Assembly (NCBI GenBank): GCA_029557215.1
Contig: JAKPQQ010000215.1
Span: forward strand, 3,875 to 67,874
Reading direction: 5' to 3'
Origin: Fibrobacterota bacterium
Lineage (GTDB): Bacteria; Fibrobacterota; Fibrobacteria; UBA5070
Length of the DNA: 64,000 nucleotides
The translations under genes were made by a program, and so were the position numbers. Positions 1 to 64,000 of this stretch are shown here, in pieces; positions within the stretch are counted from its first letter, which is position 1; each line of letters starts with the position of its first letter. The notes beneath the pieces were generated by a model, which had not been told where the DNA came from, did no database searches, and worked only from the letters and a program-made list of their open reading frames with translations.

Positions 1-2
1 CG

Positions 3-1442
3 AACGGCTACATCGGCAAACGTCTGCTTCCCTTGCTGGTGCGGGCGGGACACGAAGTCGTGTGCTGCGTGCGCGACCGACGGCGGTTCCCCTCCGAGGG
101 GATCTACGCCCACCCCGCCGTCACGGTGCTGGAAATCGACTTCCTGAAAAAGCCGGCCCTGGACGCGACCATTCCCCGGATCGACGCGGCCTACTACCTG
201 ATCCATTCCATGAGCGACGCGAGCCGCGATTTCTGCGCCCTGGAGGAAGCTTCGGCGATCCATTTCCTGGAGCTGGCCAACCGCCTGGGAGTACGACAGA
301 TCCTGTACCTGGGAGGGATCGTCAACGAAGCGCGATTGTCCCGGCATCTCCAGTCGCGCAGCAACGTGGATGCGATCCTCCGCTCGGGAGGCATCCCCGT
401 CACGACCCTCAAGGCGGGCATCGTGGTGGGATCGGGAAGTTCGTCGTTCGAGATCATCCGCGACCTCGTCGAGAAGCTGCCGATCATGGTCACCCCCCGC
501 TGGTTGAACACGCGCATCCAGCCCATCGCCGTGCGCGACGTGCTGGAATTCCTTCTGCGCTGCCTGGGCGACCCGCGGTTCGCGGGCGGATCGTACGACA
601 TCGCAGGCCCCGACATCCTCACCTACAAGCAGATGCTCCTGCAGTTCGCCGAGGTGCGCGGGCTCAAGCGCCGCATTTGGACAATCCCTGTCATGACGCC
701 GCGGTTGTCCTCCTACTGGCTGTACTTCGTGACGTCGACGTCGTACAGGTTGGCCGTGAACCTGGTGAACAGCATGAAGGTGGAGGTGGTGGCGCGCCCC
801 AACGACCTCGCCTCGCAACTGGGCATCGCCACCATCCCCTACCGTCGGGCCGTCGAACTGGCCTTCGAGACCATCGAGCGCAACGGCGTGGTTTCCAGTT
901 GGAAGGATTCCCGGGTTTCCAGCGGATTCGGGGAATCGCTCATGGAGCGTGTGGTCGTCCCCCGGAACGGCTGCTACTTCGATCGCCGCATCAAGCCGAT
1001 CGCGGGCGACACGTCCAAGGTCCTGGACGCGATCTGGTCGATCGGCGGGGAGACGGGTTGGTACTACGGCGATTGGCTGTGGCGACTCCGAGGAATCATC
1101 GACAAGATGTTCGGTGGCGTCGGGTTGCGGCGAGGCCGGACCGATCCGCATCGGATCCGCACGGGCGACACCTTGGACTTCTGGCGTGTCCTGGCCGCCG
1201 ACCGCGACGCGGGACGTCTGCTCCTGTACGCCGAGATGCGGCTGCCCGGCGAGGCCTGGCTGGAATTCCGGGTGGTCAAAGACCCCGGCGGCGATCGTCT
1301 GGAGCAATGCGCGACGTTCCGCCCCAAGGGCTTGTCGGGTCGGGCCTACTGGTACGCGGTCCTGCCGTTCCACCACTTCGTCTTCGAAGGAATGGCCCGC
1401 GGAATCCTGGAACGCGGGGCGGCTTCGCCCGCGAACGAGTGA
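3..1442 (+). CDS. NAD(P)-binding SDR/epimerase-type oxidoreductase with C-terminal DUF2867-like domain (5'-partial)
   Basis: Frame is open from the window edge (NGYIGKRLLPLL, end of a Rossmann GxxGxxG); SKHL-type motif 'LSRHLQSR'; C-terminal 'IGGETGWYY..LW.LRG..D...GG.GLRRGR..D.LDFWRV' typical of YbjT/DUF2867 proteins. Confidence 0.85.
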   Translation, partial: NGYIGKRLLPLLVRAGHEVVCCVRDRRRFPSEGIYAHPAVTVLEIDFLKKPALDATIPRIDAAYYLIHSMSDASRDFCALEEASAIHFLELANRLGVRQILYLGGIVNEARLSRHLQSRSNVDAILRSGGIPVTTLKAGIVVGSGSSSFEIIRDLVEKLPIMVTPRWLNTRIQPIAVRDVLEFLLRCLGDPRFAGGSYDIAGPDILTYKQMLLQFAEVRGLKRRIWTIPVMTPRLSSYWLYFVTSTSYRLAVNLVNSMKVEVVARPNDLASQLGIATIPYRRAVELAFETIERNGVVSSWKDSRVSSGFGESLMERVVVPRNGCYFDRRIKPIAGDTSKVLDAIWSIGGETGWYYGDWLWRLRGIIDKMFGGVGLRRGRTDPHRIRTGDTLDFWRVLAADRDAGRLLLYAEMRLPGEAWLEFRVVKDPGGDRLEQCATFRPKGLSGRAYWYAVLPFHHFVFEGMARGILERGAASPANE

Positions 1443-1468
1443 AGGTGTTCGCGCCAAGCGGCAGGACG

Positions 1469-1590
1469 ACCACCCCGTCCGGCTTCGCCGTCCACCCCTC
1501 CAAGGGAGGGGAATGAGCTGCAGAAAGCACCATAAGCGTCTTGTTCAATTCCCCTCCTGTGGAGGGGTACGCCGAAGGCGGGGGGTGGTT
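1469..1590. repeat. Inverted pair of REP-like palindromic units
   Basis: ACCACCCCGTCCGGCTTCGCCGTCCACCCCTCCAAGGGAGGGGAAT (1469-1514) is approximately reverse-complemented by ATTCCCCTCCTGTGGAGGGGTACGCCGAAGGCGGGGGGTGGTT (1548-1590); intergenic, just after a stop codon. Confidence 0.7.
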
Positions 1591-1746
1591 TGCCCCTCGA
1601 ACAGTTGAAGGGGTTCGCACAATCACAGGTGATACAGCTACTCCGACTTGGAACGATGTTGCCCCATACGTTTGACCGGGCGAAACGGTAGATTGGATTC
1701 TTGACGAACGGTCCACAGCCGATCGACCGAACCGAGGAAGCGAACC

Positions 1747-3495
1747 ATGAAAACACGAATCCTTCACGTCCTGTTGGGCGCCTGCCTGCTTCTTCCCGCT
1801 TGGGCCACCGCCGGCGCCAAGTCGTTCGTGAAAGCCCAAGGCCGCGGCGTCAACCTGGGCAACATGCTCGAAGCCCCGTCCGAAGGGTCTTGGGGCGTGA
1901 CCATGCAAAAGACCGACTTCGCGCTGATGGCCTCCAAGGGCTTCCAGAACGTGCGGATCCCCATCCGGTGGGATGGATCGGGTGTCGGGGGACTCCGGTT
2001 CGCTCGGGTCGCCCGCACCGAACCCTTCGCGGTCGATCCCCGGTTCTTCGCGCGGGTCGATTCGGCCATCCTGTGGGCCCGCCAGAACCGCCTGGTGGTG
2101 ACCATCAACGACCACCACCACGACAGCCTGTTCCAAGGCTACGTGAAGGAAAAGCCACGGTTCATCGCCATGTGGCGCCAGATCGCCGAACGCTACCGCG
2201 ATCTCCCCACGGATTCCGTCGCCTTCGAGATCCTGAACGAACCCAACACCCAGGTCACGGTGGAAGCCTGGAACGAACTCCTGGACACCACATTGAAGGT
2301 GATCCGCGAAAGCAACCCCACCCGCCCGGTGGTGGTCGGCACCGCCAACTGGGGAGGGCTGTCGGGGTTGTCGGGACTGCGGCTTCCCGAAAACGACACG
2401 AACATCGTCCTGACCATCCACTACTACGAACCGTTCGCGTTCACGCACCAGGGGGCCGACTGGGTGGACCCGGTGCCGCCGACCGGCGTGACCTGGGAGG
2501 GCACCTACTACGAAAAGCTCGCCGTCCGGCAGGCCATGGACGCGATCGCCGACTACGCCAAGCCGCGCGGTCTGCCCGTGTTCATCGGGGAGTTCGGCGC
2601 CTACAGCACCGCCGATGTCCGTTCACGCGCCCGCTGGACCCGCCACTGCGCCCGGTTGTTCGAGTCGTACGGATTCTCCTGGGCCTACTGGGAATTCAAG
2701 GCGGGGTTCGGGATCTACGACGAATCTTCCGGAACTTGGCAGGATTCGCTGGTGGGCGCGCTCGTCTCCGACGACACGACGATCCTTGAGAGAGGCGCCC
2801 CTCCCGCGGGTGGGACGGATCTTGTCAACCAGGGCGACTTCTCGTCGAAGCTGGACTGGAGCTTCAACGCGTCCCAGGGGGTCGCGAGATTCACGCTCGA
2901 CAGCGGCGCCGCCAAGTTCGCCATCACCACCGCCGCGAAGGAGGCCTGGGGAATCCAACTCATCCAGAGCCCCGTCGTGCTGCAAAAAGGGCTTGTGCAC
3001 GTGCTCCAGTTCGACGCCTGGGCGTCCTCGCCTCGCGCCATCGACGGAGGCCTGGGCATGAGCGAAGATCCTTGGACCGGGTACGTTTCGGCATCCGCCA
3101 GCCTGTCGACCACCCGCAAGACCTTCTTCGCGAGCTTCGTGCCCGCCGTCACCGACGAAAACGCACGCGTCTACTTCAATCTGGGTCCGGACACGGGAAC
3201 GGTGCGCATCGACGACGTCAAGCTGCTGGTGTGGCCATCCAACACTTCGGTGGGGCCGGCTTCCCGGAAATCGGCATCGACGCCGGTGCGCTGGACGGGC
3301 AACGCCCTGGTCTGGAACGGAAAGGACCACCCCCGATTCGACCGGGTGGTTTCGCCCACGGGACGAATCGCCGCACGTCTGGAATGGACGCGCTCGGGCG
3401 ACGCCTGGACCGCCAGCGCCACAGGTCTGGGCGCGGGAACATGGATCGCGGCGGGCCCCGCCGGAACGGCGATGTTCACCAACACGGCACCTTGA
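1747..3495 (+). CDS. Secreted GH5 endoglucanase with CBM4/9-like module and short C-terminal tail
   Basis: Signal peptide; GVNLGNMLEAP, VRIPIRW, catalytic ILNEP, HYYEPF, IGEFG, WAYWEF; CBM4-like 'NQGDFS..WSF..WGIQLIQ..FDAWAS..IDDVKL'; RBS GAGGA upstream. Confidence 0.9.
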   Translation: MKTRILHVLLGACLLLPAWATAGAKSFVKAQGRGVNLGNMLEAPSEGSWGVTMQKTDFALMASKGFQNVRIPIRWDGSGVGGLRFARVARTEPFAVDPRFFARVDSAILWARQNRLVVTINDHHHDSLFQGYVKEKPRFIAMWRQIAERYRDLPTDSVAFEILNEPNTQVTVEAWNELLDTTLKVIRESNPTRPVVVGTANWGGLSGLSGLRLPENDTNIVLTIHYYEPFAFTHQGADWVDPVPPTGVTWEGTYYEKLAVRQAMDAIADYAKPRGLPVFIGEFGAYSTADVRSRARWTRHCARLFESYGFSWAYWEFKAGFGIYDESSGTWQDSLVGALVSDDTTILERGAPPAGGTDLVNQGDFSSKLDWSFNASQGVARFTLDSGAAKFAITTAAKEAWGIQLIQSPVVLQKGLVHVLQFDAWASSPRAIDGGLGMSEDPWTGYVSASASLSTTRKTFFASFVPAVTDENARVYFNLGPDTGTVRIDDVKLLVWPSNTSVGPASRKSASTPVRWTGNALVWNGKDHPRFDRVVSPTGRIAARLEWTRSGDAWTASATGLGAGTWIAAGPAGTAMFTNTAP

Positions 3496-3536
3496 TTCCC
3501 TGACCGACTTCGCGAAGCATCCTTTCGTCCGTACAT

Positions 3537-3566
3537 TCTCCCTCTCCCGACCTCGGGGAGGGAGAT
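3537..3566. repeat. REP-like hairpin / possible bidirectional terminator between convergent GH genes
   Basis: CTCCCTCTCCCGA-CC-TCGGGGAGGGAG imperfect stem-loop. Confidence 0.5.
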
Positions 3567-3571
3567 CCGCA

Positions 3572-5668
3572 TCACGGCAGCACCGCCAGCGTCGCCGTCC
3601 CGCCGGGGACCGATCGGAGCAGGACGGTTCCCTGGATGGACGCGGGGATCGCGAAATTCCCTTGGCCGGGAAGCGACGCGAGGCGGCGTCCGGACAGGTC
3701 CGACACGTGGACCGCCGCGGCCGGGACCGGGCCTTGGACACGAACCATCCTCCCCAGAACAGAAATCGTCCAGCCGGAGGGAGCGGTCGCCGCGCCTCCG
3801 ATCGCCGCGTTCTCGGTCTCGCGGAACGTCCAGCGCTGGTTCTTGGTGTCCCAGTTGCGGTACTGCATCACCTTCGCGTCGTCGGCCGTGCCGGTCGCGC
3901 CGCCGTCCACGTCCAGCGATTTGCCGGAGCAGCCGTTGACGATCTGGTGGTTGCCCGTGCCGTCGTCGACCACCTGCCAGCGCGTGCCCGCGCCCGTGTC
4001 GGACACCAGCGCCAGCGGAGCCCCGTCCAACAGCGAATCGGAAGCCACCGCCAGACGTTTTCCGTCCTGCTCGAACGCCCACCAGCCCGATCCCAGGGAC
4101 CTGGCCTTCCAGATCTGGACGCCTGCGCGAGGGGCGACGGCCCGCTGCACCATGCCCGAGGCCGTGGTGGTCAGCGCCTTGCCGCTGTGGGCGGCCCGCA
4201 GGACGTAGGACGTTCCGTGCACCAGCGGCGCCACGGGAACGATCTCCCATTCCTGGTGGTCGCCCCACGTGTAGGCCCCCAACGCGAGCTTGGCGTGTTC
4301 GGCGCCCGACGCCCCCGCGACTTCGGCCACCTTGCCAAGGGTGTTGGCGGCCACCAGACGCCACCACGGACCCTCGGAGCGCACGAGGTGCCATTTCTGG
4401 TTCCACTTGTCGGAGGCCGCGTACTGCAGGATGCCCGCTCCCACCTCCCGGGATTCGTCCGAGACGTCCATGCGCATCCCCGAGTGGACGGAAGCGAACC
4501 GGTATTCCGAATTTCCCAGGTTCTCCAGCTTCCAGCGCTGCGACGGTGTGCCGGAATCCGTCACGATCTCCAGCCGGGCCGCCGATGTCTTGTTGGGGAC
4601 CGCGAGCACCTTGCCCGTGGCGCGGGAGCGGATCTTGTAGACGCCGCTCTGGAACCAGGGTTCGCCGCGGATCCAACCCGAATCGAGTCCCGGATACCAC
4701 CGGTCCATCCAAGCAACCGACAGCGCCCCCCCCGACACGACCGCGGGGAGCATGACCATGCGCGAAAGCGAAAAGTCCCTCACCGACCAGCGATCGCCCA
4801 TGTAGACGAAATTGCGCCCATCGTTTCCCGGCAAGGCGAACGCCCATCCCACCTGCGATTCGTAGGTGTGGGTGCCCGACACCGCGAGTCCCTTGCCACT
4901 GGACCACGGTCCCGCCAGCGACTTGGCCGTGAAGTAGCGATTGTCGTTGAAGTCCCAACCGGTGCACCACGACATCATCCAGTAGTAGGTGCCCGCCGAT
5001 TTCACGATCGCGTGGCCTTCGCACTCCATGTCGTTGGACGCCGACCCGCGGTAGACTTCCTCCACGATCTTGGTGTAGGTGTCGTCGAGCTCGAACAGGC
5101 TGACGTTCTGGTTGCCTTTGGTGGTGCAGATCAGGTAGGCCTTGCCGTCGTCGTCCTGATAGACATTGAGGTCGCGGCTGTCGATGTCCATGGGGCGGTA
5201 GTGGCCCTGGAACTTGAAGTCGCCGTCGATCCTGTCGGAAGTGGCCAAGGCGACCTCGGCCACGCTGTAGGCGTTCCATCCCTCGTAGTGCATCCAGATC
5301 ACGAACTGGCCGGTCTTCTTGTTGTGGAGGATCTTGGCGCGTTCAACAACCGCGTCCTTGTCCAGGGCGGGATCCGAATCGCGCCGCAGGATCTGCTTGA
5401 CCCAGGTCCAGTGGACAAGATCCGTCGAGACGTAGAGATTGATCCCGTGGAAGGCATGGTTGTCGCGGGAACGGTCGATCCCCCACATGTACCACTTCCC
5501 GTCCACCTGGATGATCCCGCCTTCGGTGGCCGACACGACCTTGCCCCGGTCGTCCAGCCAATCGCCACCGGGCACCACGGGCTCGCGGCAGACGGCCCAG
5601 GAGGACACCGCGGCGCACATCAACGACAAGACCGCGCGACGGGCGCGACCGGATTGGGCGATCATCAT
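3572..5668 (-). CDS. Secreted GH43 (GH43_24 exo-beta-1,3-galactanase-like) with two ricin-B/CBM13 domains
   Basis: Signal peptide; 'EGGII', 'VVERAKILHNKKTGQFVIWMH', 'SRDLNVYQDDDGKAYL', 'TYESQ', 'YMGDRW'; QxW ricin repeats (SQRWKL, NQKWHL, HQEWEI, NQRWTF). Confidence 0.85.
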   Translation of the reverse strand: MMIAQSGRARRAVLSLMCAAVSSWAVCREPVVPGGDWLDDRGKVVSATEGGIIQVDGKWYMWGIDRSRDNHAFHGINLYVSTDLVHWTWVKQILRRDSDPALDKDAVVERAKILHNKKTGQFVIWMHYEGWNAYSVAEVALATSDRIDGDFKFQGHYRPMDIDSRDLNVYQDDDGKAYLICTTKGNQNVSLFELDDTYTKIVEEVYRGSASNDMECEGHAIVKSAGTYYWMMSWCTGWDFNDNRYFTAKSLAGPWSSGKGLAVSGTHTYESQVGWAFALPGNDGRNFVYMGDRWSVRDFSLSRMVMLPAVVSGGALSVAWMDRWYPGLDSGWIRGEPWFQSGVYKIRSRATGKVLAVPNKTSAARLEIVTDSGTPSQRWKLENLGNSEYRFASVHSGMRMDVSDESREVGAGILQYAASDKWNQKWHLVRSEGPWWRLVAANTLGKVAEVAGASGAEHAKLALGAYTWGDHQEWEIVPVAPLVHGTSYVLRAAHSGKALTTTASGMVQRAVAPRAGVQIWKARSLGSGWWAFEQDGKRLAVASDSLLDGAPLALVSDTGAGTRWQVVDDGTGNHQIVNGCSGKSLDVDGGATGTADDAKVMQYRNWDTKNQRWTFRETENAAIGGAATAPSGWTISVLGRMVRVQGPVPAAAVHVSDLSGRRLASLPGQGNFAIPASIQGTVLLRSVPGGTATLAVLP

Positions 5669-5777
5669 GGAAGGACTCCGAGTCTGCAGGATTCCCGCAA
5701 TCTAGCCCGGTGCCCCGCGACCCGCACCCGATTGGACCACGAAAGCGTTGACAACCGAGTCTCCGAACCTCGGGCGA

Positions 5778-6173
5778 TCAGTCGGCCAATCTTTGCACGA
5801 GCCCTTCTGGAATCCTGGGGCGGCCGCGCGCGTCCAGGACCGTGGTCACGAACCTGGCCTGGAGCATCGCGACGCCGTCGTCGCGGACGATCTCCTGCTG
5901 GAAGACCATGCGGATCTTGCCTTCCATGGAGCAGCGCACGGTCACGAAGAACCCGTCGCCGGGACGCAGAGGCTTGCGGTAGTCCAGTTCGGCCCGCACC
6001 ACCACCGGGAATTCGCCCCGCTGGGCCATGGCCGCGAAATCGACTCCGCGGGACAGGAGAAATTCGTGGCGGGCGTGCTCCAGGTAGTTCTGGTAGACGG
6101 CGTTGTTGACCAGCCCCTGCAGGTCGCACTCGTAATCGCGCACCTTGAGCTGGATTCGAAAGAGTTCGGACAT
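5778..6173 (-). CDS. Acyl-CoA thioesterase (4HBT/YbgC hot-dog fold)
   Basis: MSELFRIQLKVRDYECDLQGLVNNAVYQNYLEHAR motif. Confidence 0.88.
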   Translation of the reverse strand: MSELFRIQLKVRDYECDLQGLVNNAVYQNYLEHARHEFLLSRGVDFAAMAQRGEFPVVVRAELDYRKPLRPGDGFFVTVRCSMEGKIRMVFQQEIVRDDGVAMLQARFVTTVLDARGRPRIPEGLVQRLAD

Positions 6174-6255
6174 GGCGCGCCAAGTTAGGCAATCGCGCCG
6201 GAACATGGAAACCGCCCGCGTCGCCACGGTAGCGGATATGGTAGAATCGGCCCAC

Positions 6256-8475
6256 ATGCCCAACCAGCTCCCGAGTCGTCTCGCGAGGACCTCCGACCCG
6301 CTCGTGGGCGTGATCCTCGATTGCGTCCGAGCCCTGCTCCCGGTGGAAAACCTGGATGTGCTCCTGCGCACCGGCGTGGAGCTCGCGAGGACCCGCCTGG
6401 GCGCCGAACGCTGCGCCCTGTGGCTGCTGGATTTCGACAAGACCACGCTCCGAGGCACCTGGGGAACCGATCTGCAAGGCGGCACGACCGACGAACACGA
6501 CCTGCGATGTCCGGTCGGATCGCTGGAAGAAGAAATCGGATGCGCCTTCCAGGCGATGGAAGGCTGGCACCTGAAGCGCGACGAACGCCGCTACAGCTGG
6601 CAGAACGGCCGCCTTGTGGAAGAAGGCACGGGCTGGAACACGGTGATCCCGATTCCCGGGCTGGATGGCAACGTGGGCTGCTTTTTCCTGGACGCGGCGA
6701 TCAGCGAAGCCCCGCTGGACCCGCGCTTCCAGGACATGATGGCGCTCTACTGCGCCCTGCTCGGACAACTGGCGGGCCGCCGACTGGCCGAAGAACGCGA
6801 AAACGTCCTGTCCAGAGGACTGGAATCCGTCCTCGCCGCCGCCGACGAGCTGTTGGCCTACGACGATCTGGAACGCCTGCACCGGCGGATCGTGGAGCTT
6901 TCCCGCGAACGGCTCGGAGTGGCGCGAGCGGGACTGTTCGTATCCACCGAAGGCTCCGAAACCAGGTTCCAAGGCACCTGGGGAACCGATTGGGACGGCC
7001 GCACCACCGACGAGCACAAGGGAGCCTTCGATTTCCAGGAAGGCAGGCGCTTCGAGGAGCACGGAACGGTGGTCGTCAGCAATCCCCGTTGGAGCGCCTT
7101 CCAGCCATTCCCCATGTCGTGGTTCGAGCCCGACGGCACCCGGGTCGACGTCGCCGACGGCTGGAACGCCGCCATCCGCCTCAAGGTGGGCGAGCGCACG
7201 CTCGGGATCCTGTTCGTGGATCCCGGCCGCACCCGCGAACCGTTGGACCCGCGCAAGATGGACCTGCTGGCGACCTACTGCGCGCTGGCCGCGAGGATCC
7301 TGGAGCGCAGGCAGGCGCAGGACGAAATCCGTCGCGCCAACGAACAGCGGCTGGATTCCCTGGGCGTCCTGGCCGGCGGACTGGCCCACGACTTCAACAA
7401 CCTCCTGGCGGCGATCCTGGGGAGCGTGGAACTGCTCATCGAGCTCCCGCGGCTGGATTCCGACCTGGCCCGCAACCGGCTCGCCGACGCCCGGGACGCC
7501 TGCCTGCGGGGCAAGGCGCTGGCCGGACAACTTCTGACCTTTTCCAGGGGCGGGGCGCCGGTCAGGCATCCCATCGACACCCTGCCGTTCGTCGAGGAGG
7601 CGATCCGATCGTCGGTGGGAGCGCATCCGCTGCGCTGGAGCGTCCAGTATCGCGAACCTCCCTGGAACCTGCTGGCCGACGAGGCCCAGATGGGACAGGT
7701 GTTCCAGAATCTGACCGTCAACGCCTGCCATTGGCAGCCGCACGGCGGAAGCCTGTGGATCGGCATCGAAAACGTGCGGATCGAGGATGGGGATCCGCAG
7801 GTCCCGGCCGGGACCTACCTGCGGATCGACGTGCAGGACGCCGGCCCCGGAATCCCCGAACAGCTGCGGGGCCGGGTGTTCGATCCCTATTTCACGACCC
7901 GCTCGGGAGGGACCGGCCTCGGGCTGGCCACATGCCACTCGATCGTGGCGCGCCACGGCGGGCGCATCGAATGCCTGCCTTCGTCTCAGGGCGCGTTGTT
8001 CCGGTTGCTCCTGCCGGCGACCCAGGCGGCTCCGGCGAAGCACCCCCGGCGTCCCGACCGGGCCGTCGACCTCGCGGGCGCGCGGATCCTGGTCATGGAC
8101 GACGAACCGGTGCTGCGCAACATGCTCCGCGACATGCTCGAATTCCACGGCGCCAAGACGATCCTGGTGGAAGACGGCACCCAGGCAGAGCAGGCCTGGG
8201 AAGACGGAATCCGGCAAGGCGCGCCGTTCCACGCCGGAATCCTGGATCTGGTGGTCGATCAAGGCCTGGGCGGGCTCGAAGCCGCCCGAAGGATCCGATC
8301 CATGGACCCGAACGCGCGACTCCTGGTCTGCAGCGGATATTCCAACGATCCCCTTTTTTCCGATCCCGACGCCTACGGATTCTGCGGAACCATCCAAAAA
8401 CCGTTCCGTCTGTCCGAATTGCTGGATTCCGTCGCGAAATCGATTGCGGGAACGCGGCACGGCGATCATTCTTAA
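6256..8475 (+). CDS. Soluble hybrid histidine kinase (two GAF-like domains, HisKA, HATPase, receiver)
   Basis: H-box 'LAGGLAHDFNNLL', N-box 'QVFQNLTVNA', G-boxes 'DAGPGI', 'FDPYFTT..GGTGLGL', receiver 'ILVMDDE..ILDL..SGYS..IQKPF'; start chosen at MPNQ. Confidence 0.88.
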   Translation: MPNQLPSRLARTSDPLVGVILDCVRALLPVENLDVLLRTGVELARTRLGAERCALWLLDFDKTTLRGTWGTDLQGGTTDEHDLRCPVGSLEEEIGCAFQAMEGWHLKRDERRYSWQNGRLVEEGTGWNTVIPIPGLDGNVGCFFLDAAISEAPLDPRFQDMMALYCALLGQLAGRRLAEERENVLSRGLESVLAAADELLAYDDLERLHRRIVELSRERLGVARAGLFVSTEGSETRFQGTWGTDWDGRTTDEHKGAFDFQEGRRFEEHGTVVVSNPRWSAFQPFPMSWFEPDGTRVDVADGWNAAIRLKVGERTLGILFVDPGRTREPLDPRKMDLLATYCALAARILERRQAQDEIRRANEQRLDSLGVLAGGLAHDFNNLLAAILGSVELLIELPRLDSDLARNRLADARDACLRGKALAGQLLTFSRGGAPVRHPIDTLPFVEEAIRSSVGAHPLRWSVQYREPPWNLLADEAQMGQVFQNLTVNACHWQPHGGSLWIGIENVRIEDGDPQVPAGTYLRIDVQDAGPGIPEQLRGRVFDPYFTTRSGGTGLGLATCHSIVARHGGRIECLPSSQGALFRLLLPATQAAPAKHPRRPDRAVDLAGARILVMDDEPVLRNMLRDMLEFHGAKTILVEDGTQAEQAWEDGIRQGAPFHAGILDLVVDQGLGGLEAARRIRSMDPNARLLVCSGYSNDPLFSDPDAYGFCGTIQKPFRLSELLDSVAKSIAGTRHGDHS

Positions 8476-8885
8476 TGGGAATGGATTCCGTCCCAATCCG
8501 CATCGAAGCCAGGATCCTGGTGGTCGACGACGAAAACCTGGTGCAGCAATTCCTCCGGGAGATCCTGGAACGCTCCGGGGCACGCGTCCATGTCGCGGAT
8601 TCGGGTTCGGAAGCCTTCCGGCTTCTGGACGTCGCGCACGCGCATGGCCGCCCCTACGAGATCGTCATCACCGATCTCACGCTGGGCGACGGCCCCGACG
8701 GAATCGGGGTCGCCAAACGGGCCCGCGACCGGTTCGCCGCCACCCGGGTGGTCGCCTGCACCGGCCACTGCGAAGACAGGATCTTTTCCGCGCCCGGCGA
8801 TTTCGGGTTCGACGGCTGCATCGCCAAGCCGTTCCTGCTCCAGGACATCGTCGAACTGGTGGGAGCGCTCTCGAAACCCCGCTGA
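8475..8885 (+). CDS. Single-domain response regulator (receiver)
   Basis: ATG overlaps the kinase stop (TAATG); 'ILVVDDE..VITDL..DG..CTG..KPF'. Confidence 0.85.
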   Translation: MGMDSVPIRIEARILVVDDENLVQQFLREILERSGARVHVADSGSEAFRLLDVAHAHGRPYEIVITDLTLGDGPDGIGVAKRARDRFAATRVVACTGHCEDRIFSAPGDFGFDGCIAKPFLLQDIVELVGALSKPR

Positions 8886-8967
8886 AGGGGACCGACGCGC
8901 GCCACGGAAGCGAGGGGCTTGATTCCAGGAATCGCGAATGCGAGAATCCGAGTTCAGGAGACAAGCA

Positions 8968-10401
8968 ATGACCCCACTCAACCGCCCTTGGATCCCGAGA
9001 CTTCTGGCGATCGCCGCCATGGTCGTCGTCGGCGCCTGCAACATCTTCAATCCTTCCGGAACCGGAGACGACAAGGACACCACGGCCGACGATTTTATCC
9101 AGTCCGGCCAGGAAGCCCTTCGCGAACTCCGCTTCCAGGACGCGTTCAACGCGTTTTCCACCGCGCTGGCGCTGGATTCCAACAAGTCGCTGGCCTGGCA
9201 CGGACTGGCCAAGGCCACGCTGGGCAAGGACAGTTTCGACATCGCCTCCCTGGTGGACATCGCCGACACCATCGGCAATCTCGGCGACAACGAAAAGCTG
9301 GACTTCCTGCTTTCGCTGGGCGACACCGGCATCACCAGGATCTACCGCCCGCTCATGCGCGTGGCGTCCATCTACGACAGATTCCGGGTGCGCGACTCGC
9401 TCGGCAGGACCGACAAGGTGTTCGGGACCCGGCTGATCCTCACCGAACTGTCGACGCTGGTGAACAACCGCTCGTACTTCCTGCTCATCGACGCCAACCG
9501 CGACACCATCGTGCAAAGGGGCGAGATGGCCGGCCTCAAGATGATGTCGATCGCCTCCGGCGGACTGGAGATCAGCGCGGAAAAACTCGTGGAGCAGGGC
9601 GGCCTGGACAGCACCACCGGCGCGCTGCCCGATTCCACCCGCGACAACATCAACGGCATCCTGATGAACGTCACGACGATCACCCAGGACACCAACATGC
9701 TGAACCAGCTGCTGGCGGGCGCGAGCGGCGGCGAAGACGGATCGCTCACCGGCGGTTCGGAGGCCACGGAAGAACTCAACAAGGAAGCCAAGAGCTTCAT
9801 CCAGAAGCTGGGATCGTCCACGAGCTTCTTCCTGATCAACGACACGCTGGACAACGACGGCGACGGATGCCCCAACGAGGAGATGTTCGGCGACGGCCTC
9901 GACAACGACGGCGACGGACTCAAGGACGAGGACGGCCGCATCGGCATCCGCAAGATCTACACGCCGACTCCCGATTCGCTGGGGATGCTCACGCCTCCAG
10001 ACAGTTTCCGTCACAACGCGATGAAGGCTTCGGGGTCGGAGATGCGGGTGATCCGGCTTTCGCAGGCCCGACCGCCGGAATTCGCCCAGTACTTCGACGA
10101 GAAGCTGGCGCTGACCTACCACGACGCCACCGGCCGGACCAAGCTGTTCAAGGACCTGCGGTGGGTCTCGATCTCCGACTCGAGCGCGGGCGTGCGCAAC
10201 GACACGATCTGGACGCGGGTCCTGGCCCAGGAAGAAACCACGCCCCAGGCGTACAAGTCGCTGGACGGGAACAAGAAGGAAGAGATCAAGATCCTCGCGA
10301 TCGTGGAGATCCGCAAGAAGGTCCTCGCCGAATCCGACGTCAAGAAGCGGATCGATCTGGGCAAGAAGACCGTGGGAGGGTGCTGGGACCATGCTCAATA
10401 A
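8968..10401 (+). CDS. Hypothetical lipoprotein with N-terminal TPR-like helices and two DNDGDG..EE/ED motifs
   Basis: RBS AGGAG; lipobox VGAC; TPR-like 'GQEALRELRFQDAFNAFSTALALDSNKSLAWHGLAKA'; 'DNDGDGCPNEE' and 'DNDGDGLKDED'. Confidence 0.8.
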   Translation: MTPLNRPWIPRLLAIAAMVVVGACNIFNPSGTGDDKDTTADDFIQSGQEALRELRFQDAFNAFSTALALDSNKSLAWHGLAKATLGKDSFDIASLVDIADTIGNLGDNEKLDFLLSLGDTGITRIYRPLMRVASIYDRFRVRDSLGRTDKVFGTRLILTELSTLVNNRSYFLLIDANRDTIVQRGEMAGLKMMSIASGGLEISAEKLVEQGGLDSTTGALPDSTRDNINGILMNVTTITQDTNMLNQLLAGASGGEDGSLTGGSEATEELNKEAKSFIQKLGSSTSFFLINDTLDNDGDGCPNEEMFGDGLDNDGDGLKDEDGRIGIRKIYTPTPDSLGMLTPPDSFRHNAMKASGSEMRVIRLSQARPPEFAQYFDEKLALTYHDATGRTKLFKDLRWVSISDSSAGVRNDTIWTRVLAQEETTPQAYKSLDGNKKEEIKILAIVEIRKKVLAESDVKKRIDLGKKTVGGCWDHAQ

Positions 10402-11587
10402 CGACAATCTTCCGACACGAACAGTCCTCTTCGCTCTCGTGCTCGCCACGGCGAGCATGGCGGGCCCCCTCAACCGGTCGTGGCGCTCGCTGGGCATGGG
10501 CGACGCCGGCGTGGCGATCTCCGACGACGCCGAGGCGGTGCACCGCAATCCCGCGGGCCTCTCGCAGCTGGGGTTCAAGGGGTCGTGCGCTCCCCTGGAC
10601 AACCTGGGCTACAAGCGCAACGCGGTCGACGCCTGGATCGTGGGCGTGGGATTCGACGTGGATCCCGAACTGGCCATGAAGCTCTACCGGTTCTACGACC
10701 GGTACGACTCGTCGTTTTCCGCCGCGGAGGACGACCCCAAGGGCCTGTTGAAGAACAAGCAGCTGTTCGACGACATCTACGAGTTCGACCGGCTTCCGAT
10801 TCCTGTCAACACCTCGATCGACATGGGCGGCGCCATCCGCAACTACGGCGGCGCGCTGTGGACCGACAACGAGATCAGCCTCCAGATCGACCGGGGCGCC
10901 CTCACCCCCAAGGCGGGGATCCGCCTCGGTTCGACCATCGCCGCCGAAGCCGCCACGTCGCGTTCGTTCATCGACGACCGGTTGAACCTGGGGTTCGGCT
11001 ACCGGATCGTGGCCCGCACCGACGAATTCCGGGAATACGACATCACCGAGCTGCAGACCGAAGGCGAAAAGGGAGCCACCCGGATGCTGCTCAAGTCGTT
11101 GTCCAACATCCGTCGCTCCGAAGACTGGGGACACGGCCTGGATTTCGGGGTGATCTGGTTCCAGACCCCGGGGCTGCGCTACGGCGGCGCGATCCAGAAC
11201 GTGGGCATGAAGTTCTACGGGAAGTTCGTCACGCCCGATCTTTCGGCAGGCGTGGCGTGGGCGCCGCGTCCGTTCCAGCGCAACGACAAGTGGAGCCGCA
11301 AGATCAACTTCGCGATGTCGGCCACCGAACTGCTGGAAGACACCCTTGGCTACAAGCCGTTGTCCAAGCTCAACGTGGGAGCGGAATGGGAGCAGACCGT
11401 GATCCCGCACACGATCGTGGGACGGATTTCGGTGGGCCTGAAGGGCGGCTACCCCACCGCGGGCGTTTCGGGCATGCTCCTGCATTTCCTCAAAGGCGAA
11501 TTCCTGACCTACGCGGAAGAAGGCGGCAAGTTCACCGGCGACGAGGAAAACCGCTACTACATGGTCCGGCTGGGCATCGGGTTGTGA
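10391..11587 (+). CDS. Outer-membrane beta-barrel, TraF_2/PorV/FadL-like
   Basis: Signal peptide; 'RSLGMGDAGVAISDDAEAVHRNPAGL' plug motif; amphipathic strands 'GHGLDFGVIW', 'YGGAIQNVG', 'GLKGGYPTAG'; C-terminal strand YYMVRLGIGL. Confidence 0.75.
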   Translation: MLNNDNLPTRTVLFALVLATASMAGPLNRSWRSLGMGDAGVAISDDAEAVHRNPAGLSQLGFKGSCAPLDNLGYKRNAVDAWIVGVGFDVDPELAMKLYRFYDRYDSSFSAAEDDPKGLLKNKQLFDDIYEFDRLPIPVNTSIDMGGAIRNYGGALWTDNEISLQIDRGALTPKAGIRLGSTIAAEAATSRSFIDDRLNLGFGYRIVARTDEFREYDITELQTEGEKGATRMLLKSLSNIRRSEDWGHGLDFGVIWFQTPGLRYGGAIQNVGMKFYGKFVTPDLSAGVAWAPRPFQRNDKWSRKINFAMSATELLEDTLGYKPLSKLNVGAEWEQTVIPHTIVGRISVGLKGGYPTAGVSGMLLHFLKGEFLTYAEEGGKFTGDEENRYYMVRLGIGL

Positions 11588-11698
11588 GTTCGCCCGATCC
11601 CCGCAAGGCTCCCGCGGCGCGGCCGTCGGCCGAAGTTTCGCAAGACCTGCTCAAGCAATGGCTTTCCCAGGGATCGCAGGCGCCCAAGCCCGACTCGG

Positions 11699-13297
11699 CT
11701 ACGTCCTCGGGACGGCCCGGTCCGCAAGACGCAATCCGTCCGCCGCGGAAGTGACGATCCCGCCCGACCACCCGGCGCCTTCCCCCAGCGCGTAGAGCCC
11801 CTCGATCCCCGGCACGGCGAGCGTGGTCGCCTCGCGCGGAACGCGAAGCGGAGAACTCGTGCGGGTTTCCGGCGCGATCATGAGGCCGTGGCGGATGAAC
11901 CCGGGGATCTTGCGGTCGAAATCCACCAGCGCCTTGGCCAGCTCGCTGGAAACGAACTCCGGAAGCAACGTGGCGAGATCGCTGGGAGCCAACCCGCGGG
12001 CGTAGCTGGATTCGGGCAGATCCTGTCCGACCTTGCCTTCCAGGAAATCCGACGCCCGCTGGGCCGGAGCCCGGAAGCCGCCGCCTCCCAACGCGTAGGC
12101 GTCGCGCTCCAGCTTGCGCTGGAAGTTCACCCCGGTCCACACGTCGTCGGCGACGCCGTTGCCTGCGGCCCACGCAGCCAGCTCCTGCCGGTGCACCGGC
12201 ACCACGAACCCGGAATTGGCCCACCTGCCGGCGCGGGCCCTGAAGCTCATGCCGTTGGTCGCCAGCTCGCGGGAATCGGTGGTGGTGGGCAGCACTTCGC
12301 CGCCCGGGCACATGCAGAACGAGTGCGCGCCCGGCCCGTCCGGCGTCCTGCACGAAAGGAAGTATTCGGCCGCGCCCAGGAGGTCCGTGTCGGCCTTGGG
12401 GCCGTACTGGCGGCGGTCGATCATCTCCTGGGGGTGTTCGATCCGCACCCCCACCGCGAAGTCCTTGGCCTCGAACCCCACGCCGCGCGCGGCGAGCATC
12501 TCCAGGGTGTCGCGGGCCGAATGCCCGATCGCCAGCACCAGCGCCTCGACGGATTCCGTCTTGCCGGAAAACGTCGCGGACGCGACCTTCCCGGAACGGA
12601 CCTCGAAATCCTCCAGCCGCGACAGGAAGCGGAATTCGCCGCCCAGGGATTCGAACCGCTTGCGCAGGCCCGCCACCAGCACGCGCATGCGGTCGGTGCC
12701 CAGGTGGGGCTTGGCGCGCCACTGGATGGAAGGATCCTCGCCCACGTCCACCCACTGCTTGAGCGCGGCCTGCACCAGGCGGTTGCGGGTGCGCGTGGTG
12801 AGCTTGCCGTCGGTGAACGTGCCGGCGCCGCCTTCGCCGAACAGGAAGTTGGTCTCGGGGTCCAGGTCGGCTCCCTTGATGAACCGCCGGGCCGCGAGAC
12901 TGCGGGTGGCGAGGTCGGCGCCGCGCTCGTGCAGCACCACGCGGTAGCCCTTTTCCGCCAACGCGATCGCGCAGGCGATGCCGCAGGGTCCCGAACCCAC
13001 CACGTGCACGCGCTCGGGCAGCGCCAGGCTCCCGATCAACAGGTCGTCGGGTTCGGGCTTGGGTTCGCCCAGCGGCTCCAGCATGTGGCGATGGAAGGGG
13101 CGATCGGTGACCAGCTCCAGGGTGAAGCGCTTGACCGGCTTGGACTTGCGGGCATCCACGCTCTCGCGCGTGATGGTTGCCTGCACCAGGGCCCTCGGGT
13201 CGATCCGCCAATCGCGCAGGGCCTTTTCCACGGGGTCGGACGTGTCGCGCGGATCCATGGCCAGCCCGTGCAGGCGGTAGCGGAAGGTCTTCTTCAA
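11699..13297 (-). CDS. FAD-dependent oxidoreductase (COG2509 / HI0933-related)
   Basis: 'VVGSGPCG', 'FGEGGAGTFTDGKL', 'KPHLGTD', 'AIGHSARDT', 'SFCMCPGG', 'ETRTSSPLR', 'GEGAGWSGGIVTSAADG'; TTG start overlaps the HAD stop. Confidence 0.88.
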   Translation of the reverse strand: MKKTFRYRLHGLAMDPRDTSDPVEKALRDWRIDPRALVQATITRESVDARKSKPVKRFTLELVTDRPFHRHMLEPLGEPKPEPDDLLIGSLALPERVHVVGSGPCGIACAIALAEKGYRVVLHERGADLATRSLAARRFIKGADLDPETNFLFGEGGAGTFTDGKLTTRTRNRLVQAALKQWVDVGEDPSIQWRAKPHLGTDRMRVLVAGLRKRFESLGGEFRFLSRLEDFEVRSGKVASATFSGKTESVEALVLAIGHSARDTLEMLAARGVGFEAKDFAVGVRIEHPQEMIDRRQYGPKADTDLLGAAEYFLSCRTPDGPGAHSFCMCPGGEVLPTTTDSRELATNGMSFRARAGRWANSGFVVPVHRQELAAWAAGNGVADDVWTGVNFQRKLERDAYALGGGGFRAPAQRASDFLEGKVGQDLPESSYARGLAPSDLATLLPEFVSSELAKALVDFDRKIPGFIRHGLMIAPETRTSSPLRVPREATTLAVPGIEGLYALGEGAGWSGGIVTSAADGLRLADRAVPRT

Positions 13298-13998
13298 GCG
13301 GCGATCCTCTCGAGCAGTTCGATCAAGCTGGCGGTGTCCGACAGGTCGGGAACCACGGCTTCGGCGCCGCAGTCGGAAAGTGCCTGCATCGAGTAGTCTC
13401 CGGTGGCCACGCCCAGGCAACCGATCCCCGCCACCTTGGCGCAGCGCACGTCCTCGGGGGTGTCGCCCACCACCACGGCCTTCGCCTCGCGGCCCGGGAA
13501 ACGCGCCGCCCAAGCCTCCAGCGCCTCGCGCGCCAGGGGCCCCTTGTCCGGCACATGGTCGCCGTAACCGCCCACCGGAGTCCCGTCCAACGCGAACAGA
13601 TCCCACACGCCCAGGGCCTGGAGCTTGACGCGGGTGCCCTGGAAGAAGTTCCCCGTGACCAGCCCGTTGTGGAACCCGGGATGGGCATCCACCGCCCGGA
13701 GCAGCTCGCCCGCGCCGGCCAGGAGCCACGGCGGATTGGCGGCCAGGAATTCCTCCAGGACCTTGGCGTAGAGCTCGCCGAACACGGAGAAGGCGGGAAG
13801 ATCCGACGCCCCCGCCTCGCGCGCGAGTTCGTGCCAGATGCCGAAATCCGTCCTGCCCGCCATGGGGATGTCGGAAAACGTCTTCCCCGGGAACAGGCGT
13901 TCCAGGGTGGCGTAGAACGCGCGTTTGCCTTCGCCGTGGCCGTCCAGCAAGGTGCCGTCGATGTCCCACAGCACAAGAGTCGTCGTCTCACCGCTCAC
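13294..13998 (-). CDS. HAD-superfamily hydrolase (phosphoglycolate phosphatase-like)
   Basis: Motif I 'LWDIDGTLL', motif II 'LVTGN', motif IV 'VGDTPEDV'. Confidence 0.88.
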   Translation of the reverse strand: MSGETTTLVLWDIDGTLLDGHGEGKRAFYATLERLFPGKTFSDIPMAGRTDFGIWHELAREAGASDLPAFSVFGELYAKVLEEFLAANPPWLLAGAGELLRAVDAHPGFHNGLVTGNFFQGTRVKLQALGVWDLFALDGTPVGGYGDHVPDKGPLAREALEAWAARFPGREAKAVVVGDTPEDVRCAKVAGIGCLGVATGDYSMQALSDCGAEAVVPDLSDTASLIELLERIAA

Positions 13999-14079
13999 CA
14001 AGGCGCTCCGACCATGAGGCATCCGTGAAGAAGACTGCGCGCCGGAATGGGTTCCCAAGGCGCGGCGCGTCGGATACAG

Positions 14080-14114
14080 TCCCCCTCCCTGCCAGGGAGG
14101 GCCGGGGTGGGGGA
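14080..14114. repeat. REP-like unit (CCCTCCCTG..AGGGAGGG family)
   Basis: TCCCCCTCCCTGCCAGGGAGGGCCGGGGTGGGGGA directly after the ispG stop; its reverse complement resembles the unit at 24483. Confidence 0.65.
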
Positions 14115-14118
14115 TGTT

Positions 14119-15930
<1,812 letters not shown>

Positions 15931-15941
15931 GGCACGGAAAT

Positions 15942-16610
15942 CTACTTGGTCGCGACGACCGCGTAGCAGATGCCCAGATCGAAGCTCCTGGGCCGCACGT
16001 CGCGGAACCCCTTGCGCTCCAGAAGCTCGACGTAGGCCTGCACGGGAACGAACCCGCGCGTGGATCTCACCAGGTATTCGTAGGCGTCGCGGTTGGATCC
16101 GAACGCCTTGGCCACCAGCGGCAGCGCCACAGGAGCGACCAACCCGTAGAACGCCCTGGCCGCCAGCGTGGACGGCCGGAAGAACTCCAGCGTCAGGAAC
16201 ACGCCGCCCGGCTTGAGCACGCGGGCCACCTCGTCGACGCCCATCGCGAGGTCGTCCAGGTTGCGCATCCCGAACCCGCACAGCACGGTGTCGAAACTCG
16301 CGTCCTTGAACGGCATATTCAACGCGTCGGCCTGGATGCCCGAAGGCAGGCCCTTGGCCGGAAGCGACGACATCATCCCGAAGGAAAAGTCGGCCACCCG
16401 CGAAAGCGAGGTCGCCAGGCCCGCGTCGTGCGCCGCGTTCAGGAAATCGCCGGTCCCCCCGCAGAGATCCAGGATCTTCTGGCGGCGCTTGGGGAGCATG
16501 TCCACCGCCTTGCGCCTCCAGGCCAGGTCGCGCCGTGCGGATAGGACATGGTCCAGCATGTCGTAGCGACCGCTGATCCGATCGAACATCTCCTGGATGG
16601 CCTTGCTCAA
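15942..16610 (-). CDS. menG: Demethylmenaquinone/ubiquinone methyltransferase
   Basis: 'MFDRISGRYD..LS...D.AWR', 'LDLCGGTGD', 'GFGMRN', 'RVLKPGG..LEF', 'AYEYL'; TTG start overlaps the UbiD stop. Confidence 0.88.
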   Translation of the reverse strand: MSKAIQEMFDRISGRYDMLDHVLSARRDLAWRRKAVDMLPKRRQKILDLCGGTGDFLNAAHDAGLATSLSRVADFSFGMMSSLPAKGLPSGIQADALNMPFKDASFDTVLCGFGMRNLDDLAMGVDEVARVLKPGGVFLTLEFFRPSTLAARAFYGLVAPVALPLVAKAFGSNRDAYEYLVRSTRGFVPVQAYVELLERKGFRDVRPRSFDLGICYAVVATK

Positions 16611-18409
16611 AGCCCCAACTCCTTCCAATATCCGTCCACGCGCGCGACCACCGCCGGATCCTGTTTGATGATCCCGGGCCAGGCGCCGCGGTCGTAGCCT
16701 TCGTCGGCGCGCTTCTTGGTGCAGTCGAACCCCAGCGCCTTGCCGGGCCGGGAGGAATCCAGCACCACCACGTCGCGCGACGGGTCCATGTTGGCACCGC
16801 CCACCACCAGCGCCATGCCGCCCGATTCCAGGGCCTGGGCGTCGTCGAACACCGCGACCGCCAGGATCCGGCTCGACAGATGCTGTCGCTTGAGCGACTT
16901 CAGGAACTCCTTGCCCTGCCCCGCCCTGGACTTGGCGATCTGCACCAGCAGGATCCGTCCGTCGCCGCCGGCGGGAACGCTCGCGCGCACGACGCCCGGG
17001 TGCGAGGCCGCGTCGAAGCTCCAGGAAGGGCCGTCGTCGGAGGCCGCGCGCGGGAACATGTCCTCGCCGTGGATGCGCGTGGTCGCGTCGATCCCGATCT
17101 TGCCCCCGAAGTCGCAGGCCGCCGCGTGGTCCAGGGTGTCGGCGGGCCCCTGCGAAAGCGCCGTGTCGCGCACGGCGTGCCAGTTCCTGTCGATCGCCGC
17201 CAGGACCGCGCGGGTGTCTGACAGGTCGGTTCCCTGGTCCAGCGCGACGCACATCTTGGTGAACATCATCTGGCCGGTGCCCCACACGGCGTGGAAGCTC
17301 TTGTGGGCGTGGCCCGGATACCGCTTGCGGATCGCGGCCAGCACCAGGTTGTGGAACACGCCTTCGGGCGGGAGTCTCAGGTCGCGGATCTCGCCGTGGA
17401 CGCGCCGCAACAACGGCAGGAAGAGCCGTTCCGTGGCCAGGCCCATCCAGTTGTCCTCCTTGGGAGGCAGCCCCACCACCGTGGCCGGATAGATCGCGTC
17501 CTTGCGGTGCGTGATCCGTTCCACGTGGAAGGCCGGATACATCCCCTCCTGCGAGTAGTAGCCGGTATGGTCGCCAAAGGGTCCTTCCAGACGCAGGTCG
17601 TCGGGATCCACCCATCCTTCCAGGACGAAATCCGCCTCGGCGGGAACCCCGATCCCGTGGATTCCGCAAGGAACCATGGGCACGCGGCGGCGTTGCAGGA
17701 ACCCTGCCAAAAGCATCTCGAACACGTCCGGCGGCAGCGGAGCGGTGGCCGCCCAGGTGAGCACGGGAGGGCCGCCCAGGGCGACCGCGACCGGAATCCG
17801 TCTTGCGGATTCGTCCAGGTGCCTGCGACCGTCCTTCTGGCGCTGCCAGTGCATGCCCGTGGTGCGCGAATCGAACACCTGCATGCGGTACATGCCGCAA
17901 TTGGACTTGCCGTCGGGCGAACGCGAAAAGACCATCGGGAAGGTGATGAACGGCCCCGCGTCGTCGGGCCAGGTGGTGAGCACCGGCAGGGCTCCCAAGT
18001 CCACCTGCGGCGCCACCGTTTCCTGGGCGGGCGCCCTGCCGACGCGCTTGGGGAAGGCGTGGCGCAATCCGGCCAGGGCCTTGGCCATCCGCCAGGCGTC
18101 GCCCATGGACTTGGGCGGCTCGATCTCGGCGATGCGGGCGATGCGTTGTTCGGCTTCGTCCAGCGATTGGGACCCCAGCGCCCAGGCCATGCGGCGCTCG
18201 GACCCCAGGATGTTCACCGCGACGGGAAACGCCGAGCCCTTCACGTTCGTGAACAGGAGGGCCTTGCCGCCGCCGGTCTGGCGCATCACGCGATCGGCGA
18301 TCTCGCAGACTTCCAGGTGCCGGTCGACCGCGCGATCCACGACGGCCAGCTCGCCGCGACGGTCGCAGTATTCCAAAAACGAGCGCAAGGATCGAAACGA
18401 TGGTATCAC
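16607..18409 (-). CDS. UbiD-family decarboxylase (menaquinone biosynthesis, MqnL-like)
   Basis: 'DAGPFITFP', 'NCGMYRMQV', 'GMHWQ', 'EGPFGDHTGYY', 'VVGLPPKED', 'KRYPGHA', 'GKIGIDAT' with a duplicated C-terminal segment. Confidence 0.92.
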   Translation of the reverse strand: MIPSFRSLRSFLEYCDRRGELAVVDRAVDRHLEVCEIADRVMRQTGGGKALLFTNVKGSAFPVAVNILGSERRMAWALGSQSLDEAEQRIARIAEIEPPKSMGDAWRMAKALAGLRHAFPKRVGRAPAQETVAPQVDLGALPVLTTWPDDAGPFITFPMVFSRSPDGKSNCGMYRMQVFDSRTTGMHWQRQKDGRRHLDESARRIPVAVALGGPPVLTWAATAPLPPDVFEMLLAGFLQRRRVPMVPCGIHGIGVPAEADFVLEGWVDPDDLRLEGPFGDHTGYYSQEGMYPAFHVERITHRKDAIYPATVVGLPPKEDNWMGLATERLFLPLLRRVHGEIRDLRLPPEGVFHNLVLAAIRKRYPGHAHKSFHAVWGTGQMMFTKMCVALDQGTDLSDTRAVLAAIDRNWHAVRDTALSQGPADTLDHAAACDFGGKIGIDATTRIHGEDMFPRAASDDGPSWSFDAASHPGVVRASVPAGGDGRILLVQIAKSRAGQGKEFLKSLKRQHLSSRILAVAVFDDAQALESGGMALVVGGANMDPSRDVVVLDSSRPGKALGFDCTKKRADEGYDRGAWPGIIKQDPAVVARVDGYWKELGL

Positions 18410-18483
18410 GTTGGTCCAAAGATACCTTTCGCGCCATCTTGAACCCCTGGGTTCCACATCGCGACCAATGCGCCGGAACACGA

Positions 18484-19797
18484 ATGCTCGAATCTCGCCC
18501 TGAGGGCAACCTCACCTCCCACCACGGCCATTTCGGATGGCGCCGGATCTACCGGACTCCCCGCTCGGCGATCGCGACGCTTTGGCACGCGCCGCTGGCC
18601 AACGCGCGATTCGTCATCGTTTCCGGCGCGTTCTGGACCGTGAACCTCGCGATCACCGAACCCTACCGGTTCCTGTTCTTCAGCCGGCTCGGACTTTCGC
18701 CCGAGGCCATCGGCAAGTTGTTTTCCGCCGACCTCGTGATCCGCGCCATCGGGCTCCTGCTTTCCGGAACCATGATGCGAGCCTTCGGAGCCAAGCGCAT
18801 GCTGGTCCTGGCCGACATCGTTTCGTGGGTGGTTCCGTATCTGCTGCTGGGGTTCGCGACCCAACCCTGGCACGCCGTCGTCGCCGTGCTGCTCACCTCG
18901 CTCAATTCCTTCGCCAGCACCCCCTACAATTGCCTTCTCGCCGAAGGCATGCCCGCCGAGCGCCGAACCAAATCCTACGCGTTCCTCCACCTCTGGAACA
19001 TGGCGCCGGCCCTGCTTGTCCCGTGGCTGGCGGGCGAGCTGATCAACAACAGCCCGTTCGGACCCACGCTGCGCATCCTGTTCCTGGTCCAGGCGGGATC
19101 GATGGCCGTCGGGATCTGGTTCCGGTACCGCAAGCTCCACGACCTCCAACCGGGATCGACCTCGGCCAAACAAGGCCTGCTCGGCACGCTGCGCCAAATC
19201 GTGAAGACCCCCGGCTTTCTTCCCTCCTGGAGCGCGTTGGCCATCCAGGGCGTGTTCCAGAGCGTCACCAACGCGTTCCTGGCGATCTATCTCACGCGCG
19301 AACTGCGGATGTCCGACAGGATGCCCGGCTGGCTCGCGGAAATGGGCGCCATCGGATTCGCCGTCGGGACGCTGGCCATCCAACCCAAGCTGAAGGAATC
19401 GAACGTCCCCCGCTTCGCGGCCGTGGCGCTCACCATCCACGCGGCGGCGATCGCCCTGCTGCTGTTGCATCCAAGCCGCAATTGGACCATGGCCATCTGG
19501 CTCGTGGGCGGACTCTGCTCGGCGGTGCACGGCGCCGCCACCAGCTCGCTCTTGACTTCGGCGCTTCCGGAAAACGCCCGCGACCACGGATTCGCCTTGA
19601 GCTACGTGGGAGTGCACCTGGTGGGCGCCCTGTGCATGCCCCTCGCCGGAATCCTCCTCGATCGGCGCCTGGGCATGTTCCCGTTGCTGGTGACGGGATT
19701 CCTGCTGGCATGGGCGTTCGGAATCTGGCTCACCCGAACCATGAATCCCGTCGCGACGGTATCCACCTGGCAACCAGAGGACGCCTCCCAGAGCTGA
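18484..19797 (+). CDS. MFS transporter
   Basis: About 12 hydrophobic segments; degenerate motif A 'GTMMRAFGAKRML'; 'LLAEGMPAERR'; 'SALPENARDHGFA'; start codon uncertain. Confidence 0.8.
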   Translation: MLESRPEGNLTSHHGHFGWRRIYRTPRSAIATLWHAPLANARFVIVSGAFWTVNLAITEPYRFLFFSRLGLSPEAIGKLFSADLVIRAIGLLLSGTMMRAFGAKRMLVLADIVSWVVPYLLLGFATQPWHAVVAVLLTSLNSFASTPYNCLLAEGMPAERRTKSYAFLHLWNMAPALLVPWLAGELINNSPFGPTLRILFLVQAGSMAVGIWFRYRKLHDLQPGSTSAKQGLLGTLRQIVKTPGFLPSWSALAIQGVFQSVTNAFLAIYLTRELRMSDRMPGWLAEMGAIGFAVGTLAIQPKLKESNVPRFAAVALTIHAAAIALLLLHPSRNWTMAIWLVGGLCSAVHGAATSSLLTSALPENARDHGFALSYVGVHLVGALCMPLAGILLDRRLGMFPLLVTGFLLAWAFGIWLTRTMNPVATVSTWQPEDASQS

Positions 19798-19806
19798 TCG
19801 GTCGGG

Positions 19807-20715
19807 TCAGGCCTCCGCCTGAAGGACCCGAGCCGGGGCCGGATCCGACGGCTCCGAAGCCCGCGGCCGGGCGTCCCAATCGCGCCAGACGACGTCGGGA
19901 TGCTCCTTGAACCGTTCCTGCATGACCTCCAAGGCCTGGCGGTTGTTGTCGACCAGGATGCAGTCGCGGCCATTTCTTGTCGCGGCATCCCCGAACGATC
20001 CGCTTCCCGCGAAGAAATCGCACAGCATGTCGCCCGGACGCGAATGGACCTTCACGATGCGCTCCAGGATCCCCAACGGCTTCTGGGACGGGTAGCCGGT
20101 CTTCTCCCTGGACTGCGGACTCACGATCGTGTGCCACCAGGCGTCGGTGGGGGTCTTCCCGCGTTCGGCCTTCTCAGAACCCACCAGATGCGGCGACAGG
20201 TAAGGTAGCCGGTCGCAGGCGTCCAGATCGAACACGTACCGCTCCGGATCCTTGGCGTACCAGAAAATGACATCGTGCTTGGCCGGCCAGCGCCGCTTGG
20301 TGCGGGCTCCGTAGTCCCAGGCCCAGACGATCTCGTTCATGAACGAGCTCCGCCCGAACAACTGGTCGAGCAGGACCTTGCAGTAGTGGGATTCGGAAAC
20401 GCCCATGTGCAGGAACAGGCTGCCGTCGTCGGCCAGGACACGCTTGGCTTCCACGAGGCGTTCTTCCAGGAACAGGAGATGCTCGTCCTGGTGGAAGATG
20501 TCGGAAAACGACTTGGTCCCCACCCGGACCGACGCGTAGCGCCGGTCCTCGAACCCCAGATGCCCCTCGCCGCGCCGTTCGATGCTGATCTCGTGGCGAT
20601 GCATGATCTTGCCCGTGTTGTACGGCGGATCGATGTACACGAGCGAAACCGAACCGTCGGGAATCCTCTTCAGGACCTCGAGATTGTCGCCGAAATGGAT
20701 TTCAAGCCTGGCCAA
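19807..20715 (-). CDS. Site-specific DNA methyltransferase (N6-adenine/N4-cytosine, beta-class), no adjacent REase
   Basis: 'GDNLEVL', 'YIDPPY', 'FMNEIVW', 'YPSQKP', 'DFFAGSGS' (DPPY precedes FxGxG). Confidence 0.9.
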   Translation of the reverse strand: MARLEIHFGDNLEVLKRIPDGSVSLVYIDPPYNTGKIMHRHEISIERRGEGHLGFEDRRYASVRVGTKSFSDIFHQDEHLLFLEERLVEAKRVLADDGSLFLHMGVSESHYCKVLLDQLFGRSSFMNEIVWAWDYGARTKRRWPAKHDVIFWYAKDPERYVFDLDACDRLPYLSPHLVGSEKAERGKTPTDAWWHTIVSPQSREKTGYPSQKPLGILERIVKVHSRPGDMLCDFFAGSGSFGDAATRNGRDCILVDNNRQALEVMQERFKEHPDVVWRDWDARPRASEPSDPAPARVLQAEA

Positions 20716-20764
20716 CGTTCCTCCCGCTCCCCATGGACTGCGGCACGGAACGAAGATTAGTTCG

Positions 20765-22705
20765 TCATTCCACGATTTCGTCGTCGGGTTGTTGGGGCAC
20801 CGATTCCGGCACCAGCACCAGCACGCCCAGCGGCGGCAGGTCCAACTGCGCGCTGGCAGGCAAGCCCTGCCAGGACTCCCAGGTCGCCTCGCGGCCGCCG
20901 TAGTTGCCGATCCCCGAACCTCCGTAGAATTCGGCGTCGGAATTCATGCGTTCCTTCCAGGTACCGGCCCAGGGCAACCCCACGCGGTAGCCGTGGCGCG
21001 GCACCGGAGTGTAGTTGAAGATGAACACGACCGGTTTGTCGCGCGGATCGGACGACTTGCGCATGAAGCTCACCACCGAGTGTTCGGAATCCGAACAATC
21101 GATCCACTGCATGCCCCGATGGTCGCAATCGCCCTCGTGCATGGCGGGCTCTTCGCGGTAGAGCTTGTTCAGGTCCGACACCCATCTGCGAAGGCCGTTG
21201 TGGGTGGGGAATTCCAGCAGATGCCAGTCCAGCGAGCGCGCTTCGCTCCACTCGCGCCACTGTCCGAACTCGGCGCCCATGAACAGCAGCTTCTTGCCGG
21301 GATTTCCCCACTGGTTGGCGTACAGAAGGCGCAGATTCGCCATTTTCTGCCACCAGTCTCCGGGCATCTTCCCGATCAGGCTGCCCTTCATGTGGACGAC
21401 TTCGTCGTGGGACAGCGGCAGCATGAAGTTTTCCGACCAGGCGTACAGGAACCGGAACGTCAGGTGGTCGTGGTGCCACTTGCGGTGGATGGGTTCCTTC
21501 TGCATGTAGGCCAGGGTGTCGTGCATCCAGCCCATGTCCCACTTGAACGTGAAGCCCAATCCCCCGACGTAGGTGGGACGGCTCACGCCGGGCCAGGCGG
21601 TGCTTTCTTCGGCGAGGGTGAAGGCCCCCGGGTGCAGCGCGTGGATGCGGATGTTCATGTTGCGCAGGAATTCGATGGCGTGGATGTTCTCGCGACCGCC
21701 GTACTCGTTGGCCACCCACTCGCCGTCCTTGCGGGAGTAGTCCAGGTAGAGCATGCTCGCGACCGCGTCCACGCGCAACCCGTCGATGTGGTAGGTCTCG
21801 AGCCAGAACAGCGCCGACGCCAACAGGAAATTGGCGACTTCGTGGCGTCCGTAGTTGAAGATCAGGGTGGACCAGTCGCGGTGTTCGCCCTGGCGAGGAT
21901 CCGCATGTTCGTACAGGTGCGTGCCGTCGAAGAACGCCAGGCCCGGGAAATCCTTGGGGAAGTGGGCGGGAACCCAGTCCAGGATGATCCCGATCCCCTC
22001 GCGGTGCATGTGGTCGACGAACGCCATGAAGTCGGCCGGCGTACCGTAGCGGCTGGTGGGAGCGAAGTAGCCGGTGGCCTGGTAGCCCCACGATCCGTCG
22101 AACGGATGCTCGGTGATGGGCAGGAGCTCCACGTGCGTGAATCCCAACTCATTCACGTAGGCCGACAGCTTGGGCGCCAATTCCCGGTAGTTCAGGAATC
22201 GCCCTTCCTCTTCGGGGACTCGAGCCCAGGATCCCAGATGGACTTCGTAGATGCTGATCGGGCGTTTGAGGGGATCTGTGGCGCCGCGCACGCGCATCCA
22301 ATCGTCGTCGCCCCAGGAATAGGCCAGGTCGGCGATCCGGGAAGCGGTTCCGGGGCGCATTTCGGTGGAAAAGGCGAAGGGATCGCTCTTTTCCACCCAG
22401 TAGCCGTCGACCTCCGAAACCAGGTGGAACTTGTAGGTCTGGCCCACCGAGGCGCCTTCCACGAAGCACTGCCAGATTCCGCCTTCGCCCTTCTCCATGA
22501 GATGGGCGTCCGGGTTCCATCCGTTGAATTCGCCGATCACCGCGATGCGGCGCGCGTTGGGCGCCCAGACCGCGAATCCCACGCCGGTGGCTCCCCGGTG
22601 GGTGCAAGGGTGCGCGCCGAGCTTTTCCCAGACGCGTTCGTGGGTCCCTTCGCCGTAGAGATGGCGGTCAAGTTCGCCGAAGATGGGATATTCTGGCAGC
22701 TTCAC
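20765..22705 (-). CDS. glgB: 1,4-alpha-glucan branching enzyme
   Basis: 'FAVWAPNA', '[10 protein letters not shown]', 'GSWGYQ', 'DWVPAHFP', '[13 protein letters not shown]', 'AEESTAWP', 'LSHDEVVH', 'GKKLLFMG'. Confidence 0.96.
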
Positions 22706-22821
22706 GTTGCGTCCGATCATTCCCCGCTGGAGGGAGGCTTGTTGACAAAAATCGCTACGTCCCGCCGTGATGGCAGCGGACGTGGTCCATGTTAGCATTC
22801 CTGGCCGGAACTTGGCACGTG

Positions 22822-23673
22822 TCAAATGGTGTCGGCCTCGGAATCCCGCGCCTTGCGTGCCCGGACCGCGGGTCGAAGCGCCTCCACGATCTGGTTCCCG
22901 CACACCCCGTTGTGGAACACGATGCTCGGACTTCGGCAGGTGGCGGCGCTTCCGTCCTGCCCCACCAGGGCTCCGCCCGCTTCCCGCACGATCGCCCATC
23001 CCGCCAGCACGTCCCATTCGTGGAACCTGTCGATCAGGTAGGCGTCGATCCGGCCTTCGGCCAGAAGGCACAGGTCGTGGACCGCCGCTCCGGAAATCCG
23101 CCAGCGCATGGCCTTTTCCAGAAGCGGCAGATGGGCCTTGAGGATCTTGCGCTGGAACGCCCCCGGATGGTCGGTGCGGCACACATCGGTTTCGTGGATC
23201 AGGAACCGGTCCAGCCGGTCGGTGGAACTGACCTGCAACTGCCGGCCGTCGCAGAAGGCGCCGCCCCCGCGCACCGCCCAGTATGTCTTGTTCAGGGCCG
23301 GGAACCGGATCACTCCCAGTTCGGCGTCGCCGTCGGGGCCGCGCAACCCGATGCTCACGCCGTATTCCGACATGCCCCGGGAGAAATTGACCGTGCCGTC
23401 GATCGGATCGACCACCCACACGTACCCGGATGTCCCCTCCGATTCGGCTCCCTCTTCGCCCAGGAATCCGTCTTCGGGAAAACGCTCCCGCAGTTGTTCA
23501 TAGATCAGTTTTTCCGCAGCCTCGTCGGCCTCGGTCACAAGGTCCAGGATTCCCTTGTCCCGCACGAAGAACCCTTCCTTCTGGAACTTGAGGACAAGCT
23601 CCCCCGCCGCTTGGGCCACTTCGAGTGCAGCCGACAGATGGGCATCCAGGATCGTAGGAAGGCGTGGCGTCAT
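22822..23673 (-). CDS. Inositol monophosphatase family protein (SuhB-like)
   Basis: 'DLVTEAD', 'LGEE', '[12 protein letters not shown]', 'WDVLAG..IVREAGG'. Confidence 0.9.
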
Positions 23674-23876
23674 GACCACAATCATACCCATTCCGGATTC
23701 CGATTCGAGTCGCCAAAAGACCTGAAGACAGATTTTTCCATCTGGAAATCCTGGATCGGAGAGCGATGGCGGTGGAACGAACTGATTTGGCAGGCGCCCT
23801 TTGCCAGCGCTGCGAATCCATGTATGTTACAATCTACCGGGTTGACACAATTTCTCATACTCGCAAGGAGACAACC

Positions 23877-24467
23877 ATGTCGCACATCGTTCCCGCCCTC
23901 CCCTATGCCGTCAACGCCTTGGCACCGATCATCTCGGAAGAGACGATCTCGTACCACTACGGCAAGCACCACGCCGCCTACGCCACCAATCTCAATGGTC
24001 TGCTGGAAGGCACCGGCCTGGAAAACCTGAGCCTCGAGGAACTCCTGGCCGCCAAGGAAAAGTGGCCAGAAGCCAAGAAAACCGGCATCTACAACAACGC
24101 GGCCCAGGTCTGGAACCACACCTTCTACTGGGAATCGCTGACCCCGGGTGGATCGAAGCCTTCGGCCGAACTGGCCGCCGCGATCGACAAGGCGTTCGGA
24201 TCGTTCGACGAATTCAAGAAGAAGTTCGTGGCCGACTCGGTGGGCAACTTCGGCTCGGCCTGGACCTGGCTCGTGAAGTTGCCCGACGGCTCGTTGGCCA
24301 TCGAGAAGACCTCCAACGCCGTCATCGCCAGCACCGGCAAGCCGCTTCTTGTCATCGACGTCTGGGAACACGCCTATTACATCGATTACCGCAACCTCCG
24401 CCAGAAGTACGCGGAATCCCTGTTCGAGATCTGGGACTGGGCCCGCGCGTCCAAGCGCTTCGCCTGA
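23877..24467 (+). CDS. sodB: Fe/Mn superoxide dismutase, probably Fe type
   Basis: RBS AAGGAG; 'YHYGKHHAAY', 'NNAAQVWNHTFYW', 'FGSAWTWL', 'DVWEHAYYIDYRN'. Confidence 0.95.
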   Translation: MSHIVPALPYAVNALAPIISEETISYHYGKHHAAYATNLNGLLEGTGLENLSLEELLAAKEKWPEAKKTGIYNNAAQVWNHTFYWESLTPGGSKPSAELAAAIDKAFGSFDEFKKKFVADSVGNFGSAWTWLVKLPDGSLAIEKTSNAVIASTGKPLLVIDVWEHAYYIDYRNLRQKYAESLFEIWDWARASKRFA

Positions 24468-24482
24468 TCTGATCCTGGACCA

Positions 24483-24518
24483 TCCCCCACCCCTTTCCCC
24501 TCCCTGTCAGGGAGGGGT
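24483..24518. repeat. REP-like unit downstream of sodB
   Basis: TCCCCCACCCCTTTCCCCTCCCTGTCAGGGAGGGG, same family as 14080-14114. Confidence 0.65.
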
Positions 24519-24538
24519 CAATTGTTGTTGAACACCAC

Positions 24539-24573
24539 GGGTCGGTGCACATCGTTGCACCGGCCCTTTTTTT
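24539..24573 (+). terminator. Rho-independent terminator of sodB
   Basis: GGGTCGGTGCA-CATCGT-TGCACCGGCCC stem followed by TTTTTTT. Confidence 0.8.
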
Positions 24574-24649
24574 GTGCCCCCAGATCCCGACGCTGCCAAA
24601 GCCCATTCACTTGTCAAGTGCGACGAAGATTCCATTCTTTCCTGGCCTG

Positions 24650-25225
24650 ATGCCGACGCCTTTGGAAGAACGCCTTCGAGAGATCGTCCGAAACTCTCGA
24701 TTCATCATGGCAACGATGAGTGCAGCTCGATCATTGCATCTGCCGCAATGGTGCATCGGTGCGGGTGCGATCCGGAATCTGGTGTGGGACCATCTGCACG
24801 GATACACCACGTCGAAAAAGCCTGGCGACATCGATTTCGCCTATTTCGATCCTTCCGACATTTCTTGCGAGCGAGATCGACTGGTGGGGAGCATGCTGGA
24901 GGGATCCTGCCCCGGCATCCCTTGGGAAGCGGTCAACCAAGCTGGCGTGCATCTTTGGTATGAAGAGTGTTTTGGCAAGCCTATCGAACCTTTCCATTCC
25001 CTCTCGGAAGCGTTGGCTTCCTGGCCGGAATTCGCCACTTGCGTCGGTGTGCGCTTGGAGGATGACAATTCCTTGACCGTCATCGCTCCGCATGGACTCG
25101 CAGATCTTTTCGAGATGAAGATCCGACGGAATCCAACTCGAATCGATCTCGAAACATTCCGCAGACGGATCTCGGATAAACGTTTCGCCGACAAGTGGCC
25201 CTTGGTCCGGATCATCGACGGTTAA
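24650..25225 (+). CDS. Nucleotidyltransferase family protein (DUF925/NTP_transf_6-like)
   Basis: 'GAGAIRNLVWD.LHG', 'DIDFAYFD', 'WEAVNQA', 'WPEFATCVGVRL', 'IAPHGL.DLF', 'KWP'. Confidence 0.85.
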   Translation: MPTPLEERLREIVRNSRFIMATMSAARSLHLPQWCIGAGAIRNLVWDHLHGYTTSKKPGDIDFAYFDPSDISCERDRLVGSMLEGSCPGIPWEAVNQAGVHLWYEECFGKPIEPFHSLSEALASWPEFATCVGVRLEDDNSLTVIAPHGLADLFEMKIRRNPTRIDLETFRRRISDKRFADKWPLVRIIDG

Positions 25226-25238
25226 ATTCATACGATCA

Positions 25239-25667
25239 ATGCCCATCCACGCTCGACCGTCGCACAGACGTCATCCTGGACTCCAAATCGCGCTGATTCT
25301 GGCAACCATCGCGGTCGGATTGGCCTCGCGGAAATTTCCCGGCTTGTTGCCGACGTTTCTTGGTCAGTATCCGGGCGATGCGTTGTGGGCGACCATGGTC
25401 TTCTTCCTGTGGGGCCTGGTCCTTCCGAAGGCAAGCATCGCGCGCGTAGCCGCATTGGCGCTGGCCACCAGCTGGATCGTGGAATTCGCGCAATTTATCC
25501 AGGCTCCATGGCTTGTCGCCCTCCGCTCCACCACGATCGGGCACCTGATACTTGGCTCCACTTTCCACGCGCCGGATCTTGTCGCCTACACCGTCGGTGT
25601 GGGGTTGGGTGCGGGCTTGGAGCGAGCCCTCCGCGGCAAAATCCAGAAGGAGACGAAACAGCCATGA
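25239..25667 (+). CDS. DUF2809 family membrane protein
   Basis: 'GLASR', 'YPGDALWA', 'VEFAQ..QAPWL..LRSTTIGHLILGSTF...DLVAYTVG'. Confidence 0.85.
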   Translation: MPIHARPSHRRHPGLQIALILATIAVGLASRKFPGLLPTFLGQYPGDALWATMVFFLWGLVLPKASIARVAALALATSWIVEFAQFIQAPWLVALRSTTIGHLILGSTFHAPDLVAYTVGVGLGAGLERALRGKIQKETKQP

Positions 25668-26566
25668 CCATTCCATGCATCGCCGTCCTGATCGCGACCT
25701 GTATGTCGTCCAGCTCCTCGGAGAAACCGCCCCGGACCGAGCGATTGCGGCAATTGGTGACGGAGCTGGCCATCCCGACTCGAAACTGGCTGGACACGGC
25801 GTCCTTGAACCGGACCGCTTCCTTTGTCCGACAACAGATCGAATCGTCGGGATTCGCCTGCTCGGAACAGGTCTTCGTCGTCGACAAACGAAACTACAGG
25901 AACCTCGAGTGCACGATCCCGGGGAAATCGAAGGATCTCGTCGTGGTGGGAGCCCATTATGACGTCGCAGGAGAACAACCCGGAGCCGACGACAACGCCA
26001 GCGGTGTCGCCGGGTTGATCGAACTGGCTCGCGCGTATTCGGAAACCGGACACAAACCGCGCAGCAGCATCCGTCTGGTGGCATTCACCTTGGAAGAACC
26101 GCCGTTCTACGCCACCGAGGACATGGGCAGTTTTCACCACGCGAAAAAGCTCAAGGACTCCGGATTCACCGTCAAGGCGATGATCGCGCTGGAGATGATC
26201 GGCTATATCGGCGATTCGCTCGAACAACGGTACCCGCCGGGAGTTCCATCCGATCGGTACCCCAAGTTCGGCAACTTCTACGCCGCCGTGTCCAACATGG
26301 AATCGGCGGGATTGACGAAAGGATTCAAGGCCGTCGCCGACAAATCCAAGACGATTCCCGTCGTCACCCTGAACGCGCCAGAAGGTGTGGAATGGTCCGA
26401 CCACATGAACTACTGGAAATTCGGCTTTCCCGCCTTCATGCTCACCGACACGGCCTTCCTGCGAAACTTCGCCTACCACACCGCCGCGGACACCCACGAC
26501 CGTTTGAACTACCCCGCGATGTCCCAACTCGTGGATCTGCTGTTCAAATACACCAGCAAGCTCTGA
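25664..26566 (+). CDS. M28 family metallopeptidase (YfbL-like)
   Basis: 'VVVGAHYD', 'PGADDNASG', 'FTLEEPP', 'LEMIGY', 'SDH', 'YHTAADT'; ATGA overlap with the DUF2809 stop. Confidence 0.9.
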   Translation: MTIPCIAVLIATCMSSSSSEKPPRTERLRQLVTELAIPTRNWLDTASLNRTASFVRQQIESSGFACSEQVFVVDKRNYRNLECTIPGKSKDLVVVGAHYDVAGEQPGADDNASGVAGLIELARAYSETGHKPRSSIRLVAFTLEEPPFYATEDMGSFHHAKKLKDSGFTVKAMIALEMIGYIGDSLEQRYPPGVPSDRYPKFGNFYAAVSNMESAGLTKGFKAVADKSKTIPVVTLNAPEGVEWSDHMNYWKFGFPAFMLTDTAFLRNFAYHTAADTHDRLNYPAMSQLVDLLFKYTSKL

Positions 26567-26596
26567 AGCCCTCCCGAAGCGGGTACTTTTGAGGGA

Positions 26597-27268
26597 ATGA
26601 TCAAACGCGAATTGCTCCAGACCGTGACGGTCCCGGGCAGTACGGCCCAGATGACTCTGCAGAGGCAGGGCAAGGAATACTCCATCTGGGTCGATGGGGT
26701 GCCGCTGATGACCACCCGCCAGAGCGGATCCGAGGTGGCGCTGGCCGAGCTGGGTTGCGCGCATCTCAAGGGAAAAGCTGACGGCGAAGTCCTGGTGGGC
26801 GGCCTGGGGATGGGCTTCACGCTCGCCGCCACGCTTGGGATGGTGGGCCCCGACGCCAAGGTGAAGGTCGCGGAACTCGTCCCGGCCGTGCACGAATGGA
26901 ATCGCGACCTGCTCGGGGAGTTCGCCGGTTTTCCCTTGAAAGACCTGCGCGTCTCGGTGGACATCGCCGACGTGGCCGATGTGCTGCGATCCAACCCCAA
27001 CCGGTTCGACGCGATCCTGCTGGATGTCGACAACGGCCCCAGCGGCATGACCCAGGACAAGAACACCTGGCTGTACTGGCCCGAAGGCCTGGGTGTCGTG
27101 GCCAAGGCGCTGCGCCCCAAAGGCGTGGTCGCGATCTGGTCGGCGTATTCCGATCCCGCGTTCCACAAACGCCTGCTCCAGCGGGGTTTCAAGGTCCAGG
27201 AACACCAGGTCGGCGCCCGCGGCAAGGGGGGCGGCAGCCGCCATTTCATCTGGACAGCCCAGAAATAA
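26597..27268 (+). CDS. Spermidine synthase-like SAM-dependent methyltransferase
   Basis: 'LMTTRQSGSEVALA', 'VLVGGLGMGFTL', 'VAEL', 'FDAILLDVDNGP', 'AIWS'. Confidence 0.85.
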   Translation: MIKRELLQTVTVPGSTAQMTLQRQGKEYSIWVDGVPLMTTRQSGSEVALAELGCAHLKGKADGEVLVGGLGMGFTLAATLGMVGPDAKVKVAELVPAVHEWNRDLLGEFAGFPLKDLRVSVDIADVADVLRSNPNRFDAILLDVDNGPSGMTQDKNTWLYWPEGLGVVAKALRPKGVVAIWSAYSDPAFHKRLLQRGFKVQEHQVGARGKGGGSRHFIWTAQK

Positions 27269-27355
27269 CCGACCGCACCACGGATTGGGCTGGCTCTATT
27301 TGCCAGTGCAGCCTTCCACGAGACTTCCTCCGACGAGTTCAGGGTAACACAACAG

Positions 27356-28570
27356 ATGATCAGCGCCTCCAAAGCATCCTTCGTCAACCGCTCCGCGACC
27401 ATTTCCTTCGAGGCCGCGGTGGAGATCGCCGACGATCTTTCCATCGACATCCGCCTGGACCATGACCCGAAGCTGTTCGAAAAATTCGCCGCCCTGTGCA
27501 ACCAGATCGAAAAGGCCGGTGGCGCCATCTCCGACGACGGCTACTTCTACGCCGCCTTCACGGTGGACGGACAACGCGTGCAGGCCAACGACATCCTGAT
27601 CGCGACGCGGCCCGAGGCCCTCGAATCCGGTCTGCGCATCGAATCCAAGGTCGATCTGCTGACCTACGGAGACCAGCCCCCGAGCGACCACCTGGAACTC
27701 CTGCTCAACGTCGGACGCGACCAGATGGTGGCAGGACTGGGCATCCTGGGGGAATCCTTCGAGACGACGGATTTCGGGACCGTGGAAATCCTGGCCGGAC
27801 CCGATACCGGACGCTGCATCTTGCGCAGCCAGCTCAAGACCGGCATCCCTTACCCCGAAAACAAGATCCTGGAAGTCGTCCGATTCCTGTCCGGGATCGA
27901 CGTGAACTGGATCGAGGCGCAAGCCGCCGGCAAGCGCGTGGTCCGCGCGGCCAGGGACCCGTTGTTCCTGGATCACGAATTTTCCCCCATGCCCCAAGGC
28001 GACCGGGCCTCGGCCATCAAGATGTTCGACGCCATCGCGAAATTCGTGGGAGCGAACGCGCAAAAGCATTCCAGCAGCGAGATCGACACGCTGTCGAACA
28101 TCCGGCAGGCCAGCAGGAATCTGGTCAATTTCCGTCTGGTCTTGGGCGCCGCGGTGGAACACCTGCTCAAGCGGTTCCCGGGCAAGGTCGGCATCGGCCA
28201 GGACACGTTGCAGCATGTCGACGAAAGCATCTTCCTGGTGGACAACGCGGGGCTGCACCCGAGCATCAAGGAAAAGCTGAAGTCGGCCCTGGTCAACCAG
28301 CGCAACCTCCAGCCCAAGCACGTGCTCGCCGCGATGAAGGCCCTGGGTCTGGTGGAGAGCTTGCACATCAAGACCTACGAGAACATCCGCAACATGGGAT
28401 CCCAAGGCGATTCGTCGAGCCTGAAGGAGGCCAACGACACCCTGCGCAAAACCTCGGTGGTCCTGGATCTCGTCTACCGGATCCTGCTCAACGGCGTCGC
28501 GTATTCCGGCCGCTACCGTTCGCCCATCAAGCAGGTAGACACGATGCTGAAATCCGTCCCCTTGGCCTGA
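27356..28570 (+). CDS. Hypothetical protein, ApeA-like with C-terminal HEPN-like domain (RxxxxH degenerate: RNMGSQ)
   Basis: Beta-rich N-half with 'EVVRFLSG', then 'LVLGAAVEHLL', 'IKTYENIRNMGSQG', 'LVYRILLNGVAYSGRY', which match the ApeA/MAE_28990-type HEPN pattern (E..L / RN..xHG / il.liGY.G.Y) by eye. Confidence 0.55.
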   Translation: MISASKASFVNRSATISFEAAVEIADDLSIDIRLDHDPKLFEKFAALCNQIEKAGGAISDDGYFYAAFTVDGQRVQANDILIATRPEALESGLRIESKVDLLTYGDQPPSDHLELLLNVGRDQMVAGLGILGESFETTDFGTVEILAGPDTGRCILRSQLKTGIPYPENKILEVVRFLSGIDVNWIEAQAAGKRVVRAARDPLFLDHEFSPMPQGDRASAIKMFDAIAKFVGANAQKHSSSEIDTLSNIRQASRNLVNFRLVLGAAVEHLLKRFPGKVGIGQDTLQHVDESIFLVDNAGLHPSIKEKLKSALVNQRNLQPKHVLAAMKALGLVESLHIKTYENIRNMGSQGDSSSLKEANDTLRKTSVVLDLVYRILLNGVAYSGRYRSPIKQVDTMLKSVPLA

Positions 28571-28579
28571 ACCGGTCGC

Positions 28580-30361
28580 ATGGAAGACGACGCGCCCGAC
28601 GACCCGACGGATTCCGACGTCCTTTCTCCCGAAGCCGCGCTGTTGCGCAAGTTGCGGCTGGAAGTCGCGCGCGAAGCGGAAGAAGGCCGCCGGGAGGTGA
28701 CCCGCGATTGGGCCAAACCTCTGGAGCGCCGGATCGAAGACGGCCTGGCGATCGCCGGTGCCATGTGCGAGCACAAGGGCAATGGTTGGATCGAGGTCGA
28801 CTGCCCCGGACAGAAGAGCCGGTTCCGGGTCGGCGATCTGGTGCGGGTGGGATTCGGGAATCCTCTGACCGAGCGAGCCATCACCGCCTTTGTCGAAGAA
28901 GACACGTCCGACAATCTGCTCCTGTACGCGAGCCCTCGGGAACAAGGTCTGTACGCCGCCGAACTCGCTTCGCTGCCCGGCGAGCGGGTGCTGGACCTGG
29001 GTGTGATGGACCTGAGCGCCACGGTCATGGGCGCGCTCCAACTGGTGTCGGAAAGCCGACGCGGACAGGATCGCGTGCTCCCGCTGCTGTTGGGCAGAAT
29101 CCGTCCACATCTGGACAATGACCTTTATCGGCAAGCACTCTCGCTGGGAGCATCGGCCGGTCTGAACTGGAACCAATGCGAAGCCCTGGCCCAAGGCTAT
29201 TCCAGCGACCTCTGCGCCTTGGTGCAAGGCCCTCCGGGAACCGGCAAGACCCGGGTCCTGGCCGAACTGGCCGGTCTGTTGGCGAAGGCGGGCAAACGGG
29301 TGCTGGTGACCTCGCTCACGCACCGGGCGATCGACAACGCGCTGGTGGCCATCGGCAAGCGATGGGGTCGCGACGTCCCGTGCGCCAAGTTCGGCGGATC
29401 GGCACCCGAGCACCCGGCGGTATTTTCGTTCCCGGATTGGAAATCCTGCCCCTGGAAGCGGTTCACCTACGGACTGGTCGCCGGCGCCACCCCGTTCGCC
29501 GCCGCGGGCGCCCGCCTGGAAGGCGCGGATTTCGACATCGCGCTCATCGACGAGGCTTCGCAGCTCACGGTTCCCAACGCATGCATGGCCCTGATCAAGG
29601 CCGACCGGTGGGTCCTGTTCGGCGACCACCGCCAACTGCCTCCGGTGATGCACACGCTGAGCGGTCCCGAACTCCCCAAGGCGTCGATTTTTGGCATGCT
29701 GGCCGGGCGCGGCTACAGCACCATGCTCACCGAAACCTGGCGGTTGGGTCCGGTGCTGGCCGATTGGCCCAGTCGGCACTTCTACGGCGGCGCCCTGGAG
29801 CCGTCCCAAGCTTTCGCGCACGAGACGTTGATGCTCCGCCAAGCCCCCCAACGGTTCCAGGCACTGCTCGACCCCGCGCACCCGCGCGTTTTTTGTCGAG
29901 TGGCGCATCGCGATTCACGACGCAGATCGGAAGAAGAAGCCGACCTCGTGGCGGGAATCGTGCAGGAGCTGCTGCGCTGCGGCGTCGCGCCCAGGGAGAT
30001 CGCGGTCATCGCGCCGTTTCGCGCCCAGGCCAACGCCATCCGCATCGCCCTGCAGAAATCGGATCCGGACCGGGTTCCTTCGCGCGATCTCGTGGTCGAT
30101 ACCGTGGAGCGCATGCAGGGCCAGGAGCGCGACGTGGTGATCGTGTCGTTCACGGCATCGGATCCCGCATGGGTCACGCGCCTGGCCGAGTTCTACTTCC
30201 AGCCCGAACGTCTAAACGTGGCCGTGACGCGCGCCAAACGCAAACTGATCCTGGTCGGATCGCCCCGCGTGCTCGACGCGTTCCCCGCCGACCCGCGGCT
30301 TCGCGAAGGCGTAAACCTTCTGCGTTCCCTGCTGGCCGAATCGACCTTGGTGGACGCGTAG
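28580..30361 (+). CDS. SF1B helicase, Upf1/Dna2/NAM7-like (AAA_11 + AAA_12)
   Basis: 'LNWNQ', 'VQGPPGTGKT', 'THRAIDN', 'IDEASQ', 'GDHRQLPP', 'LTETWR', 'IAPFRAQ', 'DTVERMQGQERD', 'RLNVAVTRAK'. Confidence 0.92.
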   Translation: MEDDAPDDPTDSDVLSPEAALLRKLRLEVAREAEEGRREVTRDWAKPLERRIEDGLAIAGAMCEHKGNGWIEVDCPGQKSRFRVGDLVRVGFGNPLTERAITAFVEEDTSDNLLLYASPREQGLYAAELASLPGERVLDLGVMDLSATVMGALQLVSESRRGQDRVLPLLLGRIRPHLDNDLYRQALSLGASAGLNWNQCEALAQGYSSDLCALVQGPPGTGKTRVLAELAGLLAKAGKRVLVTSLTHRAIDNALVAIGKRWGRDVPCAKFGGSAPEHPAVFSFPDWKSCPWKRFTYGLVAGATPFAAAGARLEGADFDIALIDEASQLTVPNACMALIKADRWVLFGDHRQLPPVMHTLSGPELPKASIFGMLAGRGYSTMLTETWRLGPVLADWPSRHFYGGALEPSQAFAHETLMLRQAPQRFQALLDPAHPRVFCRVAHRDSRRRSEEEADLVAGIVQELLRCGVAPREIAVIAPFRAQANAIRIALQKSDPDRVPSRDLVVDTVERMQGQERDVVIVSFTASDPAWVTRLAEFYFQPERLNVAVTRAKRKLILVGSPRVLDAFPADPRLREGVNLLRSLLAESTLVDA

Positions 30362-30405
30362 GAGCACCTGCGCCCACCCGCGATTCCTAGGTTGATTCGG
30401 CTACG

Positions 30406-32370
30406 ATGGCGCGTCTTCTTCCGGAACATCCCAGCTGCAGCGTGTCGCCCATGGTCGCCAGGGTGCACAGGCTAGTGCAAGCCCTGCCCGAGCGGTTCTT
30501 CGCGTGGTCGCCCGTGGTGCGGGAAGGTTCCGACCTCCCCGATTTCTGGGTGGTGGAAGAAAAGACCGGGCGATGCGTCCATCTGGTGGTGTCCGACGCC
30601 ACCGAGGACCAGGCGCGCGGCCCGGGCCTGTTCGAGGCGGCGGAGGCATGGAGACCGCCGTCGGAGACGGAATCCGCACGCGTGGAACGCGTCAAGGATC
30701 GCCTTGGCGAAGACGCCGGCGCGGGCGCGGTGTTGTTCCCGGACATTCCCGCCGACATGCTCGACAAGAACATCGGGGGGTGGCCCCGCGCCGGTCGCGA
30801 AATCTGTCGACCGGCCGCGTTCACCGACTGGATCGACGCGCAGCTGGGCCAAGCGCTCGATCCCGAACGCTCGCGAACGATCCGCTCCCTGTTCTGCCCG
30901 GAAACCGTGCTGCACAAACGCCACGCGATGCGTCGGAATCCGTCAGAACCCGATGTTCCGCGATTCTTGACCTGGAAACAGGAAGAAATCCTGAAGACCG
31001 ACCTCGATCCGGGAGCGGATGGTCGCCAGGCCGCCGGGGATTTCGGGCTCCTGGTGGTGCAAGGGGTGGCCGGGAGCGGCAAGACCCTGATCCTTTTGCA
31101 CCGGGCCCTGCTGCTGTCCAAACTCCGGCGCGAAAGCCGCATCCTGGTGCTCACCTGCAACAAGCCGCTCCAGGTGGAACTCCGACGGCGGTTCCAGGAA
31201 TTGTCGGGAAGATCGGCGTCGGTGGAGATCCTGACGTTCCATGGATTCTGCCTCAAGCGCTGGCCGGGCGAAGACCGCCCCCGCGTCCTGCAGGCCTCGC
31301 TGCGGCGATCTCTCCTGGACGAATCGCTCGCCACCCTGCGACGCCCGCTTCTGATGCGCCGGCACCTGGAGGAGGAACTCGCCTGGATCTTCGACAACGG
31401 ATTCCAGGACGAAGACACCTACGCGAAATCGCCGCGTCGGGGCCGCGGATTCCGGATGGACGCAGAACTCCGCGCCGGAATGTGGACCGCCGCGAACCGG
31501 TTCCGGACCGAATGCGCCAAGGAGAAGGCCGCCGATTGGAACCTGCTCCCGTTGTTGTTCCGCGAAAGCGCCCAGGGCAAGGAACTCGCGGGCTACGACG
31601 CGATCCTGGTCGACGAGGCGCAGTTCTTCGCACCGGTCTGGTTCGATTGCCTGCGAGCGTTCCTCGCGCCACGCGGCCACCTGTTCCTGTCGGCCGATCC
31701 CACCCAGGGGTTCCTCCGCAAAGGGACCTCGTGGAAATCGGTGGGGCTTTCCGTCCACGGCAGATCGCGGCGCCTGGAACGCAGCCACCGGTCCACGCGC
31801 GCCATCATGGAGCTCGCCTGGCGGGTGTGGAGCACCCGCGCGGAGGCGACGGATTCCGACATCGTGGTCCCCCGGATGGAAGGGATGGGGGACGGTCCCG
31901 CTCCGACGTGGTACCGCTTCCCCGACGTCCGTTCGGAGTTCGCCTGGATCGAAGACCAGGTGGCCGGCTTCCTGGACGGCGGCGGAGCCCCCCGCGACAT
32001 CCTGGTGCTGCACGACGACTGGAACGGAGCCGCCGAACTGCGCGAACGGCTGGAATCGCGCATCGGTGCCGATCGCATCGCCGACGCCCGCGACGGATCC
32101 AAGCCGCAGGCCCTGCGCGTGTGCCAGCTCAACGCCGCCACCGGCCTGGAAAGCCCCGTGGTGTTCCTGTCGGGAACCCAGAGGATCTTCGAGCGGGAAG
32201 GATCTCCGGAACTGGACGAAGAAGCCCGCTCGCAGGCGCGCGACGAGGCCACGCGCAAGATCTACATGGCCCTCACGCGCGCGGGATGGCGCCTGGTGGT
32301 CACGAGCACCGGCCCGCTGCCGCCGGAAATCGTCCAGTGCTTCGGAGCGAACCCTCCGACCGGAGGCTGA
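30406..32370 (+). CDS. UvrD-like SF1A helicase with degenerate NERD-like N-terminal region
   Basis: 'LTWKQ', 'VQGVAGSGKT', 'LVLTCNKPL', 'TFHGF', 'LVDEAQFF', 'ADPTQ', 'LERSHRST', 'TGLE', 'YMALTRA'; N-terminal 'PDFWVV' and 'AVLFP'. Confidence 0.8.
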   Translation: MARLLPEHPSCSVSPMVARVHRLVQALPERFFAWSPVVREGSDLPDFWVVEEKTGRCVHLVVSDATEDQARGPGLFEAAEAWRPPSETESARVERVKDRLGEDAGAGAVLFPDIPADMLDKNIGGWPRAGREICRPAAFTDWIDAQLGQALDPERSRTIRSLFCPETVLHKRHAMRRNPSEPDVPRFLTWKQEEILKTDLDPGADGRQAAGDFGLLVVQGVAGSGKTLILLHRALLLSKLRRESRILVLTCNKPLQVELRRRFQELSGRSASVEILTFHGFCLKRWPGEDRPRVLQASLRRSLLDESLATLRRPLLMRRHLEEELAWIFDNGFQDEDTYAKSPRRGRGFRMDAELRAGMWTAANRFRTECAKEKAADWNLLPLLFRESAQGKELAGYDAILVDEAQFFAPVWFDCLRAFLAPRGHLFLSADPTQGFLRKGTSWKSVGLSVHGRSRRLERSHRSTRAIMELAWRVWSTRAEATDSDIVVPRMEGMGDGPAPTWYRFPDVRSEFAWIEDQVAGFLDGGGAPRDILVLHDDWNGAAELRERLESRIGADRIADARDGSKPQALRVCQLNAATGLESPVVFLSGTQRIFEREGSPELDEEARSQARDEATRKIYMALTRAGWRLVVTSTGPLPPEIVQCFGANPPTGG

Positions 32371-32409
32371 CCCGGCGCCGGACAAGGATCCCGGGAACCG
32401 TCGCCGGTC

Positions 32410-33060
32410 CTATGCGGAAAGTTCTGTCGCCAACATCCGCAGCGCCTTGCCGCGATGGCTGAGGGCATGCTTGGTCTCCGACGGAAGCTCCGCGAAGGTC
32501 TTGTCGGACACCGATTCGTCCTGGAGCACCGGAAAAAAGAGCGGATCGTAGCCGAACCCGCCGGTGCCCCGCTCCTGGATCCCCACCCGCCCTTCGCAGA
32601 ACGCGAGCGCCGAATGATGGTGCGCACCCGACAAATCCTGGAAATGGATCGCGCAGGCGAACGCGGCGGCGGTGGTGTCGCCAGGCTTCATGCCGGTGTG
32701 GACCAATCGGCGCACCAGCTCGGACCGGTTGGCTGCATCGCCCGATCCGGCACCCGCCATTTCGGCGAACCGCGCCGAATACACGCCCGGCGCGTCATCC
32801 AGGACGTTCACCGCCAAACCCGAATCGTCGGCGGCCACGGCGTCGGGCATGGAAGCGAGGTCGGCGGTTCGCAACGCGGCCACCGCGAATCCGCATTTGA
32901 GCGCGGCGTTCCCGACAAAATCCGGTTCGGTCTCCTCCGGCTCGGGAACGGCGGGAAGCCAATCGCGGATGGACGCCACGCGCCAACCCAGGGGAGCGAG
33001 GATTTCCGAAAATTCCTGGAGCTTGTGTTTGTTGCCCGTCGCGACCGCCATGGTTTTCAT
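32410..33060 (-). CDS. rdgB: Non-canonical purine NTP pyrophosphatase (RdgB/HAM1)
   Basis: 'ATGNKHKLQE', 'PEETEPDFVGNA.LK', 'ADDSGL', 'PGVYSARF', 'GFGYDPLF', 'KHALSHRGKA'. Confidence 0.92.
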   Translation of the reverse strand: MKTMAVATGNKHKLQEFSEILAPLGWRVASIRDWLPAVPEPEETEPDFVGNAALKCGFAVAALRTADLASMPDAVAADDSGLAVNVLDDAPGVYSARFAEMAGAGSGDAANRSELVRRLVHTGMKPGDTTAAAFACAIHFQDLSGAHHHSALAFCEGRVGIQERGTGGFGYDPLFFPVLQDESVSDKTFAELPSETKHALSHRGKALRMLATELSA

Positions 33061-33306
33061 GGCATGCAAAGGTAGAGCACCACCGACGTAGGAATCCGTC
33101 CGACATGAAATGACCGGTTTCGCCGATGGCAATCGCGCCGCGCGCACCCGATCTTTGGAACCGGAACCTGGCATGCGGATCGTTCGCGACAAGGCCCCGC
33201 TGCCATGCGGGACCGTTTCGCGCCGCACGTCGCGCTCCCGGGCCATCCCGGCCGTGCCGGACGTGGATGCCCACCAATTTCCCACCTCCGGCACGAAGGA
33301 GCTCCC

Positions 33307-35406
33307 ATGATCGGATCGCATAGGAATCGTCGAACCGCAATATCCCTCGGATTGGCCGCCGCCCTGGCCGCGGCGGCAGGTGTGCAAGCCGCTCCGCTGT
33401 TCGCACCTGAGAACGAGAGGGCGCCCTCGATATCGGCCCAGCAATCCAAGCGGCTCGCCAGCCTGCGCAAGGAGCTGGGCAAGAAGATCGTACGCATGGT
33501 CAAGATCGACGTCGACGCGCTCCAAGACAGCACCCTGGAGTTCGGACTCGAAGGCAATTCCATGCGCCGCGCCAAACGCGACCACATCGAGCGGCACAAG
33601 GACGGCGGCTACTCCTGGTGCGGCAAGCTCGAAGGCATCGACGGCGAAGCGGTCATTTCCGTCAACGGAGACGAGATCGAAGGCACCATCCAGGATGGAA
33701 CCAAGCTCTACCAGATCCGCCAGATCGGGCCTGGCAACCACGCCCTGATCGAAGTCGACCAGTCGCAGTTCCCGGAGAGCGGCACACCCGTGGCCAACCA
33801 GGACGACATCGCCCGCATCCGCACCCAGATCGACAACGCGCTGATGGCGATCGGAACCAGCCAGATGGGATCCGACACGTCGATCGTCCGCGTCGCGGTC
33901 GCCTACACGGCCCGTGTCGACAGCCTTCTCGGCGGCGCCACCGCGGTGGCGAACCGGATCAACCAGGCCGTTTCGCTCACCAACCAGAGCTACAGGAACA
34001 GCCAGGTCAAGGCGCGGCTCCAGCTCGCCGGAAGGGTCCGCATGACCTACCGCGAAACCGGCAAGACCTACAGCCAGATGCTGTCCGACTTCCGCGGCAC
34101 CACCGACGGGAACATGGACAACATCCACACCCTGCGCAACTCCTGGTCGGCCGACATCTCTGTCCTGCTGGCCGACATGGGAGGCACCGGCGCCTGCGGT
34201 GTGGCCTACGTGATGGCCTCGGCCACCAGCGCCTTCGCGGTGGTCGACTACAACTGCGCCACCAGCGTCTACACCTTCGCGCACGAGATCGGCCACCTGT
34301 ACGGCGCCCTCCACAACATCGAGGACTCCCCGGCACTCACCCCGTTCGCCTACGGCCACGGGTTCCGCCAGCCCACATGGCGCACGGTCATGTCCTACAA
34401 CTGCTCGCCTTCCTGCCCGCGGATCAACTACTGGTCCAATCCCCGCGTCACTTACGGCGGCGTGGCCATGGGCACCGTCGATCGCCAGGACAACGCGCGC
34501 GTCCTGAACACCACCGCCCCGATCCTGGCGAGCTTCCGCGTCTCCGTGCCCGGCATGTGGCGCTACACGGGAACCCCCTGCACGGGCGGCTCCTGTCCGG
34601 GATGGCAGATGATGGACAACAATCCGAACATCGTGGCCATGGCCGCGAGCACGTCCTACACCTACCAACTGCGCAACAACGGGGCGATCTACCGGTACAC
34701 CGGAGTCCCTTGCTCGGGAAGCTCCTGCACCGGCTGGACCCTGCTCAACAGCACATCCACCAACGTGGCGATCGCCGCCGACGGAACCAACCTGTACCGC
34801 ATCCTGCGAAACGGCGAAATCTGGCGCTACAACGGCAGTTCCTGGCAGATGCTCGACAACAACCCCAACGGCAAGGCGATCGCCGCCTCGGGAGGCAACC
34901 TCTACCAGCTGCACCAGACCGGCGCGATCTGGAGGTTCACCGGCACGGTCTGCAGCGGATCGAGCTGCCCCGGTTGGACCTTGATCCACTCCGGCACCGG
35001 GAACAAGGCCATCGCCGCCGACGGCGCCAGGCTCTACCGCATCGAGAACTCGGGCCTGGTGGCCCGCTACTCCGCCGGCGCCTGGACCACGCTCAGCACG
35101 GCGACCAACAACCGCGACATCGTCGCGGGCGGCGGATACCTCTACGAGCTGAAGTCCAACGGCCAGATCTGGCGCCACAACGGATCGGGTTGGACCATGC
35201 TCGACAACAACCCCGCCACGGTGGCCCTCACAGCCGGTTCCGGCACCAGCCTGTACCAGCTCCACGCCGACGGCAAGGTCTGGCGCTTCACCGGAACCGT
35301 CTGTTCGGGAAGCTCCTGCCCGGGCTGGCAGATGCTCGACAACAACCCGAACACCACCGGCATCGAAGCCGCGGGTTCGGCGCTCTTCCAGCTCCACGGC
35401 AACTGA
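33307..35406 (+). CDS. Secreted reprolysin-like (M12) zinc metalloprotease with C-terminal tectonin-like propeller repeats
   Basis: RBS AAGGAG; signal peptide; prodomain; 'FAHEIGHLYGALH' (HExxHxxGxxH), Met-turn 'RTVMSY', 'WSNP'; repeats 'WR[YF]TGTxCxGxSCPGWQMLDNNPN'. Confidence 0.9.
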   Translation: MIGSHRNRRTAISLGLAAALAAAAGVQAAPLFAPENERAPSISAQQSKRLASLRKELGKKIVRMVKIDVDALQDSTLEFGLEGNSMRRAKRDHIERHKDGGYSWCGKLEGIDGEAVISVNGDEIEGTIQDGTKLYQIRQIGPGNHALIEVDQSQFPESGTPVANQDDIARIRTQIDNALMAIGTSQMGSDTSIVRVAVAYTARVDSLLGGATAVANRINQAVSLTNQSYRNSQVKARLQLAGRVRMTYRETGKTYSQMLSDFRGTTDGNMDNIHTLRNSWSADISVLLADMGGTGACGVAYVMASATSAFAVVDYNCATSVYTFAHEIGHLYGALHNIEDSPALTPFAYGHGFRQPTWRTVMSYNCSPSCPRINYWSNPRVTYGGVAMGTVDRQDNARVLNTTAPILASFRVSVPGMWRYTGTPCTGGSCPGWQMMDNNPNIVAMAASTSYTYQLRNNGAIYRYTGVPCSGSSCTGWTLLNSTSTNVAIAADGTNLYRILRNGEIWRYNGSSWQMLDNNPNGKAIAASGGNLYQLHQTGAIWRFTGTVCSGSSCPGWTLIHSGTGNKAIAADGARLYRIENSGLVARYSAGAWTTLSTATNNRDIVAGGGYLYELKSNGQIWRHNGSGWTMLDNNPATVALTAGSGTSLYQLHADGKVWRFTGTVCSGSSCPGWQMLDNNPNTTGIEAAGSALFQLHGN

Positions 35407-35432
35407 TCCGCTCCTCCGTCGGATCTTCCTTG

Positions 35433-35460
35433 GGCGACCTTCCGGTCGCCTTTTTCGTTT
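35433..35460 (+). terminator. Rho-independent terminator
   Basis: GGCGACC-TTCC-GGTCGCC followed by TTTTTCGTTT. Confidence 0.75.
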
Positions 35461-35562
35461 CCGGTCCAACCGACCGTGCCGCGACCAAGGCTCCGCCCGG
35501 ACACGTGTCGATGCGATGTTTCATGCCCTCGGATTCGGCCAAACGGTTTCTTCCAAAGCTCT

Positions 35563-37896
35563 ATGTTTAAGCACATCTTGAAAACAAATTCCACAGTCGA
35601 GTTTCCGGCACCGACCGCATGGAGCCAATTCTTGTCCTTCGCGCAAGGGCTGCCGTTGGTCGCCTTGCTGCTGCTGACCATGTGGTCCACCAGCAACCTC
35701 GCCGAATCGCCGCGCTGGGGTGGACGACCGAACGGCGCCGGCACGATCCAATCCGTGAAGATCGGATCGCCCTTGCACAAGGCGGGCATCCAACCGGGCG
35801 ATTCGATCGCCGAGATCGACGGGACCCCGATCCCCGAATGGTTCTGGGCGGAAGAACCCGATCTGCTGGAAACTTGGACGCGGCTCGACTCGTTCCATCT
35901 CCTGCAGCGACGATTCGATTCCGCCTGGAACCGCCCGACGATATCCGTCGGAATCCGACGCTACGGCCTACCGAGCACCGCGATCCTGGAATCGGCGAGG
36001 TTCGGGATCCCGGGCGCGATGCGCGCGGCGCTTCCGCTGCTGGCATGCGGATGGTCGTTCGCGCTGCTGGGATTCCTGCTGTTCCGCAAGCGCAAGGATC
36101 GCGTCACCACGCTCACCTACCTGGTGGGGATTTCCACCTGCGCGACTCTTGTCGCGCTGGCTCCCATCGCCGCCCGGGAGGTGGTGGTCGGCGGCGATTC
36201 GCATCTTCTCGGTCTGGCGAACGTGGTCTTCGCCCACGTCGCGACCTGCCTGGCGTTGAACTTCTCCCTCGCGTTCCCGTCCTGGCTTCGACCGTTGGCC
36301 CGCCGCGCCTGGCTGTCCAGGATTCCCTGCGCGCTCGCGACGGTTTCCGTCGCATGCCACATGGCCAGGATCCCCGATTCGCCGAGCCTCCTGCCCTATC
36401 TCCTCCCGTCCCTGTTCGTGGCGCTGTTCATGGCCGTCACGCTGTACCGCCTGGCGTCGAACAAGGACCCGATCGCCAAACCGCAGCTGCAGTGGATCGC
36501 CTTGGCGTTCCTGTGCGGATTGTCTCCGTGGCTCGCGTTCTCGGCGCTGCCCGTCTTCGTGGGCGGCCCGCGTTTGCCGGAAAACGTCACCATGCTGTTC
36601 TTCGCGCTCGCGCCGATCGGCGTCGCGTTCTCCATCACCCGGTACCGCCTTCTGGAGGTCGGGCGCATCCTCGACTGGGTGACGGTCCACTTCGCGCTGG
36701 TGGTCGGGCTTTCGGCGCTGGAACTGGCGGCATGGCGATGGACCATCGGACTGTGGCCCGAATCGCGCCATCTGCAGCAATCCCTCCTGGCGCTGCAGGT
36801 TGCCTTGCTGGTGCTCCTGTACGCGCCCCTGCGCGACATCCTGCTGAGAGGCCTCGCGCGGATCTCGGGCCGCCTGCGGCCTCCGTTCGAACTTACCGTC
36901 AAGGAGTTCCTGACCAGGACGTCTTCCGGCATCGACCCCAGGGGCGCGGTGCAGGGAGCGCTCGCCAGCTCCCTGCACCCGGAAGAGGTCCTGTGGTCCA
37001 CCAGCATCGAGGATCTGCCGCGCGAACTGTTCGAGACGCTGCGTCCCCACCATTCCGGAACGCTCGGCATCGACCTTCCCGGCTGTCCTCCCGGCATGCT
37101 CGCCGCGGCGTGGATCCCGGTGGAAGGTCCACGCGGCCTGGAAGCCCTCGTGCTGCAGCCAAGACAAGGGAAGGCGTGGCGGAGGTCGGATCTGGAAACG
37201 GCCAGCGTCCTGATCCGCACCCTGGAGCCCGTCCTGCGGTCGCAGGCCCTCCAGGAGGAACGCGAAGTCAAGGAGCGCGAACACAAGGAGCAGCGCGAGG
37301 CCGTGCTTCGCGAGATCCACGACGGGATCGGATCGCGCCTGTTCGGGCTGTCCCTCCTGGCCAGCACCCGAGCGGGCGCCGACCCCGATTCGCTGGTCCA
37401 GAAACTGTCCATCATCGAATCCGAAGCCAGGCAGGCGCTCGGCGAGCTCCGCACCGGGATCTCCATCCTGGGGGCGCCGCCGAGGGAGTTCCTCCCGGCG
37501 CTCCTGGAAATGCTGGGGCGGCACGAACGGTTCCTGTCGTGCGCGGGAATCGAGCTCGTCTCCCTGGTCGATTCGTCCGTCGGCGGCGCGCGGCTTTCCA
37601 GCGCGGCCTCCATCGCGATCCTCCGGACCCTGCAGGAAGCCCTGACCAACGTCGCCCGGCACTCCGGAGCCGCCACCGCGAGGATCTCGGTCCGCGTGTC
37701 CGGTGACGACCTGGAAATCGTCCTGGCCGACGACGGGGGCGGGTTCTCTCTTGACAAGATCCGTCTTGGCAACGGCATCCCCGGCATGGCCGCGCGCCTG
37801 GAGACGATCGGAGGCGGCGTCCGTGTGGAATCCGCCCCCGGTCGAGGCACCACGGTCCGGATCGCGGCGCCCCGCGAAAAGGAGACCGTCGCATGA
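35563..37896 (+). CDS. Membrane sensor histidine kinase (PDZ, multi-TM, HisKA_3)
   Basis: PDZ-like 'GSPLHKAGIQPGDSIAEIDG'; about 9 TM helices; 'REIHDGIG', 'QEALTNVARHSGA', 'DDGGGF', 'GNGIPGM', 'PGRGTTV'. Confidence 0.88.
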   Translation: MFKHILKTNSTVEFPAPTAWSQFLSFAQGLPLVALLLLTMWSTSNLAESPRWGGRPNGAGTIQSVKIGSPLHKAGIQPGDSIAEIDGTPIPEWFWAEEPDLLETWTRLDSFHLLQRRFDSAWNRPTISVGIRRYGLPSTAILESARFGIPGAMRAALPLLACGWSFALLGFLLFRKRKDRVTTLTYLVGISTCATLVALAPIAAREVVVGGDSHLLGLANVVFAHVATCLALNFSLAFPSWLRPLARRAWLSRIPCALATVSVACHMARIPDSPSLLPYLLPSLFVALFMAVTLYRLASNKDPIAKPQLQWIALAFLCGLSPWLAFSALPVFVGGPRLPENVTMLFFALAPIGVAFSITRYRLLEVGRILDWVTVHFALVVGLSALELAAWRWTIGLWPESRHLQQSLLALQVALLVLLYAPLRDILLRGLARISGRLRPPFELTVKEFLTRTSSGIDPRGAVQGALASSLHPEEVLWSTSIEDLPRELFETLRPHHSGTLGIDLPGCPPGMLAAAWIPVEGPRGLEALVLQPRQGKAWRRSDLETASVLIRTLEPVLRSQALQEEREVKEREHKEQREAVLREIHDGIGSRLFGLSLLASTRAGADPDSLVQKLSIIESEARQALGELRTGISILGAPPREFLPALLEMLGRHERFLSCAGIELVSLVDSSVGGARLSSAASIAILRTLQEALTNVARHSGAATARISVRVSGDDLEIVLADDGGGFSLDKIRLGNGIPGMAARLETIGGGVRVESAPGRGTTVRIAAPREKETVA

Positions 37897-38534
37897 CCGG
37901 ACTTCCATTGGAAAACCTCGACATCCTCGTCGCCGACGACCACGCGGTGGTCCGCAGAGGGATGCGGCACATCCTGGAGCAGGACGGCGCCAGGGTCGTG
38001 GAAGCCGGCTCCGGGGAGGAATGCCTGGACCTGGTCGGTTCCACGAGGTTCGACGTCCTCCTGATCGACATCTCGCTCCCGCGCAAGAGCGGCCTGGAGG
38101 TGGTGTCCGAACTGCGCGAATCGGGCAGCAAATTGCCGATCCTGGTGGTCAGCATGCACCCGGAAGAAAACTTCGCCCTGCGCGCCCTGAAGCTGGGCGC
38201 CCAAGGATATCTGCCCAAGACGGCCGATTCCGGCGAGATCGTGAAGGCCGTGAAGACCCTGCATTCGGGCAAGCGCTACCTGACCGCGATTTCGGCCGAG
38301 CGGCTCGCGCAATCGGTGGGATCCAGCGATCTCCCGCTCCACGAGACGCTGTCCAACCGGGAGTTCGAAGTGTTCCGCCTGCTGGGATCGGGCCGCAGCC
38401 TGTCCGACACGGCCACCCTCATGGGCATTTCCCCGAAGACCGTGTCGACCCTGCGCGAACGGATCCTGCGCAAGACGGGGTTCACGGGGAACATGGAAAT
38501 CGTGCGCTACAGCCTGGAACACGGCCTGATCTGA
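37893..38534 (+). CDS. NarL/LuxR-family response regulator
   Basis: ATGA overlap; 'LVADDHAVVRRG', 'DISLP', 'SMH', 'GYLPK', HTH 'LSNREFEVF...ISPKTVST.R.RI'. Confidence 0.93.
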   Translation: MTGLPLENLDILVADDHAVVRRGMRHILEQDGARVVEAGSGEECLDLVGSTRFDVLLIDISLPRKSGLEVVSELRESGSKLPILVVSMHPEENFALRALKLGAQGYLPKTADSGEIVKAVKTLHSGKRYLTAISAERLAQSVGSSDLPLHETLSNREFEVFRLLGSGRSLSDTATLMGISPKTVSTLRERILRKTGFTGNMEIVRYSLEHGLI

Positions 38535-38544
38535 CCACCAAAGG

Positions 38545-38886
38545 TCAGATTTCGTCGACCCGCTCCACGAGCGCCGATTCGTCGAGCATCTCCAACACCA
38601 CCGCACCGGGCTCCAGACGGAATCCCACCGTGGCGGAAAGCCCCTCCCCGCGCCGCTCGAGGCTGCACGCGAAGTCCTGCTCCTCGCGCCAGCGCAGCTT
38701 CAGGCGTCCGTGGACGGAATCCGTCCATTCGATCTCGTCGTCGCGGACTTCAAGCCCTCCGCGTTCGCCGCGGCGCGCCTTGCGGTAGGCTTCCAGGGCC
38801 GCGAGCACCACCGGCGCGGCGGCCAACACGGCCTCGCGCGGCGATCCCGACGGGGCGGGAGGGAGAGGGACGGATTTGTGGGTCAT
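38545..38886 (-). CDS. Hypothetical protein (113 aa)
   Basis: ATG-started ORF MTHKSVPLPP...VERVDEI filling the gap between convergent neighbours; no motif recognised. Confidence 0.55.
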   Translation of the reverse strand: MTHKSVPLPPAPSGSPREAVLAAAPVVLAALEAYRKARRGERGGLEVRDDEIEWTDSVHGRLKLRWREEQDFACSLERRGEGLSATVGFRLEPGAVVLEMLDESALVERVDEI

Positions 38887-38954
38887 GGGTGGCAAGATGC
38901 AAACCGGAGCCGGGGACGGATTGTTGGAGGCAACCAGCCGCGCAGCGGGCTCGG

Positions 38955-40517
38955 CTACAGCCAGCGCACCACCACGTCGCCGTGTTGCTCGCGGAGCAAG
39001 CGCTCTTCCCACGGCATCTCCCGACCCGCCGGGGTGCGATCGAAGATCGCCAGCGTCTGCGTCGCGTCGCGACCCACCTTGTCGGCGTAGCGCGCGATCT
39101 GCTTCAAACCCTTCTCCAGAGTGGTCGCACGGCCATCGCGGAGGTGCACCAGCTTGATCTCGATGATGTGCTTGAAGCCCTTCCACTCGATCAGCATGTC
39201 GATCCGCTCGCGTCCCACCGCCGCCTCGCGCGTGAGCTTCGCGCCTCCGTTCAAAACACGCTGGAAGAAGGCCATCAGCAGCAGGTGAGGGAACACTTCC
39301 GTATAGTCGGACTTCTGCTCCCACAGATCGCCATTGCGACGCCAGAAGTCCGCGAACTCGTCGAAGAGGGTTTCCATGTCCAGATCGCCGTCGTCCTTCC
39401 GCCACTTGAACTCGGGGGCCGGGATCGCCAATTGCTGCCCGTAGTTCAGGGTGCGGATGAGAACCTCGCGGTAGATGGGGTTGGCGATGCACGGAACGCC
39501 GTCTTCGAGCGTGACCAATCCCAGATCCAGGCACAGACGGAATTCGTCCCCTTCTGCCATGGTAGGATCCGATGCCCCGGCCAGGATGGGCTGCACCACG
39601 TGCTTCACCTTCGGGTCGCGCAGCCGCTCGGCCAGGCTGTCGATATGCACCGCCCGGCTCTTGATGAGCACTTCCTTGGCCGCCTCGATGTGGTCGGCAG
39701 TAACGGGGGAACCGTCGAGGACAAGCTTCGTGACGCTCAGGTCGGCAAGGGTATTCACCAGCCAAGGCTGGCCACCGGTGAGGCGAAACACCTCGGACAG
39801 GGCCTCGTCGGTAAAAATCTGTCCTGTCGCCTCCGTGTGTTGCCCAAGCAATTCGCGGACTTCCGCTTCGGTGAAGTTCCGAAGGGTGTAGGACTCCTTC
39901 TTGATGTTGAAGGGCGATCCCGGATTGAGCGCGACGCCATCCTTGCTGTGGACCAGATAATCCTTGAGATCCCGCATTCCCACCAACGCGACGCTCGTGG
40001 GAAAGCGCCCCACGCCGCGGCTGGCGAACCCTCCGCTCAACTGGCGCAGGAAGCTGATCAAGGTGGGGCCGGAAAGGGTGTCCACCTCGTCGAACAGGAT
40101 CACCAACGGCTTGGGGGCGCACAGCTCGGCCCACTCCTTGATCGTCGCCGTCAGCTGGATGGCGGGGTCGGAGCCAGCTGGGGATTTCGATGGAACCGGT
40201 ACGCAAAAATCACCCGCATAGTTGCGGATCGCGCTACAGATCGCAGGCATAGCCAGCGACAAATCCTCGATCCCCTGGCACGCCTCGACGCTCACGTAGC
40301 AGGCCACCACCTGTTCCGAAGCGTTGAGGGTGCGCATCCACGACATCAGAAAGCTCGTCTTGCCCGTCTGGCGCGGCGCGTGCAGAACCCAATAGAGCTC
40401 CTTGTCGATCAGCCGCTGCAAGTCGGCCTTGGGGAGACGCGCTTCGGGAGGAAGCATATAGTGCATCTCCGGACGGCACGGACCCGTGGTGTTGAATTCC
40501 TTCGACGAGGTGGTCAT
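38955..40517 (-). CDS. AAA_35-like ATPase with C-terminal PD-(D/E)xK-like nuclease region
   Basis: 'FNTTGPC', 'HAPRQTGKTS', 'LFDEVD', 'GSPFNI', 'TGGQPWLVN', 'AFFQRVLNGG..TRE....RIDMLI.....IIEIK', 'GLKQIARY'. Confidence 0.85.
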   Translation of the reverse strand: MTTSSKEFNTTGPCRPEMHYMLPPEARLPKADLQRLIDKELYWVLHAPRQTGKTSFLMSWMRTLNASEQVVACYVSVEACQGIEDLSLAMPAICSAIRNYAGDFCVPVPSKSPAGSDPAIQLTATIKEWAELCAPKPLVILFDEVDTLSGPTLISFLRQLSGGFASRGVGRFPTSVALVGMRDLKDYLVHSKDGVALNPGSPFNIKKESYTLRNFTEAEVRELLGQHTEATGQIFTDEALSEVFRLTGGQPWLVNTLADLSVTKLVLDGSPVTADHIEAAKEVLIKSRAVHIDSLAERLRDPKVKHVVQPILAGASDPTMAEGDEFRLCLDLGLVTLEDGVPCIANPIYREVLIRTLNYGQQLAIPAPEFKWRKDDGDLDMETLFDEFADFWRRNGDLWEQKSDYTEVFPHLLLMAFFQRVLNGGAKLTREAAVGRERIDMLIEWKGFKHIIEIKLVHLRDGRATTLEKGLKQIARYADKVGRDATQTLAIFDRTPAGREMPWEERLLREQHGDVVVRWL

Positions 40518-40690
40518 GGGTTCAATCTAGGTTCTGCGATTGGCACCTACATGGGCGCCTGCCCGTGCTGCACTCGGGCACCGGGTGCTGCTCGACTCGC
40601 TGGTTGGCTCGCTGGTTGAGACGGCGATTCCAGGTGCGCACGCGATCGAAGGCGTTGCGGGTCGCCCGGCGGCGGGTGCCGCACATCCGT

Positions 40691-40714
40691 GTAGGGGCGA
40701 TTCACGAATCGCCC
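40691..40714 (+). repeat. GTAG-type REP palindrome
   Basis: GTAG-GGGCGATTC-AC-GAATCGCCC: GTAG tetranucleotide followed by a 9-bp palindromic stem, the layout of RAYT/TnpA-REP substrates. Confidence 0.7.
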
Positions 40715-40795
40715 GTGGACGGATGCGGCACCGACCGGAGGGAAGCCCGGAGGAGGGCGGCCCCGCCAGGGTTGGCGCCCCAACGATGCGTCAGA

Positions 40796-41079
40796 TCAGC
40801 TGTCCCACCCATATCCAACACGGCCAGGAACGCTTCCTGCGGGACTTCCACCGATCCGATGGACTTCATCCGCTTCTTGCCTTCCTTCTGCTTCTCCAGC
40901 AGCTTGCGCTTGCGCGAGACTTGCCTGACGGGTCTATCGTGGATGCAGCCGAAGGGAAGAGGATCCGCCGCCGTACGTTTTGGTACGGCAAGCGATCCGA
41001 TGACAAAGGATGCGCCGCGAGAGACCTGTCAGGTGTCGCCGCCGTAGCACTTGGACGTTACGTCCTGGCGCAGCGCCTT
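40796..41079 (-). pseudogene. Tandem duplicate of the lepA 3' end, interrupted by a 114-bp insertion
   Basis: 40804-40914 is identical to lepA 41089-41199 (111 bp); 41035-41079 matches lepA 41206-41250 with 4 mismatches; translates KALRQDVTSKCYGGD / [11 protein letters not shown]...DMGG. Confidence 0.9.
40921..41034. mobile_element. MITE-like 114-bp palindromic element
   Basis: Terminal inverted repeats CCTGACGGGTCT (40924-40935) / AGACCTGTCAGG (41022-41033), 11/12 match; nested stems GGATC..GATCC and GCCGTAC-GTTTTG-GTACGGC. Confidence 0.65.
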
Positions 41080-41082
41080 TGG

Positions 41083-42891
41083 TCAGTCCCCACCCATATC
41101 CAACACGGCCAGGAACGCTTCCTGCGGGACTTCCACCGATCCGATGGACTTCATCCGCTTCTTGCCTTCCTTCTGCTTCTCCAGCAGCTTGCGCTTGCGG
41201 CTGATGTCGCCGCCGTAGCACTTGGCGGTCACGTCCTTGCGCAGCGCCTTCACGGTGGTGCGCGCGATGATCTTGTTGGCCAGCGCCGCCTGCACGGCGA
41301 TGTCGAACTGCTGGCGCGGGATCAGCTCCTTGAGCTTCTCGCAGAGCGCCAGGCCGTAGCTGAAGGCCTTCTCGCGATGGATGATCACGCTGAACGCGTC
41401 GACCGGATCGCCGTTGAGAAGGATGTCCAGGCGGTTGAGGTCGCCCTCGCGGTAGCCGATGGGTTCGTAGTCCAGGGAAGCGTATCCCTTGGTCGCGCTC
41501 TTGAGGCGGTCGAAGAAGTCGAACATGACTTCGCCCATGGGAAGTTCGAACTCCAGCGTCACCTGTTCTTCCGAGATGTAGTTGGTGTTCAGGTAGACGC
41601 CGCGCTTCTCGTTGCAGAGCTTGTGGATGTTCCCGATGTATTCGGCCGGCGTGAAGATCTGCGCCTTGATCCAGGGTTCGGCCAGCGAGTCGATCGCGTT
41701 CGGGGGCGGCAGCTGCGAGGGGTTGTCCACCTCGACCATCGTTCCGTCGGTCTTGGTCACGTGGTATTCCACGCCGGGAGCGGTGGTGATGATGTTCATG
41801 TTGAATTCGCGATCCAACCGCTCCTGCACGACTTCCATGTGCAAGAGTCCCAGGAAGCCGCAGCGGAATCCGAATCCGAGCGCCCCCGAGCTTTCGGGAA
41901 CGAAGGAGATGGCGCTGTCGTTGAGCTGGAGCTTTTCCAGCGATTCGCGCAGCTCGGAGTAGTCGTCCGGGTCCACCGGGTACAATCCGGCGAACACCAT
42001 CGGCTTGACCTCGCGGTAGCCGGGAAGGGGCTCTTCTGCCGGACGCGCCATGTCGGTGAGGGTGTCGCCGGTCTTGATGTCCGACAGATTCCGGACGTTG
42101 CCCACCAGGTAGCCGACCTCGCCGGCCGACAGTTCGTCGCACGGCACGCGGGTGCGCGTGAGGATGCCGATCTCGATGGCGTCGTATTCCCCGCCGGAAC
42201 GCATGTAGCGAAGCTTCATGCCCTTCTTGAGCGTGCCTTCCACCACGCGCACGTAGGCGATGCCGCCGCGGTAGCTGTCGTAGACCGAATCGAACACGAA
42301 GGCGCGAAGGGGCTTCTCGCGCTCGGCCTTGGGGGCCGGGAAGAACTCGACGATCTTTTCCAGCAGCTCGGTGATCCCGATGCCGGCCTTGGCCGAGACC
42401 CGGGGGATCTCGTCGGGATCGAATCCGATCAGCTCGCCGACCTGCTTGGCGAAGAGGTCGGGCTGCGCGGAAGGCAGGTCGATCTTGTTCAGGATGGGCA
42501 GGATCTCGAGATCCGCGCCCATGGCCAGATACAGATTGGAGATCGTCTGGGCCTGGATTCCCTGGGTGGCATCCACCACCAGGATGGCGCCTTCGCACGC
42601 CCGCAGGCTGCGCGAGACTTCGTAGGTGAAGTCCACGTGGCCCGGCGTGTCGATGAGGTTCAGGTAGAACGTCTCGCCCTTGTGCTCGTGCACCAGGCGG
42701 ATCGCCTTGGACTTGATCGTGATGCCGCGTTCGCGCTCCAGATCCATGCTGTCCAACAGCTGGGCCTGCATGTCGCGTTTTTGCACCGTGCCCGTGTTTT
42801 CGAGCAGTCGGTCGGCCAACGTCGACTTGCCGTGGTCGATGTGGGCGATGATGCAGAAGTTGCGGATCCGCGCTGGTTCGGGTCGATTCAT
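41083..42891 (-). CDS. lepA: Translation elongation factor 4 (LepA)
   Basis: '[20 protein letters not shown]', 'ERERGITIK', 'DTPGHVDF', 'NKID', '[11 protein letters not shown]', '[26 protein letters not shown]'. Confidence 0.98.
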
Positions 42892-43004
42892 AAGCCGCTG
42901 AAAGGTAGTCTCTTGACCATCCCCCAGCCTTCGCTTGCTCCAACCCACCCCCCCGCCCGCCCTACCAGGGCGGGAGCCGGTTCACAGGCCCTGCTCTGCC
43001 ACCG

Positions 43005-45077
43005 CTAGTCGGCGATCAGGAGCCTTCCGCGGGTGACGCCTGCGGTGCCGCGCCAGACGTACATGTACACACCCGGTCGCACCATCCTGTTTTCGCGGTT
43101 GCGCAGATCCCAGACGACTTCCGTTTCGCCCACCTGCGGGACGATTTCCCGTACCAGGCCGCCGTCGGATGCCAGGATGTCCAGCCGCTCGGAACCCTTG
43201 ATCCCCGACACGGGAAAACGGATCGCTTCGCCTTGCCGGGAAGGATTGGGCCGCGGTTCGAGCACCTTGGCCCGCGGTGCGACCGCGCTGCCGAACAGCA
43301 CCCTCACCGGCCGGGACAGATCCAGCTCGCCCAAGGCGATGGTGGTCGATCCATCCGACTCGGAAACGGCCACGGGAGTCCATTTTCCGTCGCCGGTCCC
43401 GATGAACGCGTTGGATGCGCCCATCCCCTGCATGCGCAAAGCGGCGTTCTTCAGGACCAGGACGCGATCGGCGTCTTCCAGCACGATGGCATGGCCTCCC
43501 GCGGCACCCGCCACCGATGCTCCGAACGGATCCTTGGACGCGGATGGCTTCCAGACATCCAGATGCAACAACGGTGTCGCCGCGGCTTCGGTCCGCGACT
43601 CTCCCATCAGGACCGGGCCCGCCGGCGAGCTCCACGTCCATCCCTGGCCCGCATGCGCGGGAACGCGCACCGGCGCGGCGATCTGGCTCCAGTAGGACCG
43701 CGAAGATTCGTCGCTGGACTGGGCGCGCAAGGCCACCGGATTCCCTGGATTGGCGAAGGCCCAGGCGGAACGGGTCGCATCGGCGGCAGAATAACGCACA
43801 GAACCGGTATGCCAGGAAACGAAGTTCCCCAGAGGCGAGGTCCTGGCCCACCCCATGACGGCGCCTGGATCGGGAATCCACACGAGCAGCCGATCCTCCC
43901 TCGGGCGGAGGGTGTCCACCAGGATCTGGAATCCCCCGAGCGGCAGAGGCAACTCCGTCGTGGCATCCTGCTTGGTCAGGATCTCCGACAGGATCGGGAA
44001 TTGCGCGGCATCCGGATACGGCGAAAACCCGGCAGGCCTCCAGGTCGAACGCTTGCCCGTCAAGGCCAACCGCATTGCGTTGCGGACCAGCTGCGAATCG
44101 AAGCTTCCCCCGCGAAGCGCCAGCACGTTGCGCAGGCTCGCGAGGAAATTCGGCGGTTGCGAAGCCTCGACCTTGCGCGATTCCCAAAGCTCGCGAACCA
44201 CCCCGTCGCCAAGATCCGTCATCATTCCGCGGACGAACCACCCGTGGGGGTACCCCTGTTCCTTGATTCCGGTCGGAAAGGGCGACAAGCTGCCGACGCG
44301 GGACAACGCGGACGAAAACTGCAGATAGTCGCGACTTTCCGGCGCGACCCTGTTTTCCAGGGCGACCGCCGATGCCTCGTGGAATCCGTGGCGATCGAGA
44401 TGGACTTCGTAGTTGAACTGGACGGCGTGGAACAACTCGTGGGCGCAGGTGGCTCGAGTGGCCTCGGCCCAATCGACACCGTAGTCGAGTCGGATGGTCG
44501 CCCCATCGAGGTCCCGAACCAGCGAGGGCCTCCAGGGTCCGAAGGTCGTCAGGTTCGCCGCCAACGCCAGAAGGCTCCGACCTTGCCAGCCATCCGGATA
44601 CGCGATCCCGAAATATTTGCCGGTCAGGTTCAACGCGGCGGCCACGTCCAGGAACTCCACCGGGTACTTCCCCGGCGGGACGGCTTTGGTCCAGTGGTAG
44701 GAATTCGCCGAAGCCTTGGGTGGAAGGTACCCCAGGGTATCCACGAAGACCCGCCAGGAATGCTCCAACGCATCCGCCGCCACGCGGACGATCCCGGGAA
44801 TGCTGTCGTCGGTCACGCCATCCTGGGTCTTGAGCGGGAGCGCCGCGCTTCCTTGGATGTTGTGGACCGCTTCCGTTCCCGTCGACCTGGTGGTCCACCA
44901 GATCACGAAATGCTCGGTCTGGTAGGACTCGACGACCGCCGCCGCTTGTCTTGGAGCCAGAAGCGATGCGCTACGGAGTTGCTGAAGTCGCGGCATCCGG
45001 TCGACGATGTCCGGCAACGCGCAACGCCGGACTTCGCCCGAAACCCAGGCGAGGATGGTGAGCAGGAAGATCACCAC
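43005..45077 (-). CDS. Secreted putative zinc metalloprotease (HELFH) with C-terminal FlgD-Ig/T9SS-like domain
   Basis: Signal peptide; 'TEHFVIWW', 'TCAHELFHAVQFNY....FHEASA' (HExxH plus downstream E); C-terminus 'PRPNP..LDI...GGLVR...WD..N....V.PGVY'. Confidence 0.75.
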   Translation of the reverse strand: MVIFLLTILAWVSGEVRRCALPDIVDRMPRLQQLRSASLLAPRQAAAVVESYQTEHFVIWWTTRSTGTEAVHNIQGSAALPLKTQDGVTDDSIPGIVRVAADALEHSWRVFVDTLGYLPPKASANSYHWTKAVPPGKYPVEFLDVAAALNLTGKYFGIAYPDGWQGRSLLALAANLTTFGPWRPSLVRDLDGATIRLDYGVDWAEATRATCAHELFHAVQFNYEVHLDRHGFHEASAVALENRVAPESRDYLQFSSALSRVGSLSPFPTGIKEQGYPHGWFVRGMMTDLGDGVVRELWESRKVEASQPPNFLASLRNVLALRGGSFDSQLVRNAMRLALTGKRSTWRPAGFSPYPDAAQFPILSEILTKQDATTELPLPLGGFQILVDTLRPREDRLLVWIPDPGAVMGWARTSPLGNFVSWHTGSVRYSAADATRSAWAFANPGNPVALRAQSSDESSRSYWSQIAAPVRVPAHAGQGWTWSSPAGPVLMGESRTEAAATPLLHLDVWKPSASKDPFGASVAGAAGGHAIVLEDADRVLVLKNAALRMQGMGASNAFIGTGDGKWTPVAVSESDGSTTIALGELDLSRPVRVLFGSAVAPRAKVLEPRPNPSRQGEAIRFPVSGIKGSERLDILASDGGLVREIVPQVGETEVVWDLRNRENRMVRPGVYMYVWRGTAGVTRGRLLIAD

Positions 45078-45146
45078 CTACATGGTACAAACAGAAGCTC
45101 CGAACGTCCGTCGGAATCGGCGCCCCAGTCGTTACATTGGATAGCG

Positions 45147-46019
45147 ATGATAGGTGTCTTCGATTCCGGCTTCGGGGGTCTGACGGTGTTGGACGCTCTG
45201 ATCGAGCGTCTGCCGAGGCACGATTTCCTGTACCTTTCCGACAACGCTCGAGCGCCTTACGGTGCGCGCAGTCCGGAAGTCGTCCAGAGATTCACCCTGG
45301 AAGCCGTGGAATGGCTGTTCGAGCAAGGGTGCCCGCTGGTGGTCCTGGCCTGCAACACGGCTTCGGCCCGGGCCCTGCGGACCATCCAACTCAAGCATCT
45401 GCCCCGGCACCGCGCCGATCGACGCGTTCTGGGAGTGGTCCGTCCATCCGCCGAAGCCCTGGCCGGCCTTCCTCCCGGAACGATCCCGGGCCTGACACCA
45501 CCGTCCCAGATCGACGGCATCGTCGCCGTGCTGGGAACGGAAACGACCATTTCTTCCGACGCCTACGGGATCGAACTGCGCAAACTCGCTCCGCGCCTGC
45601 GCCTGATCCAGCAATCCTGCCCCTTGTGGGTCCCGCTGGTGGAGGCCGGAGAAACAGAAGGTCCCGGCACCGAATGGTTCCTGCATCGTTATCTGGATCC
45701 CCTGCTGGAGCGCCCCGATCCACCTCGGAGAATCTTGCTAGGTTGTACTCATTACCCACTGCTTCTGGACGGAATCCGGCGCATCGTACCTCCCGGGATC
45801 GAAGTGCTTGCCCAAGGAGGGTTGGTGGCGGAGCGTCTGGCGGACTGGCTTCGCAGGCATCCCGAGATGGATGTCCGGCTTGGCAAGGAAGGTCGGCGCA
45901 GATTCGCCACCACCGACGATCCGGCTTGGTTCGCCTCCAACGCAGCGCGGTTCTTGAAGCATCCAGTCGAAGCGTTCCAAGCGCACCTGAAATACTACGA
46001 GAAAGGACATTGGGAATGA
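45147..46019 (+). CDS. murI: Glutamate racemase
   Basis: 'IGVFDSGFGGLTV', 'D.ARAPYG', 'LACNTAS', 'LGCTHYP'. Confidence 0.95.
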   Translation: MIGVFDSGFGGLTVLDALIERLPRHDFLYLSDNARAPYGARSPEVVQRFTLEAVEWLFEQGCPLVVLACNTASARALRTIQLKHLPRHRADRRVLGVVRPSAEALAGLPPGTIPGLTPPSQIDGIVAVLGTETTISSDAYGIELRKLAPRLRLIQQSCPLWVPLVEAGETEGPGTEWFLHRYLDPLLERPDPPRRILLGCTHYPLLLDGIRRIVPPGIEVLAQGGLVAERLADWLRRHPEMDVRLGKEGRRRFATTDDPAWFASNAARFLKHPVEAFQAHLKYYEKGHWE

Positions 46020-46051
46020 CGAGCAATTGTTGTTATGTTTGCCTTTCTCCC

Positions 46052-46125
46052 GCGCTCGTGGCGCAATTGGATAGCGCGTCGCCCTCCGAAGGCGAAGGTT
46101 GTGGGTTCGACCCCCGCCGAGCGCA
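46052..46125 (+). tRNA. tRNA-Arg (anticodon CCG), CCA not encoded
   Basis: Acceptor GCGCTCG/CGAGCGC-A; D arm GCGC-AATTGGATA-GCGC; anticodon stem TCGCC/GGCGA with loop CT-CCG-AA; T loop GGTTCGAC. Confidence 0.95.
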
Positions 46126-46134
46126 TAGGACGGA

Positions 46135-49100
46135 ATGCTTATGAGGTTCGAGACTCGCGCTGTCGGGGTCTTCGAAGTCCTCTCCGTCCAACTGGTGGCC
46201 GATGAAGTCTTCGACGCAGGCCGCCTCCGCCAGGAAACCCTCCGACTCGTCGAGAGGGGTTCCCGGCGCATCATCATCGATCTTGGCGGCGTGGAATACC
46301 TGTACTCGGACTCCATCAACGCTCTTGTCGCCCTGAACCGGCGCATGCTGGAAAGCAGCGGCCGGATGGGCATCCTGGTGCCGCACCCCAAGGTCTACGA
46401 CATCCTGGTGCGGGCCGGGCTGGAAAACATCATGCGGCTCTACCGTTCGGAAGCCGAACTGCAGAGCGATTCCCGCGAACTCATGCGCCAGTCGTCGGCC
46501 TGGACGCGACCGGCCGAACTGCTTTCCGCGGCCACCGCCTCGCAGATGGTCTCGCCGACCACCTTGGCCCCCAAGAATCCGGGCGACCTGCGGGACGCGG
46601 CGAGCGCCAGCCAACGCATCCCGCGCCGACGCGTCGGATCGCGCGTGGAAGTCAAATCCCGTCGCCGAGGCGGACGAGGGCTCGACCAGGATCCCGTCGG
46701 GCCCGATTTCCAGCTGCCTCCGCAGCTGCCGGTGCTCCCCAGCGAATCGTCCACCTTGCGGGCGTTGTCGCAGGATTCGTCGTCGTTCGAGCATTCGCCT
46801 CCTCCCCGACCGGGAAGAACGCCCCCTCCCGCGCCCGCGCAACCCAAGTCGGCCAGCGAAGCCACGGTGTTCCATATTCCGGACAGCTCCCAGCACGACG
46901 GTTATTCCACCGACGCCTGGTTGCTCTCCCTGACCTCGCAGCAAGAGCCGCCCTCGCCTTCGGCTTCGCAGATGGTCGCGCAGGAGATCGCCGCCGACAG
47001 CTCGAGCTTCCTTCCCAAGGTCGCTCCCGGCCAGCCTCCGCTCCAAGACGCGCCATCGCAATTTTCCGCCGAATTCCGATGGGACGATTCGGCGATCCAT
47101 CCGGTCGACACGCCATCCACGCCTCCTCCGGCACCTCGCGGGTACGCGCCTCCGCCCCAAGCCTACCAGCCACCCCCGCAGACCTACGCCCCACCGCCGG
47201 CGCAAGCATCTCCGTGGACATCCGGACAGCAGCCGCACCCGGCACAGCCCCAAGCTCCGCAGAACCGGCAAGCCAGCCAGGCCGAATCGCCGTTCCTGAA
47301 CGACCCACGCTCGTCCTACCACGACGTCCCCAGCGCCCACTCGTCGGCCGGCTCACCGGGGTCCGCGTCCGGCGTCAATCCTCGTTCCTCCGTCAGCGAT
47401 CCTTGGCAGCCGCCTCCGTTCCAGCCACTGCCTCCCGATCAGGACATCCGTTCGGCGATCTTCTACGACCACGCGCCTCCGCCGGCCCCGAACCCGCCTC
47501 CCGCGCCCAAAGACGCGGCGTGGTCCGATCCGACCATGGTCATGCCGACGCAGGCACCGGAAGCTCGTCGCCAGGCATCGCCGGCTTCGTCGGGAGCCCA
47601 CCAGATTCCGGTCCCTCCGCCCGCGGCCGCGCGTTCCGGAGCCTCGGCGATGGACAGCTGGTTCGGTGGACAGCCCGCGACCCAGCCTCCCCCTGCCCCT
47701 CCCGCTCCACGGGCGGCGGCCTCCAGCACTTCGGTCCACTCGGCTGCGGCGAGCCACACACACACCTCGCTCCCCACCCAACAGCAACCCGATCTGGGAA
47801 GCTGGTTCGACAACGGAACACCCGCGCCGGCACCGGCACCCAGGCCCGCGCCGCCACAACCCGCTCCGCGTTCGCAAGCTTCGGCGACGGATAGCTGGAT
47901 CTCGCAACCCTCGAGCGCCCCACCCCCCTCGCCCAGATCGGCGCCTCCCGCTCCCCGATCCAACCCCTCGGCCCAGGACAGCTGGATTTCGCAGTCGCCG
48001 GCATCCGCCAGACCGGCTCCCAAATCGGGGTTCACGCCAAAGCCCGCTCCCGTGCCGACACCGGCACCCAAACCGGCGGCATCGCCTCTGGACAGTTGGA
48101 TCACGCAATCGCCGGTGGCAGAAAAACCCGCCCCGCGATCGACGCAGCATCATCCTGCGCCGTCTCCCGCGCGCGCGGCCGAACCCACCGCCGCCCAGGA
48201 CAGCTGGATCACGCCATCACCGGCGGCGTCTCCCAAGTCCAGCCCAAAGAGGTCATCGCCCAAGGATTCCCCGGTCGGCGGAACCGCTTGGAACGATCCA
48301 TCCCCTCGACAGGGCTCGAAGCGTCCTCCTCCGGCAACCAAACCTCCATCCTCCTTCGTGGATCTCGACGATCTCGATGCCGAGGAACCGTCCCGCAGGA
48401 GTCCGCTGCTGTTGGCGCTCATCGCGCTCGCGGTGGTCGCGATCATCGGGTTGGGGATTTTCTTCCTGGGCGGGGCCAAGAAGAACGCGACGGATGTTCC
48501 TCCAGGAACCACCTCCACCGATTCCTCCTCGGTGGAGGCCGCACCGCCGCCTCCCGCCGAAGAAGCTCCGGTCGCCGAAACCGCCGAAGAAGTGGCAGCG
48601 CCGGAGCCTGTCGAAGAAAAGGTCGTCCAGAAGCCAGAGCCAAAAAAATCCAAACCGGAACCGAAGAAGACCGCGAGCAAGGAGACGAAAAAGCCTCCTC
48701 CGGCGCCGGTGGCACCCGCCCCGGCTCCCGAGGAGGAACACTCTCCGATCAAGGTCTTCGTGACTTCGCGCCCTTCGGGTGCGACGCTGTTCCTGGACGG
48801 ATCCAAGACGTGCAAGACCCCTTGCGAGGTCACCGTCCGCCGCAGGGGACAGCTGGAATTCAATCTGGCCGGCTACCGCAAGCAGACCAAGGCCGTGGAC
48901 CCGGAAGAAACCCGCGGCACGATCAACGTCCAACTCGTGCCCGACGGCGGCGGAAGCGGAGTCGGGAAGATCTACCTCACCAGCGCGCCCACCAACGCGG
49001 AAATCGTGGTCGCCGGAAAGGTGGTGGGCAAGACACCGCGCATGGTCGAACTCCCCGTGGGTTCGCAAAAAGTGACCGTGCGTTCCGGAGTGCTTTCCCG

Positions 49101-49158
49101 GTCGCGTTCGCTCGACATCCAGTCGGGCACCAACACCGCCGAACATTTCAGCCTCTGA
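46135..49158 (+). CDS. STAS domain, long Pro/Ser-rich linker, one TM helix and two PEGA domains
   Basis: STAS 'IIIDLGGVEYLYSDSINALV...ILVRAGL'; TM 'LLLALIALAVVAIIGLGIFFL'; PEGA 'VTSRPSGATLFLDG..KTP' and 'LTSAPTNAEIVV.GK.VGKTP'. Confidence 0.8.
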   Translation: MLMRFETRAVGVFEVLSVQLVADEVFDAGRLRQETLRLVERGSRRIIIDLGGVEYLYSDSINALVALNRRMLESSGRMGILVPHPKVYDILVRAGLENIMRLYRSEAELQSDSRELMRQSSAWTRPAELLSAATASQMVSPTTLAPKNPGDLRDAASASQRIPRRRVGSRVEVKSRRRGGRGLDQDPVGPDFQLPPQLPVLPSESSTLRALSQDSSSFEHSPPPRPGRTPPPAPAQPKSASEATVFHIPDSSQHDGYSTDAWLLSLTSQQEPPSPSASQMVAQEIAADSSSFLPKVAPGQPPLQDAPSQFSAEFRWDDSAIHPVDTPSTPPPAPRGYAPPPQAYQPPPQTYAPPPAQASPWTSGQQPHPAQPQAPQNRQASQAESPFLNDPRSSYHDVPSAHSSAGSPGSASGVNPRSSVSDPWQPPPFQPLPPDQDIRSAIFYDHAPPPAPNPPPAPKDAAWSDPTMVMPTQAPEARRQASPASSGAHQIPVPPPAAARSGASAMDSWFGGQPATQPPPAPPAPRAAASSTSVHSAAASHTHTSLPTQQQPDLGSWFDNGTPAPAPAPRPAPPQPAPRSQASATDSWISQPSSAPPPSPRSAPPAPRSNPSAQDSWISQSPASARPAPKSGFTPKPAPVPTPAPKPAASPLDSWITQSPVAEKPAPRSTQHHPAPSPARAAEPTAAQDSWITPSPAASPKSSPKRSSPKDSPVGGTAWNDPSPRQGSKRPPPATKPPSSFVDLDDLDAEEPSRRSPLLLALIALAVVAIIGLGIFFLGGAKKNATDVPPGTTSTDSSSVEAAPPPPAEEAPVAETAEEVAAPEPVEEKVVQKPEPKKSKPEPKKTASKETKKPPPAPVAPAPAPEEEHSPIKVFVTSRPSGATLFLDGSKTCKTPCEVTVRRRGQLEFNLAGYRKQTKAVDPEETRGTINVQLVPDGGGSGVGKIYLTSAPTNAEIVVAGKVVGKTPRMVELPVGSQKVTVRSGVLSRSRSLDIQSGTNTAEHFSL

Positions 49159-49556
49159 TGGCGGAAAACGCTCCATCCCTGGTGCCCCTGGCACGCGAAA
49201 ACGGCTTTGGCGAAGAAGGCCTGCGCCTGTTGCTGGCGGTGATCCACGGTCTGTCCATGCGCCGATCGCTGGCGGGCGACGGTCCGCACCTGGGAGCCGA
49301 ACACGTGGCGATGGGGTTTTTCCATACCGTCCAGGAACGGTTCGGGGTTCTGACCCGCGACGTCCTGGAGCACTGGGGACTCGAATCCCCCGCGTTGCTG
49401 GGCAAGGCGGTGGCGCTGTTGGTGGACGCCGGCTTCCTGGCGCGTTCCAGCGACGAACTGGACGACTACGACCGGATCCCGGAGCCTCCCGAGGAATGGC
49501 CCGAACCGCCCGATCCTCCTCCCGTGCGCGAGACCACGTCGTGGAGCGGAGGCTGA
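49158..49556 (+). CDS. Hypothetical protein resembling the Minf_1886 (PVC-associated) family
   Basis: TGATG coupling; 'HLGAEHV......QERFGVLTRDVLEHWGL....LG..V..LVDAGFL' resembles the family pattern. Confidence 0.6.
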   Translation: MAENAPSLVPLARENGFGEEGLRLLLAVIHGLSMRRSLAGDGPHLGAEHVAMGFFHTVQERFGVLTRDVLEHWGLESPALLGKAVALLVDAGFLARSSDELDDYDRIPEPPEEWPEPPDPPPVRETTSWSGG

Positions 49557-50305
49557 ACCCGGACACCCCGCTTTCCAAGGTGCGGATCGCTTCCGTGCCC
49601 TATCTCAACGCGGCCCCCCTCGTGCACGGGCTTCCCGACATCCGCAGCGCGGTGCCTTCCAAACTGGCGCATTGGCTGGATTCCGGCGAATGCGACCTGG
49701 CCGTCCTTTCGATCGGGGCCGCGCTGGAACGCCCCGATTGGCGGGTGCTGCCGGATCTCGGCGTGGCCGCCGACGGAGCGGTCCGCACCGTGCTGGTCCT
49801 GCACCCCGGCCCTCTGGACAAGATCCGTCGCCTGCGGCTGGATCCCGCCTCGCGCACCTCCAACATCCTGGCGCGGATCGTGGTCGAGGAAGCCTCGGGC
49901 GCCGCGCCGGAAATCGCCGACGACGCCCAGGCCCGCGTGGTGATCGGCGACCCCGCCTTCGCGCACGACCCGGACCGCGAAGGGACCGACCTCGCCCTGG
50001 CCTGGAAGCGGCTCACCGGCCTCCCCATGGTCTTCGCGGGGTGGATCGCTGGAAGACGGCTTTCGCAGGACCCGATCCTGCTGCAGGAAACAAGGGTCGC
50101 GCTGCTGGAGGCCTGGCGGGCCAACATGGCGGACTTGACGGAAATCGTCGAGTCGCAGGCGGTGGTGGCGCCGGAAACCGCCCGCGCCTATTTCCAGGAG
50201 AACATCCACTACCCGCTCGACGAGCGTTTCCACGCCGGCGCCGACCTCTTCGCGCGCAAGGCCGCCGCCCTGGGGTTCGGGTCCGGATCGGTGCCGTGGG
50301 CGTGA
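49541..50305 (+). CDS. mqnA: Chorismate dehydratase (futalosine pathway)
   Basis: 'IASVPYLNAAPL', 'GAVRTV', 'D.ASRTS..L', 'VIGDPA', 'DLALAWKRLTGLPMVFAGW'. Confidence 0.88.
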   Translation: MERRLNPDTPLSKVRIASVPYLNAAPLVHGLPDIRSAVPSKLAHWLDSGECDLAVLSIGAALERPDWRVLPDLGVAADGAVRTVLVLHPGPLDKIRRLRLDPASRTSNILARIVVEEASGAAPEIADDAQARVVIGDPAFAHDPDREGTDLALAWKRLTGLPMVFAGWIAGRRLSQDPILLQETRVALLEAWRANMADLTEIVESQAVVAPETARAYFQENIHYPLDERFHAGADLFARKAAALGFGSGSVPWA

Positions 50306-51552
50306 TCGTCCAGGCCGAACGCATGTGGCTGGGCCCCGGCCGCATCGAGGAAGGCTGGGGACTGCGGACGGAAAACGGGAAGATCCAGGACGTGGGCCCG
50401 GTCCGCAAGCTGCGCCAGGGACGCCCGCTGGGCGAAACGGTGCTGGACTGCGGCCGCACCCTCCTGATGCCGGGCCTGGTGAACGCGCACGTGCACCTGG
50501 AACTGGGTTGGCTGCGCGACCGGACCAACGCCCGGCTGGGGTTCGCATCCTGGGTGCGCGACCTGCGCCGATTCCAGATCGAGGACGAAGCCGCCATGGG
50601 CAAGGACGAATTCCGTCACGCCATGGTCCAGGCGATCCGCCTGGGCGCGATCGAGATGCTGCACCACGGCACCACCACCTTCCTGGACGTGTCCAACACC
50701 GGGCTCCCGGGCGAGATCCTTCCCGGGAACGGCCCCCGGTCGCTGGCCGCGCTGGAATGCCTGGGCCTGGATCGCCGGAAGGCCGCGAGCGTCCTGGAGC
50801 GGGCCGAAGCCTACCTGGAAGCGGGTCCGCGCGGACGGATCAGCCCGCTGGCGGTGCCGCACGCCCTTTATTCGTGCTCGGGTCCGCTCCTGAAAGGAAT
50901 GGGCGCGCTGGCCGGCCGCCAGGGGTTCACGAGCATCCACATGGTGGAAAGCTCCGAGGAGGCCGACCTCTACCAGCTGGGCATGGGCAAGCTCAAGGGA
51001 TTCGTGGACGAAATCTGTCCCGACCACGACATCCTGGTGGGCGAGGACCCGCTGGAGCGGTTCGAGCGGTTCGTGGGACAGGTTCCGTCGTTCCTGGCCG
51101 TGCACGGCTACGCGCTGTCGCCGGGACAGGTCCAGCGGTTGTCGCGCATGGGCGCGGCGGTGTGCCTGTGCCCTTCCAGCCGCGGGTTCTTCCTGCATCC
51201 GTCCATCCCCCTGGCCGACCTGGCGCGCCACAAGATCCCCGTGTGCCTGGGAACCGACTCGCTCGCGTCGGCCCCCACCTTGTCGCTCTGGCGCGAGATG
51301 GCCGTCCTGCACCAGGAGCACCCCGACCTGGACCCGGGACGGATCCTGTCGTGGGCCACCGAAGGCGGCGCGCGCGCCCTTGGCGTGCCGGCCGGTCGCC
51401 TGCAGGCGGGCCTTTCGGCCGACTGGATCGCGGTGGAGACCGCGGATGTGCCCGACGACGACCTGGAATCGTTCCTGGTCGACGAGGAACCCGACGTGCG
51501 GGTGGTGTGCGTGGAAGGCGAGATCCTGCTGGACGGCCGCTGGGAGGGGTGA
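50302..51552 (+). CDS. Metal-dependent amidohydrolase/deaminase (aminofutalosine deaminase candidate)
   Basis: GTGA overlap with mqnA; 'LMPGLVNAHVHLE', 'GTTT', 'PHALYS', 'HMVES', 'VH', 'CPSS', 'LGTDSLAS'. Confidence 0.8.
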   Translation: MIVQAERMWLGPGRIEEGWGLRTENGKIQDVGPVRKLRQGRPLGETVLDCGRTLLMPGLVNAHVHLELGWLRDRTNARLGFASWVRDLRRFQIEDEAAMGKDEFRHAMVQAIRLGAIEMLHHGTTTFLDVSNTGLPGEILPGNGPRSLAALECLGLDRRKAASVLERAEAYLEAGPRGRISPLAVPHALYSCSGPLLKGMGALAGRQGFTSIHMVESSEEADLYQLGMGKLKGFVDEICPDHDILVGEDPLERFERFVGQVPSFLAVHGYALSPGQVQRLSRMGAAVCLCPSSRGFFLHPSIPLADLARHKIPVCLGTDSLASAPTLSLWREMAVLHQEHPDLDPGRILSWATEGGARALGVPAGRLQAGLSADWIAVETADVPDDDLESFLVDEEPDVRVVCVEGEILLDGRWEG

Positions 51553-51715
51553 AAAGCCTCCCGAGCCCGTTCGCAAAAACAAATCGTTCGCGCCTTGCAT
51601 CTCCGACAATCCTCGATCGCGAAAGGCTCCGAAGCCTGCTACCGTTCGCGGATCGCCTTCCACGAGTTCACGGCAACGGGCGGCGCGGTGGCTTTGGCGA
51701 TCGTATGATGTATCC

Positions 51716-52558
51716 ATGGAGAAGACCGGCCCGGATATCTTCCGCTACGCGGACTACCGCCAGTTCCTCAAGGATTGGTGGAGCTGGAAGAAGCGTTCGT
51801 CGCGCATCGCGTCATTCCGTTCCTTCGCCATGAAGGCGGGCACCGCCCCGAGCCTTCTCAAGGACATCATCGAAGGACGCCGGCGCCTGACCGCCGACAC
51901 CGTCGTGAAGTTCACCCCGGCCTTGGGGCTGTCCGATCCCGAATCGTCCTACCTGGCCCTGCTGGCGCGGTTCGGGAACGCCCGCAACGTCGCGGAAAAG
52001 AACCACGCCTTCGCCGAAATGGCCAAGGTCCGGCGCAAGATGTTCCTCAAGTTCCTGCCTCCCGAGAAATACGCCCTGTGGACCACCTGGTACCACGCTT
52101 CCATTCGGGAATTGACGGCGCTGGAGGACTTCCAGGAAGATCCCGAATGGATCGCCCACCGGCTGGAACCACCCATCTCGGTCCGGCAAGCCAAGGACGC
52201 CCTGGCCCTGTTGATGCGCACGGGACTCCTGCAACGCGACGATCGCGGTCGGTTGCGCCCGGCCGAACCCGCCGTCAGCACGGAATACGAAACGCCCAAC
52301 CAGCTGGTGCGGCACTTCAACCAGGAGATGATCGGCTTGGCGCTCACGGCGCCCGATCGGTTCGAACCGTCCCAACGCGAAGTCGGAGGCCTCACCCTGG
52401 GGTTGTCGGCCGAATGCTACGACCGGATCAAGGAACGGATCCGGATCTTCAAGGAGGAGATCCTCGCCATGGTGGTGGAAGACCCGCGCGGATCCGAAAC
52501 GATCGCCCAGTTGAACATCCAGCTGTTCCCCCTCTCGCGCAAGGAGGTGGCGGCATGA
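51716..52558 (+). CDS. TIGR02147 / DUF4423 family protein (Fibrobacter-type putative DNA-binding protein)
   Basis: 'IFRYADYRQFLKDW', 'SFRSFA.KAG', 'WYHASIREL', 'IS..QAKDAL.LL...GLL', 'R....LTLGLS...Y..I...I..F', 'QLNIQLFPLS'. Confidence 0.9.
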   Translation: MEKTGPDIFRYADYRQFLKDWWSWKKRSSRIASFRSFAMKAGTAPSLLKDIIEGRRRLTADTVVKFTPALGLSDPESSYLALLARFGNARNVAEKNHAFAEMAKVRRKMFLKFLPPEKYALWTTWYHASIRELTALEDFQEDPEWIAHRLEPPISVRQAKDALALLMRTGLLQRDDRGRLRPAEPAVSTEYETPNQLVRHFNQEMIGLALTAPDRFEPSQREVGGLTLGLSAECYDRIKERIRIFKEEILAMVVEDPRGSETIAQLNIQLFPLSRKEVAA

Positions 52559-53202
52559 AGAAGCTCCTTTGCCTGGTCGCGTTCGCCTTGGGTTCGTGCG
52601 CGCTCGACCGCGAAACCGGCACCGGCAGCCAGACCGGCAACTCCATCGTGTCGGGAAGGATCGCCACCGGCGACACTTCGCTGCCCACCGGAACGGAAAT
52701 CCATATCCGGCCGCTGGGATGGACGCCTTCCCAGCCCACCGACACGACGCGGATCCGCACCGTCAAATCCGACGCCGAGGGCCGATTCGAATTCGTGGGC
52801 GTGCCTCCGGGCACCTACCGGCTGGAAGCCAAAAAAGCCAAGAAGGGCTGGAGCCGCACCGTCAAGGTGGCGCGGGACACCGCACTGGCACTTCCCACCG
52901 GAACCCTCGCCGCGCTGGGAGGCCTCCAGTGCCAGATCCGCATGTCGGATTCCACCCGCGGCGGCAGGGTCGAGCTCTACGGTCTGGACCTCTGGGACAC
53001 GTTGCCCGCGATCGGAACCCCGCAGGTGGTCGCGAGCTTCCAGGAGGTCCCGGTCGGGACGCAGACGGTCAGGATCTGGTCCAAGACCATGTCCACGGTG
53101 CTGGCCGACATCCCGGTGCGGATCGGTCCCGACAGCGCGAGCACGGTGGAATACGACGGACGCAAGGTGGAAAACGTCGGCCCCGTGGAAGACGAGGACT
53201 GA
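52555..53202 (+). CDS. Lipoprotein with carboxypeptidase-regulatory-like (Cna-B-type) domain
   Basis: ATGA overlap with TIGR02147 stop, RBS GGAGG; lipobox LGSC; 'GTGSQTGN', 'SDAEGRFEFVGVPPGTYRLEA'. Confidence 0.8.
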   Translation: MKKLLCLVAFALGSCALDRETGTGSQTGNSIVSGRIATGDTSLPTGTEIHIRPLGWTPSQPTDTTRIRTVKSDAEGRFEFVGVPPGTYRLEAKKAKKGWSRTVKVARDTALALPTGTLAALGGLQCQIRMSDSTRGGRVELYGLDLWDTLPAIGTPQVVASFQEVPVGTQTVRIWSKTMSTVLADIPVRIGPDSASTVEYDGRKVENVGPVEDED

Positions 53203-53209
53203 ACCGGGG

Positions 53210-54265
53210 TCACGGATCCAGGGGAACGAAGTCCGGGTAGGCCGTGCGGCCCGGTTCCTTGATCCAGACCGCGGCGGTGTCGCCCACCTCGGAAAGCTCC
53301 CACGAAAGCCCGCCCGTCCCGGGGCGCAGCATCGCCGATTTCTCGTTCTTGTCCACCCACGACCACTGCGTGTACGACACTTTCTGGTGGGGGCTCGTGT
53401 TCAGGAACTCCACGAACCGGCGCGACCTGGCCCAGTCGATCCTGCCGTTTCCCGACGCCTCGGTGACGCTCCATTCGGTGGCGAACACGGGCACCTTCTC
53501 CAGCACGCCCTTGAGGTCGTCGGCCATGCCGTGGGTGGCCGCGTAGCCGTGGTAGGCGTACATGACGTTGCGGACGCTGTCGCCGGCGGCATCCACCGTC
53601 AACGGGTCTTCGGCGGCCTTGATGGTGCGCCGCGACCATTCGGGCGTGCCCACCACGATCACCGTGGACGAATCGTTGCGGCGGATGATCGGGATGATGG
53701 TCTTGGCGTAGGACTTGATTTCGTCCCAGCCGACGAACTTGGGTTCGTTGCAGATCTCGTAGATCACGTGGGGATCGCCCGCGAAATAACGGGAGGTCTT
53801 CTCCCAGAATCCGGAAGCCTCCTCCAGGTACTTGTTGGGGTCGTCCTCCATGTGCCAGTCGACGATCACGTAGACGCCGTTGTCGCGGGCCCATCCGGCG
53901 ATCATGCGCATGCGCGCGTCCCACGAAGCCCCGCCCTTGGCGTATTCGAAGGCGGGCACGGGGATGCGCACCACGGTGGCGCCCATCTTGTCGACCATGA
54001 ACGCCACGGCCGAGCTCTTGAGATTCTCCTCGTGCCAGTTGATCCAGAAGAACGACACGCCCCGCAACTGCACGGGCACGCCCGACGCGTCGGACAATTG
54101 CCGTCCGATCACCCGGAGCTTGCCGTGCTTGGCCACCAATCCCTCCGGTACGGGCTTGGCGTTGGAATGGAAGACGCCCGCGCACCCTCCCAGGAACACC
54201 AGGGCGGCGGCGAACGCGAGCGGGCGCTTCAGCGGTCGCCTTTCCAGATCTGCCAAAGCACCCAT
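53210..54265 (-). CDS. GH5 (subfamily 2-like) endoglucanase, probable lipoprotein
   Basis: Lipobox LGGC; 'HGKLRVIG', 'VQLRGVS', 'YVIVDWH', 'YEICNEP', 'VVGTPEWS', 'FATEW'; start uncertain. Confidence 0.88.
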   Translation of the reverse strand: MGALADLERRPLKRPLAFAAALVFLGGCAGVFHSNAKPVPEGLVAKHGKLRVIGRQLSDASGVPVQLRGVSFFWINWHEENLKSSAVAFMVDKMGATVVRIPVPAFEYAKGGASWDARMRMIAGWARDNGVYVIVDWHMEDDPNKYLEEASGFWEKTSRYFAGDPHVIYEICNEPKFVGWDEIKSYAKTIIPIIRRNDSSTVIVVGTPEWSRRTIKAAEDPLTVDAAGDSVRNVMYAYHGYAATHGMADDLKGVLEKVPVFATEWSVTEASGNGRIDWARSRRFVEFLNTSPHQKVSYTQWSWVDKNEKSAMLRPGTGGLSWELSEVGDTAAVWIKEPGRTAYPDFVPLDP

Positions 54266-54389
54266 CCAAGCCAACCCAGGACGATGTTGAGGACCCAGAA
54301 CGGTGCGGCCACGATCCAGGCCGCAGTGGTCATGTTTTTGGCGAGTTCGTCGAACATCCGCCCTATCTAAACCAAACCAACGCATTCGG

Positions 54390-56864
54390 TCAATCCCTCG
54401 GTACCGTGTCGGCTCCGGACGAATCCGGCCAGAACTTCGAATCGCTGCCTTCGGGCGCATCCGCGAGGGCCGTTTCGATCGCCTTTAGTAGCCGTTGCGC
54501 CTGCACGGGTTTCGCCACGATCGTCTCGACCCCCGAATCGCCGGGGTCGTCGGCCAGCCCCACCACCGGGACCACCACCCCGCACCGCTTGATCAGGGGC
54601 TTCCATGCGTCGTCGTCCAGGTCCACGACCACTAGGTCGCACTCCCCGGCGTCGACATGGGCGATGGCTTCGCGAGGATCCCGAACCTCCACCGGCACCA
54701 GGCCCAGGCGTTCGACCATGCTCGTGACCATCCCCCGCAGGACGATTCCCGTCACCGCGACCGCGACCCTCGCCTTGGGGATCGCGAGCGTCTCGATGCC
54801 CTTGGCGATCGCGGCCGGTCCCGCCGGAAGCGCGACCACCTCGGCGCGGAACGCCACCAGATGGATGCGCAGATCCCGGACGTGTTCGGGTTCGGAGAGC
54901 ACCAGAAGATTCGCGGCCGGCGGCAGGAGGCCGAGTTCGTTCCGCTCCATCAGGGCCGCCGAGTCCAGGACCACCACATGGCTGGTGCCGTAGGCGTGCC
55001 GGCCCGATCCCGGTTCCACCACCTCGCCGACCAGGTTCATCTGCCACAGGATCTTCTGCACGAATTCGCGCAGCCTCGCGTCGCAGAGCAGGAGTCGGAT
55101 CCGGATGTTGCGGCGGGTCGCGAGGGCGCCCACGATCGGCTTGCGATCCACGACCGGCGCTTCGAACTCGAAATGGAACCGGGAGCCTTCGCCAAGTCGG
55201 CTTTCCACCTGGATCTCCGATCCGGCGGCCCGCACGATCCGGCTCGCGATGGTCAGACCAAGCCCCGTTCCGCCGTAGCGCACCGCGGTCTCGGACGTCG
55301 CCTGCTCGAACGGCTCGAAGATCGCCTCCAGGCGATCGGGCGGGATCCCGGCGCCGGTGTCCACGACCTCGAGCCGGATCCGCGCGCGTCCGTCCCGCTG
55401 CGAAACCAGGCCGAGCGAAACATCCACGCCGCCGACCTGGGTGAACTTGATCGCGTTGCCCACGAGGTTGTTGAGCACCTGCCGAAGTCGCGCCGCGTCC
55501 AGGCGCACCAGCGACGGGAGCGCCGGATCGATCCACACGTCCAGCCGGACGTTTTTCTTGACCGCCACCTGCGAAAGCACCCGCAGAGGATCCACCACCG
55601 CGGATTCCAGATCGACCTCGTCGGGCACCAGTTCCACGACGCCCTTTTCCAGGCGCGCGTATTCCAGCACGCCGTTGATGGTCTCCAGAAGCCCCAGCGC
55701 CGCCCCGCGCGAAAGTTCCAGGGCTTCGCGGGTCTCGGCGTCGTGGTCGGACTTCAAGACGAATTCCGTCAAACCGATCACGCCGTTGAGCGGCGTGCGC
55801 AGCTCGTGGGTCATGGAGGCCAGGAAGTTCACGCGGGCGCGTTCGGCGGCGTTCGCCCGTTCCAGGGCCGTGGCGAGGTCGGCCTGGGTGGAACGCATGG
55901 CCGCGACCATCTCGTCGATGCGCCTGGACAGCATCCCGATCTCGTCGTCCTTGGGATCGCCGACGGCCGGGGCGGTGATGCCCTCCTCCCGGATCCTCTG
56001 GACGCCGCGGGTCAGGCGCATGAGCCGGAACAGCACCATGCGCTCCAGCAGGAACAAGGCGAGCACCACGAACGACACCGACGCGCCGGCGAAGTGGAAC
56101 AGGAAGTCGAACGAGGCCTTGTCGCCCAGCGCGTACAGCGGACGTCCGAGCCCCAACGCCAGGAAGACGTCGCCTCCATCGACGGGTTCCAGCCGCACCC
56201 GGAGCACCACGCTGTCGCGATGCACGAGCTCGACGCCGAAGGGAGCCCCCCGGAGATCGGCCGCGGAATCGATCCAGACGTCGCACTGGATGTCGGTGGC
56301 CAGTCCGTCCAGCAGTTCGCGGTCCACCTCGCGAGCCATGGCGAGCCAACCGCGCCGCGGACCGAATCCGTCGGAATTCCTGACCTCGCGGATGGACGCG
56401 AACACGAGTCCGGAATCCGTTCCCATGAGCCCCGTCCAGGGATACCTCCCCTGGGAGATCTGTTCCCGCAACCTGGACTCGAGATCGTCGCCTCGGACGA
56501 CCGACGCGGGAAGCGCGCCCCTGACGGAAAGCGACGTGTCCCAGTAGACCAGGAGATCCTCGCCCAGGATCGAAAGCGTGGAGTCGCCCAGATTGGACTT
56601 CTCGAAGTCCGCTCCACCCTCCGCCAGCCACCGGGCCGCGGCGTCCCACTCCGCCCAATCCCGGGTCTTCATCTGCTCGGTGGCGGCGATCCGCTCGATC
56701 GCCCGGATCGAGCGACGGACCACCCGCGAGAACTCCTCCGATTCCAGTTCGTCGAACCCGGAACGGATCCGCTCGATTCCCAGCGCGCAGGCCAGCACGG
56801 CGAGCGTCGCGAACAAGGAGGCCGGCAGAGCCAAGGTCCTCCATCTCAGGCCGCCTCCGACCAT
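54390..56864 (-). CDS. Hybrid sensor kinase (CHASE4, HAMP, HisKA, HATPase, two degenerate receiver-like domains)
   Basis: CHASE4 'RDWAEWD'; HAMP 'DDEIGML'; 'THELRTPLNG'; 'RLRQVLNNLVGNAIKFT'; 'DTGAGI'; 'YGGTGLGL'. Confidence 0.88.
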   Translation of the reverse strand: MVGGGLRWRTLALPASLFATLAVLACALGIERIRSGFDELESEEFSRVVRRSIRAIERIAATEQMKTRDWAEWDAAARWLAEGGADFEKSNLGDSTLSILGEDLLVYWDTSLSVRGALPASVVRGDDLESRLREQISQGRYPWTGLMGTDSGLVFASIREVRNSDGFGPRRGWLAMAREVDRELLDGLATDIQCDVWIDSAADLRGAPFGVELVHRDSVVLRVRLEPVDGGDVFLALGLGRPLYALGDKASFDFLFHFAGASVSFVVLALFLLERMVLFRLMRLTRGVQRIREEGITAPAVGDPKDDEIGMLSRRIDEMVAAMRSTQADLATALERANAAERARVNFLASMTHELRTPLNGVIGLTEFVLKSDHDAETREALELSRGAALGLLETINGVLEYARLEKGVVELVPDEVDLESAVVDPLRVLSQVAVKKNVRLDVWIDPALPSLVRLDAARLRQVLNNLVGNAIKFTQVGGVDVSLGLVSQRDGRARIRLEVVDTGAGIPPDRLEAIFEPFEQATSETAVRYGGTGLGLTIASRIVRAAGSEIQVESRLGEGSRFHFEFEAPVVDRKPIVGALATRRNIRIRLLLCDARLREFVQKILWQMNLVGEVVEPGSGRHAYGTSHVVVLDSAALMERNELGLLPPAANLLVLSEPEHVRDLRIHLVAFRAEVVALPAGPAAIAKGIETLAIPKARVAVAVTGIVLRGMVTSMVERLGLVPVEVRDPREAIAHVDAGECDLVVVDLDDDAWKPLIKRCGVVVPVVGLADDPGDSGVETIVAKPVQAQRLLKAIETALADAPEGSDSKFWPDSSGADTVPRD

Positions 56865-56865
56865 G

Positions 56866-57618
56866 TCACGCTCCCGACGAGACGGATTCCGTCCGGGCCG
56901 CGAGCTTCTCGCGCAGCCGATCCCGCTTTTCCGTCGCCGCCGACATCGCCTTGGCGGTCGACGCCAACGCCTGCCGGAACGCCTGCCAATCGCAGCTTCC
57001 CTGGGCCCTGAAGGCCTCCAGCAAGGCGGGCAGCGCGCCCTGCGCCAGCACCTGGGCGCCTTCGCGAAGCGCCATGGCCGCCTTCCCGGCGGCATCCTCC
57101 TTGGATGCGGGATCGGGACCGTTCCCGAAGACCGCCACCGCCTCCTGGACCAGCGCACGGAACGTGTCGAACAGCTCCTCGTACTTCTCCTGGCTCAGTC
57201 CCGTCTCTTCCAGGATCTGGAACTTGGAGCGCAGCGGCTGGTCGCTTCCCGGCGACTCGATCATGTACTGCCTCACCTTGGGCAGCAGGGTCTCTTCCCG
57301 GATGGGTTTCACGAGGTAGTGCTTGCACCCCAAGCCGACGACCTTCCTCACCGTTTCGGCGTCAGAGATGCTCGTCATGATGATCACGGGGATCAGCTTC
57401 AGGCTCTCGTCGCGCGCCATCGCCTCCAGCAGCTGGTAGCCATCCATCTCGGGCATCATCAGATCCGAAAGCACGAGCTGGATGTCCTTGCGCACGGCAA
57501 GTTTTTCCAGCGCCTGTTTCCCGGTCTTGGCCTGGACGGTTTCCAGTCCGTGGGAATGCAGGAGCATTTCCAGCGTCCTGAGGCTGATTGGGTTGTCTTC
57601 GACGACCAGGATGCTCAT
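56866..57618 (-). CDS. Response regulator with C-terminal Hpt-like helical domain
   Basis: 'ILVVEDN', 'LSDLMMPEMDG', 'IIMT', 'YLVKP'; RBS AAGGAG upstream. Confidence 0.88.
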   Translation of the reverse strand: MSILVVEDNPISLRTLEMLLHSHGLETVQAKTGKQALEKLAVRKDIQLVLSDLMMPEMDGYQLLEAMARDESLKLIPVIIMTSISDAETVRKVVGLGCKHYLVKPIREETLLPKVRQYMIESPGSDQPLRSKFQILEETGLSQEKYEELFDTFRALVQEAVAVFGNGPDPASKEDAAGKAAMALREGAQVLAQGALPALLEAFRAQGSCDWQAFRQALASTAKAMSAATEKRDRLREKLAARTESVSSGA

Positions 57619-57711
57619 CGACGCTCCTTCGCGGAAACCCGATGATACCACGCTCGCCGGCAGGGGGTCAATCTCTTCGGGTCCGATCCCCCGAAGCCGC
57701 CGCCAAGCGGT

Positions 57712-58176
57712 TCATTTCCCGGTTCGGGCGGCCTTCCGTTCCTGGGCTTCCTGGTACAGGGCGTCCTCTTCGGGCGTGGTGGTCCGAAGCGGCGGCACCG
57801 GCGCCGGTCGATGGTCGGCACCCAGCGCCACGTACACCATCCTGGCCGTGTGGACCAGCTCCAGCGTGTCGGCGATGGGGTCTTCGTGGCTCACCTTCAC
57901 CTCCACTTCCATGGAGGTGCGCCCCGCCCAGACCAGCCTGGCGTCGAACTGCAGCACGCTGCCCACGACCACGGGCCGGTGGAACACCATGCCTTCCACC
58001 GCGACGGTCACCACGGTGCGCCGCGAATGGCGCGTGGCGGCCAGGCCGCCGTTCTCGTCGACCAGCTTCATGATCCAGCCGCCGTGCACGTGTCCCATGT
58101 GGTTGGCGTGTTCGGGCAGCATGAGCGCGTGGCTGGTCACCCGCGTGTCGGAGGGGGTCTTGGGAGCGAGCGTCAT
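57712..58176 (-). CDS. Acyl-CoA thioesterase (YciA-like hot-dog)
   Basis: 'LPEHANHMGHVHGGWIMKLVD', 'VVTVAV', 'GRTSMEV'; ATGA overlap with metX. Confidence 0.9.
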   Translation of the reverse strand: MTLAPKTPSDTRVTSHALMLPEHANHMGHVHGGWIMKLVDENGGLAATRHSRRTVVTVAVEGMVFHRPVVVGSVLQFDARLVWAGRTSMEVEVKVSHEDPIADTLELVHTARMVYVALGADHRPAPVPPLRTTTPEEDALYQEAQERKAARTGK

Positions 58177-60086
58177 TTTCCGTCCTTGCGCGCGATGCGC
58201 ACGATGGCGCGGTCGGCGCCCAGGTTGCGAAGGCCGGCCTTCAGCAGCAGCCTTCCCACGAACGAATCGGCCTGCTCGCGGATCTCCAGGATCTCGATGC
58301 GGTTCTCGCGGCAGTAGGCCTGGAAATCGTCGAGCGTGAACGGATGCAGGTTGGGGGTCTCGTACCACTCGAACGGCAGGTCCCGGGTCTTGGGCATGCG
58401 CCCCGAAAGCAGCACGGACAGCCGGGAGTTCCAGACCGCGAAGTTGGGGAAGCTCACGATGGCCTCGCGCCCCACGCGCAGGATCTCGCGCAGGAGTTCC
58501 GGGGGCCGCGCCACGACCTGCAGGGTCTGGTTGAGCACCACGTGGTCCCAGGCGCCGTCGGGGAGCCTCGACAGCGCGTCGACCGCGTCGCCCTGCAGCA
58601 CCGACAATTCCCGTCCCAGCGACCCGATCACGGCGTCCAGGTCGATGTCCAACCCTTCGCCGGTGCAGTTCCTGTCGCGGATCAGGTGGTCCAGCAGGCG
58701 GCCGTCGCCGCACCCGATGTCCAGCACCCGCGAACCCGGACGGACCATCCCCGCGATGACCGCCTTGTCCTCGTCGAACTCCCAGCTCGGCGGGTCGGCC
58801 GGTGCGCGACCGGATTCCGTCGCGGCGCCGCGCTGCGAAAGGAACGCCGTGAGCACCCGGTCGAGCTGGTCGACCTCCAGCAGGAACCCGTCGTGCCCGT
58901 GCGGGCTGGCCAGTTCGCAGAAGCTCACGGGCTTGCCCAGCTGCAGGAGCACCTCGGCCACCTGCCACGATTCCGACGCCGGGAACAACCAGTCGCTGGA
59001 AAGCGCCACCACCAGGAATCGGCAGCGGCTGCGCGAGAACGCCTCCTGCAGGCGCGTCTTGGCGGCGGCCTCCTTGGCGGCCCCGCGCGCGGCCTCGTCG
59101 GGGAGGGCCGCGAGGGTTTGGCGATCGGGATCGGGAGTGGCCCCGTAGCTGCGCGCCAGATCGAACCCGTCCATGGCCTGGGTGATGAACAGGTAGGCGT
59201 TGGCGTCGAAGCGCTGGACGAACTTGGTGCCCTGGTGCTCCAGGTACTTTTCCACCTCGAAGGCGGTGTGGAAGCGCTCGGGAGCGTCGTTTTCCCGCTG
59301 GCGGCGTCCGAACTTGCCGGCCATGCCTTCTGCCGACAGGTAGGTGATGTGCGCGATCTTGCGCGCCAGCGACAAGCCTTCCACCGGACCTTGGCCCGAA
59401 GCGTATTGCCCGTGCTCCCAACCCTTGTCGTTGAGGATCGCGTTGCGCCCCAGGATGTCGAACGCCAACGCCTGGGCCGAAAGGCTGGGGGCCGCCGCCA
59501 CGCACACGCAGCGCTCCACGCGATCGGGGTGGCGCAGGCTCCATTCCAGCGCCTGCATGCCTCCCATGGAACCGCCGACCACCGCGTAGAGGTTCTTCAC
59601 GCCGAGCTGGTCCAGCAAAAGCCTCTGCACTTCCACCATGTCGCCGATGGTGATGTCGGGGAAGTCGTAGCCCCAGGGCTTGCCGGTGGACGGATTGACG
59701 GACATGGGGCCCGTGGTCCCGGAACACCCGCCCAGCATGGACGCGCAGACCACGAACCAGCGGCGCGTGTCCACCGTCTTGCCGGGCCCCACCATGTCGT
59801 CCCACCACCCCTTGGACTTGGCGTTCTCGAAGCTCCCGTGGAACCCCGCCACGTGGCAGTTGGCGGTCAACGGCGTGGTCACCAGGATCGCGTTGCCACC
59901 GTCGGGCGCGAGCGTGCCGTAGGTCTCGTAGGCGACTTCGATCTCGGGGATCGACTCGCCGCTTTCGGTGCGGAATCCGTCGGGGCCCAGCGCGAGCTTG
60001 GCGACGCGGGTCTCCACGACGCCCACGGAGCGGCTGCGGTCGTAGGGTGCTCCATCCTTGACCCAGGTGGAATCGGCGATGTCCAA
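58173..60086 (-). CDS. metX: Homoserine O-acyltransferase fused to MetW-type methyltransferase
   Basis: 'AYETYG.L....NAIL', 'GWWD.MVGPGK', 'GGSMGG', 'TYLS', 'RFDAN', 'SDWLFP', 'HGHDGFL'; then MetW 'GSRVLDIGCGDG', 'NQTLQ', 'IVSFPNF', 'GRMP....LPFEWYETPNLH'. Confidence 0.92.
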   Translation of the reverse strand: MDIADSTWVKDGAPYDRSRSVGVVETRVAKLALGPDGFRTESGESIPEIEVAYETYGTLAPDGGNAILVTTPLTANCHVAGFHGSFENAKSKGWWDDMVGPGKTVDTRRWFVVCASMLGGCSGTTGPMSVNPSTGKPWGYDFPDITIGDMVEVQRLLLDQLGVKNLYAVVGGSMGGMQALEWSLRHPDRVERCVCVAAAPSLSAQALAFDILGRNAILNDKGWEHGQYASGQGPVEGLSLARKIAHITYLSAEGMAGKFGRRQRENDAPERFHTAFEVEKYLEHQGTKFVQRFDANAYLFITQAMDGFDLARSYGATPDPDRQTLAALPDEAARGAAKEAAAKTRLQEAFSRSRCRFLVVALSSDWLFPASESWQVAEVLLQLGKPVSFCELASPHGHDGFLLEVDQLDRVLTAFLSQRGAATESGRAPADPPSWEFDEDKAVIAGMVRPGSRVLDIGCGDGRLLDHLIRDRNCTGEGLDIDLDAVIGSLGRELSVLQGDAVDALSRLPDGAWDHVVLNQTLQVVARPPELLREILRVGREAIVSFPNFAVWNSRLSVLLSGRMPKTRDLPFEWYETPNLHPFTLDDFQAYCRENRIEILEIREQADSFVGRLLLKAGLRNLGADRAIVRIARKDGK

Positions 60087-60089
60087 AGT

Positions 60090-60947
60090 TCAGGCCTCCC
60101 TGGCCAGGTTCGTGCGCAGCATCCAGACGGGCTTGAACCCCTGGTGGGCTCCCGACTGGTTCCAGAACACCGCCGCGACCTCGGTGATCCGGCCCGGCAC
60201 GACGTTCACGTAGAGCCTGTCGGCGTAGATGCGCGAAAGGTGCAGACCCCGGCCTCGGGAATCCAGAAGTCCTTCGCCGCGGATGTGGCGGTCCAGCAAG
60301 CGCAAGGTCTCGCCCGGATGCAGCGCACCCGACTGGTCGCGCACGGAAAAGACATGTTTTGTCGCATCGCGTCCCCAGCTCACCGTGGCCGTGCCCAGCG
60401 GCGAATGGTGGATCGCGTTGGAAAGCATTTCGTCCAGCACCAGCCGGAGCCTGCGGCTGGAACCCAGCACGCCTTCCAGCCCCGATTGGATCCTGCGGCA
60501 CAGCTGCGAGATCTGGTCCAGCGCCACGGCGCCTTCGGTGCCCAGCGACTCCGACGCGGGCCCCAGGAACTTGGAAAGCCCGGGTTCCCACCCTTTGGTG
60601 TGGAGCGTCCAGGCAAGGGCGAGTTCGTCCAGGAGAAGCGGCGTCGTCTTGGCCGACAGGACGCCGATCCCCGCCTGGCGGGCGGGGCCCACCAGCTCGT
60701 CGATGTTGCGCGAAGTCCACAGGATCGATGGAATCCCGCGGGCCTGGAGTTCGCCCAAGGCGTCCAGCCCGTCGAAATCCCCGGCGAACGCGGCTTCCCC
60801 GATGGCCATCGAGATGTCGCCGTCCCGGGCGCGCGACAACGCGTCTTCCACGGTGCGACAAGCCACCACCTTGGCTCCGAGGCGATGCGCCAACAGCGGA
60901 ACCGGTCGCGGATCCGTGTCGAGCAGAAGGATGGTGGGTTCGCTCAT
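60090..60947 (-). CDS. Degenerate receiver domain fused to RsbW-like HATPase (anti-sigma/Ser kinase-like)
   Basis: N-terminus 'ILLLDTD..DG..LW'; C-terminus 'LVLDEMLSNAIHH', 'SVRDQSG', 'GRGLHL'. Confidence 0.7.
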   Translation of the reverse strand: MSEPTILLLDTDPRPVPLLAHRLGAKVVACRTVEDALSRARDGDISMAIGEAAFAGDFDGLDALGELQARGIPSILWTSRNIDELVGPARQAGIGVLSAKTTPLLLDELALAWTLHTKGWEPGLSKFLGPASESLGTEGAVALDQISQLCRRIQSGLEGVLGSSRRLRLVLDEMLSNAIHHSPLGTATVSWGRDATKHVFSVRDQSGALHPGETLRLLDRHIRGEGLLDSRGRGLHLSRIYADRLYVNVVPGRITEVAAVFWNQSGAHQGFKPVWMLRTNLAREA

Positions 60948-60960
60948 GGAACGAGGCGTC

Positions 60961-61119
60961 CTAGAGGTAGAGCCGGTGGGCAAGCCACGAGAGCACCGAA
61001 GACCCCAGAAGGTACTCGAACACGTCGACTCCCGCCAACGACAGCAGGATCAGGACGAGTTCCAGGACCAGGACCAGGATCAGGAAAGCGAGACCCGCGG
61101 CGATGATCCCCGAAACCAT
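60961..61119 (-). CDS. Small hydrophobic membrane protein (start uncertain)
   Basis: MVSGIIAAGLAFLILVLVLELVLILLSLAGV... in the gap of a co-oriented operon. Confidence 0.45.
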   Translation of the reverse strand: MVSGIIAAGLAFLILVLVLELVLILLSLAGVDVFEYLLGSSVLSWLAHRLYL

Positions 61120-61168
61120 CGGACGGATCTCGCCATGGGCCGCCAGCAACCTCCGCAGAAGGCGGCGG

Positions 61169-62245
61169 TCAGCCCCGGACGGAACGCCGGACTCGCCAGG
61201 CCTTGTCGCCAATGAGGATCGCCTTCGGAGTGGCTCCGACGATTTGGATGGTGGAAGTGGTGCGTGTGGTCCGGACGACCAGTCCGTAGCCGCGCATGGC
61301 CGCCAAGCCCCGGTCCTGGGTTCCATCCATGAACTCGTAGATGTCGCCCTGGCCGATTCCGTCGACTTCGCCGCGATTGACGATCACGGCGGTGCCGGGC
61401 ATCTGGACGCGACCCAGGCGGTCGTTGACGATCACCGTGGCCGGCTCGACTTCCTTGAAGTCTTCGAAGGCCGTGACGGAAACGACGGCGGGCGGCTCGT
61501 AGCGACGCACCTTCGCGCCGATCCCGACCGGTCCGAACACGGATACCAGCCTCAGCAACGAGGTCTTCTTGCGGACCTCGATCACATCGGCCAAGGCACG
61601 CGTCTCTTCCAGGCGACCACGGGTGTTGGGCATGACGTTGGTCGCGACCTTGTCGTCGCGCTCCACGATCGCCATCCGCTCGCCCAACTTGATTCCCTGA
61701 TCCGAGCCCAGCTTGATTTCGATGGTGAATCCAGGCATGAGCTGGTGGGTCCCGTACTCGTCGTCGTAGACGATTTCCGACTGCGGCGCGGGAATCGGTT
61801 CGTCGGCCGGGTACAGGACCGGAGCGTTCAGGACCGATTCGAGGCTCAAGACGCTTTGCGTGGGAGGGATGACCAGTTCCAACGCGGCGGCTGCCGTGTC
61901 CAGAGGCGCCATCTTCTGGTTGTCGGGGTTCTCGGCGAATCCGGCCAGCGGATCGCTGCCCTGCTGGAAATTGCCTGCGCCCGGGTCCGCCACGGGAGCG
62001 GCGTCACCGGTTCCCGAGCCGTCGCCATTGCCGTCGATGTTCACGACATCGCCCGGATAGATCCAGTGGGCGTCCTTGATCTGCGGATTCTTCTGCCAGA
62101 CCGTGGGCCAGGTGAAGGGGTTTCCAAGGTATTTGCCGGTGATATCCCAGAGCGTGTCGCCCTTGACCACGACGTGGGTGGTGCCCGCGGCGAACGCACC
62201 CGCGACGGCGACCAGGAAAATGCGCGAGATCCTGGAGCGATTCAT
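61169..62245 (-). CDS. LysM peptidoglycan-binding protein (TsaP/YgaU-like architecture)
   Basis: RBS GGAGG; signal peptide; 'HVVVKGDTLWDITGKYLGNPFTWP.VW..NPQIKDAHWIYPGD'; C-terminal 'VNRGEVDGI..GD'. Confidence 0.85.
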   Translation of the reverse strand: MNRSRISRIFLVAVAGAFAAGTTHVVVKGDTLWDITGKYLGNPFTWPTVWQKNPQIKDAHWIYPGDVVNIDGNGDGSGTGDAAPVADPGAGNFQQGSDPLAGFAENPDNQKMAPLDTAAAALELVIPPTQSVLSLESVLNAPVLYPADEPIPAPQSEIVYDDEYGTHQLMPGFTIEIKLGSDQGIKLGERMAIVERDDKVATNVMPNTRGRLEETRALADVIEVRKKTSLLRLVSVFGPVGIGAKVRRYEPPAVVSVTAFEDFKEVEPATVIVNDRLGRVQMPGTAVIVNRGEVDGIGQGDIYEFMDGTQDRGLAAMRGYGLVVRTTRTTSTIQIVGATPKAILIGDKAWRVRRSVRG

Positions 62246-62364
62246 GAAGCCTCCCAACGTCGACAGGGCACCGCAACTCGTTGACCCATCGCGACTTGCG
62301 TTTATACCAGAAGTGTAAGATATTCCTGGCCGGATCGCCACCGGTGTTGTGGACGAATCCCGTC

Positions 62365-64000
62365 TCAATCCAACCGGTCCTTCAGTTTCTGCACGAAAAG
62401 CAAGGCTTCCAGCGGGGTCATGCGGACAGGATCCGCCTCGCGGACCATGTTCGCCACCTCTTCCTGCCCCGGGTCGCCGGCGAACAGCGACAGCTGCACC
62501 TTCGGCGCGGCCGGTGGCGGCGACTTCTTTCGGCCGATCTGCAGTTCCTGGGCCTCCAGCTGCAAAAGAATGGCCTTGGCGCGGTCCAGGACGTCTTCCG
62601 GCACGCCCGCCATGCGCGCCACGTGCAGTCCGTACGATCCGTCGCAGGCTCCGGGCACCACGCGATGCAGGAACACGATCCGGCCTTCGTGCTCGCGCAC
62701 CACGACCTGCAGATTTTCCAGGCGCGGGAGCCGTTCCGACAGCACCGTGAGCTCGTGGTAGTGGGTGGCGAACAGCGTCTTGGCGGCGATGGCGGGGTTT
62801 TCGTGGAGGCTTTCGGCGATCGCCCAGGCCAGCGAAAGCCCGTCGAAGGTGCTGGTGCCGCGGCCCACCTCGTCGAGCAGGACCAGGCTGCGCGGCGTGG
62901 CGTTGTGCAGGATGTTCGCCGTTTCGATCATCTCGACAAGGAATGTCGATTGCCCGCGCGACAGGCGGTCGGCGGCGCCCACGCGCGTGAACACGCGGTC
63001 CACCAGCGGGATCCTGGCCTGGTCGGCGGCCACGGGGCATCCGGCGTGGGCCATGACCACGGCAAGCCCCGTCATGCGCAGGTAGGTGGATTTACCACCC
63101 ATGTTGGGGCCGGTGACCAGCTGGATCTGGGGGCCTTCGCAGTCCAGCAGCACGTCGTTGGCCACGAACGGGACGTCGGGATGCAGGCTTTCCAGCACGG
63201 GGTGGCGCAATCCCCGCAGGTCCAGGCGCGAGCCTTCGTGGAAATCGGGACGGGTCCAGCGGTATTCTTCCGCCCGTTCGGCGAAGCTCGCCAGGGTGTC
63301 GCACGAGGCGATGTCGGTGGCCACCTTCTGCAGGCGCGGCAAGTGCGAAGCCAGTTCGTCGCGCAAGGCGCAGAACAGTTCGTATTCGCGCTCCTTGATC
63401 TTCTCGTCGGCGCCCAGCACCTGTTCCTCCCAACGCTTCATGTCGGGGGTGGTGTAGCGTTCGGCCCCCGTGAGGGTCTGGATGCGCTGGTAGTCGGACG
63501 GAATCCGGTCGGCGTGGGCCTTGGTGATCTCGATGTAGTACCCGAACACCCGGTTGTAGCCGACCTTGAGGGTGGAGATCCCGGTGCGGTCGCGCTCCGT
63601 CTGCTGCAGCGCGGCCAACGCCTGGCGTCCTTCGCTGGCGCCGGATTCCAGTTCGGCGATCCTCGCGTCGGCGCCCGGCCTGATCAATCCGCCGTCCTTG
63701 ACGGAAAGGGGAGGCGATTCCACCAGCAGCGCCTCGATGGGTTCGGCCAGGCGCGACAGGCCTTCCGTGGACCCGGCCAGGCGCGCCAGCAGTCCGTCGC
63801 CCGTGGCGTTCAGGATCCGACCGACACGTTCGGCCGCGCCCAGTCCTCGCGCGGCGCCCACCAGATCGCGGGCGTTCACGCGAAGCGTGGCGATCTTGCC
63901 CGAAAGCCGTTCCAGGTCGGGGATGGACGCGAGTTCGCGCTGGAGTTCGTCCAGGCGAGGACGGTTGGAGCGCAACGCCTCGACCGCCTGCTGGCGTTCA
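62365..64000 (-). CDS. mutS: DNA mismatch repair protein MutS (5'-partial)
   Basis: 'LKVGYNRVFGYYIE', 'TGPNMGGKSTYLR', 'DRVFTRVGA', 'STFLVEM', 'DEVGRGTST', 'FATHYHEL', 'SYGLHVA'. Confidence 0.97.
   Translation of the reverse strand, partial: ERQQAVEALRSNRPRLDELQRELASIPDLERLSGKIATLRVNARDLVGAARGLGAAERVGRILNATGDGLLARLAGSTEGLSRLAEPIEALLVESPPLSVKDGGLIRPGADARIAELESGASEGRQALAALQQTERDRTGISTLKVGYNRVFGYYIEITKAHADRIPSDYQRIQTLTGAERYTTPDMKRWEEQVLGADEKIKEREYELFCALRDELASHLPRLQKVATDIASCDTLASFAERAEEYRWTRPDFHEGSRLDLRGLRHPVLESLHPDVPFVANDVLLDCEGPQIQLVTGPNMGGKSTYLRMTGLAVVMAHAGCPVAADQARIPLVDRVFTRVGAADRLSRGQSTFLVEMIETANILHNATPRSLVLLDEVGRGTSTFDGLSLAWAIAESLHENPAIAAKTLFATHYHELTVLSERLPRLENLQVVVREHEGRIVFLHRVVPGACDGSYGLHVARMAGVPEDVLDRAKAILLQLEAQELQIGRKKSPPPAAPKVQLSLFAGDPGQEEVANMVREADPVRMTPLEALLFVQKLKDRLD

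Follow-up and report, generated by a model that had tools for sequence, protein, structure and literature searches.

A candidate dual-helicase defence cassette and its degenerate ApeA-like neighbour in a Fibrobacterota bacterium: two probably separable modules

The locus described here raises one question: do three neighbouring genes of a Fibrobacterota bacterium form a single defence system, or do they belong to separable modules? The window, i.e., the whole stretch of 64,000 nucleotides that was analysed, is part of contig JAKPQQ010000215.1 (assembly GCA_029557215.1). A first-pass annotation had described in it three co-oriented genes with gaps of 9 bp (gene 1/gene 2) and 44 bp (gene 2/gene 3) behind an AT-richer leader, and had taken them for one three-part unit. 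Coordinates and GC content confirm the layout:

27269..27355, strand not given: leader 5' of gene 1, 87 bp, modestly AT-richer (58.6% GC vs. 65.5% for the window)
27356..28570, + strand: gene 1, 404 aa, ApeA-like, beta-rich N-domain, then a HEPN-like domain at the C-terminus whose active site is degenerate
28580..30361, + strand: gene 2, 593 aa, predicted SF1B Upf1/Dna2-like helicase, family-specific N-domain of about 190 residues, without nuclease
30406..32370, + strand: gene 3, 654 aa, predicted SF1A UvrD-like helicase, conserved N-domain of about 210 residues

The GC content at the third codon position (GC3) of the three ORFs is 0.79-0.86, as in real genes. Gene 1 (61.7% GC) resembles the low-GC segment upstream (59.6%) and not genes 2 and 3 (66-67%). 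No sigma-70-like site was found in the 87-bp leader by a search that is uninformative, and the gene upstream of the leader is not conserved in the related genome G287. The window flanks contain housekeeping genes (SOD, M28 peptidase, Ham1/RdgB and a two-component system). Only 2 of the 39 ORFs of the window match PADLOC, one of them being GlgB, and GajA is absent from this search. The methylase closest to gene 1 is 6.6 kb away and no R-M system adjoins gene 1.

The two helicases are considered first, with the following features:

29228..29251, + strand: gene 2 Walker A, GPPGTGKT, residues 217-224, invariant in 7/7 homologues
30406..31035, + strand: gene 3 N-domain, residues 1-210, conserved across phyla, no intact nuclease triad
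31063..31086, + strand: gene 3 Walker A, GVAGSGKT, residues 220-227, G220-K226 invariant in 18/18 sequences

Gene 2 matches Pfam AAA_11 (3.2e-24) and AAA_12 (9.4e-34), both above cut-offs, and its DEASQ and other helicase motifs are likewise invariant in the 7 homologues. Its profile matches in the PDB (DNA2, IGHMBP2, Upf1 and Sen1) concern the helicase part alone. The best solved relative is DNA2 (5eax, 1.7e-51), with profile positions 144-574 facing DNA2 residues 571-1032. Since this match is restricted to the helicase part, gene 2 is considered as devoid of the Dna2 nuclease, in agreement with the first-pass annotation, and its identification as Dna2 itself (i.e., with an N-terminal PD-(D/E)xK nuclease and a Fe-S cluster) is ruled out. 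Residues 1-190 contain no Pfam domain. To judge from its motifs, gene 2 encodes an intact Upf1/Dna2-like SF1B helicase without nuclease. A homologue encoded by a Vibrio plasmid shares 37% identity with it over nearly the full length (E 2e-112).

Gene 3 matches Pfam UvrD-helicase (1.7e-12) and UvrD_C (8.3e-07). Among solved structures, UvrD, PcrA and Rep match it best (profile positions 219-565), and its DEAQFFAP motif (residues 403-410) is invariant in the same 18 sequences. The gene 3 product thus reads as an intact UvrD-like SF1A helicase. The UvrD-like part of the original description therefore stands, but the supposed NERD-like remnant at the N-terminus is not confirmed: (i) the N-domain has no PDB or Pfam match, Pfam NERD giving none at E<=0.1; (ii) no (D/E)xK is found in the N-domain of any of the 18 homologues and no acidic residue lies two positions before the Lys of LLKVS; (iii) none of these homologues has a conserved PD-(D/E)xK triad. 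In the alignment of these 18 sequences, the Asp of «PDF» is found in 15 and the Lys of LLKVS in 10. The PADLOC model «NERD+UvrD» (C3a187) does match gene 3 (5e-29), the best of the two stretches being residues 396-634, i.e., the helicase part; in a gene 3 paralogue, the match reaches model positions 189-280 only. Among the stretches listed, none concerns the N-terminal part of this model. At least 912 clusters are homologous to gene 3 over its full length at E<=1e-20, and a Vibrio homologue shares 31% identity with it (E 1e-71).

Gene 1 has no match in Pfam (E<=0.1), PADLOC or NCBIfam. Its predicted structure (pLDDT 93.5, pTM 0.88) is beta-rich for residues 1-200 and helical in the C-terminal domain. 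The corresponding features are:

27356..27955, + strand: gene 1 N-domain, residues 1-200, resembling tail-tube/Hcp/PilZ-like beta barrels, presumed sensor
27998..28525, + strand: gene 1 HEPN-like domain, residues ~215-390, fold matches over ~228-388
28388..28405, + strand: degenerate HEPN motif R345-N-M-G-S-Q350, R-x4-H being canonical in relatives

The best fold match of the N-domain is 2guj_A (Z 8.5, rmsd 2.8 over 96 residues), together with many tail-tube and Hcp entries at Z 6-8. Of the 8 fold-search rows spanning the C-domain, 5 are annotated HEPN proteins: 2hsb_A (Z 7.0, 112 residues aligned), 1wwp_B (6.6), Csm6 6tug_A (6.4), the HEPN toxin 8xdj_A (6.3) and 5yep_B (5.9). The model thus points to a four-helix HEPN fold, it being understood that Z values of 5.9-7.0 can be reached by chance with helical bundles and that Z <8 is not decisive for helical domains. 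The ApeA-like layout with a HEPN-like end, as first described, is found again in the structure model and in the fold matches.

The active site is however degenerate. Arg345 is invariant in the 45 sequences aligned, and Asn346 and Glu268 are retained as well, but gene 1 does not conform to the R-x4-6-H motif: Gln is found at the His position in the 13 members of its clade (13/13), whereas His occupies the position equivalent to Q350 in the 24 distant members (24/24) and in P0017. No compensating His is conserved near the motif in the gene 1 clade. His337 is invariant in this clade, in a column without His in the distant members. Purifying selection acts on the gene, which shows no decay: dN/dS is 0.18-0.44, with the lower value for the HEPN-like domain, which is the most constrained part of the gene and the most conserved part of the clade. 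It is likely that this domain does something. Since the catalytic His is Gln in the clade while selection keeps the gene, gene 1 is probably no longer a canonical HEPN RNase, and the effector role first assigned to it is doubtful. Perhaps it has become a derivative that binds a ligand or RNA and works alone or modulates its neighbours.

The distant relatives of gene 1 (~450 aa, without Pfam or PADLOC family) have both the Arg and the His of R-x4-H invariant (24/24) and stand alone in variable defence neighbourhoods. Of the 116 proteins encoded around them (55 loci), 24 match PADLOC (<=1e-10), in 18 loci, vs. 2 of the 39 window ORFs taken as control (one-sided Fisher p = 0.017). The matches include Type IIG, Dsr1-like, AbiE and PD-T4-6 proteins; in locus L062, the S and R subunits of a Type I R-M system flank the gene 1 relative. 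The canonical members of the family look like stand-alone, often R-M-embedded HEPN RNases.

In the accessible text of PMC3710099, ApeA is defined by a HEPN domain at the C-terminus, fused to a beta-rich domain at the N-terminus. Neither ApeA_NTD1 (PF18862) nor HEPN_Apea (PF18739) matches gene 1 (E<=0.1) or 28 of its relatives (<=0.01); PF18739 occurs in 4 genomes of the phylum out of 296, none of them among the 10 of the genus, and PF18862 has no match in the genome itself at E<=10. An hhalign comparison of the gene 1 family with true HEPN_Apea proteins gave probabilities of 18% (E 0.0013), 0.7% and 0.7%. In a language-model search, 26 of 30 neighbours of gene 1 are clusters in which 13-50% of the members carry ApeA_NTD1/HEPN_Apea (score 0.96). 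Gene 1 belongs to a large unannotated ApeA-like family having a beta-rich sensor domain and a C-terminal HEPN domain.

The distribution of the three genes is mostly at variance with the three-part unit first proposed. Of the 296 genomes of the phylum, 10 belong to the genus, and 5 of these contain gene 1; the other 286 lack it. Gene 1 adjoins the helicase pair in three close relatives only (the present genome G000, G287 and G288), and in G288 an unrelated, lipoprotein-like alpha/beta hydrolase gene separates it from gene 2. In two genomes (G281 and G282) gene 1 is present while homologues of genes 2 and 3 are absent from the genome (E<=1e-20). Conversely, helicase pairs lacking gene 1 exist in the same genus, in the form of paralogues, and on all 4 Vibrio plasmids; no member of the gene 1 superfamily is found near the pair in the 7 other adjacent-pair loci, nor in the 3 single-helicase loci (10/10 without match). 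No homologue of either helicase is found in 80 loci of distant gene 1 relatives. It must be added that gene 1 precedes gene 2 in all three genomes (G000, G287 and G288) although dS reaches 0.7-1.2, and that the 9-bp gap is kept in G287, which suggests a co-transcription and fits a functional link in this lineage.

Genes 2 and 3, on the contrary, travel together. Of the 8 loci of the family that can be assessed, 6 have the two genes side by side in the same orientation (G000, G288, G286, G283 C1, G283 C9 and G287 C11); one further locus is cut by a contig end. They are also adjacent on all of the 4 Vibrio plasmids, which are large, that hold a near-full-length homologue of either gene. The spacing varies from a 13-bp overlap to 50 bp, and the identities to genes 2/3 drop in parallel across loci (83/70, 75/61, 67/58, 45/38, 42/35 and 37/31%). 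The pairing is broken in G280 (gene 2 alone); in G279 the two genes are on different contigs and gene 3 contains an in-frame TGA. When two Vibrio plasmids are compared, the similarity is limited to 4881-8542, i.e., exactly genes 2 and 3: the borders are exact and the movement of the cassette is not tied to replication or conjugation genes. Homologues of gene 3 (E<=1e-30) exist in only 6 of the 296 genomes of the phylum. This patchy distribution and the Vibrio plasmid copies speak against the helicases being vertically inherited repair genes. The best reading of these sequence comparisons is that genes 2 and 3 make up a self-contained cassette that is horizontally mobile.

Defence-island contexts, expected at the outset, were found for the pair elsewhere and not in the window flanks. 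The Vibrio copies (i) adjoin RelE/ParE and HipA, (ii) adjoin an integrase, VapE, HNH and an AbiP-like gene, or (iii) directly follow GajA and GajB. In G287, the paralogous pair has AbiEi/AbiEii on one side and GajB/GajA on the other, and a full-length SngC-like (Shango-type) helicase is encoded nearby. Gabija is thus beside the pair in two loci belonging to two phyla, the neighbouring GajA/GajB scoring 1e-217 to 1e-276. The cassette is absent from 50,697 phage records. These contexts number only about 10, several being from related genomes, against several hundred gene 3 homologues in Chloroflexota and others. The proximity of the pair to Gabija or AbiE may be due to hitch-hiking on mobile DNA. 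No description of the pair was found in the profile libraries or in the literature searched.

Taken together, these data somewhat favour, with a chance a little better than even, the view that two separable modules of a defence type lie side by side in a variable part of the chromosome: a mobile dual-helicase cassette, which is an undescribed candidate anti-phage (or anti-mobile-DNA) system, and a degenerate ApeA-like gene. An integrated three-gene system, in which gene 1 would be the sensor, adaptor or effector of a dual-helicase motor as in a split analogue of HEPN-SF1 fusions like Hhe, is unlikely. The 9-bp gap, the gene order kept despite the divergence, the constraint on the HEPN-like domain and weak matches of gene 2 to Hhe models (PADLOC 2.8e-07, NCBIfam 1.3e-10) argue for it, as do the HEPN domains fused to SF-I helicases that the accessible text of PMC3710099 records. 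However, the juxtaposition represents one evolutionary event in three close relatives, it is interrupted in G288, each part occurs without the other (gene 1 in two genomes, the pair everywhere else, and 0/80 loci of gene 1 relatives with a helicase), the catalytic His is lost and the GC content of gene 1 differs from that of genes 2 and 3.

Two other explanations are less probable still. Pairs of SF1A and SF1B helicases are the motor of RecBCD-type repair enzymes, which, with the lack of a nuclease or other effector domain, the large Vibrio plasmids and the housekeeping flanks of the window, would fit a non-defence module for DNA repair, recombination or replication in mobile elements (plasmid or island maintenance), gene 1 being then a decaying Abi-type remnant. 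This is rather improbable, although a little less so than the explanation that follows: the cassette moves apart from replication and conjugation genes with exact borders, Gabija adjoins it directly in two phyla and AbiE is a further neighbour, it is absent from the phage records, and purifying selection on gene 1 is contrary to decay. The least probable is that gene 1 is an active stand-alone abortive-infection RNase, with a non-canonical R...Q centre or another residue, parked beside an unrelated helicase cassette. The retention of R345, N346 and E268 and the strong constraint on the HEPN-like domain are consistent with it, and HEPN families with a substituted motif or alternative catalytic residues are described in the accessible text of PMC3710099; but the lost residue is precisely the His that is invariant in the canonical relatives, no compensating His is conserved nearby, and the invariant H337 stands in a column where the distant members have no His.

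If the reading as two modules is retained, a most likely mechanism can be proposed for the cassette. RecD and RecB are motors of opposite polarity which drive RecBCD one way along the duplex. Anatomy, motifs, distribution, adjacency and contexts are observed, while complex formation, polarity, target and any defence phenotype are inferred, as follows. The gene 2 and gene 3 proteins would form one complex, starting from a free end or a replication intermediate; the SF1B motor would travel 5'->3' along one strand and its SF1A partner 3'->5' along the complement, both thus driving the complex in the same direction along the duplex. The nuclease-dead-looking N-domain of gene 3 would recognise ends or structures, and foreign DNA would be unwound, stripped of proteins, or passed to host nucleases. 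As no effector or nuclease is evident, this mechanism follows the RecBCD analogy only. A bolder and tentative extension, rather doubtful in its entirety, is that genes 2 and 3 would represent a new nuclease-free two-motor immune class. The SF1B helicase and the SF1A helicase, the latter with a dead-nuclease domain that would sense ends, would then form a RecBCD-like bipolar translocase able on its own to abort the replication or packaging of invading linear DNA. The same extension supposes that an ApeA-derived pseudo-RNase (His->Gln) would have been recruited as sensor or adaptor in one Fibrobacterota lineage. If true, a HEPN domain would have been repurposed from effector to regulator.

The comparison with known systems gives the following picture. 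Like ApeA, a single-gene HEPN anti-phage protein, gene 1 combines in its model a sensor-type domain at the N-terminus with a HEPN domain at the C-terminus; unlike ApeA, it has no HMM match to PF18862/PF18739 and has Gln for the catalytic His. It is also shorter (404 aa) than Ec2ApeA, given as ~583 aa and predominantly alpha-helical in the accessible part of 10.64898/2026.01.26.701840, where tRNA anticodon cleavage, a ring oligomer and a ligand pocket are ascribed to ApeA. The canonical gene 1 relatives located within Type I or IIG R-M operons or next to them (L062, L109 and L036) recall anticodon nucleases of the PrrC/RloC type, PrrC being within the EcoprrI R-M operon according to the accessible text of PMC3710099. 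Unlike PrrC/RloC, gene 1 has no ATPase domain and no sequence relation to them, and is not itself beside R-M.

As for the helicases, gene 3 is, like Gabija GajB, Nhi/AbiO and C3a187, an SF1A helicase of the UvrD type that is extended at its N-terminus. No NERD or other nuclease motif is conserved in it, and the best stretches of its matches lie in the helicase core. Unlike Gabija, the cassette contains no GajA/OLD partner, Gabija being a separate neighbour in two loci; membership is rejected, the GajB matches (up to 3.6e-11) being around Walker A only and GajA being absent from the window. Gene 2, like Mokosh (MkoA/MkoC) and Hhe, is a Upf1-like SF1B helicase of the type found in defence systems. 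Its best PADLOC match is MkoA (4.7e-53), those to MkoC, DpdJ and Hhe being weak. This MkoA match is partial (in the best of two stretches, residues 303-567 vs. positions 775-1081 of 1112), no PLD gene is in or beside the cluster and NCBIfam scores are far below cut-offs; unlike Mokosh, the cassette has neither a PLD partner or fusion nor Vsr, and membership is rejected too. With respect to RecBCD/AddAB, gene 2 is Upf1/Dna2-like and not RecD-like (TIGR01447, 29 bits vs. a cut-off of 310), and the scores for recB (16.9 vs. 696) and addA (26 vs. 861) reduce the resemblance to an architectural analogy. The cassette, accessory and plasmid-borne, differs from these enzymes in having neither nuclease domain nor RecC. 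It nevertheless encodes, as they do, an SF1A (UvrD/RecB-like) and an SF1B motor side by side, and the nuclease-dead-looking N-domain of gene 3 recalls RecC and AddB.

The cluster is best read as two modules, (i) a pair of superfamily 1 helicases and (ii) an ApeA/HEPN-like gene, and the actual lead is the cassette of two helicases, not the three-part system proposed in the first-pass annotation. The features concerned are the following:

27356-28570, forward strand: gene 1, ApeA/HEPN-like ORF, 404 aa
28580-30361, forward strand: gene 2, SF1B Upf1/Dna2-like helicase, 593 aa
30406-32370, forward strand: gene 3, SF1A UvrD-like helicase, 654 aa
32410-33060, reverse strand: Ham1/RdgB-type NTP pyrophosphatase (2.8e-46), converging on gene 3 and closing the cluster

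Genes 2 and 3 represent together 1247 residues. The intergenic gaps are 9 bp (genes 1 and 2) and 44 bp (genes 2 and 3), and a leader of 87 bp with 58.6% GC precedes gene 1. The GC3 of the three genes ranges from 0.79 to 0.86. The window is part of contig C12 of an assembly 80.6% complete and has a high GC content (65.5%). The GC content of gene 1 (61.7%) is close to that of the upstream segment (59.6%) and unlike that of genes 2 and 3 (66-67%). The promoter scan gave 0 promoter-like sites and the terminator-like sites are at about chance level. It must be noted that the stop codons of gene 3 and of the Ham1/RdgB gene are 39 bp apart, and that the latter gene is masked in the ORF list by a spurious minus-strand ORF of 1019 aa (32410-35469).

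The flanks of the cluster in the window are housekeeping genes: SOD, an NTP_transf_6 protein, DUF2809, an M28 peptidase and a methyltransferase-like gene on the 5' side, a reprolysin-like protease and a two-component pair on the 3' side. The segment from SOD to gene 1 (24545-27268), with its 59.6% GC, carries the last four of the 5' genes. In G287, another genome of the phylum, the cluster occupies the corresponding position, following GlgB, IMPase and SOD, and the interval between SOD and gene 1 is occupied by two unrelated ORFs of no family; since this interval differs between the two genomes, it is a variable insertion spot. Among the 39 other ORFs of the window, only 2 match PADLOC at ≤1e-10 (a Type II methylase and GlgB). 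The former, a Type II N6/N4 DNA methyltransferase (19807-20715, reverse strand, MTase_II 3e-116), has an MFS transporter and GlgB as neighbours and no recognised restriction enzyme adjoining it; it is possibly an orphan methylase. The sole RNA family match in the window is a tRNA-Arg(CCG) at 46052-46125. It is followed by about 2.5 kb (46400-48970) where the GC skew is strongly negative (-0.27 at 47-48 kb) and ORFs with the high GC3 of the genome are lacking.

The distribution of the genes does not support the three-part system as a unit. Of the 296 genomes of the phylum, 5 contain gene 1, and these belong to a single genus (5 of its 10 genomes). The gene is directly 5' of gene 2 in the present assembly and in G287, and a lipoprotein-like alpha/beta hydrolase gene separates it from the pair in G288. 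In G281 (92% complete) and G282 (95%), gene 1 is present without any gene 2 or gene 3 homologue at E≤1e-20, its neighbours being peptidases, a GGDEF protein and a P-type ATPase. Reciprocally, the two helicase genes are adjacent without gene 1 in G286, in G283 (two loci) and in a second, paralogous copy in G287. Outside these relatives, the association of the three genes is not observed: the gene 1 superfamily, searched with 34 family members and the family profile, is absent from all 10 pair or helicase loci lacking gene 1, and no gene 2 or gene 3 homologue occurs in any of the 80 metagenomic loci (L033-L112) of distant gene 1 relatives, which were collected with a query alignment of 6 closer sequences. 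The complex prediction for genes 1 and 2 gave a score of 0.00, below the mark, a value that speaks neither way on binding.

Two other candidate partners were rejected. The alpha/beta hydrolases adjoining gene 1 in G288 and G281 are unrelated to each other. The 764-aa gene 5' of the pair in G286 matches neither Pfam nor PADLOC; its product is similar to secreted BNR/sortilin proteins carrying a Por tail.

The anatomy described in the first-pass annotation (ORFs, gaps, absence of a Dna2 nuclease in gene 2, UvrD-like nature of gene 3) is largely right. Gene 2 contains the Pfam domains AAA_11 and AAA_12, and all its SF1 motifs are conserved without change in 7 of 7 homologues. Among solved structures it is closest to DNA2 (helicase part only), IGHMBP2, Upf1 and Sen1, thus it is a SF1B helicase of Upf1/Dna2-like type that lacks the Dna2 nuclease. 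The PADLOC matches of gene 2 are MkoA (4.7e-53), DpdJ, MkoC and Hhe, partial in the stretches displayed, and its NCBIfam matches are far under the family cut-offs. Gene 3 contains UvrD-helicase and UvrD_C, with UvrD, PcrA and Rep as nearest solved relatives (profile positions 219-565). Its N-terminal domain (210 residues) is conserved in at least 912 homologous clusters, full length and 35-38% identical, the sources of which include Anaerolineales, Roseiflexaceae and Thermoflexales. This domain has no Pfam or PDB match; «PD» is found in 15 of 18 sequences and (D/E)xK in none of the 18. The NERD-like remnant claimed for gene 3 is thus unproven and, judging from these motifs, the domain would be a dead nuclease if it has a nuclease fold at all. 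A fragment ending a 1.4-kb contig of the same assembly (C196, 1012-1359) shares 71% identity with gene 3 residues 532-647; it represents a second, diverged copy or else reflects strain heterogeneity in the MAG.

The pair is mobile, occurring both in Fibrobacterota and on Vibrio plasmids, and adjoins Gabija and AbiE. In PLSDB, near-full-length gene 3 homologues are present on only four plasmids, all from Vibrio, and the near-full-length gene 2 homologues are on the same four. There the two genes are adjacent (gaps of 2-8 bp), with 37% identity to gene 2 over nearly the whole gene (2e-112) and 31% to gene 3 (1e-71). Moreover, two of these plasmids are alike only across the two genes of the pair. 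The contexts of the pair comprise RelE/ParE and HipA (locus L113), an integrase, VapE, HNH and an AbiP-like gene (L114), and GajA and GajB immediately 5' (L117; 4e-217 and 1.5e-266). In a low-GC island of G287 a SngC-like helicase (1e-271) and AbiEi/AbiEii precede the pair, which is followed by GajB, GajA and another UvrD-like gene. This defence island (positions 742-18943 of G287:C11:6380-26017, 55.5% GC) also holds two small ORFs and a 415-aa low-GC3 ORF of no family; its last UvrD-like protein (931 aa) has a Top1-type zinc ribbon.

Exceptions to the pairing are the SF1B gene alone in G280 and on a Fulvitalea plasmid, and G279, where the homologues of genes 2 and 3 are on separate contigs. 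The gene 3 homologue of G279 (C12, 5451-7391, 49% identity) contains one in-frame TGA and does not adjoin the gene 2 homologue, which is on its own 2.1-kb contig; this copy is possibly decaying or mis-assembled. The scan of viral contigs with the gene 3 profile gave 1 weak fragment only, and phage records contain no homologue.

By analogy with RecB/RecD, the products of genes 2 and 3 would form a single complex, its two motors having opposite polarity, and would work on foreign DNA at ends or replication intermediates; a two-motor complex acting on foreign DNA is the most likely reading of the pair. No description of the two-helicase system was found in the literature searched, supplementary candidate lists of defence-discovery papers being outside that search, and there is no full-length model for the pair in PADLOC 2.0 (PADLOC-DB of 2023) or NCBIfam 20.0. 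Given the scope of the search and the date of the database, the pair may already be listed as an unnamed candidate. The DARNA preprint is not a match, its architecture being different (N-terminal HEPN), and a cold-seep defence paper mentions only Gabija.

Gene 1 matches no Pfam, PADLOC or NCBIfam family. A word-based search gives only 12 close relatives (62-74% identity); the profile search (1.84 billion representatives) gives 35 proteins, most of them about 450 aa long and 15-20% identical, for which Pfam and PADLOC have no family either. An early structure model (13 close homologues) had a C-domain pLDDT of 65.5 and no Foldseek match at E≤1e-3. The AlphaFold model from a 45-sequence alignment reaches a pLDDT of 93.5 and a pTM of 0.88. 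In this model, residues 1-200 form beta barrels like tail-tube, Hcp and PilZ folds (best 2guj_A, Z 8.5), and residues ~228-388 match HEPN structures: 2hsb (Z 7.0), 1wwp (6.6), Csm6 6tug (6.4), the HEPN toxin 8xdj (6.3) and the HepT-type 5yep (5.9). These HEPN matches come from the exhaustive aligner only; Foldseek against the PDB gave nothing at E≤1e-3, and the sequence profile of gene 1 matched no relevant PDB entry. The predicted structure thus agrees with the HEPN fold initially proposed.

The ApeA-like character holds for the layout and for the language-model neighbours, 26 of 30 of which are clusters partly carrying ApeA_NTD1/HEPN_Apea (score 0.96); it does not hold for membership of the Pfam ApeA families by HMM, nor for the catalytic His, which is a Gln. 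The hhalign comparison with true ApeA sequences gave probabilities of 18%, 0.7% and 0.7%; the reference profile is thin, because just 3 homologues of the reference were found. The ApeA proteins of a 2026 preprint (10.64898/2026.01.26.701840) are longer than gene 1 and chiefly helical. Gene 1 is thus a protein of ApeA-like layout with a predicted HEPN fold, outside the Pfam ApeA families.

The canonical HEPN motif R-x4-H («LRNxxAHG») is found in the distant family members, with R and H invariant in 24 of 24, and in P0017, a relative 29% identical to gene 1. Gene 1 and all 12 close relatives have «IRN/TMGSQG», i.e., Arg is retained and His is replaced by Gln. Comparison of gene 1 with four orthologues gives dN/dS values of 0.18-0.44, with the lower values in the HEPN-like half, thus the gene is under purifying selection and is not decaying. 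The most likely reading of gene 1 is that it descends from an ApeA-like RNase and is non-canonical and probably non-catalytic.

The canonical relatives are often found near defence genes:

L062, 4657-5931: family gene between Type I S and R subunits
L109, 693-2066: family gene beside a Type I methylase
L036, 4717-6045: family gene after a Type IIG enzyme
L043: family gene after a split Dsr1-like pair
L056: family gene before AbiEi/AbiEii

Among the proteins of at least 120 aa within 2 genes of the family gene (55 loci, eight near-duplicate loci being dropped beforehand), 24 of 116, spread over 18 loci, match PADLOC at ≤1e-10, against 2 of 39 for the window ORFs taken as control (one-sided Fisher p = 0.017). 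Some matches of the neighbours are partial or generic (RT-protease, RtcR, PycC), and L075/L076 and L085/L092 are probably not independent. The family of about 450 aa (beta-rich N-domain plus HEPN, invariant R-x4-H) seems to be a stand-alone HEPN defence family without annotation. The split Dsr1-like protein (L043, 4130-7895) is made up of a SIR2-type part (316 aa) and a second part (940 aa), matching one Dsr1 model (2e-60 and 1e-144), and this arrangement 5' of the HEPN-family gene is kept in four contigs (L043, L045-L047).

Two by-products are obtained: (i) a large ApeA-like HEPN family without Pfam, PADLOC or NCBIfam model, recurrent in restriction-modification operons; (ii) a clade swapping the catalytic His for Gln under selection, which bears on how immune RNases become non-catalytic parts. 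If the pair has no phenotype, what remains is two accessory helicases plus one degenerate relic of Abi type. Helicases are frequent in anti-phage systems, e.g., Gabija, Hachiman, Mokosh, Nhi, DISARM and Druantia. To our knowledge, every one of these is coupled with a nuclease or some other effector; a conserved cassette of just two helicases of opposite superfamily 1 types would be a cheap, testable candidate for defence by translocation alone.
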